The notes under the pieces: generated by a model | What the model saw: the letters and a program-made list of their open reading frames with translations, nothing else | Told to the model about the DNA's origin: nothing | Databases searched by the model: none | Made by a program: the position numbers and the translations under genes | Assembly: GCA_005223125.1 (NCBI GenBank) | Contig: NJBH01000007.1 | Span: forward strand, 1-64,000 | Direction of reading: 5' to 3' | DNA: 64,000 nt | Origin: Promethearchaeota archaeon Loki_b32 | GTDB taxonomy: Archaea > Asgardarchaeota > Lokiarchaeia > Sigyniarchaeales > SOKP01 | Shown here: positions 1-64,000 of the stretch, one piece after another | Numbering within the stretch: position 1 is the stretch's first letter | How the letters are laid out: each line of letters starts with the position of its first letter

Positions 1-220
1 AGATGAACCATTCCCTATGAAAGCTTTGGCCGCTAGAATAGCAACCATATTTTCTAAAGGGCATGTAAACTATATTGAAGATCAAAATATTATTTCTATT
101 TTAAATGGTAAGATCATAGTTGATGAGGATGAAGTTAGAGGATCCGGTCCTTCAGCAGAACGGGTAAAAAAGATTTTCGAACAATTTAAAATGGATTTAG
201 AAAGCCCACCAGAAGAATAA
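1..220 (+). CDS. 3' end of a hypothetical protein (truncated by window edge)
   Basis: Frame is open from position 2 (DEPFPMKAL...) to TAA at 218-220, followed by a T-rich tract. Confidence 0.6.
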   Translation, partial: DEPFPMKALAARIATIFSKGHVNYIEDQNIISILNGKIIVDEDEVRGSGPSAERVKKIFEQFKMDLESPPEE

Positions 221-249
221 CTTTTTTTTATTTATTAATTTTGAGGATT

Positions 250-753
250 TTATTCGTTTTCAAATAAATTAATTAAATTTTTAAGCTGTAAATCCTTGAT
301 GACATTTTTCATAGTAGCTTTTCCTAAAGGTGTAACTTTTATTATTCCAAATTCATCAAACACCCTCAAATAATCGTTATTGATTAAAAAATGAACATCA
401 TTATCCCATACTTCTTTAAAGATTTCTTTCAAATCCTCAATTTTCATATTTTCATCAACTTCCTTACTTAAAGCAATTATTAGTGCTAAAACGCCATACT
501 GAGATGGTGTAATATTATCCTCCTTACCTTCCGACGTTAATACATAGTAGATATGATCTTGAAAGTGTGTTTTTATAAGTTCAAAACCAACTTTATTTAA
601 TAGTTCATAAACATCGTTAAAAATTGTATCTAAATCTAAATCTAAAGGGCGATCGTAGAGATTTTTCAGATCAGCTTTTCGAATCATTTTTTGAGGATTT
701 GTTAAAATGAGTGTTGCTATTCTTTTTACAAATTCTTCACGGTTATCTATCAT
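250..753 (-). CDS. KITE-family (Nse3/MAGE/ScpB-like) tandem winged-helix protein
   Basis: Pattern ILT..QKMIRKADL...IFNDVYELLNKVGFEL...YYVLT...YGVLALIIAL resembles the MAGE/Nse3 WH-A/WH-B consensus; C-terminal wing IKVTPLGK; lies downstream of an SMC-like gene. Confidence 0.6.
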   Translation of the reverse strand: MIDNREEFVKRIATLILTNPQKMIRKADLKNLYDRPLDLDLDTIFNDVYELLNKVGFELIKTHFQDHIYYVLTSEGKEDNITPSQYGVLALIIALSKEVDENMKIEDLKEIFKEVWDNDVHFLINNDYLRVFDEFGIIKVTPLGKATMKNVIKDLQLKNLINLFENE

Positions 754-772
754 TCTTATTTCATCGTTTATC

Positions 773-2326
773 TTAAATAGTTAGTACATTTAAATTTTTT
801 ATTTGTTCTTTCATTGCCAAATTAGACAATATGAAAATCAGATTAAAACTCTTAAGATTATTTTCTCTCTCGAATACAGGAATGATTTTTCTTAAAGTTC
901 GAAAAATCGAGCCTCGTTTATTATATGTTTTTGGTAATAATATGTTTGAAAATATTATATTTTTAAAATTGAACATTATTTTAATTGAAATGTAAAATAC
1001 AATCACAAAAAAGACTTTTTCGGGGGTAGTTAATTCATTAAAGGAGAGAATTGTCTTTTTTCTAACTTGAAAAAAATTAAGTTGAAATTCTATATTTTTA
1101 TTATCTTGACTAATCATAGTCTCTATTTCTAATTTTAAATAGATTTGTAGAAGGAAATTATTCAATAACTTCTCCAAATTTTGGATTAAATTCTCCATTT
1201 GCTTAAAATTTTCAATACATTCAATTATTTCGGTTTCTTTTAATAGAGTATTAATTTCTTGATTATCACTAATTTTAATTTGTAAAGATTTGAATTCTTC
1301 CTTAATTTTTAAAAAAATATTTGGATGATTGATATTGAGGAACTGATTTGATTTACGAATAGAGTACATTTCATCTTCAATTTTTTGAATTTGTTTGTTA
1401 ATTTCTTCAGTCGATTTTAGGAGATCTGATATCCTAAATTTATCTAAATTTTCATTTAATTTGTTTCCTAATTCCTTTTTTATTTCGTTTTGTTTATTTT
1501 TATCAGTGTTTAAATGATTTAGCAGATCTTGATAATTTAATTCCAAAATATCAAATCTAGTAGTATATTTCTCTAATTCTAAACGAACATTATTTAGTTT
1601 TTCAGAGGTTTTTTTGATTTTGTATTGAAAATTTTTAGCTTGTTTATTTAATTCTTGGAATCTTTTCGAATACGATAAATTATTGTTTTTTTTTTCATTT
1701 TTTATTGGATATTCATCCATTTCCTCCATGATCTTACCAATTTGATTGATACATTCTTTCTTAAATCCTTCTAAATTCTTAATTTTAATATTTTAATTAT
1801 CAATTGCTTTTTTAATTTCATTTATTCTATTTCTTTCTTTTAAATAATCCTCTTCAAAATATTTTAAATTTTGTTTGCTTAAAATAGTGGAATCATTTAA
1901 TTTTTTTAATTTCTCAATTATCTCCGTTGACTCACTCATTGAATTTGTTTTTTTTAAGATTTTTTGTTGTTCTAACAAAGTTTCCTTTTCTTTTATAAAA
2001 GAATTATACTTTAAAATAGAAATATATGATAGAATAAGCCCGTTATAGAGATCAATAATATTAATATTATATTTTGTAATTGAACGAAATTTTATTAATA
2101 TTTCTAACATTTCTAATGATTTATCAATATCCTTATATTGATTTTTAAATATTTTAACAAAACTAATGATAGGTATAACTTTAAAATCTTTTATTATGCT
2201 AAATAAATCTAGGTCTTGAATTTGGTTTGAGATATCCTCATTAAATTTTCCTTGGATAAGACTAAATCGATTTCTTATTTCAATTTCTTTATTATCAATA
2301 TCTAGTTTAAAAATTATTAGGATCAC
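773..2326 (-). pseudogene. Degenerate SMC/Rad50-like coiled-coil protein interrupted by one in-frame TAA (1793-1795)
   Basis: ORFs 1793..2326 and 773..1729 are in the same frame, joined by 21 sense codons (NIKIKNLEGFKKECINQIGKI); long coiled coil; C-terminal SFNELTTPEK-hydrophobic helix resembles a degenerate LSGGE signature. Confidence 0.55.
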
Positions 2327-3219
2327 TCCTTCTTTTTATTCTTAATTTTCTTCAGGTATTCTTGATATTTTTCTTCTCTTTTTTTCCTTAGTTCTCTTAT
2401 TAACGCAATTGGATCTTGTTGATCATCTCTGGGAATGAAATATTTCTCTTTAAATTCACTTCCTAATTTAGATTTGAATTCTTCAATTTTTTGTGAAACA
2501 TCTTTAGTAACTTTAGTGGATATCTCTGGTTTTTCTTCAAGGATCTCTAGACTTTCTCTGCTTTCTCTACGCCGTCTTCTTTTAAATTCTTTTTCAGAAT
2601 ATTTTAAATATTCCTGATATTTATTTAATTTTTGGCTGAATTTTTTATCTAGTAACTTATTCGAATTTTCTATCTCTTCTTTTTCTTTAATCATTTTCTC
2701 AGTTAATCTGAATTTTAAAATTTCAAGGAATTCTGCAACTTTTTGCAAAATTGATAAAAATATTGAATTGTGTTTTAGAGAATTAGATAATGATATCCAT
2801 TGATCCGAATTTAAAGCTAGTACAAAAGAGGTTTTTTCGATAATCTTACATATATTTTTGTTTTTAATTAAAAATAAACCAATTTTATGTACCACATCAG
2901 ATTGGTTTAATTCCAAGTTCTTTAGATCTTCTTTAAAACTACTTTTATATTTGGCGATTAAGTTGTCTTGAAAATTAAGAAATTTATATGTGTTTGTTGT
3001 CGTTATTTCAGCTAATTCTCTATATACTTCTTTTATATTATTATTTATATCTTGAATTTCATTAAATTTATCTTCCTTGAAATCTTGAGTTAATATATTT
3101 TTGTTTTCATCAAAAAATTCATGTAGTTCTTCCAAATTATTTAATTTTCCCTGTAATTCTCCAATTGGACTTGTAATTTCTTTAATTTTTTCAAGATTAA
3201 ATATTTGGTTTTCTACCAT
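2323..3219 (-). CDS. Hypothetical helical/charged protein
   Basis: 298-aa ORF overlapping the next gene by 4 nt; no recognisable motif. Confidence 0.65.
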   Translation of the reverse strand: MVENQIFNLEKIKEITSPIGELQGKLNNLEELHEFFDENKNILTQDFKEDKFNEIQDINNNIKEVYRELAEITTTNTYKFLNFQDNLIAKYKSSFKEDLKNLELNQSDVVHKIGLFLIKNKNICKIIEKTSFVLALNSDQWISLSNSLKHNSIFLSILQKVAEFLEILKFRLTEKMIKEKEEIENSNKLLDKKFSQKLNKYQEYLKYSEKEFKRRRRRESRESLEILEEKPEISTKVTKDVSQKIEEFKSKLGSEFKEKYFIPRDDQQDPIALIRELRKKREEKYQEYLKKIKNKKKE

Positions 3220-3441
3220 ATGAGATTAACTATTAGTTTTTAATAATACTAGTCTTTATTCATATAAATTATAGAAAACTTTTAAAATTTTTAATTATCT
3301 CTTTCTTTTCTACTCATTTCACGTACTATGATGGGACTATTCTTTTTATTTACCCTAAGAATTTTTTTTAACATTAAAAAATCAATATGTGTTCATTAAA
3401 AATTTCCTTATAATATAAATTAAAATCCCTCGGGTTTATAG

Positions 3442-4827
3442 TTAAGTTAATGCTTTCCTTATATCATTCATTGCTTTTTCTAATTCGTTATTGTTAGAGT
3501 AAACTTTGATTTCAGCAAATCCATTCGATTTGTATGCAGTTGCTTTAAATGTACCATTTTTTATGGAAATATAATGATCATACTCCTTAATCGCTGCAAT
3601 ACCATTTAATTTTTCCACTAATAATTCTAAGGAGTTTCTTGTTCTAATCAACCCGACACGCATTTCAGGTTTTATGGGAGTTTGGCTAAATTCTTTCTCA
3701 AATATCATATTTTTGCATGTATTAACTTCAAACCGGAATGGAGAGTAATTTCGAACTATACAAGCACCTCTCATTAAGCGAGTATTGATACATTTTAAAC
3801 ATGAATTACAGCTATTATAATCAATAAATAAGGTATCCTCTTTAATACTCATTGATTTACAAAATGCAACACACGCACCACAGCCTACACAATTAAGAGC
3901 CTTTTCTACAAGAATTTTCACTTTTTGTCTTTGAAGCTTTTTCTTAATAACAATTGAATTCCGAATTATCTCATAGTCCTTTGATAAAATAGGAATTACA
4001 TTCTCCACTCTTTTAATTTGGTGTGAATTCTCTAAGTTTATAAATGTAATTTCAGGCATAACTTCAATTTTACCTTTTAATTCAGAGTTTTGTGGTCTTC
4101 TATAGGCTGTCCATTTATGATTTTTAATAAAGTCATCTATATTTTTAATACCAAGCCCCTTGCAGTATTTAAAAATAATTCTTAATGTGTTTTGGAGAAA
4201 TATATATTTGTCAGGGAAATGTTCTTCGATTATATTCCAATCTGTTTTAGTTTTAAAAGGGCAGGGCCAACATCCTACTCTTTTAAATCCTAATTTGTAC
4301 AATGGATTGGTTGGTAATTTGTTTGTGTGAATATATGCCCAAACTTCTTGATTTGACCAATCAAGGATAGGATTTATTTGCTTTATTTTAATATGTTTAT
4401 TCATATCGTTTTTCTTATAGTTCTTGCGTCGTGCATGTTCTTCCCCCCTCAAACCAGTTACATAAGATACGATTTTTTTTTCTCTAGCAAAAATAGCTAG
4501 AGGTGAAAATTTATAAACCTTACAACACCATCTCATTGATCTCGAAGGGAATCCAATTTTATGTACAAGTTCAAAAAATGGTACCGGAGCAGTCACTGAT
4601 TCCACCTTTATATCATAAAATTCTTCTACTCTTCTAATGTAATCAATAGTTTCTTGAAATTCCATAGTTGTATCGCAAAATACAACACTATCAATTCCGG
4701 TTTTAATGGCTAAATCAAGGGCGACTAGACTATCTTTACCCCCTGAAAAACATACACAAGCATTTTTATTATACTTTTTAAGAAAATTTATAGATGTCTG
4801 TTCTTTCAATTCAAAATCCTTTTTCAT
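3442..4827 (-). CDS. PAPS-reductase-family (DndC/TdpC-like) protein with C-terminal ferredoxin-type Cys motifs
   Basis: PP-loop FSGGKDS, RWCC, RVGCWPCP, then CVGCGACVAFC and CNSCLKC; probable ATG start at 4827 (ORF track gives 4881). Confidence 0.85.
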   Translation of the reverse strand: MKKDFELKEQTSINFLKKYNKNACVCFSGGKDSLVALDLAIKTGIDSVVFCDTTMEFQETIDYIRRVEEFYDIKVESVTAPVPFFELVHKIGFPSRSMRWCCKVYKFSPLAIFAREKKIVSYVTGLRGEEHARRKNYKKNDMNKHIKIKQINPILDWSNQEVWAYIHTNKLPTNPLYKLGFKRVGCWPCPFKTKTDWNIIEEHFPDKYIFLQNTLRIIFKYCKGLGIKNIDDFIKNHKWTAYRRPQNSELKGKIEVMPEITFINLENSHQIKRVENVIPILSKDYEIIRNSIVIKKKLQRQKVKILVEKALNCVGCGACVAFCKSMSIKEDTLFIDYNSCNSCLKCINTRLMRGACIVRNYSPFRFEVNTCKNMIFEKEFSQTPIKPEMRVGLIRTRNSLELLVEKLNGIAAIKEYDHYISIKNGTFKATAYKSNGFAEIKVYSNNNELEKAMNDIRKALT

Positions 4828-4919
4828 GAATAACAAAGGGATTTCGAATATATTAATTTTAATATCCAGGACATTAAGCAAATTTTATAAATTTATTTAG
4901 CAATTGGAATTAAAATATG

Positions 4920-6413
4920 TCAATGTTCCAGTAATTTTCTCCATTCATCATAAACTTTTCCGATTATTAATTCTTCAGGATTATATTGAGAATTTTGAGT
5001 ATAAATCTTTATTAAATTTTCGGTTAAAGTTTTTATATCAGCTTGATTGTTTTTTAAGTTTAGTAACAACGGACTGTTTACATTAAAACTTACTCTTTCA
5101 TCCTCTGAAATTTTTAGATTTTCTCTAACAATCTCCTTAAATCTTGTATTGCGATCAGAAGATAATGCAATTGAAATATGCAAAATTTTACCAATAAGCA
5201 TAGAAAAGCTAGAAAGTACTAACCTACTACGCAGTCTTGAATTTTGTACTAGTTGTTCCCATTCAGATGAATAAATATACTTGATGGCATTGAAGTAATC
5301 TTTAATCAATTCTAGATTAAACTTATAACGACTATCAATTTCAGGAATAGGTAAATCTTCCTTATTAAATGCCTCATATTCTAAAATTTCTTGGATTATA
5401 TAATTCATAGCCCCCCACGATATCAATTCTCCTTGAATTCTTGGTAATCCTCGATTTTTCATGTCAATTATACCGTTAAAAGGGCTATCTTTATCTGTAT
5501 TCAAATACCTAATTAGTGAGGAAATTAAAGCATCTTTTTTATCTTTCTTAGTCATTGTTTCTTGACTATAATCATCTAACGTGCCTATTAAATCCTTCCT
5601 GAAATTCTTAGGAAGATTTTGTGTTTTATTTGCATGTGAAAAAGTTCTTCGAATAAAATTAAGTTTAATTCCTGTATCCTTGTTGTAAAATTCCCCAATA
5701 GCAATAGTTACTGGTCCTACCAATTTCAGAGAATCTGGATCTTCTGAAGCTATAGCTATATTTTCTAAAGCCCACATTCTTTGCTGTCCATCTAAAATCC
5801 AGCCTGGTTTTTCAGCATCATATACATGGCCATCATAAGTAATAATTATAACTCCTATTTCTTGACCATTATAATCTCGAAGTTTAGTATATTCTATTCT
5901 GTTTAAATCAAAATAAATAATTGCTGTAGACCACATTTCAGCTTTGGAAGATTTTAACCCCTCCTTTAATTCCTCAACCCATTTGTCATGCCTTTGTCTT
6001 TGTACACCCATACCAATTTCGTTTATTTTATCTGGTGAAGTATACCTATGAATTCCACAAATTTTTCGTAGATCATAGAAATTAATTAGCCCAACACACT
6101 GAAATAAGCTGAATTTAAATTCATTATCTGTTTCAAAATTTTCTTCTCTTTCTAAATTCCTCTTCATCCATTTTCCTATAACAAGAATTTCTATGGTCCC
6201 TTCGTCTTCGATTTTTTTATACATATATAAATTTTTTGTTCCAGGCCCCTGATTGATTGGTTCAATTTCTCCTCTATTTACCATTTGAGGTATAATTGTT
6301 CTGGTAGTATTTATATTTAGTTCTGCAATTTGAGATATTTCTCTCGCTGTCAATGGGAGGTACGCCCTACTTAAAACTGATAAAATTTTATCTTGTGATG
6401 TTAAATCCGACAT
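4920..6413 (-). CDS. DGQHR-domain (DndB/DpdB-like) protein with N-terminal winged HTH
   Basis: GVQRQ motif, ILDGQQR core motif, F...N..Q; N-terminal PLTAREISQIAELNINTTR HTH. Confidence 0.85.
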   Translation of the reverse strand: MSDLTSQDKILSVLSRAYLPLTAREISQIAELNINTTRTIIPQMVNRGEIEPINQGPGTKNLYMYKKIEDEGTIEILVIGKWMKRNLEREENFETDNEFKFSLFQCVGLINFYDLRKICGIHRYTSPDKINEIGMGVQRQRHDKWVEELKEGLKSSKAEMWSTAIIYFDLNRIEYTKLRDYNGQEIGVIIITYDGHVYDAEKPGWILDGQQRMWALENIAIASEDPDSLKLVGPVTIAIGEFYNKDTGIKLNFIRRTFSHANKTQNLPKNFRKDLIGTLDDYSQETMTKKDKKDALISSLIRYLNTDKDSPFNGIIDMKNRGLPRIQGELISWGAMNYIIQEILEYEAFNKEDLPIPEIDSRYKFNLELIKDYFNAIKYIYSSEWEQLVQNSRLRSRLVLSSFSMLIGKILHISIALSSDRNTRFKEIVRENLKISEDERVSFNVNSPLLLNLKNNQADIKTLTENLIKIYTQNSQYNPEELIIGKVYDEWRKLLEH

Positions 6414-6573
6414 AATTTCACCTTTTATTTTTATTTACTATATATAATATAATAATTTTCATATAAAAATCTTATTTAAGTTAATAATATCGAAATATTT
6501 ATAAGTATTAATTTTAATTATATTATTAAAAAAGTTAATATATAATTATTAATTAATATGAGGAGGTAGTTAT

Positions 6574-6909
6574 TTGAGAAGTTCTACTTTTTTTTTAAAA
6601 TTTAAAGAAGAAAATGGCTTCAATTACAGGAAAATTGTAAATATCCTAAATAACTTAAAATTTGATCATATTATTTATTTTGATGAAATTAATTTTTTGA
6701 CAGAGGAATTCTTACACCAGTATTCTTTATTAGAACGCCAAATTATTATAAAAAATCTTATTTCTGAAAATTATTCTCAATTGGAAATTACATTTGAGAT
6801 ATTTTCGAAATTTTGGGGAGAAAAGAATGATCCATTATTACTTAATAAAACAACATTAGATGTGTTAGATTTAATCAAAAAATCTGAAGGATGTTTAGAA
6901 TTGTATTAA
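6574..6909 (+). CDS. Hypothetical protein
   Basis: TTG start preceded by GAGGAGGT Shine-Dalgarno; co-oriented with the HerA fusion gene. Confidence 0.6.
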   Translation: MRSSTFFLKFKEENGFNYRKIVNILNNLKFDHIIYFDEINFLTEEFLHQYSLLERQIIIKNLISENYSQLEITFEIFSKFWGEKNDPLLLNKTTLDVLDLIKKSEGCLELY

Positions 6910-6930
6910 TAAAATGAGAGGAGATATAAA

Positions 6931-9270
6931 ATGAATCAAATTAAAAAATCTGTTAGTGATTTATTAGATAAAGGTTATGGTAGACTAATATGTGAGCAGG
7001 GTGGAAAGCGGGGAAGAGTTTTACATCAAGTATCCACAACATATTATAAAAGAATTTTTAAAGGGGGGAATAAAAGAAATAAAGTGAATTATAGAATTTT
7101 CAGTCAGAATTTAACAAAGCAAAAGATAGATATCTTAGCAGATATCAAAAAGAATCCTGATTATGAAATATATCAAGAAGATGTTAAGATTCTCTTAGAT
7201 AAAATACATTATAACATACGTATGATTGCCAAAACACATAGTAAAATTAATTATGCGATTGTTATACCAAAAAAGATTGAAATTGAATTCTTTGGTGGAG
7301 AAGCTTCTTTTGAAGTTGAAGAGGTTGGAAAAATTGGTGGATTGAAAATCAATGCTCGAGTTGATTGTCTGATTGAGTTAGATTCAGAGAAATTTATAAT
7401 AAGAGAATTTAAATCATATGAATTAAACAAAGATGATGAAGTGAGCAATTTAAAATCAAAAAATCATAGAGAATTTATGCAAACTTGCCTATATGGAATT
7501 ATTTTTGAAAAAGCAAGGCATCAGAAATGCGGAGCTGTTCAATTAGTGTATTTTCCAAATAAAGTTGTCTCCTATAATTTTACGGATGATTTAAGGGAAA
7601 CTGCTATAAAATTTGCAATGAATACAGCATTTGAAGGATTTAACGGTATCAATTTTGAGTTTACCTCAGAAGATGATGAAGATCATAATGATGTTAAAGA
7701 TAGCCATACCAAAATGAGTGATTTGCATATTAAATCTGCATCTACCACCTCATTTAGTGATCCATGGAATCATTATAATACTAACGGGAAATCTGAAGAT
7801 GAGGAAGGTTGTCTAGGAAGCATTAACACTGTTAAGGGAAAACCTCTTGAGCTTGTTATGGGTGGTGATAACCAGATGAAAGGATATTTATATCCTAATA
7901 AAGCACACCTCATAAGAGATGGATATTGCGTGATTGTTGAAAAAGAGGAGGATGGAGTGAGAATAATGTGCATTGTTAAAAAAATAGAATGCTCTGAAGA
8001 CCATTTTCCTGGAGAAACTTCAAGTCACAAAGAAGATAACTATAAAATTACTTTGAACCCTGTTGGGCAATTTACACCAGAAGGTTATCAGGCCTTGAGA
8101 CCTCAAACGGTAATTGGTGGAAAAATCAAAATACCAACGCAAAATGAGTTCTGCGAATTTAAAAAAATTCCCCAAAATGGAATGGAAATTGCAAGCGTAG
8201 AAGGATTAAATGCAGGAATTCCATATTTACTTAAAATAAGAACATTATATCAAAGTGTGTTCATGAGTGGGCAACAAGGTTCTGGGAAAACATCTGCATT
8301 GAAAGTACTATCACTTTTAATTGCTCAAGAGAAAGATTCTCCTGCACAAATTATTCTTGATAATGAAGGAGAATATGGTGATTTAGCAATTATTCCTTCT
8401 ACCAAACAATCAGCGAAATTAATGAGAATACATAGAATTAATGCTCTTAATCTCAATAATTTTAGGTTTATTAATATAGGCACAGATGAGGGTTTTTGTC
8501 TTACATTAAAAGCGATTGATCCTGTTGATTTACCTTATTTCATACATGAATTAACGCCAATATCTCACGATACCTTGCAAACAATAATTTATGATATTAT
8601 TGAAGAAAATAAGGGAAAGGAGTTTACACTTCCAGAACTAAAGAAATTTATTTTCTATTATATGGAAAATGAGATATATAGCGCGACATCTGGAACTAAA
8701 TCCGCAATAAGAAGGGCGTTAAATTCCATCTCTCTAAGAATTTTCGATTTATCCGATGTAGAACCAATCGATTTTGAATCTATGTTAATCCCTGGCAAAA
8801 TAACAGTAATTAATTCATACAATTTGAGAGATTCACATCAAAGAATTGTAGGGTTATATTTATTAGCTATTCTTCATAAACGTGCTTTAAAAGGAAAAGA
8901 AAAGCTTAAGGTTTTCTTACATTTGGATGAAATCCAACGCCTCCTTCCCAAATCGAGATCACAATCAGATTCGGAATACTTAAAACGTATTGTTAAATTT
9001 TTAGACGAAATTGTACATCGCGGTAGGAAAAGGGACTATGGAGTAGCATTTGCAACCCAGAGTATCATGGATGTGAAAAAAGAAATCATTGATCTGTGTA
9101 ATACTAAAATTTTCCTTCAGACACAAGGAAGTGGAAGCAACTACTTGAGGGAGTACTTTAATAACAAGCAAGATATAGAACGATTAAAGCGCCTTCCCCA
9201 AGGACATGCTTATATTACGAGTAAGGGGAAGCATGATCCAGTAGAAATCAAATTTCCTTATATAAATTAA
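6931..9270 (+). CDS. PD-(D/E)xK (RecB/Cas4-like) nuclease fused to HerA/FtsK-family ATPase
   Basis: ARVDCLIE...IIREFKS...QTCLY nuclease motifs; Walker A GQQGSGKT, LDNEGEY, Walker B LHLDEIQ, RGRKRDYGVAFATQ. Confidence 0.85.
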   Translation: MNQIKKSVSDLLDKGYGRLICEQGGKRGRVLHQVSTTYYKRIFKGGNKRNKVNYRIFSQNLTKQKIDILADIKKNPDYEIYQEDVKILLDKIHYNIRMIAKTHSKINYAIVIPKKIEIEFFGGEASFEVEEVGKIGGLKINARVDCLIELDSEKFIIREFKSYELNKDDEVSNLKSKNHREFMQTCLYGIIFEKARHQKCGAVQLVYFPNKVVSYNFTDDLRETAIKFAMNTAFEGFNGINFEFTSEDDEDHNDVKDSHTKMSDLHIKSASTTSFSDPWNHYNTNGKSEDEEGCLGSINTVKGKPLELVMGGDNQMKGYLYPNKAHLIRDGYCVIVEKEEDGVRIMCIVKKIECSEDHFPGETSSHKEDNYKITLNPVGQFTPEGYQALRPQTVIGGKIKIPTQNEFCEFKKIPQNGMEIASVEGLNAGIPYLLKIRTLYQSVFMSGQQGSGKTSALKVLSLLIAQEKDSPAQIILDNEGEYGDLAIIPSTKQSAKLMRIHRINALNLNNFRFINIGTDEGFCLTLKAIDPVDLPYFIHELTPISHDTLQTIIYDIIEENKGKEFTLPELKKFIFYYMENEIYSATSGTKSAIRRALNSISLRIFDLSDVEPIDFESMLIPGKITVINSYNLRDSHQRIVGLYLLAILHKRALKGKEKLKVFLHLDEIQRLLPKSRSQSDSEYLKRIVKFLDEIVHRGRKRDYGVAFATQSIMDVKKEIIDLCNTKIFLQTQGSGSNYLREYFNNKQDIERLKRLPQGHAYITSKGKHDPVEIKFPYIN

Positions 9271-9380
9271 TTCTTTTCTTTTTTTTATTTTCTATGTATG
9301 TTATGTGGAAAGATATAAAAAAGAATAAAAAGAATAATATAAAAATGTTTTATAACAGAAGAAAATAGGGACTATTAGAA

Positions 9381-10136
9381 ATGTTGAAAAAAGAGAGAAT
9401 GGAAATAATAAAAGAACTAAAACATTTAAAAAACAGACAGAATGAAAGCAATAAGGAGGTAAAAAAGCTACAAAATGAATTTTCCTATATGAAAAGCAAT
9501 ATTAATAAAAATGATGATGAAATAATGAAGAATAGTCTCAAATTAAATGAGTTGTACAACAAGAAAAATGAACTTAAGAAGATTAATACGTCGCTCATTA
9601 ATGAAGAAATAGAAAAACGACGAGTTGAAATTGAGGCTTTATACGAATCTCAAAGTGATAAACTACTAAATTTAGGTGGATTTAAAAAAGATAAAGATAG
9701 GCTTAATGCTGTTTTAAAAGAATTGAAAAAGGCACAAGAAAAACAAACTTTATGTTGGATATGTGGTAGTAATAACATAGGCAGAGACCATATTGAAAAA
9801 GAGTTAGAAGATTTAAATAAACTAATTAATCCACTTCAGGATAAATTAGATTCTATTAGAAAAAAAATTAGGATAAGTAAAGAACAAATTCTAAAGAACC
9901 AAGAATTGAAAAAAAGAAAAAATTTAATTCTTGATATTCAAAAACATATCAAACCCATTTTTGAATATACAGCGAAACTACAAATGGATAAAGATATTCA
10001 AGAAGAAAAAATAGAGCGCATCATAGCAGAAATACCTGCAATTGAAGCAAACATAGAATCACGAGGAAAAAGGATACAGCAAAAGGAACTGGAATTAAAA
10101 GTTGTCGAAGATAAAATTAAAAAAATGTTAGACTGA
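9381..10136 (+). CDS. Headless coiled-coil protein with Rad50-type zinc hook (CWICG); paralogue of the arm of 14423..16432
   Basis: Colinear similarity to the central part of the SMC-like ATPase (KK.R.EII.E.K; L.EL.K..E....CW.CG...I.R..IE; IESR.K.I.Q); no Walker motifs. Confidence 0.75.
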   Translation: MLKKERMEIIKELKHLKNRQNESNKEVKKLQNEFSYMKSNINKNDDEIMKNSLKLNELYNKKNELKKINTSLINEEIEKRRVEIEALYESQSDKLLNLGGFKKDKDRLNAVLKELKKAQEKQTLCWICGSNNIGRDHIEKELEDLNKLINPLQDKLDSIRKKIRISKEQILKNQELKKRKNLILDIQKHIKPIFEYTAKLQMDKDIQEEKIERIIAEIPAIEANIESRGKRIQQKELELKVVEDKIKKMLD

Positions 10137-10162
10137 TATATTTAAGATTTTAAAAGATATAG

Positions 10163-10837
10163 GTGTTTAAAATAACAGCTTTAGAAAAATTAACGAGAAC
10201 AAAATTAATATCCTTAGCTAAAGAATGTGGTATTACGCTTAAAACTCAATATAAATTAAATAAATTAGATATTATAAGAATAATTAGAAAGTCTAAAATT
10301 GAAAAGAACAAGCTACAAGACATATTTTTACAATATGTAAATTTATATTACTGTGAATTTTGTAGACAGGATCATTATTTTAACAGCGATATAGGAAGAA
10401 GACATCTAAACTATACAAAAGAATTAAAAGCAGAAAGATATAGAGCTGCTAATCAAAAAACAATCAGATCGAGTAATAATCATGTCATTTGTAAACATTG
10501 TGGAAAGAAATATATGGATGAAAAGTTTTTAAAAAAGCATATAAATAATGCTCATTTTGCTCCAATCGATTTACACAGAATGTCTCTTAAAGAAGCAATT
10601 TTTTATGTAGAGGAAAAATTAGAGGAGTGTATTGATCGTGGAATAGGTGGCTTAAAATTAATACATGGATATCATCATGGCACAATACTTCAAGAATATT
10701 TCCGTTCTGAAAAGTTCAAAATAGATATGAAGCGCGTTGGGCTTTTTATAAGTATATCCAATATTAGAGACTTAGGTTATACACTAGTAAAAATTAATAT
10801 GGAAGAGCTTCAAAAATGTAAGTATCATCTATCTTAA
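10163..10837 (+). CDS. Smr-domain protein with N-terminal helix-extension-helix-like segment and zinc fingers
   Basis: IDLHRMSLKEA...LKLIHGYHHG Smr motif; CEFC and CKHCGKKY...LKKHINNAH C2H2 finger. Confidence 0.8.
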   Translation: MFKITALEKLTRTKLISLAKECGITLKTQYKLNKLDIIRIIRKSKIEKNKLQDIFLQYVNLYYCEFCRQDHYFNSDIGRRHLNYTKELKAERYRAANQKTIRSSNNHVICKHCGKKYMDEKFLKKHINNAHFAPIDLHRMSLKEAIFYVEEKLEECIDRGIGGLKLIHGYHHGTILQEYFRSEKFKIDMKRVGLFISISNIRDLGYTLVKINMEELQKCKYHLS

Positions 10838-10908
10838 ATAGGTTAGGAAATGTTGAAAATGATATAAAATTAACAAATTATAATAGAAATATTAAAATTA
10901 ATTATTAT

Positions 10909-11565
10909 TTGAAGAATCTAAAAGGGTCAATTTTGAAAAAAGAAGAAAGATCTTTCGATAATAGAGCTGAATTTAGAAAAAGCGTAAGAGATTTATTGAA
11001 GAAACATAAGAGATTAGATCGAATCAAACTTTTTTGCCCTTCTTGTGAATCTCAATCAATATCTATTGCAATTAACAAAAATGTAACCGAAGTAAAATGC
11101 TCTACCTGTTTTATTACAGAAAGGATAAAAAAAAAGTACATCGCTTACGATCTAATTGATATATATGGAGATTTCCTTGATCTAATTAATGCAGACCAAG
11201 AGATTCAGAAATTAGAAAAGCGTATTATAGAATTAAAGAAAGAAAGTAAGTATGAATTAAAAAAAGATAACGAGTATAGTAGTAAAGTGCTCTGCTACTC
11301 AAAAATATCGGATATATGTAGGGCAAAAACGGCATCACTAGAGTTGTTACTAGAGGACAAGGACGATGTTGATAAGGAGGAGAAAGATAATTGGAAAATA
11401 AAATTAGAAAAGTATAAGAGACTTGAAAAAGAAGCAGAGAATAACTTAGAAAGAGAAAATAAAATCAATGAAGAATCTTTATTTACTGAAAGTGAAAAAA
11501 ATGATAAAAAGGAAGAGAAGAAGATAGTTGATATATTTTCAGACCCGGGGTTTTTAGATTTTTAA
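10909..11565 (+). CDS. Diverged paralogue of the extended Elf1 at 23497..24075
   Basis: FCPSC...VKCSTC zinc ribbon, IDIYGDFLD, EESLFTESE, DIFSDPGFLDF all match the Elf1 gene. Confidence 0.8.
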   Translation: MKNLKGSILKKEERSFDNRAEFRKSVRDLLKKHKRLDRIKLFCPSCESQSISIAINKNVTEVKCSTCFITERIKKKYIAYDLIDIYGDFLDLINADQEIQKLEKRIIELKKESKYELKKDNEYSSKVLCYSKISDICRAKTASLELLLEDKDDVDKEEKDNWKIKLEKYKRLEKEAENNLERENKINEESLFTESEKNDKKEEKKIVDIFSDPGFLDF

Positions 11566-11620
11566 GAAGAATTGAAAAACTAATCGAAAAACAAGAAAAA
11601 AGCTAAGGGGAGAAGTAAAA

Positions 11621-11938
11621 ATACCAAAAAGAAAGGTAAAAGACCCCATTGTCATTAGGAGGAATATTGATGAAGCTTTAAAGCGAATTCACCGATCTCA
11701 AGGAGTTTTTTACTGTGCGTGTGGAATTTATCGTTCAAAAAAAAAGAATTTAATTTACCATCTTAGTCAAAATCCTGATTGTGTTTCAAGATTACTAAAA
11801 ATAGAATTCGATAAAGGAGAAACAAGTTTGTATAAATTTTCTTCCTTATCAAGTTTAGAAAATAATATATGTGATATTTGTGGTCGAGAATGCGCTAATG
11901 AAGCGGGTGTAAGGATTCATAAGAGCAAAGTACATTGA
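11621..11938 (+). CDS. Zinc-finger protein (C2HC-like plus C2H2) not listed in the ORF track; probable ATA start
   Basis: Frame open 11576-11938: ...YCACG...IYHLSQNPDC...CDICGRECANEAGVRIHKSKVH*; GGGGAG lies 8 nt before ATA-CCA-AAA-AGA-AAG. Confidence 0.6.
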   Translation: MPKRKVKDPIVIRRNIDEALKRIHRSQGVFYCACGIYRSKKKNLIYHLSQNPDCVSRLLKIEFDKGETSLYKFSSLSSLENNICDICGRECANEAGVRIHKSKVH

Positions 11939-12122
11939 GTGTGAATATTAAAATTTGAAGAAAGTAATTTTCATCCCAAAAAAAAAGTTAAAAAGAAAGC
12001 GCGAACTTCTAAATGAAAAGAGATTCTCTCAACATTATCTACAATATTACATAAAAGTTCAAGATTTTCTTCAAGGTCTTCTATTTTTTTTTAAGTATAT
12101 CTTTTTGTCTTTTTGGATCCAT

Positions 12123-13175
12123 TTAAAAATATCTCTCTTTAGTGCTTTTTATAAATTCCCATAAATATCTTAGACGAGATTTTTCCATCATTTTATCAAT
12201 GAATGTCTCATAAGCACCCCAACCTTGTTTAATCAACTCATGAGATTTCTCTTCTTCCTGTTCCATTACCCATTTATTATGAATTGCTCTAATTTTCCAA
12301 TCAGAACATAAATGTTTCCATCTGCGATATCCATGTTTGGATATTTTTCGGCATTCGGGGCACCTACATTCGACTAATTTTTTCTTTTCATCATCAGAAA
12401 AGATTTTATTATAAGTCAATCCATTTTTAGTTTTTAATCCAAAAGTAGCACTTCCATTACCTGCATATCTTTCTGCTGTTTGGGGTAATACAATTTTTCC
12501 ATATGCTGCTTTTCTTCTATAACCTGAAGAATCAGAACTTTTTATTTCGCAAAAAGCTGCAAAATGATAAGTTAATGGAGATGCTCCAACACCAAAAACA
12601 TGAATATCAATATCTAATTTTTTTCCTAATGAACTAAGGTATAGAAATGCCTCGTAAATATTTTTATTTGGTTGGCGATCACCAAAAAAGCCCTTGAAGT
12701 TTTCTTTAAGGATAAAAGCACTTCCTAAGGCAATATAGTTAAAATCCTTTTTTTGTAAAACATGAATGTTTTTATCTAAAGTAGTTTTATTCCATCCATG
12801 TAATGCGGGAATAAGATTAAGATTTGTACTATTATCCCAATAATCAATGTTTTCTATGGTTTTCTGCCAATTGTTCTTCATCTTCCTAATATCCATTTGA
12901 GGATCTAAAGGGTAATCAAAAGGAACTGTATATCTTGGTTTTAATTTCTCTTGAATATCAATAATTGTATCTAAATTAATAGATACCTTTTTCTTCTTTT
13001 GATGATAATTATTTTTAAAGATAGCAAAAGCACCATTGTCTAAAAATAAATTTTCATATGGATATTTTATTTTAGGCTCATCTGATTTCAAAAAGTTATA
13101 TACACTATCCATGACATTGCCATGTTGTATTCCTTCTATGAAATTATTTCCTAATTCCCCTGCCCAATAGTCCAT
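12123..13175 (-). CDS. tRNA-guanine transglycosylase-fold protein without PUA domain (DpdA-like candidate)
   Basis: LFLDNGAF, VPFDYP, IALGS, IHVFGVG, SSDSS (catalytic Asp positions), Zn site CRCPEC...HN. Confidence 0.8.
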   Translation of the reverse strand: MDYWAGELGNNFIEGIQHGNVMDSVYNFLKSDEPKIKYPYENLFLDNGAFAIFKNNYHQKKKKVSINLDTIIDIQEKLKPRYTVPFDYPLDPQMDIRKMKNNWQKTIENIDYWDNSTNLNLIPALHGWNKTTLDKNIHVLQKKDFNYIALGSAFILKENFKGFFGDRQPNKNIYEAFLYLSSLGKKLDIDIHVFGVGASPLTYHFAAFCEIKSSDSSGYRRKAAYGKIVLPQTAERYAGNGSATFGLKTKNGLTYNKIFSDDEKKKLVECRCPECRKISKHGYRRWKHLCSDWKIRAIHNKWVMEQEEEKSHELIKQGWGAYETFIDKMMEKSRLRYLWEFIKSTKERYF

Positions 13176-13183
13176 AAAAATCC

Positions 13184-13786
13184 TTATTTTACTGACTTAA
13201 GTTTTTCATCTAATTTTTTTAAATTATCTTCTAAAATTAATAATAAATCAGTGTCTGCTGTCTCATGCAATTTTCCAGATATTTTTATAACTTCAAAATT
13301 TAAACCTAATTTATTGAAAGCAATTTCTAATGATTTAAGCGATTCTGAGCCATTTCTTAAATAAGATATGAATTTAATATAATCATTAATTTTTTTAGCG
13401 TTAAAAAAACCAAATATTCTTTTACTTATAATCTCAATATATTCTTTTTTAATTTTATCAGTTTCAAATAGAGGATTCCAATCATAAGAATCAAAAGGAT
13501 ATCTATCACAGAATTCATAGGGTATTATACCTGCATTGGAGATTATGATTTTTTGGATATTTTTATATTTATCAATAACTTCATTAAAAGCACGATGGAT
13601 TGGTGAATTATAATAAGGTTTTATAGCAGCACACGGTAAAAATATTATGGTTTTGGTATTCTCTTTTATTATATAATCCTCCTTAAAATAGGATTGCCAA
13701 ATCTCAAAATGAGGATGGATCAATTGTGCCTTCCCCACGCCATTTAATCCAATGAAATCTTTTTCTAATATATCTGGTGGTTTCAT
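13184..13786 (-). CDS. Stand-alone ArcS catalytic-domain (DUF5591-like) protein
   Basis: PCAAIKPYYNSPIH matches the ArcS motif PC-X3-KPY-X2-S-X2-H; also GIIPYE...YPFDSYDW. Confidence 0.75.
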   Translation of the reverse strand: MKPPDILEKDFIGLNGVGKAQLIHPHFEIWQSYFKEDYIIKENTKTIIFLPCAAIKPYYNSPIHRAFNEVIDKYKNIQKIIISNAGIIPYEFCDRYPFDSYDWNPLFETDKIKKEYIEIISKRIFGFFNAKKINDYIKFISYLRNGSESLKSLEIAFNKLGLNFEVIKISGKLHETADTDLLLILEDNLKKLDEKLKSVK

Positions 13787-13869
13787 AATCGTTTATAATC
13801 TTAAAAGGAAATTTAATATTATTACTAAAATAAACAATTTAATTTAATTAAACATTTAGGAGAGGTTCC

Positions 13870-14328
13870 TTAAATCTTTTCTGACGGATCATCCCAAACC
13901 TTTCCAATAATAAAATCATGATTAGTAACATGAGAAAAATATGATGGTTTCTTGTTTGTTATTATATTTCTAATGTAATTATCAAATGTAATCACAAATT
14001 CTTTCAAATGTTCTAATTTACCTAAATATTCATAAAGAATCATAGCCCCAACAGCAGAATTTCTTAATTTTGGTTTAGATATTCCTGGTATATCAATTTT
14101 TAATGGATTTTTAATTAGTGAATAGTGAAGTGGAGTAATTATTTCAGTATTATAATTACTCATTTCTTTCATTTTCTTCGGAATATTTGGGCTGCCTCTA
14201 CCGCTTGGATATTTTGGGGGACATATTCCTAAAAAAGCTTGTCTAATTGAATTTGGAACATTTTTCGATTTTTGTGAATCATATTGAAATTCAATAATTA
14301 CTAAAATATATCTAGTTTTATATTTCAT
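13870..14328 (-). CDS. Hypothetical protein, paralogue of 16553..17014
   Basis: Shared Y..V.IEF.YDS..SKN.PN..R.AFLGI.PPK.P.GRGSP and SLIK.P.KID.PG....KL.N.AVG..ILYEY.G.LE. Confidence 0.75.
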   Translation of the reverse strand: MKYKTRYILVIIEFQYDSQKSKNVPNSIRQAFLGICPPKYPSGRGSPNIPKKMKEMSNYNTEIITPLHYSLIKNPLKIDIPGISKPKLRNSAVGAMILYEYLGKLEHLKEFVITFDNYIRNIITNKKPSYFSHVTNHDFIIGKVWDDPSEKI

Positions 14329-14422
14329 GTAATATGGTGATGGTATTTTAAATTCTTCTATTTTTAAACTTCATTTTAGGTTAAAAAGTTTGAAAATGAA
14401 GATATTTAATATTAATACAAAT

Positions 14423-16432
14423 CTAAATCTCTTCTTTTATTAAATCTTCATCAGTAACCCTGGTTAATATCACAAACCAATCATTTTCCTTAGCTATATT
14501 CTTTAAATAATTATAGAAAATTTCTCTACGTTCATTATCCATTTTTAAAATTATATCATCTCCAACAATAAAGGGTATCTCTGGATTATATGTTTCTTTA
14601 GCAGATATTTGTAATAATGATGAAACAATAACTCTCTCACCCGCGCTCAGAGAATTTATTGCTTGTGGATTAGGATTACCTTTTCTAATAATTTTTAATT
14701 TATTATTATCTTCAATATCTAGATATATTTTTTCGAACTTCGGCAATTTAAGTTCCTCTATTATTTTTTCAATATTTTTATTGAATTTATGTGCGGCTCC
14801 TTCTCGTTGTTCTTTTATATTTTTTTCTAGATGAGAATTAATAGTAGTAAATATTTCATCAAATTCTTGAACAATTTTTTTTGCTTTTAGAAGATCAAAT
14901 TCTTGTTTTAAAATTTCTATACTTTTACAATCATCTATATTTAATTCTAAATTTGAGATTTGGTTTTCAATAGCACCCTTTTTCGTATTTTGTTTTTTTG
15001 TTTCTTCCCTTGTTTTGTTTATTTGAGTATCATCAATTATTTGTTTCTCGAGTTCATTTCTTTTTTCTACTAATTGATTAATGGTTTTCTTCCGACTCTC
15101 AATGATTTTTGTAAACTTCTTTACTTCCATATCTTCCTTATTTTTTTGTTCTTCTTTACTACTATTTTCTTCTGCAAGTTCTATTAATTTACTTCTTAAT
15201 AATTCAATTTTTTTCTTTACATCAGGAAGGTTTGCTTTTTTTGCTTTTTCTTTCTGTTTAATATTTATAATTTCCTTATTATCTTCGATCTGAGTTTCTA
15301 AATCTCTATAATTTTTGCGATAAGGAGTTAATTCATCTTGTGTACTTTTTAAATCATTTTCAATATCGTTTCTATCTATTTCTTTACCCCCACAAACCCA
15401 ACAGATTACTTTAGTTTCTTTGGTCTTATCCAATTCTCTTAAAATACCTTCATACTTCTTCTCGTGGTTTTCTAGTATACTAATCTCGGGTAATAATAAC
15501 TTTTGTTTTTCAAAATTCTTCTCATTTTCTTCATGTAGTTGATTTATTTCATTATTTAATTTACTCATATCTATTTTCATATAATCGTTTTTTTCCTGTT
15601 CCAATTTATCCATATTTTTTGTTTCATCTTCAATTGTATTTTTGTTTTCTTTTATCTTCTTATCTAAATCATTAACAGTTTTCTTTAGACTTAGGAATTT
15701 CTTCTCAGTATCTGAATTCAATCTTTGTTTATCCTTGATTTCTTCAATAATTTCCTTACGTTTTTTTTTCATTTCTGTATTCGATTCAATTTTTTCTAGC
15801 TCCTTTTCAATATTAACTTCCAGCTGTCCTATTTTCTTTATAACTTCCTCAAGTTCCGTTTTATTCTTTTTTAATTCTCCCTCAAACTTCTTTTTATTAT
15901 TCTCCTTTGTCTCAATTTCTTCCTTTTTAGCAGTAATTAAATCTGAATAAGATCCAACAATGTCTTCTATTGATTCATAATCTTTTGCTAAGGACATTTC
16001 AGTTACTATCCATGAAAAATCAGATAATCCATGATCAATATAATTCTGTATTTTAGAATTTTCTACTAGCATACTACAATAAATAAATTTTTGGTTACCA
16101 GGAATATTTATTTTTTCAGAACCATCTCGATTTAGTTCAATAAATTTTTTAACATCATCATAATGAAGTTCAATATTGGCTTTTTCTTTATTATAATTTA
16201 AGAGGGGTGAAAATATTGCATTATCTGCTTTGGCAATTCCAAAGCTTATAGCAGTATTCCTAATTTCTTCTGAGTTTATTGGAATTGATAAAGCTAATGC
16301 ACAAGATTTAAGTATTCTGCTTTTGCCAGAAGCTGTTCGTCCTCTGATCTCTGTTACTACGCCACTATTAAATTCCCAAGTTTCTTCCCCTTCTCTTTGC
16401 CCAATATTCACTAATTTTAAGACTGCTTTCAT
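14423..16432 (-). CDS. Archaea-specific SMC-related ATPase (ClsN/Sph/Rad50-like) with zinc hook
   Basis: N-terminal NIG...GRTASGKS Walker A, long coiled coils, CWVCG hook, LSAGER signature, PFIVGDD Walker B. Confidence 0.85.
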   Translation of the reverse strand: MKAVLKLVNIGQREGEETWEFNSGVVTEIRGRTASGKSRILKSCALALSIPINSEEIRNTAISFGIAKADNAIFSPLLNYNKEKANIELHYDDVKKFIELNRDGSEKINIPGNQKFIYCSMLVENSKIQNYIDHGLSDFSWIVTEMSLAKDYESIEDIVGSYSDLITAKKEEIETKENNKKKFEGELKKNKTELEEVIKKIGQLEVNIEKELEKIESNTEMKKKRKEIIEEIKDKQRLNSDTEKKFLSLKKTVNDLDKKIKENKNTIEDETKNMDKLEQEKNDYMKIDMSKLNNEINQLHEENEKNFEKQKLLLPEISILENHEKKYEGILRELDKTKETKVICWVCGGKEIDRNDIENDLKSTQDELTPYRKNYRDLETQIEDNKEIINIKQKEKAKKANLPDVKKKIELLRSKLIELAEENSSKEEQKNKEDMEVKKFTKIIESRKKTINQLVEKRNELEKQIIDDTQINKTREETKKQNTKKGAIENQISNLELNIDDCKSIEILKQEFDLLKAKKIVQEFDEIFTTINSHLEKNIKEQREGAAHKFNKNIEKIIEELKLPKFEKIYLDIEDNNKLKIIRKGNPNPQAINSLSAGERVIVSSLLQISAKETYNPEIPFIVGDDIILKMDNERREIFYNYLKNIAKENDWFVILTRVTDEDLIKEEI

Positions 16433-16566
16433 TGTTGCTTTTCACCAAGATATTTCTCTATTTTATTTCGAAATTCTTTAATAAAAATTGCTTCATCTAA
16501 ACCTTCTCGAACTGAAGATTCAATATACTCAACAATTTCATCAATTAGTTTTTTATTTTGCGACAT
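16429..16566 (-). CDS. 45-aa helical microprotein coupled to the SMC-like gene (not in ORF track)
   Basis: MSQNKKLIDEIVEYIESSVREGLDEAIFIKEFRNKIEKYLGEKQQ*; stop overlaps the SMC ATG (ATGA); start overlaps the upstream gene. Confidence 0.6.
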   Translation of the reverse strand: MSQNKKLIDEIVEYIESSVREGLDEAIFIKEFRNKIEKYLGEKQQ

Positions 16567-17014
16567 CCTTTAAATCATAACCTATAATTAGTTTAATTGA
16601 AGTGATTTCTGAATACCATTTTGGTTTTTCACTTTTTTTTTCTAAAAATTCAGCTATCTTAAGGCAACAATCTTTATAATCTTCAAGAAGACCAATATAT
16701 TCATAAAGAATAATTGTTCCTACAGCTGTATTTTTTAATTTATATTCTCTTTCTCCAGGCAAATCGATTTTTACTGGCTTCTTAATTAAAGAGAAGTAGA
16801 TTGGATATAGAACTTCTTCATTAGGATTGCATAAGTTATTAAGATCTCTTAAAATTGGACTCCCTCTCCCTTTTGGGTGTTTAGGAGGATATATCCCTAA
16901 AAATGCTTCTCTAACTTCGTTTGGTATATTTTTACTACTCTTAGAGTCATATTTAAACTCAATAACTACAGAGAGATATTTTGTATCATAGTCTAAATCA
17001 AACACTTTTGCCAC
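16553..17014 (-). CDS. Hypothetical protein, paralogue of 13870..14328
   Basis: High similarity to 13870..14328; GTG start. Confidence 0.75.
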   Translation of the reverse strand: MAKVFDLDYDTKYLSVVIEFKYDSKSSKNIPNEVREAFLGIYPPKHPKGRGSPILRDLNNLCNPNEEVLYPIYFSLIKKPVKIDLPGEREYKLKNTAVGTIILYEYIGLLEDYKDCCLKIAEFLEKKSEKPKWYSEITSIKLIIGYDLKDVAK

Positions 17015-17024
17015 CTTTTTCTAT

Positions 17025-18214
17025 TTAATCTTTTAAAATATTCTTATCTTTTAATATTTTACTTAAATCTTTTATTATTTTAATGAAATTAACGAATTCA
17101 TCGTTACTCGATTGAAGATAATCATTTTTTAAACCCTCTCGATGTTCTAGGATTTCTTTAATCAAACTTAAGATTGGTATTAATTTTGATGAATGATTAA
17201 CTAATTCATCGAAATCTTTAACATTGATATCTAAATCTAGTTTTTGTAAGTTATCATCACTTTCGTTTAAATTTTCATAACTTGTAACTGGCGTACTAAG
17301 GATTTCTTGCCGATCAACATGAATTTCCGTCCCTCCAACAAGTTCTAATGATCGGTATAGCATGTTAAAATCTAATTTTTCGGTGATTGGAAATGCACCA
17401 ACAGCTTTGAATAATGCTACTCTAATACCTCTTTCAATATCAGAACCAGAATACCCATGGGTTAATGTTATCACCCCATTTACATCCTGTCGTCTTAATT
17501 CTTCTATTAAAAAATCATCATTTCTTATAAGATCACTACTTTCTTCAATCTCTTTCTCAATTGAATAAATTTTTTCGTATTCTATATCGATTTCATCAAA
17601 TATTAAAGCATCAACATGTATTTCAGCATCACTTATTCTGTTTATGAATGATTTTAACATTTTTGTTCTAAACTCGTAGCTAAGGGAAGACCTTTATAAT
17701 TAACAATATCGATTGTCTGTAAAAAGGCAATCACAGCTCGTTTAATCTCCCCAACTTCATGTACATTAGACCTTTCGGACCCAATAGCATCAATTTCATC
17801 AAAGAATAATATGAAGTTACCATTCCCTTCAGCTATATCCGCAGCTGTTTCTATCACTTGACGAATATTTCTTATTGTATCCCCTAATAATGATGAAACC
17901 AATCTATTAGATTCTACAACACAAACTGGAATCTTATATTTTTGAGCAAAAGCCCTTGTTAATGAGGTTTTTCCTGTACCTGGGGGACCAAATAATAGCA
18001 TTGTTAAATTGGGTGCTAATTTTGTATTTTTTAATCTCTCAGCGAAACGTTCATAATTATCTAATGCTCTAAAAAAATCTTCTAATCTTTCCTTTTGTTC
18101 TTCATTACCAATAATATCATCTACTTCTTCAATTATATCCATTTCAAAGTAAACAGTACCATAATTACCTAGCATTGCTTTAATTTCTTCATGATTATAT
18201 TTATCTTGAGAAAT
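17025..18214 (-). pseudogene. AAA+ ATPase broken by an internal deletion/frameshift near 17660-17680
   Basis: GPPGTGKT and FFDEIDAIG in 17654..18175; the lid (THGYSGSDIER) is in another frame (17025..17660); the sensor-1/Arg-finger segment is missing between GLPLA and YEFRTKML. Confidence 0.7.
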
Positions 18215-18228
18215 TTTTACTCATCCTC

Positions 18229-19533
18229 TTATTTTTTTTCTTTATTAATTTTTTCGCAAAATAATGCTATTTCATTAATTAAATCTTTCAAATTATCAAT
18301 TTGAGAACCAATAAAATTGAAGATCTCCTTTCTGTATTGTACACTATCCCGGATCTTCATTTTATCCATTCCTAAATAATTTGGAAAACATGACAATTTC
18401 ATTAAATTTGGTAAAATTTTTTCATTAGTTTGTAAATCTTTAAAAATACTATAGAAGATATTATCATCTGAAAGTTTCCATTTTAAAATACCCATATAAA
18501 TTAATAACGCAAAATTCATTGAGATCCAGTTTACCAATTCTTTTGATAAAAATCCCCTTCTTATAGAAGCAATGGCTAAATAATATAATAAGAGTGTTTC
18601 ATTACTAAATTGAGGGATATATCTTGTTTTACCATCCTTCTGAATATCTTCTCTTAAGAAATTATTAGCTAATAAAATATCAACAAATGATTCTTGTGGA
18701 GCTAAAAAAATCTCATCGATTATTCGTAACCCTATTCTTTCAGCAATACTTTTTACCGCTTCTTCTTCAGCATTAGCTATTGAGTCAATATATGGCTCAA
18801 ATACGTCATTTGTTAAAAGCATTGGAATCTCATAATTAGTTTTTTCAGGGAAATCACCATAATTGGGGTCTAAATTGTAAAGAGAAGTAATATTATTAAT
18901 AATTTGATACACTTTTGGAGAAACACTGGGAATAATGAAATAATCTGGATTTTTTAATTTATCTCGATAAAATGTATGTGTTAATAATATATGCCTTTGA
19001 CACTCATAATAGTCTTTAGATTTATCTAATAATTTCTTATAAATCGTTTGTAAATTGAATCCTCTTGGAAATACAATTTCTTCAATAAACTTAACTAATC
19101 GATATAGATATGTATTTTGGAAGTTTTTTTGATCAGGATTAGTAATTTGCTGTAAAATTTTTAGAGCTTCAATGGATTCTTTTAAATGCTCTATAATAAA
19201 ATCTTTTATCTCAATTGTTGAGATTTTATTTCTAAATTTAATTATAAAATTCTTTATTATCTCATAAATATTAGATCTATACATTGCTGAAAATTCTGAT
19301 AAGGCTCTTACTTTTCGAATGTTCCTTTTTTCCTCTTCTTCACGTATTTTATCCAATATTTCTAACTCAGGATCTAAAAATAACTCGTGATCTAGATCGA
19401 TAATAATCCTACGAGTTTCTCTCAATATAGGTCTCATATGGCTAATGAAGGTTAGATATCTAGGTAAAATGTCTGTCCACTTTTCCCTCCTTCTACCCGG
19501 CCTAATCCTTTCCCTAAATTTCTTACTACTAAT
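18229..19533 (-). CDS. Hypothetical protein (ORF-track ATG at 19437; frame extends to an SD-preceded ATT at 19533)
   Basis: Long ORF inside the minus-strand gene run; no motif recognised. Confidence 0.65.
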   Translation of the reverse strand: MSSKKFRERIRPGRRREKWTDILPRYLTFISHMRPILRETRRIIIDLDHELFLDPELEILDKIREEEEKRNIRKVRALSEFSAMYRSNIYEIIKNFIIKFRNKISTIEIKDFIIEHLKESIEALKILQQITNPDQKNFQNTYLYRLVKFIEEIVFPRGFNLQTIYKKLLDKSKDYYECQRHILLTHTFYRDKLKNPDYFIIPSVSPKVYQIINNITSLYNLDPNYGDFPEKTNYEIPMLLTNDVFEPYIDSIANAEEEAVKSIAERIGLRIIDEIFLAPQESFVDILLANNFLREDIQKDGKTRYIPQFSNETLLLYYLAIASIRRGFLSKELVNWISMNFALLIYMGILKWKLSDDNIFYSIFKDLQTNEKILPNLMKLSCFPNYLGMDKMKIRDSVQYRKEIFNFIGSQIDNLKDLINEIALFCEKINKEKK

Positions 19534-19559
19534 TATTATCTCCTCATTTTCTTTAATTC

Positions 19560-20795
19560 TTATGTATCTTCATCACGATCAAGACCTAAAGTTACCTCTG
19601 TGAATATATTGGCAATTTCTACAAAGATTGGTATTTCAACTCGACATAAATTCCCAAGGATCCATTTATTTACATCTTTTAGAAGAAATCTTATTTGATT
19701 ATGAATTTTTTTATTTATATCAGTATCAATTATATTATTCAACCAACGCCCCCCACCTAGCCTAAAAGCAACAATTTTTATTAGAGGTTCGAATAACGAT
19801 TCTAAAATTTGTCTCATCATCCATGATTTTGGAATTATACTCATGTTGTCATTATCAAAAGATGGATCTTTTAATATTGGGTGATTGACTCTTACAGTAA
19901 GCTTAGGCATAAAGCTTAATAGGAGGATCAGGGCAAAAATAGCCGATATACCATTTATGGTAAAGGAACCTCCTATTTTTTCGAGATCTTTTCGATTAAT
20001 CGCTAAATTTGCTAAAAAAAGGCTAATAAACACATTTCTATCGAATGCTTCTGAAATATGAGCATATACTAAATTGTTTTTCTCACTTTTTTTATTGATA
20101 CTGATACCGAGCTCAATTTCCCCTCCATCCTCTCCTATTTCATTCCTATTTTCTTCATTATCAGTTTTATCGATGATTATATATTTTTCCTGCAAAATTG
20201 CTAGTATTCCTGGAGGAAATGTATAGAAAGTATAAACTTTTTTCTCGCTTGTTCTCTTATCTCTATCAACTATATGTTCTTTTGACACTAATCCAAATAA
20301 ATTGATGAGTTCCTGAAGTTGTTTTTTAATATAGCTTCTGGGGTTATTTGGATCTCCGAACATTGCATAAAATTGGTGATCAACTATATGAAAATCATTT
20401 CTATTAGCAAAGGCTTCTACAATTCTATCTATTATTGGTCCTTGAGCATAGGATGCAATCGCTTTAGCTTTTGAAGTTATGAAACCATTTAATAATTCAT
20501 TTATGATAAAATCTTGCTCGTGAGTCCTAGATTTGAGGATTTTACTAAAGGCCACAGCTAAATTCGATGTATTAGGAAAGAAAGCATTTTGAATCGTGTT
20601 ATCTATTGCTCTTTTGAGAAGCTCTCCATCATTTCTAGGAAATTGAGTCCGTAGAATATCTAATCTATCTAATAGAGCATCTCTAGCTCCAGGAATATTT
20701 TCAACATTTTTGTTTTTTAATTCTACAATTGCTTCTTCTAATCCTTCAGAAAAAGCTTCCAATAATTCCTCCCATTTAGATTCTAGAATTGACAT
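19560..20795 (-). CDS. Hypothetical protein
   Basis: 411-aa ORF, co-oriented with its neighbours. Confidence 0.7.
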   Translation of the reverse strand: MSILESKWEELLEAFSEGLEEAIVELKNKNVENIPGARDALLDRLDILRTQFPRNDGELLKRAIDNTIQNAFFPNTSNLAVAFSKILKSRTHEQDFIINELLNGFITSKAKAIASYAQGPIIDRIVEAFANRNDFHIVDHQFYAMFGDPNNPRSYIKKQLQELINLFGLVSKEHIVDRDKRTSEKKVYTFYTFPPGILAILQEKYIIIDKTDNEENRNEIGEDGGEIELGISINKKSEKNNLVYAHISEAFDRNVFISLFLANLAINRKDLEKIGGSFTINGISAIFALILLLSFMPKLTVRVNHPILKDPSFDNDNMSIIPKSWMMRQILESLFEPLIKIVAFRLGGGRWLNNIIDTDINKKIHNQIRFLLKDVNKWILGNLCRVEIPIFVEIANIFTEVTLGLDRDEDT

Positions 20796-20824
20796 TTAAA
20801 TTAACTCTCTATCATTTTTTTTCC

Positions 20825-21778
20825 CTATTTTAAATCAACTGATACTTTTCTCAAGGCATTAATTAGCGGTTTAATTAATTTTCTATCATATATATTAGGA
20901 GATGCAATTCCTCTCTGAGTTTTCCAACCCATTTGAGTACCTTCTCCCATTTCTCTTTGTCCAGACTTTAAAATGTTACTAAGATCTCGTATCCACCAAT
21001 AAAATCTTAACCACTTTTTATTAGGGTTATCTTTCGAATAGATCACTACTAATGCCTTCCATTCACCCATCAACCATTTCACAGTGATCCCACTTACCGG
21101 CAAATAAAAGTTAATAGGAAAATTTCCGTGAAAATGCAGATCGAGATCAGTTGAAGTTACATTGAAAATTGGTTGATTATATCCTTCCAAGATAACAATT
21201 TCTCCACAATGTTGGCATTCATAATGAGATTTCATTTTATCCATTTTATGTTGGCATTTTGGACACGTTCTATTCTCAATAATTCTATATTTGATGATTT
21301 CCAAATTTTTTTCTTTTTCTAAGTCCTGTTTTGTTTTAGGCTCTTTTTTTCCATATTCTCCTTCCCAACCCCAAAATTCATCAAAATAATCCTCAAATTT
21401 TTCTAAGGCAACAATGAAATTATTAAGAACATCTTTATCATAGATTTTAAACATACCTGCATGCTGATAATTCTTCCACCAAGACAATCTAATATATTTC
21501 TCATTTTTTAGGTATGCGCTATGACAAACTAATACAGCAAATAATCGATTTTCTGTTTTATTAATAATAATTCCTTTCTCACAAATTTCATATTGTTTAT
21601 TTAAGCTGGCATTTTTATGAAAATATTCTCCATTTTGAAAAATTCCCTTTTCGATTTTTGATTTTTCCTTTACCTTAGCATCTTCATCTTTCTGTTTAAC
21701 AATTTTTTTACATTGAGGACATTGAAAGATTCCTGAAACAAGTGAATCCATTTTTACATTACATGCAGGACATTCCAT
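20825..21778 (-). CDS. Protein with two repeats of zinc ribbon plus PC4-like domain
   Basis: CPAC..CPQC then KYIRLSWW...IYDKDVLNNFIVAL; CPKC..CQHC then KWLRFYWW...IYDRKLIKPLINAL. Confidence 0.6.
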   Translation of the reverse strand: MECPACNVKMDSLVSGIFQCPQCKKIVKQKDEDAKVKEKSKIEKGIFQNGEYFHKNASLNKQYEICEKGIIINKTENRLFAVLVCHSAYLKNEKYIRLSWWKNYQHAGMFKIYDKDVLNNFIVALEKFEDYFDEFWGWEGEYGKKEPKTKQDLEKEKNLEIIKYRIIENRTCPKCQHKMDKMKSHYECQHCGEIVILEGYNQPIFNVTSTDLDLHFHGNFPINFYLPVSGITVKWLMGEWKALVVIYSKDNPNKKWLRFYWWIRDLSNILKSGQREMGEGTQMGWKTQRGIASPNIYDRKLIKPLINALRKVSVDLK

Positions 21779-21783
21779 TATAA

Positions 21784-23373
21784 CTATTCCTTATTATTTT
21801 TTGTAATTTGAATCATTCTCTTTTCTATCTCTGTAACTGAATTCCTTGCTCCTTTTATGTTTTCTCTAATTTCATCTAATATTTGCTGAGAAATATCACT
21901 CTCAGAACTGTCTGATTGTATTTCTAATAACTGTTTATATGACCTTTCTAATTCATCTTTATAGTTAGATAATATTTGGAAATCTGCATTTGATAGTCTC
22001 AATCTAATGATTTTTTCTGAGACTTTAAGCTTAAGAAAAATTTCAGCAATTTCGAGTGTTTTATTTCTAATATCTTTAATGATATCTTCATTTCTTTCTA
22101 ATGTTTTTTTAATTTTACTAATAACAGGTTTATTGCTCATAATAGGATTAAAAATCCTTATAAAGTTAACGGCTTTATCTTTAATTTCTTTACAATGCTG
22201 AATTAAGTCGTCAATTGTAGAATCAGCATCAATATCTTGATATTTAACTTCAATTTTCTCATGGACAATATCAAAATCATCAGATGGTTTTGCTTTAATT
22301 CTATTTTCTAAATCTAATATTGCTTTTTTTGCTCCTGATGCGTTATCTCTAATCTTTATTAATGTTTCTTGAATCATTTCAATTTCCATAGGTATTTTTT
22401 CAAGAAATCCGAGATATTCCTGATTTCCAGAGTAGTTAGATTTTATTTCTAATAATTGTTTATTTATTACCTCCATTTCATCTTTATAATTTGCTAATAT
22501 TTGAAAGTCTGAATCTGATAATGTTAGTGTAATATTCTTTTCTAACAATTTAATCTTGATTGAAATTTCTATTATTTCGATTTTTTTTCCTTTTTTATTT
22601 ATTTCTAAAGCCTTGGTAAGCTTTTTAATAATCTGGTCATTATTTAGAATTGGGTTAAAAATCATGACAATGTTAACAATTCTATCCTGAATTTCTTTGC
22701 ATATTTGAAGTAATCCATCAGATGTCGGTTCAATTTTAATGGCCTGGTAAATATTACCAAATTGATCTAGAAGATCATAAAGATCATTAGACAAAACATA
22801 TTCATTATCTCCAACTTCATAAATAAAGCGATGTATAGCACTAGTCGACTCACATCTTACTTCTTTTAATTTGGTAAGGCCCAATTCAAAATCTTTTTGA
22901 GGTATTAATTTAAATCTCTTCGAAATCATATTGTAAAGTGTATTTTTTGGTGTAATTATTGTACTTTTTTCGATAGTTATCGTATATTCTCCCATTTTTA
23001 GAATAAAATCACCATCTTTCTGATCATATTCGGCACGGCTTCTAATATTCTTAAATAACCCTAAGTCTATTATTTTTTCAATAAATTCTTGATCCCAAAG
23101 TAATTCAACATTATTCTTATAAATATCATCCAAGATTATTACTCTTTCATATCTATCTATTAGATCCTCATCTAAATTGTTAAATAAGTCTTTTCTAATT
23201 ATGTATAAATAGAGAATCGTGTATTTAGTATTTATATTATTTAGGATGCTATTGATTAAATTTCTATCATATTCTAAAGATAATTTATTATGTTCCAAAC
23301 CTAAAATCCACTCCTTATTATTAAAATTGCTATAACAATTCAGTGAAAAAGAGTAATTAGAATAATTAATCAT
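21784..23373 (-). CDS. Hypothetical helical protein with internally duplicated C-terminal domain
   Basis: CKEI.D..VN...IFNPI and LS..DFQIL.NYKDE.E...KQLLEI.S each occur twice. Confidence 0.7.
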   Translation of the reverse strand: MINYSNYSFSLNCYSNFNNKEWILGLEHNKLSLEYDRNLINSILNNINTKYTILYLYIIRKDLFNNLDEDLIDRYERVIILDDIYKNNVELLWDQEFIEKIIDLGLFKNIRSRAEYDQKDGDFILKMGEYTITIEKSTIITPKNTLYNMISKRFKLIPQKDFELGLTKLKEVRCESTSAIHRFIYEVGDNEYVLSNDLYDLLDQFGNIYQAIKIEPTSDGLLQICKEIQDRIVNIVMIFNPILNNDQIIKKLTKALEINKKGKKIEIIEISIKIKLLEKNITLTLSDSDFQILANYKDEMEVINKQLLEIKSNYSGNQEYLGFLEKIPMEIEMIQETLIKIRDNASGAKKAILDLENRIKAKPSDDFDIVHEKIEVKYQDIDADSTIDDLIQHCKEIKDKAVNFIRIFNPIMSNKPVISKIKKTLERNEDIIKDIRNKTLEIAEIFLKLKVSEKIIRLRLSNADFQILSNYKDELERSYKQLLEIQSDSSESDISQQILDEIRENIKGARNSVTEIEKRMIQITKNNKE

Positions 23374-23496
23374 TCCTAAAAAATTTTACTAATTCCTTCG
23401 AAATTTTTAACATAAAAGCAAAAATATTTTAGTTTTTCTTTTCTTTATTCTAATTGAATATAGATTTAATTATATTAAAATTTGGTAGAGATACTT

Positions 23497-24075
23497 ATGG
23501 GAAGAAGAAAACGTAAACAAGTTTCACCGAAACGGGTAAAAAGAGTACCGAAAATTTTCACCTGTCCAGAATGCGGTGAAAAAAGTGTTAAAGTCACTGA
23601 TATTAAGAAAAAAGGTGCTTTTGCCACTGTTAAATGTGGAAATTGTGATTTAACTAAAGATGTATTAATCAATTCTATTTCAGAACCCGTAGATGCGTTT
23701 GGAGATTTTATTGATATATTTTATGCAGACCAAGAATTACAAAGATTAGAAAGAAGAATAAAAAAAATAAAAGAAGAGCATGAATGGGGTGAATTAGCAT
23801 TAGCTTATTCTATTTTATCAGATCTTTGTAAAATAAAAGCAGCTATATTATTAGATGAAGAAGATGTTAACTTAGATGAAGTTAACGATTGGAAAATAAA
23901 AAGTGAGGAATATAAGAGACTTGAAAAAGATACTATATTAAAATTAGATACCGAAGAATTAGAACGTGGAGTTCGAACTGATGAAGAATCTTTATTTACT
24001 GAAAGTGAGACAAAAATAAAGAAAGAGCGCAAAATTGAGGATATATTTGACGATCCTGGATTTTTAGAATTTTAG
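23497..24075 (+). CDS. elf1: Transcription elongation factor Elf1 with long C-terminal extension
   Basis: MGRRKRK...PKIFTCPECG...ATVKCGNC...EPVDAFGDFID is the Elf1 signature. Confidence 0.9.
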   Translation: MGRRKRKQVSPKRVKRVPKIFTCPECGEKSVKVTDIKKKGAFATVKCGNCDLTKDVLINSISEPVDAFGDFIDIFYADQELQRLERRIKKIKEEHEWGELALAYSILSDLCKIKAAILLDEEDVNLDEVNDWKIKSEEYKRLEKDTILKLDTEELERGVRTDEESLFTESETKIKKERKIEDIFDDPGFLEF

Positions 24076-24092
24076 AATTCATTAAACCGTAT

Positions 24093-25844
24093 TTAACTAT
24101 TTTGTTGTATCATTCTTGTCGTTATATTTTTGGGAATATACTTCCAGATTGGTAATTTTAAAAGATAATTAAAGAACTCATTCCGATTCATTCCTTTTTT
24201 TAATATGAGAAAACTCCAATTATGAAAAGCTAATCTATTAAATAATTTCATTAGATGGGTACCAAAAGGATTGTATTTAGATGCTAAAAAACGAGCAAAA
24301 TAAGTCCAAGGTCTTTTAGTTTGGGGAATTGATTCGGGATACACTGATTCAAACAATGGTCTATTGAAAATTTCATATATCGCTATTATTGGTAAGAGTT
24401 TATTTAGCAGTTCAGTAATGTTCTGTTCATAATTCTCATCATCTATATGGATCATTAATAATTCATTTAATTTATTTAACGCAAATTTGAACTGTCTTTC
24501 TTTGAAGGGTAACCACATTTTAGCTATAATCTCTTGTAATTGCTCTATTTTATCCATAACTTCTACTTCCTCAAAATTGAACTTATGCTTTTCTTCATAT
24601 TTTTTAATAAATGACAACAAAACTGAATTAACGTCTTGTTGTTTATAATCATCAGTTTTTTCTCTTTTTTTATTTGTTTCTTTTAAATTCCCTCTCCCTT
24701 CTTTGGAATTATGGGTTCCATGTTTATATATTGGTGTCGTAAACAATAATTCTCTAACTTTTTCCAGTAATGTCTTATAATGACCGTATATATCTATAAT
24801 AGGATATTTTTTTGATAATTTCTGAGACATTCTAGCAAATTCTTTCGCGGAATGCTTCGATTGTTCCAATCTAAATTTAATTTTGTCTTTCTTATTTAAT
24901 TTACTAATGAGAGCATTTCTCCTTTCTCTGTAGAAATTTAGCTTTTTAATTAATGTTTTATTTACGTCTAAAAGAGTTTTACCATAAGAATTGAAATCAA
25001 CACCATAATTTTTGATGATAGAATCATGAGTAATTAAGGGGAGGGATAAGATCCTGCCAACATTATTCCTTTCAATTCTCATAGCATGATCTCCGATAGA
25101 ATAAGAAAAAGTAGAATTTTGAAGAACATTATCTAGAGAAGAAAATTTACCTAATATTTTAGCCTCATTTTTAAAATATCCATGTAATAGTGTATCAATT
25201 CCCTTATATATATTATTAGCAAATTCAGAAATAATAACGGATTCAATTTCACCTGGATGATGTCTTTTAGATTTTAAACGTTTATTTCCAACTACTATAG
25301 CTTGATTGGCTCTATGACATACTGTATAACTCCATTTTAATAATGGATCAAAAATACTAGCAAGTTTAAATTTATAGTGGTAGAATTCAGGTCCAAAATA
25401 AATTGGAAAGCCAAACCCCCGTGAAGTAGAATATAGAAATTGAAATATATTTCTTACTTTTTCTCCTTTTAATAATCCGGGAAATTGAAATTGAAGCACG
25501 ATGCGAGGATAAAGTGCTTGGATCCCTAAATGCATCCACGCTTCAAAGAGTATGATGCTATCTGGAAATTTAAAAGAATCCTTCCTGTTTAAAAAATCGC
25601 CACTTAAAGAGTTTAAGGCATTTGGAAGGCTTTGAAGCCATGCTTTATTGTCTTCTATTTTTTTTAATCTTTCTTTGAATTTTCTTATGATTAATGGTTT
25701 TATTTGGTTTTGGAGTTCTAATTTTCTTTTATAATAATTATTCATGACTCTTAAAAAGGAAGTCATTTCAAGTAGTTGTCTTTGCAGATCATGAGCTACC
25801 TGAATGGTTGTATTTTTTGAGGAGATTTCTTTTGTAATATCCAA
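24093..25844 (-). CDS. Hypothetical protein
   Basis: 583-aa ORF, no motif recognised. Confidence 0.7.
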   Translation of the reverse strand: MDITKEISSKNTTIQVAHDLQRQLLEMTSFLRVMNNYYKRKLELQNQIKPLIIRKFKERLKKIEDNKAWLQSLPNALNSLSGDFLNRKDSFKFPDSIILFEAWMHLGIQALYPRIVLQFQFPGLLKGEKVRNIFQFLYSTSRGFGFPIYFGPEFYHYKFKLASIFDPLLKWSYTVCHRANQAIVVGNKRLKSKRHHPGEIESVIISEFANNIYKGIDTLLHGYFKNEAKILGKFSSLDNVLQNSTFSYSIGDHAMRIERNNVGRILSLPLITHDSIIKNYGVDFNSYGKTLLDVNKTLIKKLNFYRERRNALISKLNKKDKIKFRLEQSKHSAKEFARMSQKLSKKYPIIDIYGHYKTLLEKVRELLFTTPIYKHGTHNSKEGRGNLKETNKKREKTDDYKQQDVNSVLLSFIKKYEEKHKFNFEEVEVMDKIEQLQEIIAKMWLPFKERQFKFALNKLNELLMIHIDDENYEQNITELLNKLLPIIAIYEIFNRPLFESVYPESIPQTKRPWTYFARFLASKYNPFGTHLMKLFNRLAFHNWSFLILKKGMNRNEFFNYLLKLPIWKYIPKNITTRMIQQNS

Positions 25845-26092
25845 TTAGCTTTACCAATTATCAATAAACTTGATATTTAATTAGGTAAGTTTTCAGAATT
25901 TTTAATTTTAATTGAAATTTATTTTAAAATGGACATATTAAGATTTTTAATTTTGCTTGGGGCATAAATATTACTCAAAAAGTAGTAAAAATTAAAGATA
26001 TCGTAATTAATCTATAAATTTATTTTAAAATTTTAATTTCTTTTTAATTAATAGAAAAAATATTGATTGATTTTGTTGTTTGACAGCACTCC

Positions 26093-26539
26093 TTAACCCG
26101 ATTGATTCTTTCTTTTTGCGAATAGAGACTTAAGCTCGCCCATTATAGCCCCTCTAAGTGAAACTGGACTTGCTGGGCGACTTGGGCCTGGAGCGGGACC
26201 TGGCCCTCTTGGACCCCCTGGTGGACCTCCCGGTGGTGGTGGCGGAGGTGGACCTCCTGGCGCTCGTGCAGCTGCAGGAGCAGTTGGGGCTGGAGCTGCT
26301 GCTGGAGTTCCTCCTGATCCGGATTGAAGTGATGTGATTTGACTATTCAAAGAATTTAATTGGTTTTGTAAATTCGAAACTTTCTCGGTTACCAAGCCAA
26401 GTGACTGATCTACCAAATCGGGTATGCGTAAAACAATTGACATGATTTTTTCAATGATATCGCCAAATGCGCTCAATTTCTCTTCCAAAGGTGCTTTTCG
26501 AGTGTTATCTAAGAAGGTTGCAAATTCTTCGGCACACAT
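26093..26539 (-). CDS. Coiled-coil/polyproline protein with C-terminal VASP-FAB/WASH-C-like helix
   Basis: N-terminal heptad helix, APGGPPPPPPPGGPPGG, C-terminal RGAIMGELKSLFAKRK. Confidence 0.7.
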   Translation of the reverse strand: MCAEEFATFLDNTRKAPLEEKLSAFGDIIEKIMSIVLRIPDLVDQSLGLVTEKVSNLQNQLNSLNSQITSLQSGSGGTPAAAPAPTAPAAARAPGGPPPPPPPGGPPGGPRGPGPAPGPSRPASPVSLRGAIMGELKSLFAKRKNQSG

Positions 26540-26664
26540 TTCTACTCTTTATATCTTGTAATTTTTTATTTTTTCTATTAATTTAATAGATTTGTGTTTA
26601 ATAAATTTAAGTTTAAGCTTTACTATTTTTTTATTTAAAATAAAAAAAGAAAGAAAAGTTTTGT

Positions 26665-27288
26665 CTAATTCAATTCCGTTATACTGTCTTTTAATTTAAT
26701 CCACAATGCATTAATCTCATCTCTTACTTCAATAAATTGATAAATTTTTTTTAATAAAATATCTCGAGCTCTATCAAATTCTCTTTGAACATCGTTTAAT
26801 TGCTGGTCGAGGATGTTTAATTTATCACCATCAATTAATTTATTTTTTGCTTTTTCAACATCTAATGCTTTCTTTATTACATTTGATCTTCTATCAGCAA
26901 CTTCTGCTAGGGCATCGACAAATTCTTCTTTTTTTTGAACGAGATATTCTTTTTGTACTGCAATATCTTTAATCGCATTTAGATATGTATTGTTACCTTT
27001 GATAAAATCGTCGTTTTTTTGGATTATTTCTTTATATAACTTAACTTCCTCATCTTTAATATTAGATCTATGTTCTCGAGCAAGAGTTTGCATTTGTTTT
27101 AATACATCTCTAAAAGTTCTATTTAAAATATCCCTAGAATTATTCATTTTAGCTATATTTTCTGCGTATTTTTTTTGGGATCCGATAAGAGCGCTTTGCG
27201 CTTTAGCCAGTTTCTTAAATTGGGAGACTAATTCTTTTTCCATTTTAGCGAGTTCTAATTCATCCTCATGGGTTATAATTGGACTCAT
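26665..27288 (-). CDS. All-helical protein, BAR-domain-like
   Basis: 207 aa of long amphipathic helices; RSNVIKKALDVEKAKNKL...KLNILDQQLNDVQREFDRARD...QFIEVR resembles SNX/Vps5-BAR helices 2-3. Confidence 0.55.
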   Translation of the reverse strand: MSPIITHEDELELAKMEKELVSQFKKLAKAQSALIGSQKKYAENIAKMNNSRDILNRTFRDVLKQMQTLAREHRSNIKDEEVKLYKEIIQKNDDFIKGNNTYLNAIKDIAVQKEYLVQKKEEFVDALAEVADRRSNVIKKALDVEKAKNKLIDGDKLNILDQQLNDVQREFDRARDILLKKIYQFIEVRDEINALWIKLKDSITELN

Positions 27289-27380
27289 TTCAAATCATAC
27301 TCTTTAACTTTGTAATGTATCTATAAATTTCTAATATGATTTACTTATTTTGATTAATATAAAGTTTATAATATTTAAGT

Positions 27381-28415
27381 TTATATTGAAAAATATGCTG
27401 TTAGAATATTATCCTTATAGTTGGCTTTTATAACTTTTGCTTCAATTTCTTTTCCAAGTAGTTTTTCGGGTTGTGGGATTGGATAATTTAAAAGTACTTT
27501 AATACCAAAATTATTATTTAATTTGCCAATATATTCCCTTTTCCATCGTCCTTTAGAGATAATTGTTAATTTAATGCGATCATTTTTTTGTAAATTCAAG
27601 GAAGCAACAACTTTTCTTTTATGGATTCCAAAATCTTGTGGTCCTAATTTTAATTTAATTTTAAATTTTTTCTCAAGCATGGATAATTGTTTATAAAAAA
27701 AATCCCAACCTTTAGGTCTAATCTTTTTTAATTTTCTCCCTGTTTTATAAATTAAGTATTTTTGAATCCCGATTTGAATTTTTTTTTCTGAAAAACCCTT
27801 GTTTCTTAGTTTTAGAACATATTTTATAATTTCTTCAATATCGTCATCATTTTCTCCTGGAAACCATACAGGGGCTATTAATACATCAATTTGTGTACTT
27901 AGTAAAAGTAAAATGTTATTTAGAAGCTTTTCTATATTATAATTTTCACAATTACATAGGAAATTAGCTTTTTCTTGATTTAATGAATTTAGGCTAATAT
28001 TAATTCTTGTGACCTTAGTCTCTTCTAATTGTTTAATCACATCCTCATTTAATAATAATCCATTGGTCTGCAAAGATATAATTTCAATTCCTTTTATGTT
28101 CCACAGCTCTTTAATTAAGTCAAATAATCCTGGATAGAGCAAAATTTCGCCATACGGAGCAAAATGTATTTCAATTTTATGATGTCCTTTAATCTCGACC
28201 ATGTTTCTAATTTTTTTAAGTAGATAATTAGGATCGACAATAAAATCAGTATCATAACTTCCAGCACTAACGAAACAATATTTACATTTCAAGTTACATA
28301 AAGTTATAGGTTTTACTTCAATAACATTGGTTCCTCTATCAATTACACCAATAAAATCTACTCCATATAATGGAATTTTTGATTTTTCATCCACATTAAT
28401 TATAGAGACGGACAT
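27381..28415 (-). CDS. Radical SAM protein (archaeal COG2100-like, C-terminal TRAM-like domain)
   Basis: GVIDRGTNVIEVKPITLCNLKCKYC. Confidence 0.85.
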   Translation of the reverse strand: MSVSIINVDEKSKIPLYGVDFIGVIDRGTNVIEVKPITLCNLKCKYCFVSAGSYDTDFIVDPNYLLKKIRNMVEIKGHHKIEIHFAPYGEILLYPGLFDLIKELWNIKGIEIISLQTNGLLLNEDVIKQLEETKVTRINISLNSLNQEKANFLCNCENYNIEKLLNNILLLLSTQIDVLIAPVWFPGENDDDIEEIIKYVLKLRNKGFSEKKIQIGIQKYLIYKTGRKLKKIRPKGWDFFYKQLSMLEKKFKIKLKLGPQDFGIHKRKVVASLNLQKNDRIKLTIISKGRWKREYIGKLNNNFGIKVLLNYPIPQPEKLLGKEIEAKVIKANYKDNILTAYFSI

Positions 28416-28424
28416 GTTTAATAA

Positions 28425-29498
28425 TCAGAGTTTATATCGCAATATTCCTATAATTGAACCTAGATCTACTAATTGTTCTCCAGTGATATTTTCTGTACTC
28501 ATAATGTTAATTTCTCCACCAGAGTTTTCAACATTCGTTATAATTTCTTCTATTTTTAATTTATCTTTTTTTGATAAACCTCTAATTAAGACATCTGCTA
28601 TTAATAAAAGTTTTATCGCGCCCTTTTCTGAAGCTTTAGACACTTCATTAAGACCAATAACGATAAGATCAGCGTCATTTACAAATTGCGTCATAATATC
28701 TTCAATTTTCCCAGTTTCTTGTAGAACTTTAATTTTATTTTTGAGTTTAGTTAATTTCTTTGATTTTAAAGTTTCTCTAATAGCACTTTCTGTTCCTGAA
28801 CTTGCATGACAAGTTTCTATATTTCCTTTAAAATTAAATTCAGAATCTTTTTGAAGAAATTTTATGAAATAATCTTTAGTATTTCCAGGTCCACAAAAAA
28901 TAATTAAATCAATTTCTGAATTTTTAATATTTTCAATCAAGACTTTTTGAATTTCACTAAAAAACTCCTCCAAAGCCTTATTGCGATATGTTTGTTTATA
29001 TCTTTTACCTGGAATATTTTTTCTGATGGTAGCAATTCTATTATGACTAAAATTTGTAATAAGTGCTAATGTTGCTAGACCAGTTTCAATTGCACTTACT
29101 AGAATTATGAAATTAGATTCGAATTTTGAGGTTTTTTTTAGTCGATTTATTTCGTGATTTAACCAATTTTCTTTAATAATTGTTATTTTTTGGGATATTT
29201 CAATATTAAAAGTGTGGTAGGTTCCGAAGCTGACAAAATCCTCCGGACCTTCTAAAATTTTGCCTTTTATTCTCAATCGATTTGAAAATTCATGAAAGGA
29301 GACATCTTCAACTTTTAGTTTTAGTCTCATTCGTTTACGTTCACCCTTAGTTCCCTCTCTAAGAACAACTCTTCTCTGAGTTAAAGCACTCACCTCATCA
29401 TCTTTATTAATAACATTATAAAGAGACCATAAGTCGTAAAGATTTTCAGTCTTTACACTGACTTCTCCATGTTTTTGATCAAGATTTAAAATTTTCAA
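28425..29498 (-). CDS. pelA: Pelota (Dom34) mRNA surveillance protein
   Basis: DLWSLYNVI, FHEFSNRLRIKG, GTYHT, IPGKR, GPGNTKD, GIIGILRY-like C-terminus. Confidence 0.95.
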   Translation of the reverse strand: MKILNLDQKHGEVSVKTENLYDLWSLYNVINKDDEVSALTQRRVVLREGTKGERKRMRLKLKVEDVSFHEFSNRLRIKGKILEGPEDFVSFGTYHTFNIEISQKITIIKENWLNHEINRLKKTSKFESNFIILVSAIETGLATLALITNFSHNRIATIRKNIPGKRYKQTYRNKALEEFFSEIQKVLIENIKNSEIDLIIFCGPGNTKDYFIKFLQKDSEFNFKGNIETCHASSGTESAIRETLKSKKLTKLKNKIKVLQETGKIEDIMTQFVNDADLIVIGLNEVSKASEKGAIKLLLIADVLIRGLSKKDKLKIEEIITNVENSGGEINIMSTENITGEQLVDLGSIIGILRYKL

Positions 29499-29580
29499 AT
29501 CCTTAAGCTGACTCTACATAAATTCTTTTATTATATAAAATTAATATAAAATTAAAGAAAAGCTTAATTTAATCCTTATC

Positions 29581-29612
29581 AAAAAATAAAAAAAATAAAA
29601 AAGATAAAAAAT
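29581..29612 (-). terminator. Oligo-T tract, probable terminator after the WH2 microprotein gene
   Basis: Long A-runs on the + strand about 30 nt past the stop at 29639. Confidence 0.45.
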
Positions 29613-29638
29613 AACTCTATTAGATATTGTTATATCTT

Positions 29639-29791
29639 TTAATTTTCTCCTAAAGATTCTTTAACTTTTTCTAATTCTTCCATACGTTTCTTTTTCTCTT
29701 CTTCTCGTCGCTTTAACTCTTCTTCATCGACTTTTTGAAGGGAAACGCCTTTTTTAATTTCTTCTTGAAGTTCTTTATCTGCTGGAGCCAC
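29639..29791 (-). CDS. 50-aa microprotein with WH2/beta-thymosin-like motif and charged helix (not in ORF track)
   Basis: GTG start with AGGTG SD about 10 nt upstream; MAPADKELQEEIKKGVSLQKVDEEELKRREEEKKKRMEELEKVKESLGEN*. Confidence 0.75.
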   Translation of the reverse strand: MAPADKELQEEIKKGVSLQKVDEEELKRREEEKKKRMEELEKVKESLGEN

Positions 29792-29885
29792 TTTTAACTT
29801 ACACCTTTTATTTTAAATTCATTAAAAATAATTAAATTGATATTTACAGATATTATAATAGAATTTATTTATAAGTTTTAGTTTA

Positions 29886-30371
29886 TCAAGAGTAAATATC
29901 AAGTTCCATTAAGTAAGCGCCTTCCCCAGATTGATAATAATTTTCACACACTATTGGATTTTTTTTAAAATTGAATTTCTCGTACAATTTAATAGCAATT
30001 AAATTACTTATTTGAACATTTAATACGATTTTATTGATGTTCTTTAATTGTTTGATTTTTTCTATAGTTTGTTGTAAAAGGTATGAACCATATCCCCTAT
30101 TTTGAAACTTTGGATTAATAAGAAGATTAACAATATTGACCATTTCTTTTTGATCTTTTATAACTATTATAAAACCAATTAAATGCTTTTTTAATTTACT
30201 GATCTCTAACTTTAAGAAGAGGAAATTCTTTGCTATAAATTTTTCCATTAAGTCCTTGGAAAAGGCATCCTCCTTAAAAATTTGGTGCTCGAGGTACACA
30301 ATTTTTTTTAAATCTCGTGGATTTACCTCTTTAATTACCATTAAAACCATATTCTTCTTTGAATAATTCAA
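29886..30371 (-). CDS. RimI/Ard1-like GNAT N-acetyltransferase
   Basis: FQNRGYGS, LNVQISN..AIKLYEKFNF, NYY..GEGAYLM. Confidence 0.85.
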   Translation of the reverse strand: MNYSKKNMVLMVIKEVNPRDLKKIVYLEHQIFKEDAFSKDLMEKFIAKNFLFLKLEISKLKKHLIGFIIVIKDQKEMVNIVNLLINPKFQNRGYGSYLLQQTIEKIKQLKNINKIVLNVQISNLIAIKLYEKFNFKKNPIVCENYYQSGEGAYLMELDIYS

Positions 30372-31482
30372 TAGGAGTCTTTTCCGTTATTTGCTGGTAT
30401 TTTGAAAGTCTAAAAGGCGTGGTCTCAACAATAAAACCTTTTAATTGATATTTTTCTAGAATAGATAAAACTTGACCTTTAATTGAAATGTAGAAAGGAA
30501 TTTTAATATTTTTCTCATCATAAGATATGAATTTATTCTGAATTTTTAGATTGAATAATAGGTTTTTATAAAATTTATCTAATTCTTTTTTATCACCCTC
30601 AATTTGCCCAAATACTAAAAGTCCTTCTTCAGTAATTACTTCATACGGTAATTTAATATTTTTAGCTCTTCGAATGTATCTGTTCTTCAACTGATAATAA
30701 TCTTTAGCCCTTATGGAGCATAAGTGCATCTTTATAGATACTTTAGCTCCTATTTTTCTAATTAAATCAAGACCTGTTTCTTGACTATTGATGACAGAGG
30801 CAATAGAGCCATTTTTCAGTTGAAAACCCCGCTCCTTTAGAGCTTGACTATTAGGAAAGCAGTATTCAAATTCATTTAAGTTAATAAAATCTGCTCCAAT
30901 AGTATTTAGGTAAATAATCAATTTTTCAAGTGTTTCTATCTCCTCTTTCTCTGGGATAACGGGCAGTTCTGCTCCAACTTTCATTTTTTTATTTAGAGCT
31001 TTTTCTATATTAACCCAATGTTCTTTAGCAGGATGGAATCTGATTTCATCAAGCCCTGCCATAGATAATTTATCGGCTTTATTTTCATTAAAATCAATTC
31101 CATTAGTGTAGAGATGAATATGAAACTTTCTTCCCTTATTTAGCTTAACATATTTAATATAATCAAGTGTTTTTTCAAAATTTATCTCTGATAGTGGTTC
31201 TCCACCAGTAATACTCATTCCTTGGGCATTTATCATTTTTATTTCTTTTAGTAATTCTTCTTTAGTAATAATTTCTATTTCATCAGCAAAAGTTATGTCT
31301 TTATCTCTCCTTTCTTCTGAGATTGGGCAATACCAAGAACAATGGTCTGGTTTTTGACAAATGCCATTTAGAAATAATACAGCCTTACTTCCTTTTAGGC
31401 AATACTTACACCCTTTAGGTATGCTCCTACCTTTTATAAAATAAGTTTCTTCTTCTGATTTGGTTAAATTTATTTTTTTCAT
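30331..31482 (-). CDS. Radical SAM protein (COG2108-like)
   Basis: PKGCKYC, C....HCSWYCPIS, SITGGEP, GLDEIRFHP. Confidence 0.85.
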   Translation of the reverse strand: MKKINLTKSEEETYFIKGRSIPKGCKYCLKGSKAVLFLNGICQKPDHCSWYCPISEERRDKDITFADEIEIITKEELLKEIKMINAQGMSITGGEPLSEINFEKTLDYIKYVKLNKGRKFHIHLYTNGIDFNENKADKLSMAGLDEIRFHPAKEHWVNIEKALNKKMKVGAELPVIPEKEEIETLEKLIIYLNTIGADFINLNEFEYCFPNSQALKERGFQLKNGSIASVINSQETGLDLIRKIGAKVSIKMHLCSIRAKDYYQLKNRYIRRAKNIKLPYEVITEEGLLVFGQIEGDKKELDKFYKNLLFNLKIQNKFISYDEKNIKIPFYISIKGQVLSILEKYQLKGFIVETTPFRLSKYQQITEKTPIELFKEEYGFNGN

Positions 31483-32186
31483 TTTTTGAATAATTTTTTC
31501 CTTATGATAGATTTACTTTTAGCTAATTTTTTTAAAGCTTCTTCAGTAGTTTCATTAATTTGAAGCTGTCTTTTTAAAAATACTCCAGTTCTTCCATGTT
31601 TTTCTCTTCTTAAAAGCACTTTAGTACGTTCTTTTAATGTATCCATAGTAATTCCTACTTCTTTTGTAGCTATAACTTCATTACCAATAATTGAGATTTC
31701 TTCGTGCCCTTTGGGTGTTGGTTTGATTAAAACTAATCTTTTATCAATACCTGCTACTCTCAATTCTAATTTCAATTGATCCAAGTTAATTTTTCCACCA
31801 AAATCATAAAATTCTAAAATTCTTTTATCTAATTTTGATAAGGGCAGAGTTATACTCTCTAATTCACTTAAATATATATATAGTTTTATTGAATCTAAAG
31901 GAGTAGCCATAATAATTTCTCTAAAAAAATTTTCATAACCATTTTTATTTAAAATGAATTCAATCTGAAATGAAGGTATTTGTTGAGTAAAGACAATATC
32001 AACATCACTATTTTCATGAACATCACCACGTGCAATACTCCCGTAAACAAATGGGTTGAAACCTTCTTTTGTGAATATTTCTAATAATTTAATTGCATTT
32101 AATCTTTTCTTGTTTAAGAGAGCCCAGTCATTTTTAGAATATATTATTGAATTATAATGGTTTCGTAAAATTTTATTTTTTTTCAT
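31479..32186 (-). CDS. Nucleotidyltransferase (COG2413-like)
   Basis: GSIARGDVHENSDVDI; RR..HGRTGVF. Confidence 0.85.
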   Translation of the reverse strand: MKKNKILRNHYNSIIYSKNDWALLNKKRLNAIKLLEIFTKEGFNPFVYGSIARGDVHENSDVDIVFTQQIPSFQIEFILNKNGYENFFREIIMATPLDSIKLYIYLSELESITLPLSKLDKRILEFYDFGGKINLDQLKLELRVAGIDKRLVLIKPTPKGHEEISIIGNEVIATKEVGITMDTLKERTKVLLRREKHGRTGVFLKRQLQINETTEEALKKLAKSKSIIRKKLFKK

Positions 32187-32195
32187 AAATTGATT

Positions 32196-33032
32196 TTAAG
32201 TTTTCAATTTTAATATATTATTTTTAATAACGTCAATGATCATTCCCAAAACAATAGTTTCATAATATTTATATGATTTTTTGGCTTTTTCTATGGTTAG
32301 AAGTTTTAATTCAGTCAATTTTTGATATTGAATATTGGTTGTTAAACATTTTAAGTTTTTATTAGGAAAATTGAGTAGACCTTTTTTACTAAATATGATA
32401 TAGAATTTATTTTTATTAATGGAATTATCATAAACGTTTAAAAACTTTTTATAATTTATATTATTTACTTTAGGATTAATCAAAATTATTCCTTTATTTC
32501 TTGCATCTTCCAAAATTGCTTTATAGGGTATTATCAATCCCGATTGGTTTAATATGATATAATTTTGATTGATATTTGGATCCTTTTTTTTATACCAGTT
32601 AATTATTGTAGAAATAAGTGTAGTTAGTTCATCTGTTACAGTTTTTTCTAGTTTATCATCGTCTGGATTATTTTTAATATCAATTTTAGATGATATAATA
32701 TTGAAACCGTTAGTCCCTAAACCCTCAGATAAAATCCTAAGTAGTTTCCTCCGATGATTAGTTCTCAAAATTAAAATGACTGGATTTTGATCATTTTGTT
32801 TTTTTAATGAAGAATCCCTAATTAGTTGTATTTTTTTTATAGTAACAAATTTATTTCCAACAAATTTTTGGGTTTCTGCAAAGTGAAATCTATCTAAAAA
32901 TGCATTAGAAAAAGATGATCGCCATCGATGGGTTGATTTGAAAATCTTTACACTAACTAAGAGTAAAATTAATAGTAATATTATAATAGTATCGATAAAA
33001 ATCCAATCGACTTGAAAAATATCATTTAGCAT
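32196..33032 (-). CDS. Membrane-anchored hypothetical protein (possibly degenerate alpha/beta hydrolase fold)
   Basis: N-terminal transmembrane helix; no intact catalytic motif. Confidence 0.5.
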   Translation of the reverse strand: MLNDIFQVDWIFIDTIIILLLILLLVSVKIFKSTHRWRSSFSNAFLDRFHFAETQKFVGNKFVTIKKIQLIRDSSLKKQNDQNPVILILRTNHRRKLLRILSEGLGTNGFNIISSKIDIKNNPDDDKLEKTVTDELTTLISTIINWYKKKDPNINQNYIILNQSGLIIPYKAILEDARNKGIILINPKVNNINYKKFLNVYDNSINKNKFYIIFSKKGLLNFPNKNLKCLTTNIQYQKLTELKLLTIEKAKKSYKYYETIVLGMIIDVIKNNILKLKT

Positions 33033-33084
33033 AATCTACTTTATAAAATCTTTTCTCTTCGACCACTTCTCTTATCTATTTTAA

Positions 33085-33399
33085 TTATTCTACAGATTCT
33101 TCTATCCATTTTAAATACGTTTCGGAACCCTTTTCTATCTTAAAGCCAATGCATTCTGGTTCAGAATAAGAATGAATTTCATTTATTTTTTGGATAATAG
33201 CTTCAGAGTTTTTTTCGACTGTTTTAATTATTAATAGATTTTCATTATCTTCCTCAATTTTTCCTTTCCATCTATATATAGAAATAATATTGCGAATAAT
33301 ATTTACACATGCCGCGAGTTTATTTTCTACCAGAATTTTCGCTATTTTTTGACCTTCTTCAATATTCGGTACGGTTACTAGAAAAATATAGTGATTCAT
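33085..33399 (-). CDS. cutA: Divalent cation tolerance protein CutA
   Basis: LVENKLAACVNI...SIYRWKG..EE..E...IIKT...HSYSEPE; probable ATG at 33399. Confidence 0.92.
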   Translation of the reverse strand: MNHYIFLVTVPNIEEGQKIAKILVENKLAACVNIIRNIISIYRWKGKIEEDNENLLIIKTVEKNSEAIIQKINEIHSYSEPECIGFKIEKGSETYLKWIEESVE

Positions 33400-33628
33400 A
33401 GTACTCAACTTTTTAATTTTAGTAATTCTGTTTATTGTGATACTTAATATCAACATTTTAAGATTTATTAATTTTATATAGTACCTTTGAATCTATTCGA
33501 ACATGTGTAATAGTTTTTATTAAAAAGTGTGAAGTAGATTATTGAGCCAGAAAATCTTAACATTATGATTGATATATTTTCTTAACTTATATTTTGGAAA
33601 AATCATCTGTCTTTTTCATCAAAAGCAT

Positions 33629-33828
33629 CAATTATTCCCATATGAAGAGATATTTCCAAATATATCATAAGAAATTTGACTATACAATACTTCTGCTAAT
33701 TAAATCCTTTTTATTAATAAAAAAGAGACAGGTTAAAATTAAAAAAAATTTTTAATCTGCACTATTATAAAAACTACAAAATTATTCCAATCCCATTTAT
33801 AACTTGAAGACAAATTACTATATATATT
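33629..33828. repeat. 200-bp direct repeat, copy 1
   Basis: Matches 35909..36108 with 4 mismatches by eye. Confidence 0.9.
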
Positions 33829-34218
33829 TCTAACTCATCTATAGTAAGAGAAAAGTTGAGGCTATAATTCCATAGTTGTAAACCATGTCCCTCAGACGCA
33901 AGTAATAAAAATTCATAAAACAACGAGGATATTTCTTCAAGAATAAAATTCATTTTTCTTACTTTCTTTTTCTCATTTCATGTTTTTAGATATATTCGAA
34001 ATATAGCTTTATCAAATAAGTAACAATCATAGATTTTTATTTAAATAGACATGATTCAAATTAATTCAAATCTTTCTAAACTTCTTATAATTATTTATTA
34101 CTTTTCGAATGTGAAAATATTTAATCGGATGGAAAATATTAGCCTGATCCAAGAATATATTAGCCTGATCCTTGATATCGTGCGATTTTTTACAACAAAA
34201 TTTCGAATAAAAAAAAAA

Positions 34219-35649
34219 TTAATTTTTTATGTTTGACTTTTTAATAATTACGATTATAGAAATCACCGATATAACGATTATCACAAATGTTAGATTATAT
34301 CCAATACTAGAAGATGACCCTATTGTAAAATGTTCACTAAATTCATGGACACTCTTATCCGTTGCTTCTATCACTAGATAATATTCACCATGAGGTAAAT
34401 CCATGGGGATAGTCCATTTATAATATCCAATATTAGGAACCGAAGGAATAGTTAACACCTTATCCGCATCAGAACTACCTTGAGGTTTATGGTATACTTT
34501 TATTTCTAGAGTTTCACATAGAGTATCTGTCTCCCATTTGATTGTCATTATTTCACCATGTTTATAGGATAAAGAACTACTAGGCTCTAATATAGTTAGA
34601 GATTTCACATTTGTAATTTCAAAATATTCACTAAAACTGTATTTGGTAGAGTACACATCCCTTATTTTAATCCTATAATCTGTCCCTTGAGGAATAATAT
34701 TCCACATATATCCATTTTTTTCATAGTAATGTGGAACCCAAGAAAATGAACCATCATTTTCAGTTTTAGATGAGAGTTCTTTTAATAGTTCAGTTCCTTT
34801 ATAAAGTTCAATCTTTACGTCATTAATTGAGCCTGTGCTTTCCCAAAGAATTGTATGAGTTGTTTTAGGAACAACCATAGACGTATTTGTTGGTTCTAAA
34901 ATGGTTATTGATTTCACTTCAATAATGGTAAAATAAGAACTATAATCATATATATTTGGATCTGAAGTCTCCGTAATTTTTATTCTATAATCAGATGCTT
35001 CAGGGCAATTTCCAGGGACAATCCAAGTCTCTTGACCATCATTGGAAGTACTAGAATGGATTGTTGTATATAATGAACTACCTTTATATAATTCAATTTT
35101 AAGATTTCCTACTGATCCTTGAGTCGACCATCTTATAGTTTGGCTAGAACCAGTTTGATAACTAGATGAAGATGAAGGTGCTATTACATTGATTGCTGGG
35201 GGACGACTATCACCCACAAAATTCGCATTATAAGTTACTAGTGTATTTTGACTACCAACTTCATCATTCCAAAAAACAATATACCAAGTATTACCTTCGG
35301 GAACATTAAAGGTTCCAGAATCACTAGAGTCAGTTGAAAGGAGATGTCCTGTTGCACTTTGCCCTGCAATCCATAAAGAATATTGAAATGCATCCAAAGC
35401 CCATACATTAATAATCTGAGAAGGAAAGGTTGAAAAACTCCAAGTAACATATTGATCAGCATATCCATGAAGTTCTGCATGATCATCATGATCGAGACCC
35501 TGTGAGGGTGAAGATCGCAATTTATCGAAATTCACTAAATTCGTAGAGTTATTATTATTAAAGTTCTGTGCAATAGTTATCAAAGAAAAGCCTGCAAACA
35601 AAATTAAAATAAAAAACTTTCTTGAAAATTCTCTTCCTGTTCTTGGCAT
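34219..35649 (-). CDS. Secreted/surface protein with three Ig-like (Kre9/Ser-Thr-rich family) repeats and Loki-CTERM-like anchor
   Basis: Signal peptide; three I..P...TI.W...KIE.Y...N.G...W.....G..Y.I.I......SE.F.I repeats; C-terminal IGYNL, TM helix and basic tail. Confidence 0.8.
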   Translation of the reverse strand: MPRTGREFSRKFFILILFAGFSLITIAQNFNNNNSTNLVNFDKLRSSPSQGLDHDDHAELHGYADQYVTWSFSTFPSQIINVWALDAFQYSLWIAGQSATGHLLSTDSSDSGTFNVPEGNTWYIVFWNDEVGSQNTLVTYNANFVGDSRPPAINVIAPSSSSSYQTGSSQTIRWSTQGSVGNLKIELYKGSSLYTTIHSSTSNDGQETWIVPGNCPEASDYRIKITETSDPNIYDYSSYFTIIEVKSITILEPTNTSMVVPKTTHTILWESTGSINDVKIELYKGTELLKELSSKTENDGSFSWVPHYYEKNGYMWNIIPQGTDYRIKIRDVYSTKYSFSEYFEITNVKSLTILEPSSSLSYKHGEIMTIKWETDTLCETLEIKVYHKPQGSSDADKVLTIPSVPNIGYYKWTIPMDLPHGEYYLVIEATDKSVHEFSEHFTIGSSSSIGYNLTFVIIVISVISIIVIIKKSNIKN

Positions 35650-35806
35650 TTTAATTCACTTTTTTGAATTTTAGATTCAAGATTTTTGAATTTTTGTATT
35701 AAATATTAATTTATATCAAATATTATTTAAATATAACGGAATCAGGTTAGAAAGATAGCAGATCTCTATAGCATCGATTATTCCCTTTGACTCTTGTCGA
35801 GCTAAA

Positions 35807-35950
35807 ATGGAAAAATATTCGTTATTCGAACTCTATAGAGAACAGGCAGGAATCTTACTCAACATGAAAAATAATGAAGAGGCTCAAAAAGTAATAAAAA
35901 AAGCGAGGCAATTATACCCATCTGAAGAGATATTTCCAAATATATCATAA
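35807..35950 (+). pseudogene. Remnant 3' end of a TPR-like gene
   Basis: LYREQAGILLNMKNNEEAQKVIKKARQLYP fits one TPR unit; its end forms the start of the direct repeat. Confidence 0.45.
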
Positions 35951-36108
35951 GAAATTTGACTATACAATACTTCTGCTAATTAAATCCTTTTTATTAATAA
36001 AAAAGAGACAGGTTAAAATTAAAAAAAATTTTTAAGCTGCACTATTATAAAAACTACAAAATTATTCCAATCCCATTTATAATTTGAAGACAAATTACTA
36101 TATATATT
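35909..36108. repeat. 200-bp direct repeat, copy 2
   Basis: Matches 33629..33828. Confidence 0.9.
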
Positions 36109-36244
36109 AAAATATCAATAAAAATTTTTTTAACAATTTAACCATAAAATTACATATATTCTCAATGAAGAAATTTAAATTATCATAATTTATTAAATAT
36201 ACAACAAAGAACATAATATTAAAATAATAAGAGAGGTTTTAACC

Positions 36245-36970
36245 TTGCTACATAATGTATACCTCATTCATCAACATACAGGCATCTGTTTAATCCATCG
36301 GAAATATGGGAGTATTGAATTTAACCAAGATTTAGTTAGTGGTTTTCTCACTGCTTTAAAAGATTTTTCTGTCGAATTCTCAAAAGGGAGTGGTGAGCTT
36401 AAAGTAATAGATATGCAAGTTTTTTACTTGCTTTTAGTCTTTAAGGAGGGTGTGTTAATAACTGCTGCAGCTGATAAGAACGATGATGCAAAAATTACTC
36501 ATAAGGCGTTAACAGGTATTATTGATAAGTTTGTTGACCAGTTTGGAGATCAGCTTAAGAGATGGTCTGGAGATGTTCGTATTTTCCGGGATTTTGATCA
36601 AATAATTGACGAGATTTTGCAAAATGGTAAACTCGCTGAGATCCAATTAAAACTTCCTATACTGAAGATTTTCAAGAAATATTTTATTAAATCACAGAAG
36701 CAAATTGCGAAGAAGGGGTTAGTGTTATCAGAGGGAGATTTACGCGAAGTTAAGGACGTGAAGCCAGAATGGACTACCAAGCGACTTCCCAAACAAATTA
36801 TTACACAGGGATTTTTGAATAAGAAAGAGTTTAAAATCGCTCATTTAGCGGACGGATTTCATACAATAGATGAGATTGCTGAGGAGAGTGGACGTCCAGA
36901 GGGAGAGATTCAGCGGATAATAGGGAGTTTAGATGATTTGGGCTTACTTTCGTTTATAGAAATAAAATAA
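36245..36970 (+). CDS. Longin-like domain protein with C-terminal winged helix
   Basis: VYLIH..TGICL..RKYG...QDLVSGFLTAL..F (Asgard longin pattern); ADGFHTIDEIAEESG...IIGSLDDLGLL. Confidence 0.7.
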   Translation: MLHNVYLIHQHTGICLIHRKYGSIEFNQDLVSGFLTALKDFSVEFSKGSGELKVIDMQVFYLLLVFKEGVLITAAADKNDDAKITHKALTGIIDKFVDQFGDQLKRWSGDVRIFRDFDQIIDEILQNGKLAEIQLKLPILKIFKKYFIKSQKQIAKKGLVLSEGDLREVKDVKPEWTTKRLPKQIITQGFLNKKEFKIAHLADGFHTIDEIAEESGRPEGEIQRIIGSLDDLGLLSFIEIK

Positions 36971-37092
36971 AATATAAATCCTTTTTTTAGAAATTACATA
37001 CTATTTTATTCATTCTACTGATTTTTTATTTCTTGAATGTTATTATTTTAAATGAAAAGATTTTTGAAAACTGTTTAACTTATAAAGTTAAG

Positions 37093-38565
37093 ATGAATGT
37101 TAATAAAATTGCTGACAATATCTACGAAATTCCTCCAAAAACATTAATGGCAAGGGTTAAAGGGAATATTGAGAAATTTCAGATGAGAGTTCCAGTAAAA
37201 ATTTATGCGAACGATTATATTTTAGAGAAAATAAAACAAGATAGAACATTAGATCAAATTTGTAATGTTGCTTGTCTACCAGGAATTCAAAAACATGCTA
37301 TTGCACTTTCAGATGCGCATCAAGGATACGGATTTTGCATTGGAGGTGTCGCTGGAACTGATGCAGAGACCGGAATGATTTCTCCTGGCGGTGTTGGGTA
37401 CGATATAAACTGTGGGGTTCGCCTCCTTCGAACAAATTTATATTTTAAAGAAATTAAGGGCGTATTACCAAATCTCTTAAATACTATCTTTACTAATATC
37501 CCCTCGGGTTTAGGTTCAAAAGGGAAATTAAACATAAGCTATTCAGATTTAGATAAGGTTCTAAATAATGGAGTGAATTGGGCATTAGATAATAATTATG
37601 CTATTGAAGAAGACCTTAAGAATTTAGAGGAAAATGGTTGTTTGAAGGATGCGGATGCAAATTTCGTTTCACAAAAAGCAAAACAGCGTGGTATTAAACA
37701 ACTTGGCTCATTGGGAAGTGGAAATCATTTTTTAGAAATTCAAAAAGTTGATAAAATTTATAATGCAACTATTGCTAAAACTCTAGGCATAAATGAAAAG
37801 AATCAAGTGACTGTTATGATACACACAGGGAGCAGAGCTCTCGGACATCAAGTGTGTACAGATTCATTACGTACTATAGAGCAAGCAATGAAAAAATATG
37901 ATGTTAAAGTTCCTGATAGAGAGTTAGCATGTGTTCCAGCTGATAAACCTGAAGCAAAGAATTATTTGAAGCAAATGGCTTGTGCAGCTAATTTTGGGTT
38001 CACAAATCGTCAACTTATCACTCATTGGTTAAGAGAATCCTTTCAGAATACATTTAAAAAGGATATTGATGATCTAAATATGCATTTAATTTACGGCGTT
38101 TGTCATAATATTTTAAAAATAGAAGAACATGAAGTAAATGGTAAAAAAATGAAATTAAATATACATAGAAAAGGTGCTACAAGAGCATTCCCTCCTGAGC
38201 ACCTTGATTTACCAAATGATTATAAGACAATAGGACAACCTGTATTAATCCCAGGAACGATGGGTTCTGCGTCTTATCTATGCGTGGGTAAAGAAAATGC
38301 TATGAATCTTTCATTCGGTTCGACAGCTCACGGTTCTGGCAGGGTAATGTCAAGAACGAAAGCAAAAAAGAAATACTGGGGAGAACGTGTCAAAAACGAT
38401 TTAAGCAAACAAGGTATCATGGTTCTAGCTGCTTCAATGAAAATCATCGCTGAAGAGGCACCTGGTGCTTATAAGGACATAGATCAGGTTGTTCAAGTTA
38501 GTCATGATCTTGAAATCGTTGAAAAGGTGGTAAGACTAATTCCAATTGGTGTAGTGAAAGGTTGA
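37093..38565 (+). CDS. rtcB: tRNA-splicing ligase RtcB
   Basis: DAHQGYGFCIGG, GVGYDINCG, GSGNHFLE, HTGSR, HN, HRKGAT, HGSGR, EEAPGAYK; probable ATG at 37093. Confidence 0.97.
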   Translation: MNVNKIADNIYEIPPKTLMARVKGNIEKFQMRVPVKIYANDYILEKIKQDRTLDQICNVACLPGIQKHAIALSDAHQGYGFCIGGVAGTDAETGMISPGGVGYDINCGVRLLRTNLYFKEIKGVLPNLLNTIFTNIPSGLGSKGKLNISYSDLDKVLNNGVNWALDNNYAIEEDLKNLEENGCLKDADANFVSQKAKQRGIKQLGSLGSGNHFLEIQKVDKIYNATIAKTLGINEKNQVTVMIHTGSRALGHQVCTDSLRTIEQAMKKYDVKVPDRELACVPADKPEAKNYLKQMACAANFGFTNRQLITHWLRESFQNTFKKDIDDLNMHLIYGVCHNILKIEEHEVNGKKMKLNIHRKGATRAFPPEHLDLPNDYKTIGQPVLIPGTMGSASYLCVGKENAMNLSFGSTAHGSGRVMSRTKAKKKYWGERVKNDLSKQGIMVLAASMKIIAEEAPGAYKDIDQVVQVSHDLEIVEKVVRLIPIGVVKG

Positions 38566-38647
38566 ATTATCTCTTATTATATTTTCATTTTATTAACATT
38601 ATATGAATTAAAATTCTTAAGGTAAATAGCTGATTTAATTCCTACTT

Positions 38648-39085
38648 TTAGATGTCGAAAACAATGTTAATTTTAACACTATTTTTTTTTTCTTCTATTT
38701 CCATAAAAGAATAAGTTATAGCCTTTACTTCACATCCTATTTCATGTTTATTTTTATCGAACTTTTCTCCTCTAACAATAGCCCTTATTTGATACTTTTC
38801 TTGATCTTTTTTGATTGTTTCAATTTTAATATCATTAAAGACTAATTGTTCTACATCAAATATATAGAGAAATTCTGATAAAAAATCAAACAATAATGCT
38901 TCTTTATCTTCAGCTTCAATTTTAATGATTTTTTTAGTTATGGGGGAAATTAGTTTTAAGTTTGGAGTAATTGTTTCTATTAAGCTATATGCAGTTTGTT
39001 CAAAAGCTTCTTCTAAACTTCTGCCTCGACTTTCGACTAAAACATCAGCTGTGTGATCTAGAAATCTATATCCGACTTTCTTCAT
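38648..39085 (-). CDS. Archease
   Basis: YRFLDHTADV...EVKAITY...VFDI; adjacent to rtcB. Confidence 0.95.
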   Translation of the reverse strand: MKKVGYRFLDHTADVLVESRGRSLEEAFEQTAYSLIETITPNLKLISPITKKIIKIEAEDKEALLFDFLSEFLYIFDVEQLVFNDIKIETIKKDQEKYQIRAIVRGEKFDKNKHEIGCEVKAITYSFMEIEEKKNSVKINIVFDI

Positions 39086-39200
39086 ATTTTGTTAACAGTT
39101 CTATGAAAATTTATACTCCTTAGATAGTTTCATTATAGAATATTTTTGTCATTATATAAATTTCCTTGTACTTTAAATTGATAATAGAGAATATTAAAGT

Positions 39201-39701
39201 ATGTTTTATACGATTGCGGATGATTTGATTTTTTATCAACTTTTATCATTCATTAAAAAATATACAAATTATGAACTTAAATTACGTGAATATTTTCATA
39301 ATAAAACCAAAGGAGTATATCCAGAATTCATTGTAGTAATAAACCAATTTATCTTCTTTTTCGTTAAAAAAAAGGATTACCTTAACTCCAATATGCATAT
39401 AAACTCAATGAGGAGGCAGATTACCAAAAGAAAGATATTAATTATAAGAATTGAGAAAATTCTTATCAATCTCTTGTTTAGTTTCTTTCCCGATTTAAAT
39501 ATTGATGATATTAAAATAGAGTTTGATGATCAATCTGGTAATAGAGAAATATCTGTGTATTTTTTGTTTTATGAAGAAAGAGGAAGAGCAATCGGTCGCA
39601 ATGGAGATTACATTAGAGCAGTAAATCATATATTTGAAAACCAAGTTGTTTTTGAAAATAATAATATTCCATTAAAGGTTAAATGTAAATTCAAGAAATA
39701 A
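39201..39701 (+). CDS. NusA-like KH-domain protein (diverged)
   Basis: RGRAIGRNGDYIRAV KH motif; first KH unit degenerate. Confidence 0.65.
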   Translation: MFYTIADDLIFYQLLSFIKKYTNYELKLREYFHNKTKGVYPEFIVVINQFIFFFVKKKDYLNSNMHINSMRRQITKRKILIIRIEKILINLLFSFFPDLNIDDIKIEFDDQSGNREISVYFLFYEERGRAIGRNGDYIRAVNHIFENQVVFENNNIPLKVKCKFKK

Positions 39702-39719
39702 TTCTAAGTTATAAGTCTT

Positions 39720-40490
39720 TTACCAAGGGACGTCTTTTAAACCGATTAAATAAGCAATATTATTCGCGATAACACTAACAGCAGGAGTTAAAATTATCAG
39801 GAATATTATGATATAAAAATCAGGAAGCATGAAGAGATTTGGAAGAATAAATCCCGGGATCGAAACAAATAACAATGCTATTAAGGCGAAATCTAGCTGA
39901 TCCACAATCCAAAAAGGCGCTCCGCTTTTGATATCAAATCTCCTCTTAAGAAAAGAACCAATTAAGTCTCCTACTACTGCCCCATACGACGCTAATACAA
40001 TTCGTATAATTAAAACAAGAAAATTAATTGGAAATTCGCCACCTATGAAATAAAACTCAAAAATTTTGATATCATTATAAAGGATATATTGTCCTTGAGC
40101 AGCGGCATCAATAATAAGGTCTTTTATTGGTACCCATAGAATGTTAAAAAGGAGAAAAATGAAAAAAGAGATTGGAATTCCAATGTAAAGTGGTCCTTTT
40201 AATCCATTCCAAGTCTTATGATCCCCTAAAATTCTCCTACCATCTCGAAAATTTCTCCCTCCATCAATAGGTTTACCTCCACCAGTTATAACCATTGAAG
40301 CATTCGATATGTATGCTGGAACAATAAACAAGAGACTAAATATTAAGAGAGCTACCCAATCTGCCCAATTAAATACAATCGCTATAATAAGAAAGTTAAG
40401 TAAAATTAGACAAGCGAAAGTTATAGCTAAGATAACAGCAATCTTTTTCTGGGTTTTTTCTACATCAGTTAGGTTATTTTCGGACGACAA
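39720..40490 (-). CDS. carS: CDP-archaeol synthase
   Basis: PAYISNA...GGKPIDGGR.F.DGRRILGDHKTW.G; GDLIGSFLKRR; DQLDF; IGLKDVPW. Confidence 0.93.
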   Translation of the reverse strand: MSSENNLTDVEKTQKKIAVILAITFACLILLNFLIIAIVFNWADWVALLIFSLLFIVPAYISNASMVITGGGKPIDGGRNFRDGRRILGDHKTWNGLKGPLYIGIPISFFIFLLFNILWVPIKDLIIDAAAQGQYILYNDIKIFEFYFIGGEFPINFLVLIIRIVLASYGAVVGDLIGSFLKRRFDIKSGAPFWIVDQLDFALIALLFVSIPGFILPNLFMLPDFYIIIFLIILTPAVSVIANNIAYLIGLKDVPW

Positions 40491-40731
40491 TGTTTTATAA
40501 TTCCTTATATTAAGAAAAAAGAATAATTAAACAAATATTGAATTAAATTAAACTTTTTTTAATTAAAATCTCCATTTATTAATAAGAACTTAATAAATAT
40601 TGCTTCATAAATAATATTCTTTTAAAACCCCGACAATAATAATACATATTATTGAAAAGATTCATCAAAATTAGCTATTAAGGGTTTAACATTTTTCTAC
40701 TAAATTAAAGATTAATAATTAATTTTAAATA

Positions 40732-40775
40732 TGCAATTGAAATACAGTATATAGTTTATAATTTCGAGTGCAAAC
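40732..40775 (+). promoter_or_regulatory. Two ORB/mini-ORB-like motifs around a TATA-like box upstream of cdc6
   Basis: TTCGAGTGCAAAC (40763-40775; 2 mismatches to TTCCAGTGGAAAC), TGCAATTGAAA (40732-40742), TTTATA at 40755. Confidence 0.4.
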
Positions 40776-40810
40776 AATTCTGTTAAAAAAATGAAGCACT
40801 GGTGTCATAA

Positions 40811-42115
40811 TTGTTGAAGAATAATAATAGTTATCAATTTAATATTGATAAATTTTACAAAAACTATCTTAAAGGACCAAGAATTTTTAATAATCGAGAT
40901 GCTTTAGAGTCGTCATATATTCCTGATGATCTTCCTCATCGTGATTCTCAGATAAAAAGTATTGCCGAGAAAACAGCATGTGCATTACTAGGTGATACAC
41001 CTCCAAGTTTTCTATGTTATGGAATGACAGGTACAGGTAAAACGGCAACTATAAGATATGTGAGTCAAAAATTAGCTCAACAAAACTCAGAAATTAAACC
41101 ATGGTGGATCTATATTAACTGTAATATTGTATCAACTCCTTATCGTATTTTAGCTCACATATATAATACAATATCGAGAAAGGAGAAGATTCCGCCCACA
41201 GGTCTTCCAAAAGATATAATTTTTAAAAGATTGCTTGGATTATTAGATTCAAAAATCGGGAATTCAATTTGTTTTTTGGTATTAGATGAAATAGATATAT
41301 TAGTTGGGAAGAAAGGTGGTAATGAAATCTTATATGATTTAACTAGGTTGAATGAGAATTTGGACAATTGTAAATCGAGTATAATAGGTATTTCAAATAA
41401 ATTAAAATTTAGAGAGAATTTAGACCCGAGAATATTATCGAGTTTAGGGGAAGAACATATTGTTTTTCCTTCTTATGATGCTAGTGAGCTTAGAGATATT
41501 TTAATTAAAAGAGCGAAAATTGCTTATCAAGAAAATATTTTAAAGGAGGAAGTTATTCCATTATGTGCTGCTCTTGCAGCAAAAAACCATGGTGATGCAA
41601 GAAAAGCCCTACAATTATTAAGGAAAGCTGGTGAATTAGCTGAGAGAGGTCAAAATATAATAGTCACAGCTAAGCATGTAGAAAAAGCCCAAGAAGAATT
41701 AGAAAATGATCACATTAAAGAATATATAAAAGGTATGCCGCTCCAAGCACAATTAATTTTAGCATCGATATATTTAATTTCAAGATTTAGTCCCGAACAT
41801 ATTATAATATCCGGGGACATCTATGATGTTCATTCAGAAATTAGAGGATTGATACCAGGGATTAGAGAACTGACCAAAAGAAGAATAAGTGATTATATCA
41901 ATGAATTATCATTAGCAGGAATAATTTCTGCTGAAGTTAAATCTATGGGACATTATGGAAGAACCAAAATAATAAAATTAGACGTTGCAATGGAGCTAAT
42001 TGGGAATGTAATATTAGAGATTAATAAATTTCAAGGTATTATGAATTATAAACCCGCTTTTTTACAAGCAGACAAGGTGAAACTAAAAAATAATATTTTT
42101 AAAAAGTTAATCTAG
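40811..42115 (+). CDS. cdc6: Orc1/Cdc6 replication initiator
   Basis: YIPDDLPHRD, GMTGTGKT, YINC, VLDEID, LDPRILSSL, HGDARKAL, C-terminal WH with GRT. Confidence 0.95.
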   Translation: MLKNNNSYQFNIDKFYKNYLKGPRIFNNRDALESSYIPDDLPHRDSQIKSIAEKTACALLGDTPPSFLCYGMTGTGKTATIRYVSQKLAQQNSEIKPWWIYINCNIVSTPYRILAHIYNTISRKEKIPPTGLPKDIIFKRLLGLLDSKIGNSICFLVLDEIDILVGKKGGNEILYDLTRLNENLDNCKSSIIGISNKLKFRENLDPRILSSLGEEHIVFPSYDASELRDILIKRAKIAYQENILKEEVIPLCAALAAKNHGDARKALQLLRKAGELAERGQNIIVTAKHVEKAQEELENDHIKEYIKGMPLQAQLILASIYLISRFSPEHIIISGDIYDVHSEIRGLIPGIRELTKRRISDYINELSLAGIISAEVKSMGHYGRTKIIKLDVAMELIGNVILEINKFQGIMNYKPAFLQADKVKLKNNIFKKLI

Positions 42116-42795
42116 GATGTAAAATCCCAAGTATTAATGTTTTCCGCTAATTTGCTTAGAAAGAATTCAGCAATCGTTTCATCTTTATCTTTTAATAATA
42201 AAAATAACTTTGTTAGATGTTTGCAAAATTTTTTGTTATCAGCTCTTCTTGTTACGAAATCATGGCAATTGTGACATACTAGTTTTTTTTTAGTATTTAT
42301 TTCTATTATATAAGATTCTTCTTTAGACCCTTTTACTCTTGATTTTAGAATTCCTTTAGCGCTATCACATTCTAATATTTCAAATGCAGTGTCAGATATG
42401 GACACAGATCTATTTAAAGTTCCTTTATCAGTGAAACTATTAATTAAGACATTAAAATTAGTAGATTTTTCTTTTCCAGTATCACTTTGTATTTGGGTAA
42501 TTTGTTTAGAGGATATGATTTTTTTTAAGACTGCTTTTTTTCTTTTCTTTTGCCAATTTTTTAATTGTTGATTTAGATTTTTTGATAATGTGAAATTTAG
42601 ATTATTATCTTTAACAAGCAATTGATTATCAAGGCAGTTATTAATAAAGCTTATTGCTTCATTGGGTGGAAAAAGAAATAACTCAAATGAAATTTTGTAT
42701 AACAAATCATTTTGTGATATTGTAGGGATATCAATTATTTTCCAGATATATAATAACATTTCTGAATTATTATTACGAGGAATTGAGAAATTCAT
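42112..42795 (-). CDS. SWIM zinc-finger protein
   Basis: V.GS...Y.I......HNCHDF...FCKHL. Confidence 0.75.
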   Translation of the reverse strand: MNFSIPRNNNSEMLLYIWKIIDIPTISQNDLLYKISFELFLFPPNEAISFINNCLDNQLLVKDNNLNFTLSKNLNQQLKNWQKKRKKAVLKKIISSKQITQIQSDTGKEKSTNFNVLINSFTDKGTLNRSVSISDTAFEILECDSAKGILKSRVKGSKEESYIIEINTKKKLVCHNCHDFVTRRADNKKFCKHLTKLFLLLKDKDETIAEFFLSKLAENINTWDFTS

Positions 42796-42834
42796 GATAT
42801 TTAATTAGTTGTATTTAATATTAAAGAAGAATAA

Positions 42835-44628
42835 TTAAACATTGCTTTTTAAGTCTAATTGTGTTCCTCTTAAATTATCCAAATCAACAATGGATAAGAT
42901 GCCTGGAGTAGGTTTAATACCCAAGGATTTCATAAATTCTGTTTGGCTTTGGAAACATCCTGAATTGGCTAATAAAATATTGTAATATGACCCCATATCA
43001 TTAATGTGAATATGTCCTGTGTGAAAAATATCGGGGATTTTATCTATCACAAGCCAATCTTTATTAGTAGGAGCTATTTGTGTCTTCTTTCCATAAATTG
43101 GAGCTAAGTGTCGGCATAATAACAATTCTTTCATCGTTTCTACTGGTTTATTGTTTTCTAAACCGGGTATCAACATATTTAGATCAAGAAGACTATCACC
43201 ATGAAAAACCAATGTGTTTACACTGTGTGTTTGAATAAGTGAGGGATTTCCTATACATGTAATACCATTATTTATAAGATCTGAGGAATATTTCTTTGGT
43301 ACAGCCGGTCTTGGAATTGCATTTCTCACAGGTTCATGATTCCCTGAACTATAAAAAATTTTAATGTATTCTGGGATATTCGAAAGAACTTTTGTTGCTT
43401 CTTCAAATTGTTTATATATATCAGATATGATTAAATCACTTTTTTGTTTAGGATAAACTCCAATCCCATCAACTAAATCGCCATTAATCACGATATACTT
43501 AATTCTACCAGCTCGCTCTCTTTGGTTCTTATTTCCTATTTTTCCATTTAGAAACTTTATAAATCTATTCCATAATTTTTCTTCAAATTCTTTGCTACCA
43601 ATGTGAGTATCTGATATTAAAGCAATAGATAAAGGATCAGATGACTTATTTGGTTCATAATCTTTCGGAATATCAATTTTAGAAATATAATTACAGTATA
43701 TAACCCCCCTTTTACTCCTTTCACCAGGATTATAAGTTCCTTCAATGTAAATCATTTGATCATTGAGAGTTCTATTAGTTAATTTTACATTTTCCTGATT
43801 TTCTGAATCTTTACGGACAATAACATTAATAACACCAGTAAGATCCTCTATTGTTAAAAAGAAATTTTTATTCTTAGTTTTGCGAATTTGATTAACCATT
43901 CCGATTACAGAAACTTCTACTTTATTATTTAATCTTAAAATATTATTAATATTATTAGCAGAAAGAACTTCTGGTCTTTTTCTCATTAAGTTTCGGAGTT
44001 TATTGAATTTATCGATTGTAAGATTGTAAAAATCTTCAAAATCTCCATTTGTATATAGTTTACCTGTAGGATCTTTTAAAATTTTAAAATTGGACTCAAT
44101 ATCCTTAGCTATTGGTTTAAACCTTATTGTTGATTTTGACCCTTCAGCAAGATTTATTTTAAATTTGCTCTTCGTTGCCGCTTTAGGCAGTTCTTCGTTA
44201 CTTTTATTTAATATTAAAGGATCTTCTTGAAAGTCTAATTGTTGCTTAAGTTGAACTTCTTTTGCAGAAATTTTAAGACCTTGTGGTTTTAATGTTTCAT
44301 CTCCTTTTAAATTCAATGAATTTGTTAACCGTGCACTGCTTTCTCCTTGAACTTTTTTCTCTTTTATGGGTTGTGAAATAACCTCTTTTAATAGCACTTT
44401 TTTCAATGCATCATGTAATTCCTTATTTGATATTTGTTGTAAAACTTCCACTGTAAGATGACTGTTAAAGCTAGGAAGAAAACTTACATTCTTAATAATT
44501 AATTTAAGTATCTTTAAGGGATCATCTAAACTCGTAAGAAAATCTAATAGTGATGGAGTTACATTAATCCCAGAATTAAGCAATTCTTTGATAAGAATTG
44601 TTTTTTCATTTAAATTATCGGCTTTCAA
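42835..44628 (-). CDS. polD1: DNA polymerase D small subunit DP1
   Basis: OB fold EDLTG; ISDTHIGS, GDLVDGIGVYP, GNHE, HLAP, HTGHIH. Confidence 0.95.
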   Translation of the reverse strand: MKADNLNEKTILIKELLNSGINVTPSLLDFLTSLDDPLKILKLIIKNVSFLPSFNSHLTVEVLQQISNKELHDALKKVLLKEVISQPIKEKKVQGESSARLTNSLNLKGDETLKPQGLKISAKEVQLKQQLDFQEDPLILNKSNEELPKAATKSKFKINLAEGSKSTIRFKPIAKDIESNFKILKDPTGKLYTNGDFEDFYNLTIDKFNKLRNLMRKRPEVLSANNINNILRLNNKVEVSVIGMVNQIRKTKNKNFFLTIEDLTGVINVIVRKDSENQENVKLTNRTLNDQMIYIEGTYNPGERSKRGVIYCNYISKIDIPKDYEPNKSSDPLSIALISDTHIGSKEFEEKLWNRFIKFLNGKIGNKNQRERAGRIKYIVINGDLVDGIGVYPKQKSDLIISDIYKQFEEATKVLSNIPEYIKIFYSSGNHEPVRNAIPRPAVPKKYSSDLINNGITCIGNPSLIQTHSVNTLVFHGDSLLDLNMLIPGLENNKPVETMKELLLCRHLAPIYGKKTQIAPTNKDWLVIDKIPDIFHTGHIHINDMGSYYNILLANSGCFQSQTEFMKSLGIKPTPGILSIVDLDNLRGTQLDLKSNV

Positions 44629-44862
44629 TATTCTACTATCTGAAATGGAATTATAACAATTATTGAAAGATTAAATTAAATCATTTATTATTAAAGAAAA
44701 AACATTTTTCTTTTTATAAGAAGAGACTGTAGAAATTTTGCATTCCCTCTAAATTTATTAATGAAATAGCTGATTAATAATTGATTTTAATTTATCTCGG
44801 AAAATAAGTATATTAATTCAAAATTTCTATAAATAATCTCAATTTTAAAAGTAGGATATTCT

Positions 44863-47800
44863 ATGTCAAACATGAGCAGAACGATGGAACTATATTTTAA
44901 TCAAATTCAAGAACAAGTTGATAGATGTTATTCAATTGCTGAACACGCACGTCAAAAAGGGCTTGATCCTGAATTAGAAGTAGAATCCCCTCAAGCAAAA
45001 GATTTGGCTGGAAGGGTTGAAAAGTTAATAGGCCCTAAAGGTGTAGCTGAGGTAATAAGAGAATTAAAAATGAAAGGATTATCTGAGGATGAGCTTGTTT
45101 TTAAAGTTGTTACTGATATATTAGATAAAAAAATTGGGAATATTGAAACTTTGGAGGCTCGAGTGGACAGAGCTATTAGAGTAGGATTAGCAATAAAGAC
45201 CATGGGTGTTGTAAGTGCTCCGCTTGAAGGCATTTCTAAGATTTTAATCCGAAAGGACAATTTAGGGAGGAAATATCTATCCTTATATTTTGCTGGACCC
45301 ATTAGAGCTGCAGGTGGAACAACTGCCGCCTTATGTGTATTAATTGCAGATTATGTTAGAAAGAAATCAAATATTCCGAAATATGAAGCATCTGAAGCGG
45401 AAATTGGAAGATTTGTTGAAGAGGTTAAATTATACGATAGAAGAGTACATTTACAATATCCATCATCTAATAAAGAAATTCGCTATGCTGTAAGTCGATT
45501 ACCAGTAGAAATAAATGGAGATTCAACAGAAGATGAAGAAGTTTCAGCATTTAGAGATTTACCTAGGATTGAAACCAACAATATACGAGGTGGTGCTTGT
45601 TTAGTTTTAAATGATGGTATTCTTCTTAAAGCACCAAAATTACTTAAGATTGCAACCGCTATGAATTTAAAGGGTTGGGATTGGTTAGCAGAACTAAAGA
45701 ATATTGCCCAAAAGAAAGAAAAAAATGAGAAAAAAGATAATAAAAAAAAATCAAATGAAGAGAGAATCTCTCCAAATTCTAAATATGTTGCTGATATCAT
45801 TGCTGGGAGACCTGTATTCAGCCATCCTTCAAAAGTAGGAGGTCATAGAATAAGATATGGCCGATCTAGAAATACAGGATTAGCTGCCGCAGGAATTCAT
45901 CCAGTTACAATGGTTGTTTTAGATGAATTTATAGCAATCGGAACACAATTAAGAATTGAACGTCCAGGAAAAAGTACAAGTGTATGTCCGGTGAATAGTA
46001 TTGCGCTTCCAATTGTAAAACTGAAAAATGGCAATGTAATAAGAATTTCAAGTATTAAGAAGGCTAAAAAACTTTTTCCTGAAATTGAAGAAGTGTTATT
46101 CTTAGGGGATATATTATTTGGTTTTGGTGAATTTACTGAAAACAATCACATATTATTACCATCTGGATATGTAGAAGAATGGTGGGCATTAGAGTTAGAG
46201 AAATCTATAAAGAGTTTTGATAAAATTGATGAGAAAGTAGAAGATTTTATTAAAAATCCTTTTGAAAATGTTCCCATTGCTGAAGAAGCTGTTCATCTTT
46301 CCAGAAAATTCGATATTCCTTTACATCCTTCATATTTAGATTTCTGGGGGAATTTAACAGTAGAAGAGTTGGATTTATTACGAAATGTATTTGCAAAGAA
46401 TTTTTCTGTTACTGAACAAGAAATTGTTTTAGATTACGAGGAACCAATTAAGAAAATTCTTGAAAAAGCATTTATCTTACATAAAACAAAAGATAATAAG
46501 ATCTTTTTTAGTAGAAAAATGAATTTTATATATAGGACGATTTTTAATCTAGAAGATAAAAATCCTATAAAAATCGAGAAAGGAGATAATGTTTTTACTT
46601 ATTTACATAAGACTTCTTTACTCAAGATTAAAAATAAAGCACCCTATTTCATGGGGTCTAGAATGGGACGTCCCGAAAAATCGCAGAGAAAAAGTATGAA
46701 GGGAGTTCATGGATTATTTCCTTTAAGTGATGTTGTCGGTAGTTCAAGATTATTTGAGAAAGCTATGGGATATAGTGCAAGGAAGAAAAACGAAAATGAA
46801 ACTATACCTAAAAAGAGCAATTCTTTCGAAATGGAAAGCAAAAGAAATATTGTAGAGACAGGAAAGATCAAAATTGACATATGCAGAAAGAAATGTTCGA
46901 AATGTGGGAAATCTAGTATTTTTAACATTTGTCAAAATTGTGGTGCTCATACAGAAATACAAAAAATATGTTCACGATGCAAGATACTTTACCCTACATT
47001 TGAAAATATCTGTTCAAAATGTAATGAACCTCTGAAAACCGCGTACGAAGCAAAATTTAATATTAAACAGTATGTCAATCAAGTTTTGGAATCACTTAAT
47101 ATGCAGTTACCTAGGAAATTAAAAGGGATTATAGGTCTTACTAATGAATATAAAGTACCAGAACCTATCGAAAAAGGTATCTTAAGAGCAAAAAATGATG
47201 TATTAGTTTATAAAACTGCAGAGATACGATATGACGCTACTGATATACCCTTAACTCATTTTAAACCCAATGAAATTGGTACATCTATAGAAGTATTAAA
47301 AAATCTAGGATATAAGGAGGATATTAATGGAAACACTCTCAATAATGGTAATCAGATTTTAGAATTGAAAGTGCAAGATATCATTCTTTCTGATGATTGT
47401 GCTGAATATTTTATTAAAGTCGCTAATTTCCTAGACGATGAATTAGAGTTATTTTATAAAATGGAGCGTTTTTATAAGGTTTCAGTTAGAGAAAATTTAA
47501 TAGGGCATTTAGTGGTAGGTTTAGCTCCTCATACTAGTGCCGGAATAATAGGTAGAATAATAGGTTTTACCCCTGCGAGATCTATCTATGCCCATCCTTA
47601 TTGGCATGCTGCAAAGAGAAGAAATTGTGATGGAGATGAAGATGGGGTTATGTTACTCTTAGATCCTTTATTAAATTTTTCAAGACATTATCTTCCAAGC
47701 AAAATAGGTGGTAGAATGGATGCAACTCTCGTAATAGGCACAAAACTAGATCCGAATGAGATTGATGTAGAAGCTCATAATATAGATACATTGTATAAAT

Positions 47801-48384
47801 ATCCATTAGAGTTTTACGAGGCAACTGAACGATACTCTACTCCTTCTGAAATAGAACCTATAATGAACTTGGTTAAAAGTCAATTAGGTACATTTGATCA
47901 ATATGAACATATAGGTTATAATATTCCTACTGATGATATTAATGAAGGACCAACTACTTCAGCTTACAAATTATATGAAACCATGGATGACAAAGTAACT
48001 GCTCAATTACACCTTGCTAAAATCATAAAGGCTGTAAAGGCAAAGAAAGTAGCTGAAAAAATTTTGACTACTCATTTTAATCCAGATATATTAGGTAATT
48101 TACGCAAGTTTTCGGTTCAAGGTTTTCGATGTGTTAAATGTAATGAAAAATTCAGACGAGTTCCGATATCGAACAGTGGTAAATGTCCAAAGTGTGGAAA
48201 TAGAGTTATCTTAACAGTTAATCGTGGAGGAATTGAAAAATATATACCTCGTGCTTTAGATTTATGTAATGATTTTAATTTAGATGATTATACAAAACAG
48301 AGAATGGAATTAATAGAGGAATATGTAGAGAGTTTGACAAATAATCCAAAGATTAAACAACATAAGTTATCAGACTTTTTTTAA
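44863..48384 (+). CDS. polD2: DNA polymerase D large subunit DP2 (no intein)
   Basis: FAGPIRAAGGT, RYGRSRNTG, RMGRPEK, HAAKRRNCDGDED, C-terminal zinc finger, PIP-like QHKLSDFF. Confidence 0.97.
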   Translation: MSNMSRTMELYFNQIQEQVDRCYSIAEHARQKGLDPELEVESPQAKDLAGRVEKLIGPKGVAEVIRELKMKGLSEDELVFKVVTDILDKKIGNIETLEARVDRAIRVGLAIKTMGVVSAPLEGISKILIRKDNLGRKYLSLYFAGPIRAAGGTTAALCVLIADYVRKKSNIPKYEASEAEIGRFVEEVKLYDRRVHLQYPSSNKEIRYAVSRLPVEINGDSTEDEEVSAFRDLPRIETNNIRGGACLVLNDGILLKAPKLLKIATAMNLKGWDWLAELKNIAQKKEKNEKKDNKKKSNEERISPNSKYVADIIAGRPVFSHPSKVGGHRIRYGRSRNTGLAAAGIHPVTMVVLDEFIAIGTQLRIERPGKSTSVCPVNSIALPIVKLKNGNVIRISSIKKAKKLFPEIEEVLFLGDILFGFGEFTENNHILLPSGYVEEWWALELEKSIKSFDKIDEKVEDFIKNPFENVPIAEEAVHLSRKFDIPLHPSYLDFWGNLTVEELDLLRNVFAKNFSVTEQEIVLDYEEPIKKILEKAFILHKTKDNKIFFSRKMNFIYRTIFNLEDKNPIKIEKGDNVFTYLHKTSLLKIKNKAPYFMGSRMGRPEKSQRKSMKGVHGLFPLSDVVGSSRLFEKAMGYSARKKNENETIPKKSNSFEMESKRNIVETGKIKIDICRKKCSKCGKSSIFNICQNCGAHTEIQKICSRCKILYPTFENICSKCNEPLKTAYEAKFNIKQYVNQVLESLNMQLPRKLKGIIGLTNEYKVPEPIEKGILRAKNDVLVYKTAEIRYDATDIPLTHFKPNEIGTSIEVLKNLGYKEDINGNTLNNGNQILELKVQDIILSDDCAEYFIKVANFLDDELELFYKMERFYKVSVRENLIGHLVVGLAPHTSAGIIGRIIGFTPARSIYAHPYWHAAKRRNCDGDEDGVMLLLDPLLNFSRHYLPSKIGGRMDATLVIGTKLDPNEIDVEAHNIDTLYKYPLEFYEATERYSTPSEIEPIMNLVKSQLGTFDQYEHIGYNIPTDDINEGPTTSAYKLYETMDDKVTAQLHLAKIIKAVKAKKVAEKILTTHFNPDILGNLRKFSVQGFRCVKCNEKFRRVPISNSGKCPKCGNRVILTVNRGGIEKYIPRALDLCNDFNLDDYTKQRMELIEEYVESLTNNPKIKQHKLSDFF

Positions 48385-48392
48385 AAAATATC

Positions 48393-49586
48393 TTAATTAT
48401 TTGAGTCAATACTCTTTAAAGCGTGATAACAAATATTTAAACATCCGTTTAGATTTTCTACAGAGCATTTGTCAGGTGTATCTCTTAATGAATGAATATA
48501 TTTAGAATCCTTACTTGAAAGGAAACAACTCACTTGAAATTTACTTCTGGTTTTTCTAGCAAATTTTCTAAAAGATTTATAATCACTTTTAGGTGAGATA
48601 ATTTTATTGTACTTTCTTATGGAGATTTTTAATTGGTTAGCCGATGCTTCTAGAATATCATTAAAGTTTTTATTTATTTTTCTTCTAAATATACCTGATT
48701 TATTTAAAAGTCCAATATATGTCCCGACCATATCTAAATTGATATTGAGAGATTTATCAAGATCATAATTTTGTTTTAGAATTTTATAATATTGATCACA
48801 GAAACTCTTAGAACCTTTTAAACCCCATTCTTCGGCTCCAAACCATAAAAACAGAACATCTATGTTTTCAAATGGGTTTCTTTTAATAAATTTTACCATT
48901 TCAATCAAAATAGCAACACCACTTGCATTATCAATCGAACCTGATGATGGTCGTTCAACAAAAACTAAATATATTATAGGAATTGAAACAAATATTCCAC
49001 TAACTGAAGTAAAAGTTATTAAAAGTACAGTAAAATAGGTGAGAGGAACAATATCTAAGTAATCAAGAATAAAAATAAGGAAAAATAGTATGATAATTAA
49101 GGCATAAAAGTAAACTATAAGTCTATAAATAAAAAATATAACAACCTGTAATTTGTATGGTAAATTTGTTGAAATAGAGTCATAGTGAGCAGAAAATATA
49201 ACTAAGGGGCGGTTTGGCTTTCTTTCTTTAGCAGAGATTTGAGCAAATATATTTTTCGATTCTTCCTTTTTTACAAATGAAACTTCACGAGTTTTTTCAA
49301 ACATAAATTTTATTATGAAATAAACAATAACAACCAAAAATAAGCGAAATAAAAGGAATAAAATAAGAATAAGAACATAACTTGTTCTCATTAATATCCT
49401 CATAGGTCCCGTCCAATTAAAGTATTCAATTTCAGATTTAATATTAGAGTCTTTTAACTCTTTTTCTATATATTGTAATGCTTCTGTTTCTCCGGTAGAA
49501 GAAGCTGTACGGTTAAAAGCTAATGCTTTAACATGTTCAATAGTTCCATCTTCACGATATATTTGTAAATTAGAAATTAGAATCAC
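48393..49586 (-). CDS. Membrane M28-family peptidase-like protein
   Basis: SAHYDS, GSIDNASG, AEEWGL.GS, NLDMVG, IHS..DT; TM segments. Confidence 0.8.
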   Translation of the reverse strand: MILISNLQIYREDGTIEHVKALAFNRTASSTGETEALQYIEKELKDSNIKSEIEYFNWTGPMRILMRTSYVLILILFLLFRLFLVVIVYFIIKFMFEKTREVSFVKKEESKNIFAQISAKERKPNRPLVIFSAHYDSISTNLPYKLQVVIFFIYRLIVYFYALIIILFFLIFILDYLDIVPLTYFTVLLITFTSVSGIFVSIPIIYLVFVERPSSGSIDNASGVAILIEMVKFIKRNPFENIDVLFLWFGAEEWGLKGSKSFCDQYYKILKQNYDLDKSLNINLDMVGTYIGLLNKSGIFRRKINKNFNDILEASANQLKISIRKYNKIISPKSDYKSFRKFARKTRSKFQVSCFLSSKDSKYIHSLRDTPDKCSVENLNGCLNICYHALKSIDSNN

Positions 49587-49708
49587 ATATAAACTGTAAT
49601 TTAAGAATTATTTATGCTAAATATTAAAATCGTTTTTTACTAATTTAAATTGCCTTTTTACTAATATCTGTCAGAATATTTTGAATATTTAGTTAATTTT
49701 TAAAAATA

Positions 49709-49857
49709 TGCAGGAGGTGGGATTTTCCATCGAAAAGCGTATAATTTACGTCGATTTTTGAACCCACGAAGACCTATGTCACTAGAGCCTCAGTCATGCC
49801 ATAAACGTATAATAACGTTATATTCTAGCACCGTAGACCCGGCTTGGCTACTCCTGC
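49709..49857 (-). tRNA. tRNA-Leu(GAG) with two non-canonical introns (about 49794-49823 and about 49724-49757)
   Basis: Acceptor GCAGGAG/CTCCTGC; anticodon stem CTAGA/TCTAG with loop CTGAGGC after removing 30 nt; long variable arm; T-loop TTCAAAT after removing 34 nt; spliced length 85 nt. Confidence 0.85.
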
Positions 49858-50176
49858 GATTAAAATTTGCTTTTTTAAGTATTGAATATAGATAATGTAT
49901 TTAGTTTTTAAAATTTTTTTACCTTAATGATTAAATTTAAATGAACAGTCATTAGAAAAATGAAACAAAATCCAAAAGGAAATTAATATAAAAATTTTTC
50001 CTTTAAGTCAATTCAAGATTAGAAAAAGTATTTCTTTTTAATTCTAAACTTTTAATTCCCATTTCTTTGAGGATTATCTTTTTCTATAAATTTTTATAAC
50101 AAACCAATTATATAAAAAATATATTTAGATTATTTTATATTACACTTGAAAACAAACTTTAAAGGTTATCGAGTCC

Positions 50177-51190
50177 ATGTCAGTCGATCGAAAAAAACTT
50201 GAAGCATTACTAAAATGGTATAAGCAAGAAATAGGAGAAAATTTAATTGCGGCTCTTATCGTGAATAGAGAAGGGTTAGTAATGTCTGCTTTAAAAGGGT
50301 CTTCTGAGGCAGAGGTAGAAGAAGATGTGATTGGCGGTGTTAGTGCACTGGTAGAACCCGTTTTAACTAGAATCACAGAAGAGTTTAGTTCTGGTTCTTT
50401 TGGAACTGGAACCTTTGATACAGAAGAACAAAGGTTCATTTTTTGTGAAGCTGGTCCAGAAGCTATTTTTGTGACAGTTTTAACTTCAGTTTCAATGGTG
50501 GATCCTGTCTTTCCATATGCATATTTAGCTGCTGAAAAAATTGCCAGAATTTTTGATGGAAGAACGGTAAGTCCTGTAATTCCTAAATTAGTCTCTGAAA
50601 TGGAAACTAAAAATATTGAAAGGAAAGTAGATACGCTTCAAAAAATTAAGGTACAGTCTGGAGAATATGCCTTTAAGCTTATCCTAGGTGGCGAAGGGGG
50701 AGTGGGAAAGACAAGCTTGGTTCATCGTTTTGTTGAAGATGCATTTCAAACTGACTATAAATCTACAATTGGAACATCAATAATGAAAAAAGAATGTGAT
50801 TTTCAAGGATTAGAATCAAAAGTTCGCTTTGTTATCTGGGATTTAGCAGGACAAGCGCAATTTAAACGTGTAAGGCAAACATATTTAAGCAATGCCGAAG
50901 CAGGTATTTTAGTTTATGATGTAACTCGCAAAGAAACCTTCGTTAAATTAGAGAATTGGTTCAATGAAATTAAGGAGGTTTCTTCAACGATTTCACTAAT
51001 CCTAGTGGGAAATAAGATAGATCTAGAAGATCAACGTGTTGTATCGCTTAAACAAGGAGAAGAACTCGCACAAAAATTGAACCTTTCATATATTGAAACA
51101 TCGGCCAAAACAGGGGAAAATATAAATGATGCATTTAAAATGCTCGGTTTACAATTGATTAAACGTTATGTTTTTACTGAAGAAGTATGA
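50177..51190 (+). CDS. Roadblock-domain/Rab-like small GTPase fusion
   Basis: N-terminal roadblock pattern (AALIVNREGLVM); G1 GEGGVGKTS, G2 YKSTIG, G3 WDLAGQ, G4 NKID, G5 ETSAK. Confidence 0.92.
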   Translation: MSVDRKKLEALLKWYKQEIGENLIAALIVNREGLVMSALKGSSEAEVEEDVIGGVSALVEPVLTRITEEFSSGSFGTGTFDTEEQRFIFCEAGPEAIFVTVLTSVSMVDPVFPYAYLAAEKIARIFDGRTVSPVIPKLVSEMETKNIERKVDTLQKIKVQSGEYAFKLILGGEGGVGKTSLVHRFVEDAFQTDYKSTIGTSIMKKECDFQGLESKVRFVIWDLAGQAQFKRVRQTYLSNAEAGILVYDVTRKETFVKLENWFNEIKEVSSTISLILVGNKIDLEDQRVVSLKQGEELAQKLNLSYIETSAKTGENINDAFKMLGLQLIKRYVFTEEV

Positions 51191-51194
51191 TGAA

Positions 51195-51296
51195 AGCCTC
51201 TGGGGGGAATTGAACCCCCGACCTACAGATTACGAATCTTTAGCATTTTCTTCAAAGTGACATTTAATGTTGCTATACCCACTAAGCCACAGAGGC
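51195..51296 (-). tRNA. tRNA-Thr(CGT) with intron in the 5' anticodon stem (about 51239-51267)
   Basis: GCCTCTG/CAGAGGC acceptor; ACA|GA-TTCGTAA-TCTGT; GGGGG-TTCAATT-CCCCC; spliced length 73 nt. Confidence 0.85.
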
Positions 51297-51362
51297 AAGA
51301 AATTTTAAAAATACGAGTTTCTTCAAAAATTATAATTGTAATAAAATTTTAAATGTTATTTA

Positions 51363-52388
51363 ATGAATAATAATCTTCAGGTAGGAAATTTAGGAGAAAT
51401 AAAAATAATAAAGCTTATAGAAGAACTGGTTTTGAAGAAAACCGGAAAAGAACTATTAAGAGATGATTCTTTTTTTTTTGAATTTAAAAACGAATATTCA
51501 AATAGAAACATTGTTTTAAATTCTGATATGTTAGTCTCCACAACAGATGCCCCACCTCAAATGAATTCATATCAGATCGGTAGGAAATCTGTATTAATGA
51601 ATGTGAGTGATTTATTGGTTAAAGGTGTTAGACCAAGTGGTTTAATTATATCTTTTGGTCTTCCAAGGGAATTGAAAAAATATGAGTTTATTGAATTATT
51701 AAATGGGATTATTGATTATAGTGTTAAATTTAATCTGGATTATATTGGGGGAGATGTTAATGAAACAAAAGAATTAATCATAAATCCAACTGTATTTGGT
51801 TTTAAAAATCCTTCAGCAATAATTTATAGGAAGGGGATAAATGTAGGTGATATCTTAATAGCTAATAATAAATTTGGTTTAACTGGAGTAGGGTTTGACA
51901 TTCTTTTAAACAAAAGAGGCGATTATCATGAGTTTCCAAATTATGAAAGATCTATTATGAGTGTCTTAGAGCCTAAAATCACCGGAAATGAAGCGTTCAT
52001 ATTATCAGAAAGAAATATAGCAACTTCAAGCATAGATTCCTCTGATGGATTATCAAAGTCTTTACAAGATTTGATGCTTTCAAATCCAAATGTGGGATTT
52101 GAAATTAATTTTAATGAGGATCTTATTGATAATGAAGCGTTAAAATACTCGAATGAATTCAATGTTTCTTTAGAAGAATTAGTTTTAAATGGCGGAGAAG
52201 AATTTATTCATTTATTTACTTTAGATCCTAAAGATTTTAACGCAGCTCAAAAAGAAATTCAATCGAGAAACGGACAGATTTTTAGAATAGGAAAAGTGGT
52301 TTCTGAGGAAAACGTTATTATTGTTAAAGAAGGGGAAAAAAAAGAAATTAAGAGTTATGGTTTCGAACATTTCAGTAAAAAGGCTTAA
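51363..52388 (+). CDS. thiL: Thiamine-monophosphate kinase
   Basis: GE..II, DD, NVSDL..KG..P, IGGD, IDSSDGL, GGEEF, GFEHF. Confidence 0.9.
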   Translation: MNNNLQVGNLGEIKIIKLIEELVLKKTGKELLRDDSFFFEFKNEYSNRNIVLNSDMLVSTTDAPPQMNSYQIGRKSVLMNVSDLLVKGVRPSGLIISFGLPRELKKYEFIELLNGIIDYSVKFNLDYIGGDVNETKELIINPTVFGFKNPSAIIYRKGINVGDILIANNKFGLTGVGFDILLNKRGDYHEFPNYERSIMSVLEPKITGNEAFILSERNIATSSIDSSDGLSKSLQDLMLSNPNVGFEINFNEDLIDNEALKYSNEFNVSLEELVLNGGEEFIHLFTLDPKDFNAAQKEIQSRNGQIFRIGKVVSEENVIIVKEGEKKEIKSYGFEHFSKKA

Positions 52389-52513
52389 AATTTAGTATAT
52401 TTTTATATATTATTTAAAAATTGAAGGAAAGAAACTCATTTAAATAAAATTTTTATATTATAATGGATTTATTCTTATACAATTCACGCCTAAACATAAA
52501 TTAAAATCGTTAT

Positions 52514-52617
52514 GGGCTATTGGCGCAGGCAGGTAGCGCAGCAGGCTTTTAACCTGACATTTATGGGAAGATCTCCCTTAAAAAGAAAGGTCAGGGGTTC
52601 AATTCCCCTATAGCCCG
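52514..52617 (+). tRNA. tRNA-Lys(TTT) with intron at the anticodon-stem/variable-loop junction (about 52558-52587)
   Basis: GGGCTAT/ATAGCCC acceptor; GCAGG-CTTTTAA-CCTG; AGGGG-TTCAATT-CCCCT; spliced length 74 nt. Confidence 0.85.
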
Positions 52618-52767
52618 TTTATTTTATATATATGTTGTATATAGTATATCCATATTTTTTTACCTTCCGTCTCAGAAAAGGTAAAAGAAATAATACTTAG
52701 ATAAAAAAAGATTTATGAGATCTTTAACTTTATTATTAATAAAACACTCCCTTCGCAACTATTTATC

Positions 52768-53772
52768 ATGGAAAATTTAGAGTGTAAATTACCTTCCGAT
52801 GAACCTGAACAATTAATAGTTAAATCCCAGGATAATTCTGACCCAAATTATGGATATGATCCTGAAAAAAGAAGTATTGAATCCCTTCTCCAATATGGAG
52901 TAATAAATCTTGACAAACCAAGTGGTCCAACTAGTCATGAAGTAGTATCATGGGCTCGGAAAATTTTGGGGATTTCAAATGCGGGTCATGGTGGAACTCT
53001 GGATCCAAAAGTTACTGGTGTTTTACCTTGTGCTCTTGGAAAAGCTACGCGTGTATTATCAGCACTGCTAAATGCTGGAAAAGAATATATAGGTGTAATG
53101 GATTTACACACTCCAGAAAAACGAAAAAGGATAGAAAAAATATTTAAATTATTTACGGGTAAAATTTATCAAAGGCCTCCTTTAAAGTCATCTGTGGTGA
53201 GAAAATTAAGGATAAGAGAAATTTATTATAGCGAGGTTATTGACGTTGATAATAATCACGTATTATTTCGTATTGGATGTGAAGCTGGAACCTACGTAAG
53301 AAAATATTGCTTTGATTTAGGAGAAGCTCTTTGTTCAGGAGCTCATATGCTCGAACTAAGACGAACAAGGGTGGGTGATTTTAAAGAAAATGATAATCTA
53401 ATAACTTTACAAAATTTAAAAGATGCTTTTACCATTTATCAAACAGAGAGAGACGATAAATATTTGAAAAAGTTAATATTTCCAATGGAAAAGATGGTAT
53501 CTCATTTACCAAAGATTTATGTCAGAGATACTGCTGTAGATGCTTTATGTCATGGAGCAGGTTTAGCATCTGCGGGTATTTGTTATATAGATGCAAGAAT
53601 AAAGTCAAATATGTTAATTGCACTTATGACATTAAAAAAGGAATTAATAGGGTTTGGGATTGCTCTCAAAGACGCGTTTCAAATTAATAAAGCTAAATCT
53701 GGAATACTCGTAAAATCTAATAAGGTTTTTATGGAGAGAGGAATATATCCACGATGGGTTGAGAAAAAATAA
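52768..53772 (+). CDS. cbf5: H/ACA pseudouridine synthase Cbf5
   Basis: NLDKPSGPTSHEV, GHGGTLDPKVTG, YQRPP..S.V, CEAGTYVR, PUA domain. Confidence 0.95.
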   Translation: MENLECKLPSDEPEQLIVKSQDNSDPNYGYDPEKRSIESLLQYGVINLDKPSGPTSHEVVSWARKILGISNAGHGGTLDPKVTGVLPCALGKATRVLSALLNAGKEYIGVMDLHTPEKRKRIEKIFKLFTGKIYQRPPLKSSVVRKLRIREIYYSEVIDVDNNHVLFRIGCEAGTYVRKYCFDLGEALCSGAHMLELRRTRVGDFKENDNLITLQNLKDAFTIYQTERDDKYLKKLIFPMEKMVSHLPKIYVRDTAVDALCHGAGLASAGICYIDARIKSNMLIALMTLKKELIGFGIALKDAFQINKAKSGILVKSNKVFMERGIYPRWVEKK

Positions 53773-53797
53773 TTTGATTTAATTAACTTAATTTTTT

Positions 53798-54436
53798 ATG
53801 ATGGAAAATAATAGTAACCATTATTATAGTAAATTTCCTGATGCTAATGTAAAAATTCATACAATTTCAGAAAGCTTAAGACGACATCTTTACATTTTTA
53901 AAACAATTACGGGTGTATTTTCTTATAAAAGACTGGATTTAGGCACTAAGGTTTTTATCGAAAATATATATATCCCCGAAGAAACGAGTAATTTACTTGA
54001 TTTAGGATGCGGTTATGGTCCAATAGGAATTGTCTTGAGTTATGAATCACCTCAAAGTTCTGTTTATCTAATAGATATAAACAAGCGAGCTGTTTGGTGT
54101 ACAAGGGAAAATGTTAAATTAAATCTTCAAGAGAGAAAAAAAAATATTTATAGTTTATCAGGTAATTATTTTGAACCAATTAAAAACAAACATTTGAAAT
54201 TTGATGGTATTTATATGAATCCTCCTTTACGGCAAGGAAGAAAAGAATTTTTGAAGGTAATGCATGATATTTCTTCGTATTTAAAAACAAATGGTTCCTT
54301 TCAATTTGTAATAAAGAAAAAAATGGGAGCAGCCTATATTTTAAAATATTTTAAGGATACCTTTCCAGATGAAAATATCGAGATTATATGTAAAAGAAGT
54401 GGTTATTGGGTTTTTAAATGCTTTCATCAGCTATGA
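53798..54436 (+). CDS. Class I SAM methyltransferase (RsmC/MTS-like)
   Basis: GVFS...LD.GT, LLDLGCGYGPIG, DINKRA, MNPP. Confidence 0.85.
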   Translation: MMENNSNHYYSKFPDANVKIHTISESLRRHLYIFKTITGVFSYKRLDLGTKVFIENIYIPEETSNLLDLGCGYGPIGIVLSYESPQSSVYLIDINKRAVWCTRENVKLNLQERKKNIYSLSGNYFEPIKNKHLKFDGIYMNPPLRQGRKEFLKVMHDISSYLKTNGSFQFVIKKKMGAAYILKYFKDTFPDENIEIICKRSGYWVFKCFHQL

Positions 54437-54544
54437 TTTATTAAAATCCTCGTTTGTTATGAGAAAAATGGGGAAAAAATGGAAAAATTTTTTAGACTGG
54501 TATCATTTCATTAGTTATAATTCATAAAAAGAGTTGATTTTTCC

Positions 54545-54802
54545 TTGACAAAAAAAAAACGGATAGATGTTTTACTCCATAAATTTGTCCCTAAGCATGT
54601 CCTTTTAACTAAAGAAGAATCGCAAAATCTTTTAGAAAAATATCGAATTGAAGTAAATGATTTACCACAGATGTTTGAAAAAGATCCGGTTGCGATCGCC
54701 ATCGGGGCAAAAGAGGGGGATATTGTAAAAATAATTCGAGATTCTAATACAACTGTTAAATCAGTAAATTATTACCGTTATGTAAAAAAGGAAAAAGTTT
54801 AG
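54545..54802 (+). CDS. rpoH: RNA polymerase subunit H (Rpo5)
   Basis: H.FVPKHVLL...LP.....DPVA..IGAK.GDIVKIIR.S...YYRYV. Confidence 0.95.
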   Translation: MTKKKRIDVLLHKFVPKHVLLTKEESQNLLEKYRIEVNDLPQMFEKDPVAIAIGAKEGDIVKIIRDSNTTVKSVNYYRYVKKEKV

Positions 54803-54847
54803 TATAATTTTTTATGAAAATGAATAGATAATATGGTTTTATGAATT

Positions 54848-57800
54848 TTGAGCTCAGAAAAATTATCAAATACTGATAAATGGATTATTTTAAAAAGTTT
54901 ATTTGATGAAAAAGGTTTAGTACGTCAACACCTGGATTCATATAATAGCTTTATCGAATATGAAATGCAAACGATTGTTGATGAGTCAGGTGAAGTGATT
55001 CCTGATATTCCAGGTTTTAAAATTAAATTTGGAAAAATTAAGATTGGAGTACCAAAAGTTAGAGAAGCTGATGGTGCTACTATGGAGATTACTCCAATAG
55101 AAGCAAGAATTAGGGAATTAAGTTATGCTGCAGATATTACCTTAGAAATGACTCCAATAACTATTGATGAAAGAACACAGAGAGAAGAAGCAGAGGAAAC
55201 TTTAGATATATATATTGGAAAAATTCCGATAATGCTTAAGAGTTGTCGATGCCCATTAGAAAGCCTCTCAGAACAAGAGCTTATTAATAGAGGAGAAGAC
55301 CCATTAGATCCTGGAGGGTATTTCATAATAAATGGAACTGAAAGAGTTCTTGTTACTCAAGAAGATCTTGCACCAAATAGAATATTAGCTGAAGAAGCTA
55401 GTAGAAGTTCGAGTGCTACTCATCAAGCTAAAGTTTTTTCGACAAGAAGTGGTTTTAGAGCACCTGTCACAATAGAGCGAAAAAAAGATGGAAACCTTAG
55501 AGTATCTTTTCCATCAGTTCCAGGAAAAATACCCTTAGCAATTTTAATGCGTGCTCTAGGATTACATTCAGATAGAGAGATTTTTGAAGCAATCTCAGAA
55601 AATGATGAAATTCAGAAAGAATTAATACCAGTAATAGATGTTGCTTCTGAGATCCAAGTATTAAAAGATCCAGAGAAATCTCAACAAAATGCTCTTGATT
55701 ATATAGGAAAAAGAGTTGCAATTGGTCAAACAAAAGATTATCGTATTAGAAGAGCACTTCAAGTTCTAGATCGATATCTTTTACCGCACATAGGTAATGC
55801 GGAAGAGGATAGAATTAAAAAAGCATATTATTTAGGACAAATGGCACAGAAAGTAATGGAACTTGCTTTGAGTTTAAGAGAACCTGATGATAAAGATCAT
55901 TATGCAAATAAAAGATTAAAATTAGCTGGAGAATTATTCACATCTCTATTTAGAGTGGCTTTTTTAAATCTTGTTAAAGATATTAAATATCAATTAGAAA
56001 GAACAGCTGTTCGCGGAAGAGCTCCAAATATAAAAACTGCTGTAAGGGCTGATGTTATTACAGAAAGAATTAGACATGCATTAGCCACGGGTAATTGGGT
56101 CGGAGGTAAAGCAGGTGTTAGCCAGCTTTTAAATAGAACTAATCATGTTGGTACGTTAAGCCATTTGAGAAGAGTTATATCGCCCCTAAGTCGTAGTCAA
56201 CCGCATTTTGAAGCTAGAGATTTACATCCGACTCAATGGGGAAAAATTTGCCCTGCAGAAACTCCTGAAGGTCCAAATTGTGGATTAGTTAAGAATTTAG
56301 GGTTAGCTTCAATAATATCCGTAGGAACAGATGAGAGAATAATTGAAAATATATTAATTGATTTAGGAGTCATCCCCATAAATGAAGTTAAAAATATAAA
56401 AGGAGATAAAGTAAAAGTTTTTCTAAATGGGAAATTAGTAGGTATACATCAACAATATAATCCATTCATACGCCAACTTAGAGAAAAGCGAAGAAAAGGT
56501 GAGATTGGTCAACATGTAAACATCGGTTATTATCACGATTCAAGGGAAATCCAAATAAATTGTGATGCTGGTAGAGCAACTCGACCTTTATTTGTCTTGA
56601 AGAATAAAGACTTACTTGTTTCAAAAGAAGATATTGATAAATTAATACAAAAGAAGTACATTTGGTCAGATTTAATTCAAAAGGGTGTCATTGAATATTT
56701 AGATGCTGAAGAAGAAGAAAATGCTTACATTGCTATGTTTGAGGAAGATATATCTCCAGAACATACTCACTTAGAGATATCTCCTGCCGCAATTCTTGGG
56801 ATTTGTGCTTCTATTATTCCTTTTCCAGAACATAACCAGTCCCCTAGAAACACATATGAAGCAGGAATGGTAAAACAAGCGTTAGGTTTATTCGCAGCAA
56901 ATATGCACTTAAGATTAGACACTAGAGGACATACATTACATTATCCACAACAACCACTAGTAAAAACTAGTCCCATGGAGATCATTGGAATAAATAAACG
57001 ACCTGCTGGTCAGAATTTTATCATTGCCATGATGAGTTTCGAAGGATTCAATATTGAAGATGCGATAATTATAAATAAAGCCTCAATTGAGAGAGGTCTT
57101 GCACGTAGTCATTTTTTCAGAACATATGATGCCGAGGAAAGAAAATATCCTGGTGGAGAGGTTGATAAATTTGAGATTCCAGAAAGAGGTGTAAGAGGAT
57201 TCAAATCAGCTGAATCATATAGATTACTATCAGAAGTAGATGGAATAATAGAACCAGAGACTCAAGTAAACGGAGGAGATGTACTAATTGGTAGAACTTC
57301 TCCTCCCAGATTTATAAAATCATATGAAGAATTTGAGCTTATGCAACCAAACAGGCGTGAAACTTCAAAAAATATGCGACATAATGAACAAGGTATTGTT
57401 GATACGGTAATTATTTCTGAAACTGTAGATGGAAATAAATTAGTCAAAATAAAAGTTAGAGATTTAAGAATTCCAGAATTAGGAGATAAGTTTTCGTCTC
57501 GTCATGGTCAAAAAGGAGTATTAGGATTAGTTGTTGAACAAGCAGATATGCCTTATACGGCTTCTGGTGTAATTCCAGATATTATTGTAAATCCCCACGC
57601 AATGCCTTCGAGAATGACTTTAGGACAATTATTTGAAGGAATCAGTGGAAAAATAGCATGTACAACAGGGAAATTAGGAGATGCAACCGCTTTCGAATGG
57701 ACTGATATAACAAAGCTTCAAGAACAATTAGTAGAGGCGGGATTTGAATTTAATGGAAGAGAGGTTATGTACAATGGTATTACAGGGGATAAATATGAAG

Positions 57801-58219
57801 CAGGAATTTATTGTACTCCAATCTACTACCAGAAATTATATCATTTAGTCGCTGATAAACTCCACGCAAGAGCGAGAGGACCTGTTCAAATTTTAACTCG
57901 ACAACCCACAGAGGGTCGTGCTCGTGAGGGAGGATTAAGATTTGGAGAAATGGAGAGGGATTGTTTAGTTGGTCATGGTTCTGCGCTATTATTAAAAGAA
58001 AGATTATTAGATGAATCTGATAGAACTGTAATATTGGTATGCGAAAAATGTGGGCTTTTAGCTGTGTATGATCGAAACCGCGACAAGCGATATTGTCCAG
58101 TATGTGGAGAGGGAACTATCATTTCTAAGGTTGTTTGTTCATACGCTTTTAAATTATTACTACAAGAGATGATGAGCTTAGGTCTAGCTCCAAGACTTAA
58201 ATTAAAAGAAAAAATATAA
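54848..58219 (+). CDS. rpoB: RNA polymerase subunit B (Rpo2, unsplit)
   Basis: GYFIINGTERV, ETPEGPNCGLVK, GDKFSSRHGQKG, RFGEMERD. Confidence 0.98.
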   Translation: MSSEKLSNTDKWIILKSLFDEKGLVRQHLDSYNSFIEYEMQTIVDESGEVIPDIPGFKIKFGKIKIGVPKVREADGATMEITPIEARIRELSYAADITLEMTPITIDERTQREEAEETLDIYIGKIPIMLKSCRCPLESLSEQELINRGEDPLDPGGYFIINGTERVLVTQEDLAPNRILAEEASRSSSATHQAKVFSTRSGFRAPVTIERKKDGNLRVSFPSVPGKIPLAILMRALGLHSDREIFEAISENDEIQKELIPVIDVASEIQVLKDPEKSQQNALDYIGKRVAIGQTKDYRIRRALQVLDRYLLPHIGNAEEDRIKKAYYLGQMAQKVMELALSLREPDDKDHYANKRLKLAGELFTSLFRVAFLNLVKDIKYQLERTAVRGRAPNIKTAVRADVITERIRHALATGNWVGGKAGVSQLLNRTNHVGTLSHLRRVISPLSRSQPHFEARDLHPTQWGKICPAETPEGPNCGLVKNLGLASIISVGTDERIIENILIDLGVIPINEVKNIKGDKVKVFLNGKLVGIHQQYNPFIRQLREKRRKGEIGQHVNIGYYHDSREIQINCDAGRATRPLFVLKNKDLLVSKEDIDKLIQKKYIWSDLIQKGVIEYLDAEEEENAYIAMFEEDISPEHTHLEISPAAILGICASIIPFPEHNQSPRNTYEAGMVKQALGLFAANMHLRLDTRGHTLHYPQQPLVKTSPMEIIGINKRPAGQNFIIAMMSFEGFNIEDAIIINKASIERGLARSHFFRTYDAEERKYPGGEVDKFEIPERGVRGFKSAESYRLLSEVDGIIEPETQVNGGDVLIGRTSPPRFIKSYEEFELMQPNRRETSKNMRHNEQGIVDTVIISETVDGNKLVKIKVRDLRIPELGDKFSSRHGQKGVLGLVVEQADMPYTASGVIPDIIVNPHAMPSRMTLGQLFEGISGKIACTTGKLGDATAFEWTDITKLQEQLVEAGFEFNGREVMYNGITGDKYEAGIYCTPIYYQKLYHLVADKLHARARGPVQILTRQPTEGRAREGGLRFGEMERDCLVGHGSALLLKERLLDESDRTVILVCEKCGLLAVYDRNRDKRYCPVCGEGTIISKVVCSYAFKLLLQEMMSLGLAPRLKLKEKI

Positions 58220-58315
58220 TGAATTGAAAGCTATTCAGTTCTTTTTAAAAAAATCTTTTTTCTTTGAAAAGAAAAAAAAAAATAAATTATTTACTTTTTA
58301 TAATTTCAGTTTGTT

Positions 58316-58756
58316 TTAGAACCCGACTCCTAAAAATGTGTATAATTCAGGTATTAAACAATAAATTATGTATAGTATAAACAGTGTCAGTAGAGAGATC
58401 CACACAGAATTATCCCACGGTATATCTATTAGGAATTTTACCAGAACTAATAAAATTAGAAATCCGAAGATTGGAACTAAACGAATTAAAAAATCCTGTC
58501 CACCATCATCAATTGCGTTTCTAATTTCAGCTAAAGCACCTCCAATAGTACTTAAAACGGTTCCTATTGCATTTAAAACAACTGGCAAAAGCAAAACAAC
58601 AATAAATGCTAATAAAATTATCAGAAATTTCTTATCAGAAGCTTTAGTTTTAGATTCTAGAAGTAGTACAACGATATAAATGATAAGTGTGACTACAACT
58701 GTTGCTAATATTAACCACAATACAAAAAGTAAAGGCTCTGGGTCTTGAAAAAGCAT
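58316..58756 (-). CDS. Membrane protein (4 TM), unknown function
   Basis: Four hydrophobic segments. Confidence 0.7.
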   Translation of the reverse strand: MLFQDPEPLLFVLWLILATVVVTLIIYIVVLLLESKTKASDKKFLIILLAFIVVLLLPVVLNAIGTVLSTIGGALAEIRNAIDDGGQDFLIRLVPIFGFLILLVLVKFLIDIPWDNSVWISLLTLFILYIIYCLIPELYTFLGVGF

Positions 58757-58946
58757 ATTAATAATCCTATTTATGTGTTTTTAGTTAATTTTTAATTTAA
58801 ATAATTTGTAATAAAAATATTACACTTCTTCTCTTTTAAATATTGACAAAACAAATTATAAAAGTGATAAATTGAAGAAATAAGGAAGGAAACCCTTTAG
58901 TTGTTGAAAAATAATTCTTGATTTAATGGATATTTAGATACTTGAA

Positions 58947-59153
58947 TTATATTCCCCATGATAACAAGAAAAAATGAAGAGCAAATCCAAGGAATATTGA
59001 TGCAATCACTATACTAATGATTGATAGTCGGACAGATACTTCTCTTCCATATTTAGTATATAATATTAAAATTGTTAAAGATACTAACCCTATAATAAGA
59101 AATAACCACGCAAAAACCCATAATGATAAAGAAGGAATACTAGTCATAACCAA
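58947..59153 (-). CDS. OST5/TMEM258-like two-TM protein
   Basis: L.IG...-YTKYGRE-...SIVIASIFLGFALHFFLLSWGI resembles the TMEM258 C-terminus as recalled ([22 protein letters not shown]). Confidence 0.65.
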   Translation of the reverse strand: MVMTSIPSLSLWVFAWLFLIIGLVSLTILILYTKYGREVSVRLSIISIVIASIFLGFALHFFLLSWGI

Positions 59154-59301
59154 TTAAAATAATTTTTTTGTGTTCTGTATTTTTAGATATATTTTATATT
59201 TTTTTAATTTTATTAATGAATAAAATTTATAATTATAATCTTTTGATATTAAATAAATAGAACTAAAATTTAATTTAGAGAAAATTAAACAGATAAAAAA
59301 G

Positions 59302-60084
59302 ATGCATTTTCTAAAAAATGTTGTTGAAACACCGATTCTGGATGATCCAGCAAGAAATCATAAGAATATTCATCGACATTTCTACAGATATTCCAGAGGA
59401 GATTTTGTAGGTCCAGCTTTGAAAATTTCGCAAACGAAGGCAAAATTAACTCTAAGAGGAAGCCATGAATATGAGGATTTGATTCTTGAGATAGTTGCAA
59501 GTGGAATTTCTAATCCAGATGATATTTTTGAAATTATAGGGAGATTAATTTCGGGATCAGATATAAGTGATATTATTAGTGATTTAGGACTTAATTGGAA
59601 TCTTAAACAAACCACTGGTCAAACTAAAAAATACAAAGCGGAGATAATTGATAACATAAGTAAAAATCCTTTATTAGAGAGCATTGAAGCTTTTCGTGAA
59701 AATAGCTATTTATTATTATCATTTAATATAAATCCAAATTGTAAGGTCACCACCAAAAAAAATATACCCCAACCTTCAAAAAAGAAAGCAGAAGATGATG
59801 ATGTAAATAAAAGAATTAAATTTTGCACGGGTTATATCAACAATACTGAAAGAAACCATATCAATATTTTTGAGAATGTACTCCCTGATTTTAAGTCAGA
59901 GCTCCCTAAAAGTTGGAAGACACTAACAATTTTTAATAATTACAAGATTACTGAAATTGAACTCCCTAAAAATGTCACAAATTCAAAATTATTGAGAGTA
60001 ATGGCAATACGAAAAGGAAAATTATTTCGAACACTTGATATAGACGGGGAACTTATAGAAAAACAATATTCTATTGTCGTCTAA
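59302..60084 (+). CDS. Conserved-looking archaeal hypothetical protein
   Basis: HRHFYRYSRGDF.GP, R.AIRKGK..R; function unknown. Confidence 0.65.
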   Translation: MHFLKNVVETPILDDPARNHKNIHRHFYRYSRGDFVGPALKISQTKAKLTLRGSHEYEDLILEIVASGISNPDDIFEIIGRLISGSDISDIISDLGLNWNLKQTTGQTKKYKAEIIDNISKNPLLESIEAFRENSYLLLSFNINPNCKVTTKKNIPQPSKKKAEDDDVNKRIKFCTGYINNTERNHINIFENVLPDFKSELPKSWKTLTIFNNYKITEIELPKNVTNSKLLRVMAIRKGKLFRTLDIDGELIEKQYSIVV

Positions 60085-60175
60085 TGAATAAAATCAAATT
60101 ATTTAAAGAGACATTTTAACAAAAATTTAATTCTTATGAAAAATAATTATATTTCATATTAAAATCAAAAATTGA

Positions 60176-60766
60176 ATGAGGCTAAGTCATATTAAAGAAT
60201 TAAATCCTTTCTTGCGATCTTTTCTATACATTATCAGTGGCGATATTGCAATTTATGTAGGAATGGAACTTCTAAATTCTGAATCTGTAGATATCACCGA
60301 CGAAGATATAACGGAAAATATAAAGGAAAGTATTAAAGGTTCTGATATTGACTTTGAACCAAATGATTCTGAAATCTTAAAATTGAATACTGTCCGTAAA
60401 ACACTTTATAAACTATATTCTGAAAAACTGGCTCAATTTAGGCGCATTAGAGATAAATCAACGGGATGGTTTATTTACTATTGGTGGCATGAATTTGATT
60501 TATTTGAAGAAATTCTTCTGGAAAAAAAAAATTTAATTGAAAGTAAATTGCGAGATAGATTACAATTTGAACAAAATAACTATTTTTTTTATTGTAAAAA
60601 TTGCCAAGAATCAAATATTAAATATAATTTTGATAAGGCATTTGAACTAAATTTTAGGTGTCCTGATTGTGGAAATCCTCTCGAAGCTCAAGATAATCAA
60701 TCTATCATTGAATATTTAAAGAATAAAATTGGCGTAATTCAAAATATTAAAATTTCAATTGATTAA
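60176..60766 (+). CDS. tfe: Transcription factor E alpha (TFE)
   Basis: TDEDI...LNTVRKTLYKLY...RRIRDKSTGWFIYYW; C..C...FRCPDCG zinc ribbon. Confidence 0.93.
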   Translation: MRLSHIKELNPFLRSFLYIISGDIAIYVGMELLNSESVDITDEDITENIKESIKGSDIDFEPNDSEILKLNTVRKTLYKLYSEKLAQFRRIRDKSTGWFIYYWWHEFDLFEEILLEKKNLIESKLRDRLQFEQNNYFFYCKNCQESNIKYNFDKAFELNFRCPDCGNPLEAQDNQSIIEYLKNKIGVIQNIKISID

Positions 60767-60856
60767 GAAAATCATTTGTAATTAACATATTACTATGAAA
60801 AGAATATTTTTTTAATTAGTACACAATCTATTAGAATAATTAGGTTAAGCTATTTT

Positions 60857-62896
60857 ATGATAGAGAAGATAAGCCCCAACAAAATTAGATTTGGAACATG
60901 TACAAAGGACTGCTACGGTTCATGTGTGTTTAAAGGAATTTGGGATGACGAAGCTTTAGAATACAAACTTTTATCTACTCGTCCCTTGAAAGAACATCCT
61001 TTTACAAATGGGTTTTTTTGTCCAAAATATAAACAAAGAGAAAAATTACTATATCATCAGAAAAGGTTGAAAAATCCTATAATTAGGACTGGTCCAAAAT
61101 CTGAAAATAAGTTTGAGAAAATATCTGTGAAAAAAGCATTTGAAATCATTGTTGAAAAAATATTAGATATTCAAAAAGGGAATGACCCATCGTCTATTCT
61201 AGGGGCTTTCTATGCAGGTAATTGTGGGTTAATATCGCAGTATGCCCCATTAAGATTCTTTAGGAAAATTGGAGCCACAATCACTACAGGGGGAATCTGT
61301 AATGAAGGAGGTTGTGCAGGATTAACAGAACTGTTTGGTACATATTCTACTGCAAATCCTTTTCAGTTAATTAACCCTTCAACTAGATTAATCGTGATAT
61401 GGGGAAGTAATCTTTCAGAAAGTAATAATCATGCATATTATTTGGTAAAGCAAGCTTTAAAAAAAGGGACAAAAATTGTGGTTATTGATTCACGATGCAC
61501 ACTTATAGCTGAAAAAGCTGATCTTTTTCTACATATCTTCCCGAGTACTGAGCAATTATTAGTAAAAATGATCGTTAATGAATTAATGGCTTGCGATGCC
61601 TATGATGAATTATTTTTGAAAGATTATGTTGATTCATACTCATCAATTTTTACTGAAGCTGCGAAAGTTGAGAAAAAAAGACTCTTAAGTCAAATTGGAA
61701 TTAATTATCAAACATTTCAAAATTTTGTTGATTATTTAATCAAATTCAAACATCAAACGTTATTTAATATCGGGTATGGGGTTCAAAAAGATTTCTATGG
61801 GGGAAGAATAGTAAAATCTATTGCTTTAATTCAAATTATACTTGGAAATATAGGAAAACCTGGTACGGGGATAATTTATTCTCAAAGTGATTTTTTAAAA
61901 CCTGTTCTTCGACCGATTCAAACTTACATTACCCAAAATGAAAAAAATTCTAAAATAAAAAAAATTCCTATAATAAAACTAGGTTCGGCTTTATCTTCTG
62001 AGAAATACAAAATGTTATTTATATACAATTTCAATCCAGCAAGTTCACTACCTAATCAAAATTTATTAAGAAAAGCATTATTAAATAAAGATCTATTTAT
62101 AGTGGTATTAGATATGTTTCTAAATGAAACAACGAAATATGCTGACATAGTTATTCCGGCTAAATTTGATTTAGAATCACATGATATTGTATCTCCTTTT
62201 TATATACCAAGTCTATCTATAAATATTGGAGGGCCCTGTCCCTATCAAAATTGTATGTCAAATTATGAGTTTTTTCAACAATTAGCATGGAAAATAGGTT
62301 ATGAGGATTTATTTTTTCAGGAATCGGAAGAGACAATTTTTGATAATTGTTTAAAAATGTTGCCTTTAAAAATTCAAGAATACATTGATTTACAAGGTTA
62401 TTATTTATTATTCGATAATAATTCTGTTCCTTTTAATAATTTAGAATTTCCTACTTCTAATTATCGGATTCAAGCTAGAGGTCCTCATTTTAAATTTGGA
62501 AAAAATGAATTAAAGCGTAAATTTAACAAGAAGAAAAATGAATTTCTGCTTATCACACCCTCTCATTATTACTTCTTACATTCTCAATTTGGACAATTAA
62601 ACACAAAATATTTAGAAGTATTTAGTAAAATATTTTTAACTTCAGAAGATATTAAAGCATTGGATTTAGTGATAGGAAGTGAAGTGTTGGTTTCTAATGA
62701 ATATGGAAATGAAGTATACATCTTAGCAGAATCCCCTAATTTAAAACCGGGAACAGCTTTGATATATTCTGGTTTATCTTCAACTTTAAAGAAGAATCCA
62801 AATGTGAATAATTTTATACCTGATGACCCAGAAGAACTGGGATATTCAGGTGCGTATAATTCGGCTATAGTTAAAATTACCAAAGTAAAATCCTAA
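60857..62896 (+). CDS. Molybdopterin-dependent oxidoreductase (DMSO reductase superfamily)
   Basis: CTKDCYGSC...HPFTNGFFCPK, RLKNP..R, WGSN, ETTKYADIVIPA. Confidence 0.85.
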   Translation: MIEKISPNKIRFGTCTKDCYGSCVFKGIWDDEALEYKLLSTRPLKEHPFTNGFFCPKYKQREKLLYHQKRLKNPIIRTGPKSENKFEKISVKKAFEIIVEKILDIQKGNDPSSILGAFYAGNCGLISQYAPLRFFRKIGATITTGGICNEGGCAGLTELFGTYSTANPFQLINPSTRLIVIWGSNLSESNNHAYYLVKQALKKGTKIVVIDSRCTLIAEKADLFLHIFPSTEQLLVKMIVNELMACDAYDELFLKDYVDSYSSIFTEAAKVEKKRLLSQIGINYQTFQNFVDYLIKFKHQTLFNIGYGVQKDFYGGRIVKSIALIQIILGNIGKPGTGIIYSQSDFLKPVLRPIQTYITQNEKNSKIKKIPIIKLGSALSSEKYKMLFIYNFNPASSLPNQNLLRKALLNKDLFIVVLDMFLNETTKYADIVIPAKFDLESHDIVSPFYIPSLSINIGGPCPYQNCMSNYEFFQQLAWKIGYEDLFFQESEETIFDNCLKMLPLKIQEYIDLQGYYLLFDNNSVPFNNLEFPTSNYRIQARGPHFKFGKNELKRKFNKKKNEFLLITPSHYYFLHSQFGQLNTKYLEVFSKIFLTSEDIKALDLVIGSEVLVSNEYGNEVYILAESPNLKPGTALIYSGLSSTLKKNPNVNNFIPDDPEELGYSGAYNSAIVKITKVKS

Positions 62897-62910
62897 TATT
62901 AAAAAGTGGT

Positions 62911-63444
62911 TTACTTCTTCTTTTTAATAAATGCGAGATCACCGAGAGAAGTTCCGCTAGATTTTTTCATGTATTTATTATTAGAAACATCAGCTTCAAT
63001 CTCAGTAACTTTTTTTATGATTTTTATTTTATACACATCTTCTATTTTTTTTGCCAATTTAATTGTAGGTTCTACTTTTCCCGTTTCAATTCTTCTAAGT
63101 AAGGAAGGTTTTTCATTTAACTTCTGAGCAAATTGATCTTGATTAAGGCCTAGTATATTCCTCGCATTTCTTATTTTTTTAGCATAATCTGGAATTATTT
63201 CTAGATCATCGATGCGAGGTTTTTTTAGAGCTTGGCGTTTTGGACGAATTGCTCTATCACGGGAGAATGAGCTTTTAATATATGTACTGGTAGAGTGTTT
63301 TTGAATTTTTACACCATGTTGGGCACAATTATGACAAACTGTAATTTTCGCTCCTTCTAATAGAACTCTTTGCCCCTTACCCCAAATTATACTCCCACAT
63401 ACAGGACATTCTTTATCAATTTCATCGTATTGTGGTTTTGGCAT
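62911..63444 (-). CDS. mbf1: Multiprotein bridging factor aMBF1
   Basis: CPVCG...EGAKITVC..C; IRNAR...LAQKLNEK.S...IETGK..P HTH; TSLGD; divergent from pan. Confidence 0.92.
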   Translation of the reverse strand: MPKPQYDEIDKECPVCGSIIWGKGQRVLLEGAKITVCHNCAQHGVKIQKHSTSTYIKSSFSRDRAIRPKRQALKKPRIDDLEIIPDYAKKIRNARNILGLNQDQFAQKLNEKPSLLRRIETGKVEPTIKLAKKIEDVYKIKIIKKVTEIEADVSNNKYMKKSSGTSLGDLAFIKKKK

Positions 63445-63687
63445 AAAATCATCTCAAATCAGATTTGTTGAAGAAAAGCTTTATATGCATAGAATTTGAT
63501 TAAAAACTCTTATAATTTACGGTTAATTAGGATTATATTTTATAATCTATAAATTTTTTAAAAATTGACATTTTTAAGTAATAGTACAGAAGTAACCTTA
63601 AATTTAAATGATTAAAAGTTTATTAATAAATTAAAGTAATTTCTTAAAAATGTACATTAAAGTGAGAAAAGAAGGGGTACACTTTTT

Positions 63688-64000
63688 TTGACTACGATTA
63701 AAGAAAAAAAGAAGAAAGAAGAAGGTAAAGATGGAGAATATCTTATAACCTATACTAGACACTTAGAGAAGCGCCTTCGAAACTTAGAAACAGAAAAACA
63801 ATTATTAGATGCAGAGCGATTAAGATTAGAACAAGAATTACATAGTCTGAGAAATGAAATTGATAGATTAAGAGAACCTCCATTAGTGTCTGCAACAATT
63901 ATAGATTTCTTAGATGAAAAGGGTAGAGCAATAGTAAAAAGTTCTACAGGACCAAGTTTCGTTGTTAATACTAGTAGAAAAGTTAAAAATGAAAAATTAG
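63688..64000 (+). CDS. pan: Proteasome-activating nucleotidase, N-terminal part (truncated by window)
   Basis: TTG start; coiled coil ...LRNEIDRLREPPLV...AIVKSSTGPSFVV. Confidence 0.9.
   Translation, partial: MTTIKEKKKKEEGKDGEYLITYTRHLEKRLRNLETEKQLLDAERLRLEQELHSLRNEIDRLREPPLVSATIIDFLDEKGRAIVKSSTGPSFVVNTSRKVKNEKL

What the first reader, a model, noticed from the sequence alone, without database searches (positions are those of the whole stretch)
3442..13786. Candidate hybrid DNA-modification/restriction island: DGQHR + PAPS-reductase + DpdA-like TGT + ArcS domain + nuclease-HerA
Seen within about 10 kb: a wHTH-DGQHR protein next to a PAPS-reductase-family Fe-S protein, a PUA-less TGT next to a stand-alone ArcS-motif protein, a PD-(D/E)xK-HerA fusion and an Smr protein. 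Known: DndB/DpdB-like DGQHR proteins work with DndC-like PAPS-reductase enzymes in DNA phosphorothioation (Dnd/Tdp) and with DpdA transglycosylases in 7-deazaguanine DNA modification. Inference: an Asgard system in which one DGQHR protein serves a deazaguanine-insertion arm and possibly a sulfur/adenylation arm, with the nuclease-HerA fusion as the restriction effector. I do not recognise the canonical dndD/E, dpdC-K or pbe gene sets here, so the architecture may be undescribed.
Basis: partly seen in the sequence, partly recalled or inferred. Interest (0 to 1): 0.85.

Follow-up and report, generated by a model that had tools for sequence, protein, structure and literature searches.

The report
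Swappable DNA-marking locus in Lokiarchaea
This rare gene block in an Asgard archaeon probably marks the cell's own DNA in two ways, with sulfur in the backbone and with a modified guanine so far known mainly from tRNA and viruses, and a close relative carries an ordinary DNA methylase in the guanine-marking slot; none of this has been tested in the lab.

Summary
All named genes are real. The island is larger than reported (about 3.3-17.0 kb) and includes a missed core: an SMC-like ATPase, a 45-aa gene and two 153-aa genes. Four other Lokiarchaeal loci have the same order at the same site; 20 of 20 sampled relatives have an empty site.

It is two separable modules:
(1) PAPS-reductase/Fe-S + SMC-like ATPase + 153-aa domain, likely phosphorothioate-like. 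It occurs without TGT in six loci, four of them with PglZ.
(2) TGT + stand-alone ArcS domain, additional to the host's tRNA enzymes. Its profile scores the Sulfolobus virus STSV2 TGT at 87 bits and host ArcTGT at 29. Its archaeal family sits beside PCNA paralogues, DpdJ/K and NurA-HerA. One same-genus genome has a C5 methylase in this slot at this site.

'One DGQHR serves both arms' is not supported as obligate: each arm occurs without it. No chemistry is shown, and host preQ0 genes look incomplete. The scan reported this system before on another Loki genome (e1-3326831/-835/-837). Verdict: new variant, untested.

The parts
3442..4827 (-). PAPS-reductase-fold PP-loop enzyme with C-terminal ferredoxin-like cysteines (BrxP/SspD-type); candidate sulfur-inserting enzyme; core
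   Evidence: the only PF01507 gene in the genome
4920..6413 (-). wHTH-DGQHR (DGQQR) ParB/DndB-like NTPase; optional; probably a regulator or helper ATPase
   Evidence: not found in G056 or G059
6414..6573 (.). Divergent intergenic region, conserved in 6 loci, with a 10-bp inverted repeat (6481-6490 / 6520-6529); candidate operator, weak because AT-rich
6574..6909 (+). 111-aa protein upstream of the nuclease-HerA in all complete loci of this type; no family
6931..9270 (+). PD-(D/E)xK nuclease-HerA/FtsK ATPase fusion; candidate restriction effector
   Evidence: 84-89% identical in four other loci; also in TGT-less L125
9381..11565 (+). Accessory genes: 251-aa coiled coil (27% to the island SMC), Smr protein, Elf1-like paralogue (43% to the core copy at 23482)
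   Evidence: present in L045, absent in L009 and L022
12123..13175 (-). PUA-less TGT (archaeal DpdA-like) with catalytic aspartates and Zn site
13184..13786 (-). Stand-alone ArcS C1 domain (ArcS2-like, DUF5591)
13870..14328 (-). 152-aa core domain, copy 2
14423..16432 (-). ASRP/Rad50-type SMC-like ABC ATPase with CxxC zinc hook; core
   Evidence: NF045487 3e-58, below cut-off; Walker A, signature and hook
16429..16566 (-). 45-aa helical ORF overlapping the SMC start (ATGA); seen before the SMC in nine other loci
   Evidence: gene calls in 34, 95, 97
16553..17014 (-). 153-aa core domain, copy 1; ferredoxin-like fold, no known family; doubled in one polypeptide in L028, L128, L180, G059
17025..18175 (-). 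Host AAA+ gene, island-type long allele, split here by a deletion of about 89 nt near 17675 (pseudogene or assembly error); right boundary of the insert
18229..23373 (-). Host genes that travel with the island; on the other side the gene at 2323-3219 groups with island carriers too

Best explanation
A rare allele of a fixed Lokiarchaeal locus encodes a restriction-modification-like defence built from separable modules. Core (co-occurrence shown): an SMC-like ABC ATPase with a 153-aa domain and usually a 45-aa protein, plus a BrxP/SspD-type PAPS reductase. Inferred: the ATPase scans DNA, and the PP-loop/Fe-S enzyme adenylates the backbone and inserts sulfur from the host cysteine desulfurase. 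Swappable slot (shown): here TGT + ArcS2, in G056 a C5 methylase plus a glycosylase fragment. Inferred: the TGT exchanges G in DNA for a 7-deazaguanine (preQ0 or CDG) through a covalent D215 intermediate, and ArcS2 tailors it, most likely to dG+. The wHTH-DGQHR protein is an optional DndB-like regulator or helper ATPase (inferred). The divergently transcribed nuclease-HerA cuts unmarked DNA (inferred). Alleles spread by recombination in flanking host genes. Step odds: defence/DNA-modification locus 0.9; TGT acts on DNA 0.75; product dG+ 0.35; phosphorothioate 0.55; HerA-nuclease reads one of these marks 0.45.
For: Same architecture in 5 loci, including two GTDB genera. Empty site in 20/20 relatives. 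TGT and DGQHR each in 2/161 class genomes. Host has separate ArcTGT and ArcS. Family profile: STSV2_15 87 bits, host ArcTGT 29 bits; STSV2 DNA carries dCDG, and nt-1 DpdA2+ArcS2 gives dG+ (PMC10516641). Of 90 TGT-family loci, 48 have PCNA-like neighbours, 17 DpdJ/K-like, 15 NurA/ORC-type ATPase, and 70 some DNA-system partner (kin not independent). G056 has a C5 methylase (PF00145 1e-58) in the same slot at the same site. PAPS/SMC core with PglZ in L028, L125, L126, L128, L180, and NifU next to PAPS in L180. Host has two strong PF00266 (cysteine desulfurase family) matches, one beside a NifU match. Flank trees conflict with RpoB.
Against: No modified nucleoside has been measured. The TGT model is structurally closest to ArcTGT (Z 26.6) and less so to bacterial DpdA 7UI4 (Z 21.2); DpdA HMMs score only 14-16 bits. 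The host shows no QueD or Vut_1 match and only a C-terminal QueC remnant, though the MAG is 95.5% complete and three congeners have QueD. The base pocket has an invariant Ser152 where TGTs have Gly, so the substrate may differ. The PAPS protein also matches uncharacterised archaeal PRK13795 proteins. The neighbouring AAA gene is broken in this assembly.
Confidence: 0.6

Rival explanations
1. One reading: the DGQHR protein is the DpdB-like ATPase needed by the TGT and also serves the PAPS reductase (Tdp-like), so the block is one obligate machine.
For: All 6 evaluable loci that hold both the TGT and the PAPS/SMC core also have the DGQHR gene (W, L009, L010, L022, L182, L028). It carries the DGQQR motif of DpdB, whose ATPase is needed by Salmonella DpdA (PMC10164549).
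Against: 24 of 28 long TGT-family loci lack DGQHR. DGQHR occurs without TGT in L125, L126, L128, L180. The core occurs with no DGQHR found in G056 and G059. The wHTH and divergent layout fit a regulator.
Confidence: 0.2
2. Defence-island piling: TGT+ArcS2 is an independent cassette that landed in a hotspot and has no functional tie to the PAPS/SMC core or the HerA nuclease.
For: The pair sits beside many other systems (NurA-HerA, DpdJ/K, McrBC). The window TGT is nested among Loki NurA-HerA-linked copies. It is replaced by a methylase in G056.
Against: It is linked to the core in three different gene orders (window type, L028, L029), lies on the same strand directly after SMC or PAPS, and is retained while SMC alleles diverged to 46-52% identity.
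Confidence: 0.3
3. The TGT acts on RNA (a second tRNA position or viral RNA) or on a protein-linked deazaguanine, as Cap10 does in type IV CBASS.
For: Closest fold is ArcTGT, Zn site kept; Cap10 also matches at Z 19.2. PUA-less TGTs act on tRNA in bacteria and eukaryotes (own knowledge). More distant PUA-less TGTs look vertically inherited in some Asgard families.
Against: Patchy distribution, neighbours that act on DNA (PCNA paralogues, DpdJ/K), exchange with a DNA methylase, no QueC or cyclase in the island (Cap10 needs Cap9; 10.1101/2025.04.06.647259), and a higher profile score to the STSV2 TGT.
Confidence: 0.15
4. The PAPS-reductase enzyme does not thiolate DNA; it adenylates DNA or supplies or modifies a base or cofactor.
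For: DndC models match weakly. No cysteine desulfurase in the island. SMC is ASRP-type, with no DndD hit.
Against: BrxP/SspD-type architecture, PglZ association and NifU adjacency; BrxP+BrxC make PT (PMC12914056).
Confidence: 0.3

Closest known systems
Viral DpdA + ArcS2 (Sulfolobus virus STSV2, Vibrio phage nt-1; PMC10516641)
   Same: Adjacent PUA-less TGT and stand-alone DUF5591 domain with the ArcS motif; STSV2_15 is the best-scoring relative from a system with a measured DNA mark (87 bits).
   Different: Chromosomal, in a cell's defence locus; keeps the Zn site; linked to PAPS/SMC/nuclease genes; gene order reversed; product unknown.
Bacterial Dpd system (DpdABC + DpdD-K; PMC10164549, PMC5699537)
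   Same: TGT paralogue, DGQQR ParB-like NTPase nearby; other family members carry DpdJ/K-like genes.
   Different: TGT far below the DpdA cut-off; no DpdC-K in this island; ArcS2 instead of DpdC; DGQHR optional and wHTH-fused.
BREX type 4 / Ssp phosphorothioation (PMC12914056, PMC12839542)
   Same: PAPS reductase with C-terminal ferredoxin-like region; PglZ and a small STAND ATPase in sister loci.
   Different: No BrxC, BrxL or DUF4007 hit; SMC-like ABC ATPase instead; PglZ not found in this genome.
Dnd (DndBCDE) and ABC-ATPase-DndE cores (PMC10853773)
   Same: Logic: coiled-coil ABC ATPase core recruiting a PP-loop enzyme or a cytosine methylase, optional DndB-like protein, nearby nucleases.
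   Different: ATPase is ASRP-type; partners are a ferredoxin-like 153-aa domain and a 45-aa helical protein, not a ribbon-helix-helix DndE.
BREX-related capture (BRC) systems (PMC12839542)
   Same: HerA/FtsK with TGT and PglZ in composite defence loci, some archaeal.
   Different: BRC has DUF6079, DUF4007 and GNAT and lacks DpdB; no PAPS reductase, SMC or ArcS2 is listed for it.
TdpABC (TdpC alone makes PT, per PMC12914056; the primary paper was not available)
   Same: DGQHR protein next to a PAPS-reductase Fe-S enzyme (TdpA/B as DGQHR proteins is from memory).
   Different: One DGQHR gene only, optional, plus an SMC core.

Membership tests
tRNA ArcTGT (TgtA) | C-terminal C1-C3/PUA domains and TIGR00432 cut-off | tested here: not met
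   350 aa, 23.7 bits vs cut-off 350; true ArcTGT on contig C61
TGT superfamily | TIM barrel with catalytic Asp pair and Zn site | tested here: met
Bacterial Dpd | DpdA above family cut-off | tested here: not met
   NF041059 15.9 bits vs 200
Bacterial Dpd | dpdB, dpdC, dpdD-K in cluster | tested here: not met
   only a distant DpdB-like hit; no other Dpd PADLOC hit in island proteins
Viral-type DpdA+ArcS2 | Stand-alone DUF5591 with PC-X3-KPY-X2-S-X2-H beside a PUA-less TGT | tested here: met
Viral-type DpdA+ArcS2 | 7-deazaguanine nucleoside in DNA | not testable with these tools
   needs LC-MS/MS
Dnd | DndC, DndD, DndE orthologues | tested here: not met
   DndC 21 bits vs 290; SMC hits ASRP/LmuB, not DndD; 153-aa model is not RHH
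BREX type 4 | BrxP-type PAPS reductase | tested here: met
   PADLOC BrxP 1.3e-52; ferredoxin-like tail; no DUF4007 fusion
BREX type 4 | BrxC, PglZ, BrxL | tested here: not met
   no PglZ match in the 95.5%-complete genome; no BrxC/L hit in the island
BRC | PglZ, DUF6079, STAND, DUF4007, HerA | tested here: not met
   only HerA and TGT here
TdpABC | TdpC orthologue with TdpA and TdpB | tested here: inconclusive
   no Tdp models or sequences available; one DGQHR gene in the genome; paper not held
PT systems (any) | Phosphorothioate in DNA | not testable with these tools
   needs LC-MS/MS or iodine cleavage
ASRP SMC-related proteins | Walker A/B, coiled coil, zinc hook | tested here: met
   NF045487 198 bits, below cut-off 300; PMC9389158

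The most novel reading that the evidence does not exclude
An Asgard archaeon double-marks its chromosome with phosphorothioate and with archaeosine (or another 7-deazaguanine) in DNA. One SMC-like scanning core delivers interchangeable writers (PAPS reductase, TGT/ArcS2 or C5 methylase). The TGT belongs to an undescribed pan-archaeal family that in other lineages is coupled to dedicated PCNA paralogues.
Probability: 0.25. Interest if true: 0.88.

Novelty: new variant of a known kind. Interest (0 to 1): 0.66.

Why it matters
In the papers I could search, dG+ in DNA is reported only from viruses and cellular deazaguanine systems only from bacteria. A chromosomal archaeal TGT/ArcS2 family would extend this chemistry to archaeal genomes, including Asgards. 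An ASRP protein at the centre of a modification system would give a function to a largely uncharacterised SMC family. The TGT family is directly testable: a homologue at 46% identity is annotated in Methanobacterium formicicum BRM9 (cultured, from my own knowledge), and the TGT/ArcS2 pair is in Methanothermobacter sp. EMTCatA1.

Tried and rejected
- Complex prediction of SMC + 45-aa + 153-aa gave no verdict; not used as evidence.
- The 153-aa model has a common ferredoxin-like fold (best Z 8.0, no specific match). Atlas hits were unnamed. I rejected the idea that it is a DndE-like RHH protein.
- No RNA holder listed. Laid contigs were short fragments and could not confirm or correct the AAA deletion.
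- The viral-contig scan gave one partial hit, so there is no evidence for a viral family.
- All-versus-all hhalign timed out and was replaced by HMM searches.
- I tested whether the 415-aa gene beside many TGT homologues is ArcS- or DpdB-like: it is PCNA fused to a domain that looks wHTH-like.
- GC of the island (28%) is like the rest of the window: no compositional signal. No integrase was seen among the ORFs.
- The TGT tree has long branches and weak deep support, so it is not used to claim a donor or an order of events.
- Literature searches found no description of this architecture. Most subscription papers and the Tdp paper are not covered.
- Smr, 251-aa coil and Elf1-like genes were rejected as core parts.
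Full report
Observation. The host is a Lokiarchaeal MAG (95.5% complete; close homologues are annotated as Promethearchaeota/Lokiarchaeota). The DGQHR motif reads DGQQR, and the PAPS gene probably starts at 4827. The HerA fusion has a conserved PD-(D/E)xK set at its N-terminus.

Extent. In 20 of 20 relatives the host AAA+ gene (here 17025-18175) directly abuts the gene at 2323-3219. The insert is therefore about 3.3-17.0 kb. The order AAA, 153, 45, SMC, (152), ArcS2, TGT, then opposite-strand HerA and 111-aa gene, then DGQHR and PAPS recurs in L009, L010, L022 and L182, with partial copies in several more contigs. It is rare: 2 of 161 class genomes.

Spread. The window's RpoB is 98% identical to congener G085 and 93% to G131. 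Yet the flank gene at 21784-23373 is 46% to G085 and 71% to island-bearing G131, and from 23482 onward the pattern reverses. Trees of three flanking genes group the island carriers across genera. Identities inside the island are mosaic: SMC 46-84%, DGQHR 67-88%, PAPS 67-84%. I infer that a tract of about 23 kb moves by homologous recombination, as expected for a locus under diversifying selection.

Module 1, the core. PAPS reductase + SMC + 153-aa domain occur without any TGT in L125 (Helarchaeota), L126, L128, L180, G059 and G056. PglZ accompanies it in five loci (one of them, L028, also has the TGT pair), and NifU sits beside the PAPS gene in L180. The enzyme scores best against BrxP (1e-52) and SspD among defence models and weakly against DndC. 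Its ferredoxin-like tail fits the BrxP/SspD subtype (PMC12839542). BrxP with BrxC makes phosphorothioate (PMC12914056), and ABC-ATPase cores that recruit either PT enzymes or cytosine methylases are described for Dnd (PMC10853773). PT is therefore the best guess, not a result. The host has candidate sulfur donors: two strong cysteine-desulfurase-family matches, one beside a NifU match.

Module 2, TGT + ArcS2. The host has its own ArcTGT and ArcS, so this pair is extra. The family has 172 hits, including Lokiarchaea, Helarchaeota, Freyarchaeum, Methanobacteriales and Nitrosopumilaceae. Catalytic aspartates and Zn ligands are invariant, and the model (pLDDT 88) is a TGT barrel. Four lines point to DNA as substrate. 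First, the family profile scores the STSV2 TGT at 87 bits and host ArcTGT at 29, and STSV2 DNA carries dCDG (PMC10516641). Second, of 90 loci, 48 have PCNA paralogues, 17 DpdJ/K-like genes and 15 NurA/ORC-type ATPases; these loci are related and not independent counts. Third, stand-alone ArcS2 with DpdA2 gave dG+ in DNA for phage nt-1 (PMC10516641). Fourth, congener G056 has the same core at the same site with a C5 DNA methylase and a glycosylase fragment after the second 153-aa gene, where the window has ArcS2-TGT. Against: the fold is nearer to ArcTGT than to bacterial DpdA, the pocket has an unusual invariant Ser152, and no QueD, Vut_1 or full QueC was found in this MAG, although congeners have QueD. 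The base inserted is uncertain.

The DGQHR protein. It is present in all six evaluable loci with both modules, so a helper role there is possible. But 24 of 28 long TGT-family loci lack one, four TGT-less core loci have one, and none was found in G056 (99% complete) or G059. With its Fur-like wHTH and a conserved divergent promoter region, an optional DndB-like regulator fits better than an obligate shared motor.

Is the hybrid functional? TGT+ArcS2 joins the core in three gene orders: the window type, L028 (PglZ-PAPS-ArcS2-TGT...DGQHR-AAA-SMC) and L029 (PAPS-ArcS2-TGT). That suggests more than chance, but hotspot piling cannot be excluded.

Comparison and verdict. It works like a PT system (BREX4/Ssp/Dnd logic) combined with a viral-type DpdA+ArcS2 pair, and fails the membership tests for Dnd, Dpd, BREX4 and BRC. 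Tdp could not be tested. I found no paper describing it. The scan reported the same system from another Loki genome (e1-3326831, -835, -837); those notes agree with, but do not independently support, this reading. New variant of a known kind; interest 0.66.

Noticed in passing
L017:11061-12365; L054, L062, L095, L100; L014:8689-9414: Across archaea this TGT family sits next to divergent PCNA paralogues, either stand-alone or fused to a C-terminal wHTH-like domain, often followed by ATPase, DpdJ-like helicase and DpdK-like PLD genes: a possible clamp-guided archaeal Dpd system.
   Followed up: partly
L133:962-1612 (Methanobacterium virus PhiF1, MK994522): The virus encodes an ArcS2 45% identical to the window's, with no TGT found in its genome. 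Methanothermobacter carries the TGT/ArcS2 pair, so it may be a captured counter-defence gene.
   Followed up: partly
L012, L014, L017, L130, L131: A recurrent module of TGT (mostly with ArcS2) + wHTH-like 262-aa protein + 1100-1500-aa ORC/Cdc6-like ATPase + NurA + HerA in Loki, Freyarchaeum and methanogens; L017 also has QueC and a glutamine amidotransferase nearby.
   Followed up: partly
window 250-3219 and 17025-23373: The conserved Loki operon flanking the island (coiled-coil, zinc-ribbon, AAA+ and unknown genes) has no Pfam or PADLOC assignment beyond the AAA+ and diverges much faster than RpoB; it may itself be an undescribed DNA or defence machine.
   Followed up: partly
window 17654-17690: About 89 nt are missing relative to L009/L023, splitting the AAA+ gene; pseudogene or assembly error.
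   Followed up: partly
L141-L148, L163-L167: More distant PUA-less TGTs are present in most genomes of some Asgard families (5/5, 5/7, 7/12), some beside ArcS2-like genes or housekeeping genes; these may be vertically inherited with another role.
   Followed up: no
L176, L177, L131:7235-7744: In some Loki loci a DUF6884-like gene takes the place of ArcS2 upstream of a related TGT.
   Followed up: no
G000:C21:57632-57950: Only a C-terminal QueC remnant in the host, although ArcTGT and ArcS are present.
   Followed up: partly
window 11500-12120: About 550 bp between the Elf1-like gene and the TGT holds short zinc-finger-like ORF fragments, possibly a decayed gene.
   Followed up: no
L138:5566-17973 (Haloplanus plasmid NZ_CP098519): A distant TGT lies with queC/E/D, STAND, BREX-type ATPase, HerA-like and GNAT genes, matching the published BRC layout.
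   Followed up: no

Follow-up and report, generated by a model that had tools for sequence, protein, structure and literature searches.

Two adjacent genes on the minus strand of the window (the whole 64,000-nucleotide stretch of DNA analysed here) probably encode a DpdA-like DNA transglycosylase and an ArcS2 protein that together mark DNA in a restriction-modification-like setting. Viruses have until now been the only known source of such a pair, and this one, whose chemistry we infer, is most likely its cellular counterpart in archaea. The literature searched holds no description of a cellular archaeal 7-deazaguanine-DNA system or of ArcS-type tailoring of chromosomal DNA. 7-Deazaguanines do occur in the DNA of bacteria with Dpd islands (as dPreQ0 and dADG), of phages and of archaeal viruses. 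The two genes are:

12123..13175, minus strand: P0001, a DpdA-like, PUA-less TGT-fold transglycosylase of 350 aa, the predicted base-exchange enzyme (Pfam TGT)
13184..13786, minus strand: P0002, an ArcS2-type stand-alone ArcS C1/DUF5591 domain of 200 aa, the predicted tailoring enzyme (DUF5591)

P0001 matches the Pfam TGT family (38.7 bits, cut-off 26.3), and a Pfam search found neither a PUA domain nor any other C-terminal domain; its alignment to Pyrococcus horikoshii arcTGT (chain 1iq8) stops at about residue 326 of 582. In a 16-member family profile, D46 aligns with Asp95 of this arcTGT (VDSGSF) and D215 with Asp249 (LFDSASY), and C270, C272, C275 and H299 make up a CxCxxC...H zinc site aligned to that of arcTGT. 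All six residues are invariant across the family (n = 16), confirming the original prediction of a TGT that keeps its catalytic aspartates and zinc site and has no PUA domain. The AlphaFold model of P0001 (pLDDT 76.5) resembles TGT TIM-barrel structures. Foldseek comparison with the PDB matches all TGT structures about equally (TM about 0.5–0.6) and is unable to tell DpdA-like from tRNA-type enzymes.

The top curated-model match for P0001 is TgtA (TIGR00432), although at 23.7 bits it lies below the equivalog cut-off of 350. The bacterial DpdA model NF041059 gives 15.9 bits (below its cut-off of 200), the PADLOC DpdA match is weak (13.6 bits), and the family profile matches the solved DpdA structure 7UI4 at E = 0.088. 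By plain sequence and fold, P0001 is equally near to tRNA TGTs and to 7UI4. Profile–profile comparison with hhalign aligns the P0001 family to the DpdA of virus STSV2 (STSV2_15) with E = 8.8e-22 and a score of 151, and to the genome's own arcTGT with E = 2.5e-10 and a score of 80. Judged by these profiles, the viral DpdA is a nearer relative of the family than the arcTGT of the same genome.

P0002 matches DUF5591 (PF17884) at 53 bits. Its residues 51–64, PCAAIKPYYNSPIH, are an exact fit to PC-X3-KPY-X2-S-X2-H and are invariant in seven homologues. Against the canonical ArcS model NF040592 the protein scores 48.4 bits, below the cut-off of 440, and covers model positions 285–435 only; with 200 aa it does not have the four-domain ArcS architecture (N-terminal TGT-like, C1, C2 and PUA). 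The hhalign match to STSV2_16 (ArcS2) has E = 1.2e-15, and P0002 shares 45% identity with ORF75 of Methanobacterium virus PhiF1 and 29% with the ArcS2 of Vibrio phage nt-1. P0002 lies upstream, with 8 nt between its TAA stop and the ATG of P0001, so that the exact ArcS motif in a 200-aa upstream gene and the spacing of the two genes are both as originally described. The dN/dS of P0001 and P0002, measured against two orthologous loci, is 0.09–0.18, indicating purifying selection, and they are therefore not a chance pair of open reading frames. A complex prediction for the two proteins, run with alignments, scored 0.00, which bears neither way on binding. Reading the pair as a split ArcS (N-terminal domain plus C1) was rejected: P0001 matches TgtA rather than the ArcS model, and its catalytic aspartates are kept.

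The pair shares its fold, catalytic residues, zinc site and ArcS C1 motif with the canonical arcTGT and ArcS–RaSEA enzymes of tRNA. Unlike them, P0001 and P0002 both lack C2 and PUA domains, and P0002 also lacks the N-terminal TGT-like domain of ArcS. The canonical enzymes are encoded elsewhere in the genome. The original prediction had proposed a search for separate copies, and this turned up an arcTGT on C61 (458 bits, with a TgtA cut-off of 350) and a full-length ArcS gene that runs over the end of C29 and the start of C44. A RaSEA gene adjoins this ArcS gene, and none lies next to the P0001–P0002 pair. The pair is therefore neither the genome's only copy of these genes nor its tRNA pathway.

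A paralogue that acts on RNA all the same, modifying an additional site of tRNA or some other RNA with preQ0 or G+ in the manner of the multisite Thermoplasma arcTGT, would fit the retention of all arcTGT catalytic and zinc residues, the position of TgtA as top, if weak, curated match and the fact that ArcS chemistry is native to tRNA. We nevertheless regard it as decidedly unlikely. P0001 carries no PUA or other RNA-binding C-terminal domain, its profile is nearer to a viral DNA-modifying DpdA, the family is patchy and island-borne rather than lineage-wide and has defence genes as neighbours, and a sister clade has a PCNA-like clamp as its partner (see below).

The closest known likeness is to the DpdA and ArcS2 of STSV1 and STSV2, where a TGT-fold protein without PUA is likewise encoded beside a core-only DUF5591 protein that carries PC-X3-KPY-X2-S-X2-H; the STSV2 proteins are the best profile–profile matches found for the pair (E values above). 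Neither host seems to make its own preQ0. The STSV2 pair differs in being viral, whereas the pair described here is chromosomal, and in its gene order, DpdA preceding ArcS2, which is reversed here. STSV2 DpdA is also shorter (291 aa against 350 aa) and in the alignment lacks the CxCxxC zinc motif that the P0001 family has. Vibrio phage nt-1 is a bacteriophage with its own FolE, QueD and QueC and a degenerate ArcS motif, and the scanned part of its genome contains no match to P0001.

In plasmid DNA of E. coli, the nt-1 ArcS2, the only ArcS2 tested so far, made dG+ together with DpdA2; dPreQ0 went from 926 per 10^6 nt to 0, and dG+ reached only a trace level of 4 per 10^6 nt (PMC10516641). The virion DNA of STSV2 carried dCDG and no dG+ (PMC10516641). 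The premise of the original prediction, that viral DpdA and ArcS-type enzymes yield dG+, thus stands for nt-1, at trace level, and falls for STSV2.

The pair lies in a variable genomic island, the features of which are as follows:

about 3220..17400, no strand assigned: variable genomic island carrying the pair, approximate extent (DNA matches to sister species)
3442..4881, minus strand: PAPS-reductase-family Fe–S protein, BrxP/SspD-like, context (Pfam PAPS_reduct 9.6e-41 plus Fer4)
4920..6413, minus strand: P0125, wHTH–DGQHR (DndB/DpdB-like) protein, context (PADLOC DpdB 8.9e-28)
6931..9270, plus strand: P0126, HerA/FtsK-type ATPase of 779 aa with a probable N-terminal PD-(D/E)xK nuclease (PADLOC HerA 2.9e-17, mad8 1.2e-17)
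13870..14328, minus strand: P0003, 152 aa, directly upstream of ArcS2, context (paralogue of 16553–17014)
14423..16432, minus strand: P0004, SMC-like ATPase of the ASRP family, context, neighbouring system (NCBIfam ASRP 3e-58)

The island spans about 14 kb and is missing at the same site in sister species. Window positions of about 1–3220 and about 17400–20000 are only about 0.6 kb apart in the same-genus genomes G009 and G003, and a further genome, G012, holds other cargo at this site. The island is syntenic across three diverged genomes. A provirus reading of the island was rejected, as the 14 kb give no matches to viral hallmarks such as an integrase or a capsid protein and no att-like repeats were found at the borders.

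Several island genes appear to form a system of their own. The PAPS-reductase-family protein has PADLOC matches to BrxP (1.3e-52) and SspD (4.6e-22) and is probably a second, different DNA-modification enzyme of the island. P0125 carries a DGQQR motif (LDGQQRMW) and scores above the cut-off for the DGQHR domain (79 bits against 58.85) and below it for NCBIfam DpdB (78.9 bits against 300). Its PADLOC match and a comparison with G012 had made it a candidate for the DpdB of the pair, which was rejected because homologues of P0125 head DGQHR–small–SMC–PglZ–PAPS reductase operons without a TGT. The evidence from these operons places P0125, about 6 kb from P0001, in a separate PAPS-reductase/SMC/HerA system. 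Homologues of P0003 lie between DGQHR and SMC-like genes in three loci without a TGT (L053–L055); by this gene order, P0003 is part of the neighbouring SMC/DGQHR/PAPS-reductase system. P0004 has a weak PADLOC match to LmuB and is 33–38% identical to the 640–644-aa SMC-like gene of the same three loci. P0126 contains the Walker A sequence GQQGSGKT and a D...EFK...QxxxY pattern, with a weak Atlas match to PDDEXK_1 (score 0.78). It is the only candidate restriction effector in the window, and the system to which it belongs is also found where the pair is absent, a homologue being present in L053.

The pair belongs to a rare family. No homologue of it was found in 40 relatives; close copies are present in 2 of 301 Asgard genomes, 11 of which match at E ≤ 1e-30, and at the same threshold there are 35 representatives among 1.84 billion. 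The same pair recurs in Methanobacterium, in Methanothermobacter and on other Loki-type contigs; cultured carriers include Methanobacterium formicicum BRM9 (the BRM9_1170 locus) and Methanothermobacter sp. EMTCatA1. In 8 of the 15 family loci ArcS2 directly precedes the TGT-like gene, and the two genes overlap by 4 nt in two Methanobacteriales loci and on a viral contig from IMG/VR (L008, L010 and L051). A pattern scan of GTDB genome_contigs gave 7 loci only, too few for statistics.

One neighbour module of the family consists of a 262–285-aa gene, a 1116–1539-aa ATPase, NurA and HerA, and another of a DEAD helicase and an ATPase. McrBC, DISARM-like and TIR genes also occur near family loci, and the defence-type neighbours are shuffled between loci. 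For the partner genes that are conserved at other loci, PADLOC gave no meaningful family. NurA–HerA or helicase modules are tightly linked to the pair in the chromosomes of cultured methanogens, and with these modules the family as a whole fits the linkage and patchiness of restriction-modification systems. Within the window, the pair stands without the NurA–HerA or helicase module found at its other loci.

In a sister subclade, the TGT is partnered by a PCNA-like sliding-clamp fusion in place of ArcS2, and Freyarchaeia members of this subclade have an extra QueC alongside the TGT. Both partners suggest an action on DNA and a chemistry of 7-deazaguanines. The subclades linked to ArcS2 and to PCNA would offer a natural experiment on the retargeting of a tRNA enzyme to DNA.

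It is unlikely that the pair is cargo or a relic of a virus or other mobile element, in which case the same chemistry would shield the element's DNA from host restriction rather than mark the DNA of the host. Such an origin is suggested by the DpdA and ArcS2 of STSV1 and STSV2, by the 45% identity to the PhiF1 protein, by the position of the pair in a window without a dedicated restriction module, and by the IMG/VR contig, which has the same order of ArcS2 followed by TGT and whose TGT branches as the sister of the cellular clade in a quick tree that leaves out bacterial DpdA, DpdA1–4 and bTGT. It is countered by the lack of matches to integrase, capsid or other viral hallmarks in the 14-kb island, by the synteny of the island in three diverged genomes and the defence-type character of its other genes, and by the tight linkage of the pair to NurA–HerA or helicase modules in methanogen chromosomes. 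A tblastn search of P0001 against 50,697 phage records also gave no match, and neither did a pattern scan of IMG/VR. The sensitivity of these two negatives is limited, because a family HMM did locate the TGT beside an ArcS2 match on the one IMG/VR contig.

By analogy with the Cap9/Cap10 deazaguanylation of type IV CBASS, the pair might conceivably put a 7-deazaguanine on a defence protein instead, which we consider very improbable. Proteins can be substrates of TGT-fold enzymes from defence islands (bioRxiv 10.1101/2025.04.06.647259), ArcS naturally joins the amine of lysine to the nitrile of preQ0 (PMC11298593), and the pair sits in a defence island. However, no QueC-like Cap9 partner or CD-NTase was found, and PADLOC gave P0001 no Cap10 match and just the weak DpdA one. 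The nearest homologues are viral DpdA and ArcS2, for which virion DNA is modified, and the PCNA-like clamp of the sister clade again speaks against a protein target.

The original prediction placed this chemistry on DNA in a cell. The accessory distribution, defence-type neighbours, PCNA-like partner and STSV2 homology favour a DNA substrate in a cellular setting, so this part of the proposal is retained; its dG+ premise holds only in part, and the preQ0 genes count against it. On the favoured reading, DNA marking by the pair, P0001 would use the double-displacement mechanism of TGT, with Asp46, Asp215 and a structural zinc, to replace guanine in double-stranded DNA with preQ0 or a closely related 7-deazaguanine. 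P0002, a core-only ArcS predicted to be co-transcribed with P0001, would then attach an amine at the nitrile that the new base carries, yielding dG+ or an amidine of the preQ0-lysine type. The ArcS of T. kodakarensis requires just the preQ0 nucleoside, not tRNA structure, which favours this reading; it is inactive without RaSEA (PMC11298593), which counts against it, as no RaSEA gene lies beside the pair. The pair would thus be an accessory DNA-marking module of a defence island, with a putative role in self-marking. In most other hosts this module is wired to NurA–HerA or helicase modules in a restriction-modification manner; in this genome it is lodged in the DGQHR/SMC/PAPS-reductase/nuclease-HerA system, without a dedicated restriction module.

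The supply of preQ0 counts against this reading, because QueC has been lost and QueD, type-I FolE and the YhhQ transporter were not detected in the genome. The QueC fusion gene has been reduced by deletion to a remnant of about 300 bp, and the top match in a search for QueE is 35 bits. The genome's canonical arcTGT meets the same supply problem.

The bacterial Dpd system is similar in that a TGT paralogue with a conserved catalytic aspartate pair marks host DNA with a 7-deazaguanine, from a horizontally mobile island with helicase and ATPase restriction genes. It employs DpdA, DpdB and DpdC with DpdD–K, whereas the effector modules of the family described here are NurA–HerA or other helicases. 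P0001 falls below the DpdA equivalog model and the DGQHR neighbour below the DpdB cut-off. No DpdC (DUF328) was found in the genome, and the tailoring enzyme would be ArcS2, producing an amidine rather than an amide. BRC systems, which are HerA/FtsK-centred, BREX-related capture systems with a TGT and a GNAT (PMC12839542), provide a further parallel: a TGT homologue has been recruited into a HerA-containing BREX-related locus, in archaea among others, and is proposed to mark DNA (PMC12839542). None of the components that define BRC (PglZ, DUF6079, a STAND NTPase, DUF4007 and GNAT) was found here, and the partner here, ArcS2, is absent from the BRC paper (PMC12839542).

If DNA marking by the pair is correct, archaeosine-type chemistry would serve archaea, among them Asgard lineages and cultured methanogens, to self-mark their own DNA. 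This would account for the same genes in archaeal viruses (STSV1/2, PhiF1 and the IMG/VR contig) and provide tractable hosts for finding the product and its reader nucleases. A wider proposal, that the pair is the modification arm of a so far undescribed, archaea-wide family of 7-deazaguanine restriction-modification systems, is rather unlikely. The mark would be a bulky preQ0-lysine-type amidine in DNA, not dG+, made by ArcS2 without RaSEA; the PCNA-like clamp and ArcS2 would be alternative partners, and the mark would be recognised by NurA–HerA or helicase modules. The copy in this genome would have merged into a PAPS-reductase (phosphorothioate-type) system, so that the chromosome would bear two kinds of mark and be supplied with salvaged preQ0. 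The disproportion between the dPreQ0 consumed and the dG+ formed by the nt-1 enzymes is compatible with a major product that was not searched for.

The original prediction of a TGT that keeps its catalytic Asp residues and zinc site but has no PUA domain is borne out, with both open reading frames in place and 8 nt apart. P0001, the TGT-fold protein, matches the Pfam TGT family at 38.7 bits (cut-off 26.3 bits), and a Pfam search for a PUA or other C-terminal domain found none. Across an alignment of 16 family members, seven residues (D46, D87, D215, C270, C272, C275 and H299) never vary; in a profile search against solved structures they line up with Asp95, Asp130, Asp249 and the CxCxxC...H zinc site in the arcTGT chain from P. 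horikoshii. The AlphaFold model of P0001 (pLDDT 76.5, pTM 0.78) matches TGT barrels. P0002, encoded upstream, scores 53 bits against DUF5591 and, as anticipated, carries the exact ArcS C1 motif (PCAAIKPYYNSPIH), which is invariant across seven homologues. Measured against orthologues on two related contigs, dN/dS is 0.09-0.18 for both genes, and both are therefore functional. The pair and its neighbours are:

3442-4881, minus strand: PAPS-reductase Fe-S protein (BrxP, 1.3e-52)
4920-6413, minus strand: wHTH-DGQHR protein with a DGQQR motif (PADLOC DpdB, 8.9e-28; NCBIfam DpdB, 78.9 bits, below the 300-bit cut-off)
6931-9270, plus strand: HerA-type ATPase, 779 aa, with a probable PD-(D/E)xK N-terminal domain
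12123-13175, minus strand: P0001, 350 aa, TGT superfamily
13184-13786, minus strand: P0002, 200 aa, stand-alone DUF5591 domain
14423-16432, minus strand: SMC-like ASRP, flanked by two ~150-aa paralogues

P0001 falls below all curated models (TgtA, 23.7 of 350 bits; DpdA, 15.9 of 200 bits; PADLOC DpdA, 13.6 bits). In profile-profile comparisons its family matches STSV2_15, the DpdA of Sulfolobus virus STSV2, with 99.4% probability (E=8.8e-22) and the host's own arcTGT at E=2.5e-10; P0001 and STSV2_15 have in common the block xDxSxYRxKAxxGxxxLPxxGERYxG. P0002 resembles the core-only viral enzyme named ArcS2 by Hutinet et al. 2023 (PMC10516641). It matches STSV2_16 (E=1.2e-15, profile-profile), and tblastn finds matches in STSV1/2, STSV4, Vibrio phage nt-1 and, at 45% identity, ORF75 of Methanobacterium virus PhiF1 (a Methanothermobacter virus; MK994522.1, ~72368-73018). 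No TGT-like gene was detected in the 10.5-kb stretch of PhiF1 scanned, and its ArcS2 could be an orphan tailoring gene using a host DpdA-like enzyme. On one IMG/VR contig the two genes keep this order and overlap by 4 nt, with weak tail-fibre and endolysin matches nearby; a quick tree places the TGT of this contig as sister to the cellular clade. Viruses and cellular islands thus share the module in archaea, as they do in bacteria.

The host genome (4.13 Mb in 71 contigs, ~29% GC, 95.5% complete) encodes a complete tRNA archaeosine pathway outside the window. A canonical arcTGT lies on contig C61 (458 bits; TgtA cut-off, 350 bits), the full ArcS gene is split over the end of contig C29 and the start of C44, and RaSEA, its radical-SAM partner (TIGR01210, 346 bits), is directly downstream of ArcS. 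The C29 and C44 ends overlap by 849 bp at 96% identity, which probably reflects strain heterogeneity in the assembly rather than two ArcS genes. With separate arcTGT, ArcS and RaSEA genes present, P0001 and P0002 are therefore not the genome's only arcTGT and arcS, the case that the original prediction had named as fatal to it. That the pair is instead an RNA-directed paralogue seems quite unlikely.

Homologues of P0001 with 38-92% identity occur, going by contig and genome labels, in Lokiarchaeota, Helarchaeota, Freyarchaeia, Methanobacterium formicicum BRM9, Methanothermobacter, Nitrosopumilaceae and Bathyarchaeia. When gene neighbours were clustered over 15 loci, an ArcS2 homologue was found immediately upstream of the TGT-like gene in eight, overlapping it by 4 nt in two Methanobacteriales loci. 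In six others ArcS2 is replaced by a ~420-aa gene immediately downstream (L016:11050-12306, L017:11091-12365 and loci L026, L027, L028 and L031, from Nitrosopumilus, Freyarchaeia and Bathyarchaeia). Over its N-terminal 250 residues this partner adopts the fold of a PCNA sliding clamp (Atlas TM 0.72-0.75, by target; PCNA_N in 83% of members of its own cluster), and it also has a ~160-aa C-terminal domain. That a DNA clamp takes the place of ArcS2 is an argument for a family acting on DNA. The TGT-like proteins form one clade (SH-aLRT 96) with ArcS2-linked and PCNA-linked subclades in the quick tree, which was drawn without bacterial DpdA, DpdA1-4 and bTGT.

Effector-like modules are shuffled relative to these two partners. 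Four loci combine ArcS2 with a module of a 262-285-aa gene, a 1116-1539-aa ATPase, NurA and HerA, which in Freyarchaeia accompanies the PCNA-like partner instead. A second module, comprising a DEAD/ResIII helicase and an ATPase, is found with the PCNA-like partner at four thaumarchaeal loci; in M. formicicum it goes partly with ArcS2. Genes of McrBC, DISARM-like and TIR type surround the family modules, and the Freyarchaeia locus additionally has its own QueC and a nucleoside 2-deoxyribosyltransferase-like gene. PADLOC recognised none of the conserved partner genes from the other loci. Restriction-modification-like systems typically show just this pattern, a two-gene 'writer' variously combined with nuclease and translocase modules in patchily distributed islands. 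From this context and from homology, the best-supported reading of the pair, and one we consider reasonably probable, is a cellular, DNA-directed, archaeosine-like modification; Cap10-like protein deazaguanylation is very improbable.

Other Asgard genomes (L041-L050) encode a more distantly related TGT-like subfamily, likewise PUA-less, whose ORFs of 353-411 aa score ~110-145 bits against the family profile; it is present in 5/5 sampled genomes of one genus, with two tandem copies on one contig.

The DGQHR protein was considered as the DpdB of the pair and rejected, as its homologues in three Loki/Hel contigs (L053, L054 and L055) head a conserved defence operon with no TGT or ArcS2 in any of them. 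This operon runs DGQHR, ~148-aa protein, tiny ORF, SMC-like ATPase, PglZ and BrxP-like PAPS reductase, with a nuclease-HerA gene divergent and upstream in L053, and resembles a DGQHR-headed archaeal variant of BREX type 4 or of a phosphorothioate-related system. The pair is thus lodged in a rearranged, PglZ-less copy (3442-17014) of a BREX-type-4-like system. The NurA-HerA and helicase modules found beside the pair elsewhere are absent here, and in this host it may either work with the neighbouring nuclease-HerA or be an orphan writer. We found no description of a cellular archaeal DpdA/ArcS2 system in the literature searched; nearest are HerA-centred BREX-related systems (2026), sometimes with TGT and GNAT (PMC12839542), whose components differ from the pair's setting.

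Phage nt-1 DpdA2 alone yields 926 dPreQ0 per 10^6 nt in plasmid DNA; with ArcS2, dPreQ0 falls to 0 and dG+ reaches only 4-7 per 10^6 nt (PMC10516641), figures that leave room for a major product not looked for. T. kodakarensis ArcS transfers lysine to preQ0, for which the preQ0 nucleoside suffices as substrate, and is active only in complex with RaSEA; the M. jannaschii enzyme, unlike it, uses NH4+, Asn or Gln (PMC11298593, Yokogawa group). Given this difference between ArcS enzymes, the product of the pair could be dG+ or a preQ0-lysine-type adduct.

Missing precursor genes are the main internal evidence against present-day activity of the pair. Of the QueC fusion gene, which encodes 522-552 aa in sister species, the host keeps only ~300 bp from the C-terminal end, still bordered by the same genes (host contig C21:57653-57949), and two further species of the genus have similar remnants. 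QueD, a type-I FolE, a YhhQ-type transporter and DpdC were not detected in searches of the host genome, and the best candidate for QueE scored 35 bits. With QueC deleted and QueD, FolE and YhhQ undetected, the tRNA pathway and the pair would therefore both need salvaged 7-deazaguanine, or the genes lie in the missing 4.5% of the genome. The arcTGT, ArcS and RaSEA genes are retained despite the QueC deletion, and STSV2, whose DNA contains dCDG, not dG+, though its host lacks the pathway (PMC10516641), is a parallel case.

The pair is accessory. In a DNA comparison with 30 same-genus genomes, window positions ~1-3220 and ~17400-20000 are both conserved and adjoin each other in the relatives, which have nothing corresponding to ~3220-17400 at that site. 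At the same site, fetched from three relatives, the AAA gene directly adjoins the homologue of window gene 2323-3219 in G009 and G003; in G012 it is occupied instead by an SMC-like gene together with small paralogues and a PAPS reductase, without TGT or ArcS2. A search of 40 relatives at E<=1e-20 gave no P0001 homologue, and in a set of 301 Asgard genomes that includes the host, 2 have a close copy and 11 have matches at E<=1e-30. Searched against 1.84 billion representative proteins, the family profile gives 559 matches at E<=1e-3, of which 35 reach E<=1e-30. Island synteny is kept in two other Loki-type contigs (65-90% protein identity). The viral relatives would fit the same chemistry serving a mobile element; searches of the island found no integrase, structural virus genes or border repeats, and we judge this unlikely.

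Two genes at the island border are split, by either frameshift or sequencing error: an AAA ATPase, a single ORF of 369-412 aa in relatives, into overlapping halves (17025-17660 and 17654-18175), and a 445-510-aa protein of relatives into 773-1729 and 1793-2326, 63 nt apart. Elf1-like zinc-ribbon paralogues lie inside (10909-11565, plus strand) and outside (23482-24075, plus strand) the island, and related copies flank the hotspot in sister genomes. Further along the window, two tRNA genes of ~102-104 nt (51195-51296, minus strand; 52514-52617, plus strand) are recognised by Rfam and missed by ARAGORN, presumably owing to introns.

Follow-up and report, generated by a model that had tools for sequence, protein, structure and literature searches.

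A 148-aa protein encoded at positions 26093 to 26539 of the window (the whole stretch of 64,000 nucleotides of Loki_b32 DNA that was analysed) is, judging by its sequence, a stand-alone copy of an undescribed module that occurs throughout the Asgard archaea in unnamed proteins. Members of the family share a common layout, in which a conserved N-terminal helix and a coiled coil are followed by a Pro/Gly/Ala linker and then by a near-invariant C-terminal helix. Our best reading, which we put forward tentatively, is that the protein is an oligomeric adaptor and uses its C-terminal helix to dock on actin. Asgard archaea form protrusions and crawl by means of a dynamic actin cytoskeleton. Profilins and gelsolins are the only actin regulators known in these organisms, and the absence of formin-type or Ena/VASP-type filament polymerases from them has been noted (PMC13716822). 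With its putatively oligomerising coil, polyproline spacer and actin-binder-like helix, the family is a candidate for a missing Asgard actin or membrane regulator. If it binds actin, it would fill this gap among the regulators and bear on the origin of WASP/VASP-type proteins; if it binds a membrane or some other partner, it would be a new module, specific to Asgard archaea, that connects GTPases and gelsolins with a BAR-fold protein.

The gene, the segments of its product and the adjoining region are as follows.

26093..26539, minus strand: complete CDS of 148 aa, with an ATG start and its stop codon at 26093-26095 (ORF list and sequence)
26420..26539, minus strand: residues 1-40, conserved N-terminal helices (invariant columns of the 29-sequence alignment; AF2)
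26321..26419, minus strand: residues 41-73, heptad coiled coil (one long helix, AF2 pLDDT 90-96)
26159..26320, minus strand: residues 74-127, disordered Pro/Gly/Ala linker (pLDDT <50; GC up to 69%)
26210..26257, minus strand: residues 95-110, polyproline core GG-PPPPPPP-GGPPGGP (read from the translation)
26108..26158, minus strand: residues 128-144, LRGAIMGELKSLFAKRK, signature C-terminal helix (invariant alignment columns; AF2 helix 128-146)
26540..26664, no strand assigned: AT-rich spacer of 125 nt between the BAR-like gene and the 148-aa gene (read from the sequence)
26665..27288, minus strand: 207-aa three-helix BAR-fold protein, the conserved upstream neighbour (AF2 and Foldseek)

The translation of the 148-aa ORF is exactly that quoted in a preliminary description of this DNA, and the three parts named there (N-terminal helix/coiled coil, GPPPPP tract and C-terminal helix) are all present. 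Local GC content reaches 69% over the Pro/Gly/Ala tract in a genome of about 27% GC, which argues for selection on the protein rather than chance. A spurious ORF is ruled out by the conservation of the protein and by the retention of GC-rich codons in an AT-rich genome. Read on the coding strand, the spacer upstream of the gene contains a T-run after the stop codon of the preceding gene and TATA-like A/T boxes before the ATG. A Pfam scan of the 148-aa protein returned nothing specific at E≤1.

At least 209 homologues were detected at E≤1e-3, the nearest being 86% identical, and a genome search matched the family in 228 of 400 Asgard genomes. The family is small and mostly single-copy. It is present in nearly all genomes of the order to which Loki_b32 belongs and has relatives in Thor-, Odin- and Heimdall-type lineages, most Asgard lineages being covered. 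A search for longer relatives with the family-wide alignment found none, the query being probably swamped by polyproline words. The N-domain and the C-terminal helix are separable: P0145, P0148, P0149, P0160, P0196 and P0240 contain the N-domain only, and in P0207 the C-terminal helix sits behind a coiled coil other than the family N-domain.

AF2 places helices at residues 2-15, 18-73 and 128-146, the second being a single long helix with pLDDT >90. Residues 1-40 carry the pattern AEEF..F...P.EEK..FGDI.EK.M..L.IPDL, which is not heptad-like, and probably form a binding surface. In residues 41-73 the a and d positions are occupied by L47, V50, V54, L57, L61, L64, I68 and L71. This segment is likely to mediate oligomerisation, and as to its oligomeric state, which we infer, a PDB profile search retrieved coiled coils only, mostly trimeric ones (alphabody, trimeric autotransporters, Lpp). 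The linker that follows differs in length among homologues, with insertions and deletions in both the close and the family-wide alignments. Its core consists of G95-G96, seven prolines (P97-P103) and GGPPGGP, and at least 90% of Loki-type sequences keep P100-P103. The run is retained in Loki lineages only, the longest run in many distant members being of 1-2 prolines, so that the GPPPPP tract, although present in the 148-aa protein, is no feature of the family as a whole. The earlier caveat that Loki profilins bind polyproline poorly is borne out by a report that they do not bind the VASP polyproline motif (PMC8410842). Recruitment of profilin by this run is the weakest step of our proposal.

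No other element of the family is as well conserved as the C-terminal helix. The 148-aa protein ends in LRGAIMGELKSLFAKRKNQSG, and the near-invariant consensus of the helix reads LRGAIMGELKxLFxKR (R-x-A-I-M-x-E-L-K-x-L-F-x-K-R). The preliminary description had staked its actin reading on the conservation of this helix, which is invariant in all 29 sequences of the close alignment at overall identities of 54-90%. In the family-wide alignment E135-L136-K137 are nearly invariant, and the motif is C-terminal in 58 of 99 representatives. On the motif PSSM, a single further ORF of the Loki_b32 genome exceeds 20 bits.

The same helix had been likened to the FAB motif of Ena/VASP. The motif as quoted in the preliminary description is correct when compared with the published human sequence (VASP residues 259-278; PMC10340426), and the alignment is indeed gapless, with agreement at hydrophobic, Glu, Ala and basic positions. 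The likeness is nevertheless statistically weak: the human FAB reaches only 9.7 bits on the family PSSM, on which family members score 23-52 bits. A random window attains this score with a chance of 2.6e-6 to 1.5e-5, which amounts to tens to hundreds of equal matches per eukaryotic proteome. Thor-type variants of the helix, such as ..GELQSFLARRRAA, are still nearer to the human FAB, and the human GAB scores -24 bits on the family PSSM of the helix. No L-[KR]-[KR]-[VT] (LKKV-type) motif is found in the sequence of the 148-aa protein. Neither the C-terminal 30-mer nor the LKKV segments of the Heimdall proteins matched Pfam WH2 (PF02205) in hmmscan at E≤10, and PDB profile searches with three family alignments returned generic coiled coils and no VASP, WH2 or VCA chain at E≤10. 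By eye, the anchor residues of the MIM1 motif, the PIP box and the FtsZ C-terminal peptide fall out of line with the helix, and these identities were rejected.

Parts of the module occur in larger proteins. The family HMM found the N-domain inside gelsolin and GTPase fusion proteins. P0240 combines a Ras domain (2e-38), a gelsolin domain (3e-8), the family N-domain (i-E 1.2e-14) and a second gelsolin-homology domain; the N-domain likewise lies between two gelsolin-homology domains in P0160 and P0196, where these domains match the solved Loki 2DGel (E 9e-11) and a Thor gelsolin. The gelsolin fusions have the N-domain and lack the C-terminal helix, and therefore say nothing direct about the role of that helix. 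No gelsolin with the family N-domain was found in an L. ossiferum-like genome. The whole module is located at the end of Arf/RagA-like GTPases in P0152, in P0192 and in an MK-D1-like ORF, and Loki_b32 itself encodes such a GTPase (ORF G000:C26:39123-40373, E 1e-9).

The 207-aa product of the neighbouring gene is predicted to form three helices of about 65 residues (AF2 pLDDT 88). Its top Foldseek matches in the PDB are the BAR domains of Arfaptin (TM 0.61-0.64), FAM92A, SNX1/5 and BIN2, with a best E of 4e-3; Pfam BAR gave no match, and the BAR assignment is therefore made at the level of the fold. The BAR-fold gene adjoins the family gene in all 30 loci retrieved from the same taxonomic family and, by coordinates, in further genomes, the adjacency surviving a flip of gene order and a change of orientation. 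L. ossiferum-, MK-D1- and G135-like genomes, as well as the Thor, Odin and Heimdall lineages, have lost this adjacency but still conserve the C-terminal helix. Neighbours in other lineages include a VTT/DedA protein (Odin-like) and hexapeptide-repeat proteins (L. ossiferum- and MK-D1-like), and the context in Heimdallarchaeaceae is housekeeping and uninformative (threonine aldolase-like, beta-CASP and tRNA-synthetase-like genes). Actin, profilin or gelsolin genes were never neighbours of the family gene in the other lineages looked at, which counts against the actin reading.

The fusion of the N-domain to gelsolin-homology domains, together with the conserved BAR-fold neighbour, makes a connection of the family with actin or the cytoskeleton plausible. 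In the mechanism that we propose, the N-terminal helix and the heptad coiled coil would assemble the protein into an oligomer, perhaps a trimer, and/or attach it to a partner, the Pro/Gly/Ala segment would be an extended flexible spacer, and the invariant C-terminal helix would act as a sequence-specific docking peptide. Its most likely target would be the Asgard actin (Lokiactin), to which it would bind as short amphipathic actin-binding helices of the WH2, FAB or C-helix class do. The architecture of the family, its conservation, the fusions and the gene neighbourhood are observed; that the protein oligomerises, binds actin or influences the assembly of filaments is what we infer. An oligomer would present several C-terminal helices per assembly. 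In this way it could bundle or tether filaments, or keep actin at membranes shaped by the BAR-fold neighbour, by analogy with I-BAR systems of the MIM/IRSp53 type or with Ena/VASP.

Ena/VASP proteins consist of an EVH1 domain, a proline-rich region and an EVH2 region with GAB, FAB and a tetramerisation coiled coil. The 148-aa protein resembles them in that it combines a coiled coil likely to oligomerise with a G-P5-7 run and with a short amphipathic helix that precedes a basic cluster; the proline-rich (G/A/L)P5-type runs are represented by GG-P7-GGPPGGP. However, the order of the parts is reversed, with the coiled coil (residues 41-73) on the N-terminal side. The protein starts directly with its conserved helix and is without EVH1 (WH1) at Pfam E≤1, and it contains neither a GAB/LKKV motif nor a right-handed tetramerisation domain. 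Homology is undetectable, with no VASP match in Pfam or the PDB and a FAB score (9.7 bits) below proteome-wide significance. Lacking EVH1, GAB and a C-terminal tetramerisation domain, the protein is not supported as a member of Ena/VASP.

In WAVE and WASH proteins an N-terminal helix that takes part in a trimeric coiled coil is followed by a proline-rich region and a WH2-central-acidic tail. With the WASP-family NPFs the 148-aa protein shares the order N-terminal helix, Pro-rich region, C-terminal amphipathic helix. Its relatives in Heimdallarchaeaceae insert conserved GL[KT]KVDPDEH[RK]KER and LQKAPE motifs of the LKKV type, and have a second copy of the C-terminal helix and an acidic run with a final aromatic residue, giving by eye the order LKKV-like motif, helix, acidic run. 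The L. ossiferum-like orthologue also finishes in an acidic run, of six Asp. In contrast, the 148-aa protein ends in KRKNQSG, without WH2 and without an acidic segment, and the conserved residue in the acidic segment of the WASP WCA tail is a Trp, whereas the Heimdallarchaeaceae run terminates in F.

MIM/ABBA and IRSp53 join an I-BAR domain and a proline-rich region to a C-terminal WH2 or to VASP recruitment. A comparable arrangement is seen in Loki_b32, where a BAR-fold protein is encoded beside a Pro-rich protein with a C-terminal amphipathic helix; here, however, two separate genes are involved, no SH3 domain is present, and the BAR neighbour resembles the classical BARs of Arfaptin and FAM92 rather than an I-BAR. 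Asgard gelsolins (2DGel, 1DGelX, ProGel) are linked to the family through the N-domain set amid gelsolin-homology domains in P0240, P0160 and P0196, and proteins of the ProGel type similarly combine proline-rich segments with an actin-binding domain, although the 148-aa protein itself has no gelsolin domain. From the earlier interpretation as a whole, the three-part layout and a plausible link to actin or the cytoskeleton are retained, whereas membership of the Ena/VASP, WH2 or WASH/WAVE groups is not.

The C-terminal helix might instead dock on a conserved protein other than actin, such as the BAR-fold neighbour, a GTPase regulator or the N-domain of the protein itself, the latter implying autoinhibition or head-to-tail assembly; the gelsolin and GTPase fusions would then only mark the N-domain as a general oligomerisation cassette. 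We regard this as possible but rather unlikely. It agrees with the separate occurrence of N-domain and C-terminal helix, with gelsolin fusions that have the former and not the latter, and with the sequence-specific conservation of the motif. It also agrees with the published Lokiactin co-immunoprecipitation, in which no orthologue candidate appears among the rows listed, a result that at the same time counts against docking on actin. The likely L. ossiferum orthologue is UYP45916.1, between Elf1 UYP45915.1 and UYP45917.1; its locus tag was narrowed to five candidates (GNAMCCOK_02219-02223), of which only 02219 and 02223 are among the listed published rows, both in the proteome sheet. The co-immunoprecipitated 38.1-kDa 'Arf' (GNAMCCOK_04696) was considered as a possible carrier of the module; the candidates for it near the expected position are of 31.4 and 36.3 kDa and are without the C-terminal helix. 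On the other hand, no particular partner other than actin emerged from the analysis, and conservation of the helix where BAR adjacency is lost means that the partner must be more universal than the BAR neighbour. It is unlikely, too, that the helix targets membranes as an amphipathic, polybasic helix like those of MinD, FtsA or Arf and that the protein is a membrane-anchored coiled-coil tether, with linker and helix serving in the GTPase fusions as hypervariable region plus membrane anchor. The position of the helix at the extreme C-terminus after a flexible linker would suit this role, as would its charge of +4 and the hydrophobic stripe L128/I132/L136/L139/F140 in the 148-aa protein (muH 0.29, <H> 0.27), the presence of the same tail on Arf-like GTPases, and membrane-associated neighbours in three lineages (BAR fold, VTT/DedA, hexapeptide-repeat). 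Membrane-targeting helices, however, conserve physicochemical character and not sequence. Here, amphipathicity is modest and varies across the family (muH 0.07-0.42), as does charge (z 0 to +4); the most conserved Heimdall copy has a net charge of 0 and an acidic tail, and the six Asp that terminate the L. ossiferum-like orthologue also speak against membrane targeting. Individual residues are conserved, including an invariant Glu, which is unusual for such helices. Conservation of the polar E135 and K137 without that of muH or charge is a pattern that fits protein recognition.

The family could also be a true homologue of CCDC53/WASHC3, BRK1 and HSBP1 and the seed of a larger unrecognised complex, not itself actin-binding, which is the least probable of the explanations considered. 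CCDC53, BRK1 and HSBP1, which serve the WASH and WAVE complexes as small coiled-coil subunits or assembly factors, are related homotrimers (PMC8047104) and, like the 148-aa protein, small proteins with a long N-terminal helix, but none of them has an established equivalent of the conserved C-terminal ELKxLF helix. Of the specific Pfam matches among relatives, that to CCDC53 (PF10152) recurs most often and has the lowest E, although it is borderline: it is found in 8 of 26 Heimdallarchaeaceae members, of which two exceed the gathering score (26.9 and 25.5 vs 24.6 bits), and in 7 of 45 diverse members (best 3.7e-5), and is the best Pfam match for 15 of 71 relatives, 13 of which fall below the gathering cut-off. 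The matches always cover profile positions of about 5-90. BRICK1 also appeared in a PDB profile search (E 0.74), and HSBP1 gave a Pfam match in 3 members. Against this, CCDC53 does not match the 148-aa protein at E≤1, in Pfam most members match nothing but generic coiled-coil families, and a reciprocal PF10152 search of 400 Asgard genomes missed the family genes, with nothing over the cut-off, although its first-look filter may have missed G016. Fifteen weak PF10152 matches (17-22 bits) lay at other loci, for example at G170:C6 where the family locus is at G170:C1, which makes coiled-coil cross-talk a live explanation; no match was found in 14 control genomes. The WASH/WAVE-like coiled coil of the preliminary description thus stands as a borderline likeness of some relatives, and membership of WASH/WAVE, for which PDB profile searches found no VCA chain at E≤10, is not supported.

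A decidedly unlikely extension of the actin-docking reading would make the family an archaeal forerunner of the eukaryotic WAVE/WASH-type actin machinery, that is, a homo-oligomer (possibly a trimer) with a helix homologous to CCDC53/BRK1/HSBP1/WAVE and with actin-binding tail peptides. If so, a nucleation- or elongation-promoting factor would have existed in Asgard archaea before eukaryotes arose. The tail peptides in question would be the ELKxLF helix, found everywhere, and the LKKV-type motifs and acidic run of Heimdallarchaeaceae.

The 148-aa reading frame at 26093-26539 (minus strand, ATG start) is as the preliminary description had it. Its product gave no specific match to Pfam. We predicted its structure with AlphaFold2, using 29 homologues, and obtained the following layout:

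Residues 2-15: short helix
Residues 18-73: single long helix, pLDDT >90
Residues 74-127: disordered stretch (linker)
Residues 128-146: terminal helix

The linker contains the sequence GG-P7-GGPPGGP, and its Pro, Gly and Ala codons raise the local GC content to 69%, versus about 27% for the genome. Below, N-domain designates the conserved N-terminal helix with the coiled coil, C-helix the terminal helix, and whole module both of these with the linker.

Matches to the target (E<=1e-3) number at least 209 and are 135-190 aa long. They form a conserved family without a name: named homologues are annotated as 'hypothetical protein' of Lokiarchaeota/Promethearchaeota or 'Thorarchaeota' bins, and publications covering Asgard actin regulation, motility and Arf GTPases do not describe the family. 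Profile searches detected the gene in 228 of 400 Asgard genomes, including 122/134 in the taxonomic family to which the window belongs and 13/14 in the one containing L. ossiferum- and MK-D1-like genomes; it also occurs in Thor-type and probably in Odin-type lineages (1.3-1.4-Mb genomes). When 1.84 billion representatives were searched exhaustively, 99 matches came up; apart from two low-complexity false positives, all fit an Asgard origin, and the motif forms the C-terminal end in 58 of the 99. In a close alignment of 29 sequences (54-90% identity to the query), there is little or no variation in the first 44 residues or in the C-terminal P-x-S-L-R-G-A-I-M-x-E-L-K-x-L-F-x-x-R, and the linker differs in length. 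The C-helix consensus is [LIV]-R-x-[AS]-[IL]-[MLN]-x-E-L-K-x-L-[FL]-x-[KR]-[RK]-[KR]. Among 45 diverse sequences (20-55% identity), the only near-invariant residues are E135, L136, K137 and one proline, and many distant members lack the polyproline run. The family-wide features are therefore the N-domain and the ELKxLF helix rather than the GPPPPP tract.

Parts of the module are also found fused to other domains. In two proteins from database searches (P0160 and P0196), the N-domain adjoins gelsolin-homology domains that match the solved Lokiarchaeal two-domain gelsolin (7whg, E 9e-11), a Thor gelsolin (7c2f, E 4.5e-4) and eukaryotic gelsolins. A longer cluster member, the 560-aa metagenomic P0240, contains in order a Ras domain (Pfam, 2e-38), a Gelsolin repeat (3e-8, over the cut-off), the N-domain (residues 320-386, family HMM i-E 1.2e-14), a second gelsolin-homology domain and a zinc finger. 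Judged by its sequence, P0240 is a GTPase-coupled two-gelsolin protein with the coiled coil as inter-domain linker. Other fusions involve GTPases. P0149 is a Ras-like GTPase carrying the N-domain, and P0152 and P0192 are Arf/RagA-like GTPases that have the whole module, with SLRG[AE]IMGELKELFAKR, as their C-terminus. The window's own genome encodes an Arf/RagA-like GTPase of 411-417 aa (G000:C26:39123-40373, plus strand; locus L042:1462-2712) whose final ~90 residues duplicate the whole module, from helix and coiled coil through the linker to ...ARLNVLNELKDLFSKKRRLDL (family HMM E 1e-9). An MK-D1-like genome encodes a GTPase with a C-terminal PPPPPP...NDVMSELRKVFKLRN. These fusions indicate that our gene is a stand-alone copy of a module repeatedly joined in evolution to actin-binding and GTPase domains. 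The gelsolin fusions contain the N-domain only and so have no direct bearing on the C-helix.

The C-helix had been compared to the F-actin-binding (FAB) motif of Ena/VASP proteins. In human VASP, FAB corresponds to residues 259-278 and the G-actin-binding (GAB) motif to 223-APGLAAAIAGAKLRKVS-239 (PMC10340426); FAB itself has been proposed to possess WH2-like properties (PMC3034019). Human FAB does align without gaps to IMGELKSLFAKRK of the target. Against a PSSM of 17 columns derived from 58 family helices, it scored 9.7 bits, versus 23-52 bits for family members; besides the target, the Arf/RagA-like GTPase is the sole ORF of the window's genome exceeding 20 bits. The chance of a random window reaching 9.7 bits is 2.6e-6 in composition-matched random sequence and 1.5e-5 in ORFs of the same genome, and tens to hundreds of equal matches are therefore expected per eukaryotic proteome. 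The C-terminal 30-mer did not match Pfam WH2, and profile searches of all PDB sequences (E<=10) yielded no VASP, WH2 or VCA chain; they returned coiled coils only, mostly trimeric, with BRICK1 at E 0.74. In contrast to Ena/VASP proteins, the target has no EVH1 domain, GAB motif or C-terminal tetramerisation domain. It belongs to neither the Ena/VASP nor the WH2 family, and the resemblance is at best a functional analogy.

A family match was also found in 61 of 83 genomes of a second class, one of whose families is Candidatus Heimdallarchaeaceae. Examples from the latter are:

L066:908-1846, plus strand
L065:1429-2361, plus strand
L061:982-1767, minus strand

The typical Heimdallarchaeaceae protein (~270-320 aa) consists of the N-domain, an extended Ala/Pro linker containing APNLS repeats and four conserved blocks. 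These are GGISxxDLMKAAAxLQKAPE; FSPFGVSATDIQDVRAGL[TK]KVDPDEH[RK]KER, where L, K, V and D are (nearly) invariant; SMPASxALNxEVKDALAKRKSR, which repeats the family helix and leads into an acidic run with a final F; and a terminal STKQMKEALQGELRDAFSSLLESD...EEE, a family helix with an acidic tail. Such proteins combine one to three LKKV/LTKV/LQKA motifs with two helix copies; in two genomes, the repeat ASAILEAKAKL[QK]K[AV] occurs three times in tandem. Inspected by eye, the order of these elements resembles the WH2-like, central helix and acidic elements of WASP-type tails. WH2 membership of the motifs found no support in Pfam WH2 or PDB searches, and the resemblance may serve as a lead only.

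The coiled coil had been likened to those of WASH and WAVE proteins. When 26 Heimdallarchaeaceae and 45 diverse members were scanned singly against Pfam, a majority matched generic coiled-coil families only. The lowest-E and most recurrent specific match was the WASH-complex subunit CCDC53 (PF10152), found in 8/26 Heimdallarchaeaceae members (best 7.2e-6; two above the 24.6-bit gathering score) and 7/45 diverse members (best 3.7e-5), always over profile positions ~5-90. Three members matched HSBP1, and BRICK1 had come up in the PDB search described above. CCDC53 and HSBP1, together with BRK1, are homotrimeric coiled coils that are related to one another and seed the WASH and WAVE complexes (PMC8047104). 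The window protein itself had no CCDC53 match in the Pfam scan, and a reciprocal PF10152 search of the 400 Asgard genomes gave nothing over the cut-off, only 15 weak matches at other loci. Literature searches gave no paper that connects CCDC53 to Asgard archaea. Homology of the family to CCDC53/BRK1, as suggested by these profile matches, would be possible but is unproven, and we consider it very improbable.

We then examined the genes surrounding the family gene, of which the following are discussed:

26665-27288, minus strand: 207-aa gene directly upstream of the target, predicted BAR fold (Arfaptin/FAM92-like)
L036:8309-12595, plus strand: tandem pairs after the family gene
L037:5247-7420, minus strand: tandem pairs after the family gene
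L039:4684-6958, minus strand: tandem pairs after the family gene
L033:617-1354, plus strand: Odin-like membrane-protein neighbour, VTT/DedA-type by Pfam
L034:2035-2877, minus strand: Odin-like membrane-protein neighbour

The 207-aa protein is predicted to fold into three helices of ~65 residues each (pLDDT 88). Its best PDB structure matches are BAR domains (Arfaptin, TM 0.61-0.64, then FAM92A, SNX1/5 and BIN2), and a language-model search agrees with this assignment. The BAR-fold gene is present in 134/154 genomes of the order. It adjoins the family gene in each of the 30 loci fetched from the taxonomic family of the window and, by coordinates, in more distant genera. The two genes are adjacent yet convergent in one genome (G130), and their order is reversed in two others (G131, G132). 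This adjacency, which survives rearrangement, suggests a functional link. The pair is unlinked in L. ossiferum-, MK-D1- and G135-like genomes. There, one or two tandem pairs of proteins (~300 aa and ~400 aa) are encoded after the family gene. Two L036 proteins from these pairs were tested; both gave hexapeptide (left-handed beta-helix) repeats, and there was a weak dynactin-p25-like match. The transcription elongation factor gene elf1, at 23482-24075 (plus strand) in the window, recurs beside the family gene. In L. ossiferum- and G135-like genomes it immediately precedes the family gene in the same orientation, and in several members of the window's family it is a neighbour on the opposite strand. 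In Odin-like genomes, a membrane protein is encoded on the same strand 25-150 nt upstream of the family gene; in Heimdallarchaeaceae the context of the family gene is housekeeping. None of the loci examined had an actin, profilin or gelsolin gene beside the family gene. In G128, a 570-aa actin-family protein (L038:756-2468, minus strand; Pfam Actin 3.8e-37 across the first ~220 residues, plus a large extra region) is encoded 4.7 kb away. Directly downstream of the target lies a gene for a 583-aa protein (24093-25844, minus strand) without a Pfam match, whose orthologues keep this place in many, not all, related genomes. Position ruled out the 207-aa protein as Bar1 or Bar2 of the L. ossiferum co-immunoprecipitation study. 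A 325-aa Rab-like GTPase of an L. ossiferum-like genome (L059:1614-2591, minus strand), with an N-terminal extension that is roadblock-like by eye, is encoded close to where the co-immunoprecipitated 'Arf' should be, but at a predicted 36.3 kDa it disagrees with the 38.1 kDa published for that protein.

What could the C-helix bind? Its C-terminal position and basic tail, its occurrence as the last element of GTPases and the membrane-related gene neighbours would suit a membrane anchor. However, across the family its hydrophobic moment drifts from 0.07 to 0.42 and its net charge from 0 to +4, while particular residues are retained, including the invariant Glu and Lys flanking L136. This pattern speaks more for a protein ligand recognised by sequence than for a helix that binds membranes generically, and we regard a membrane anchor as unlikely. 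Actin appears to be the best single candidate, tentatively, because the ligand should be conserved across the sampled Asgard lineages and because of the gelsolin fusions, the BAR neighbour, the FAB-like register and the LKKV-type motifs of Heimdall proteins. Another protein partner seems a somewhat weaker prospect than actin, if a little stronger than a membrane; the experimental data consulted neither show nor exclude an association with Lokiactin.

Recruitment of profilin by the polyproline tract, which the preliminary description had considered with a caveat, is doubtful. The P7 run is present in the target, but such a tract is not family-wide, and the caveat agrees with published data: the VASP polyproline motif is reportedly bound by one Heimdall and one Thor profilin but not by Loki profilins (PMC8410842).
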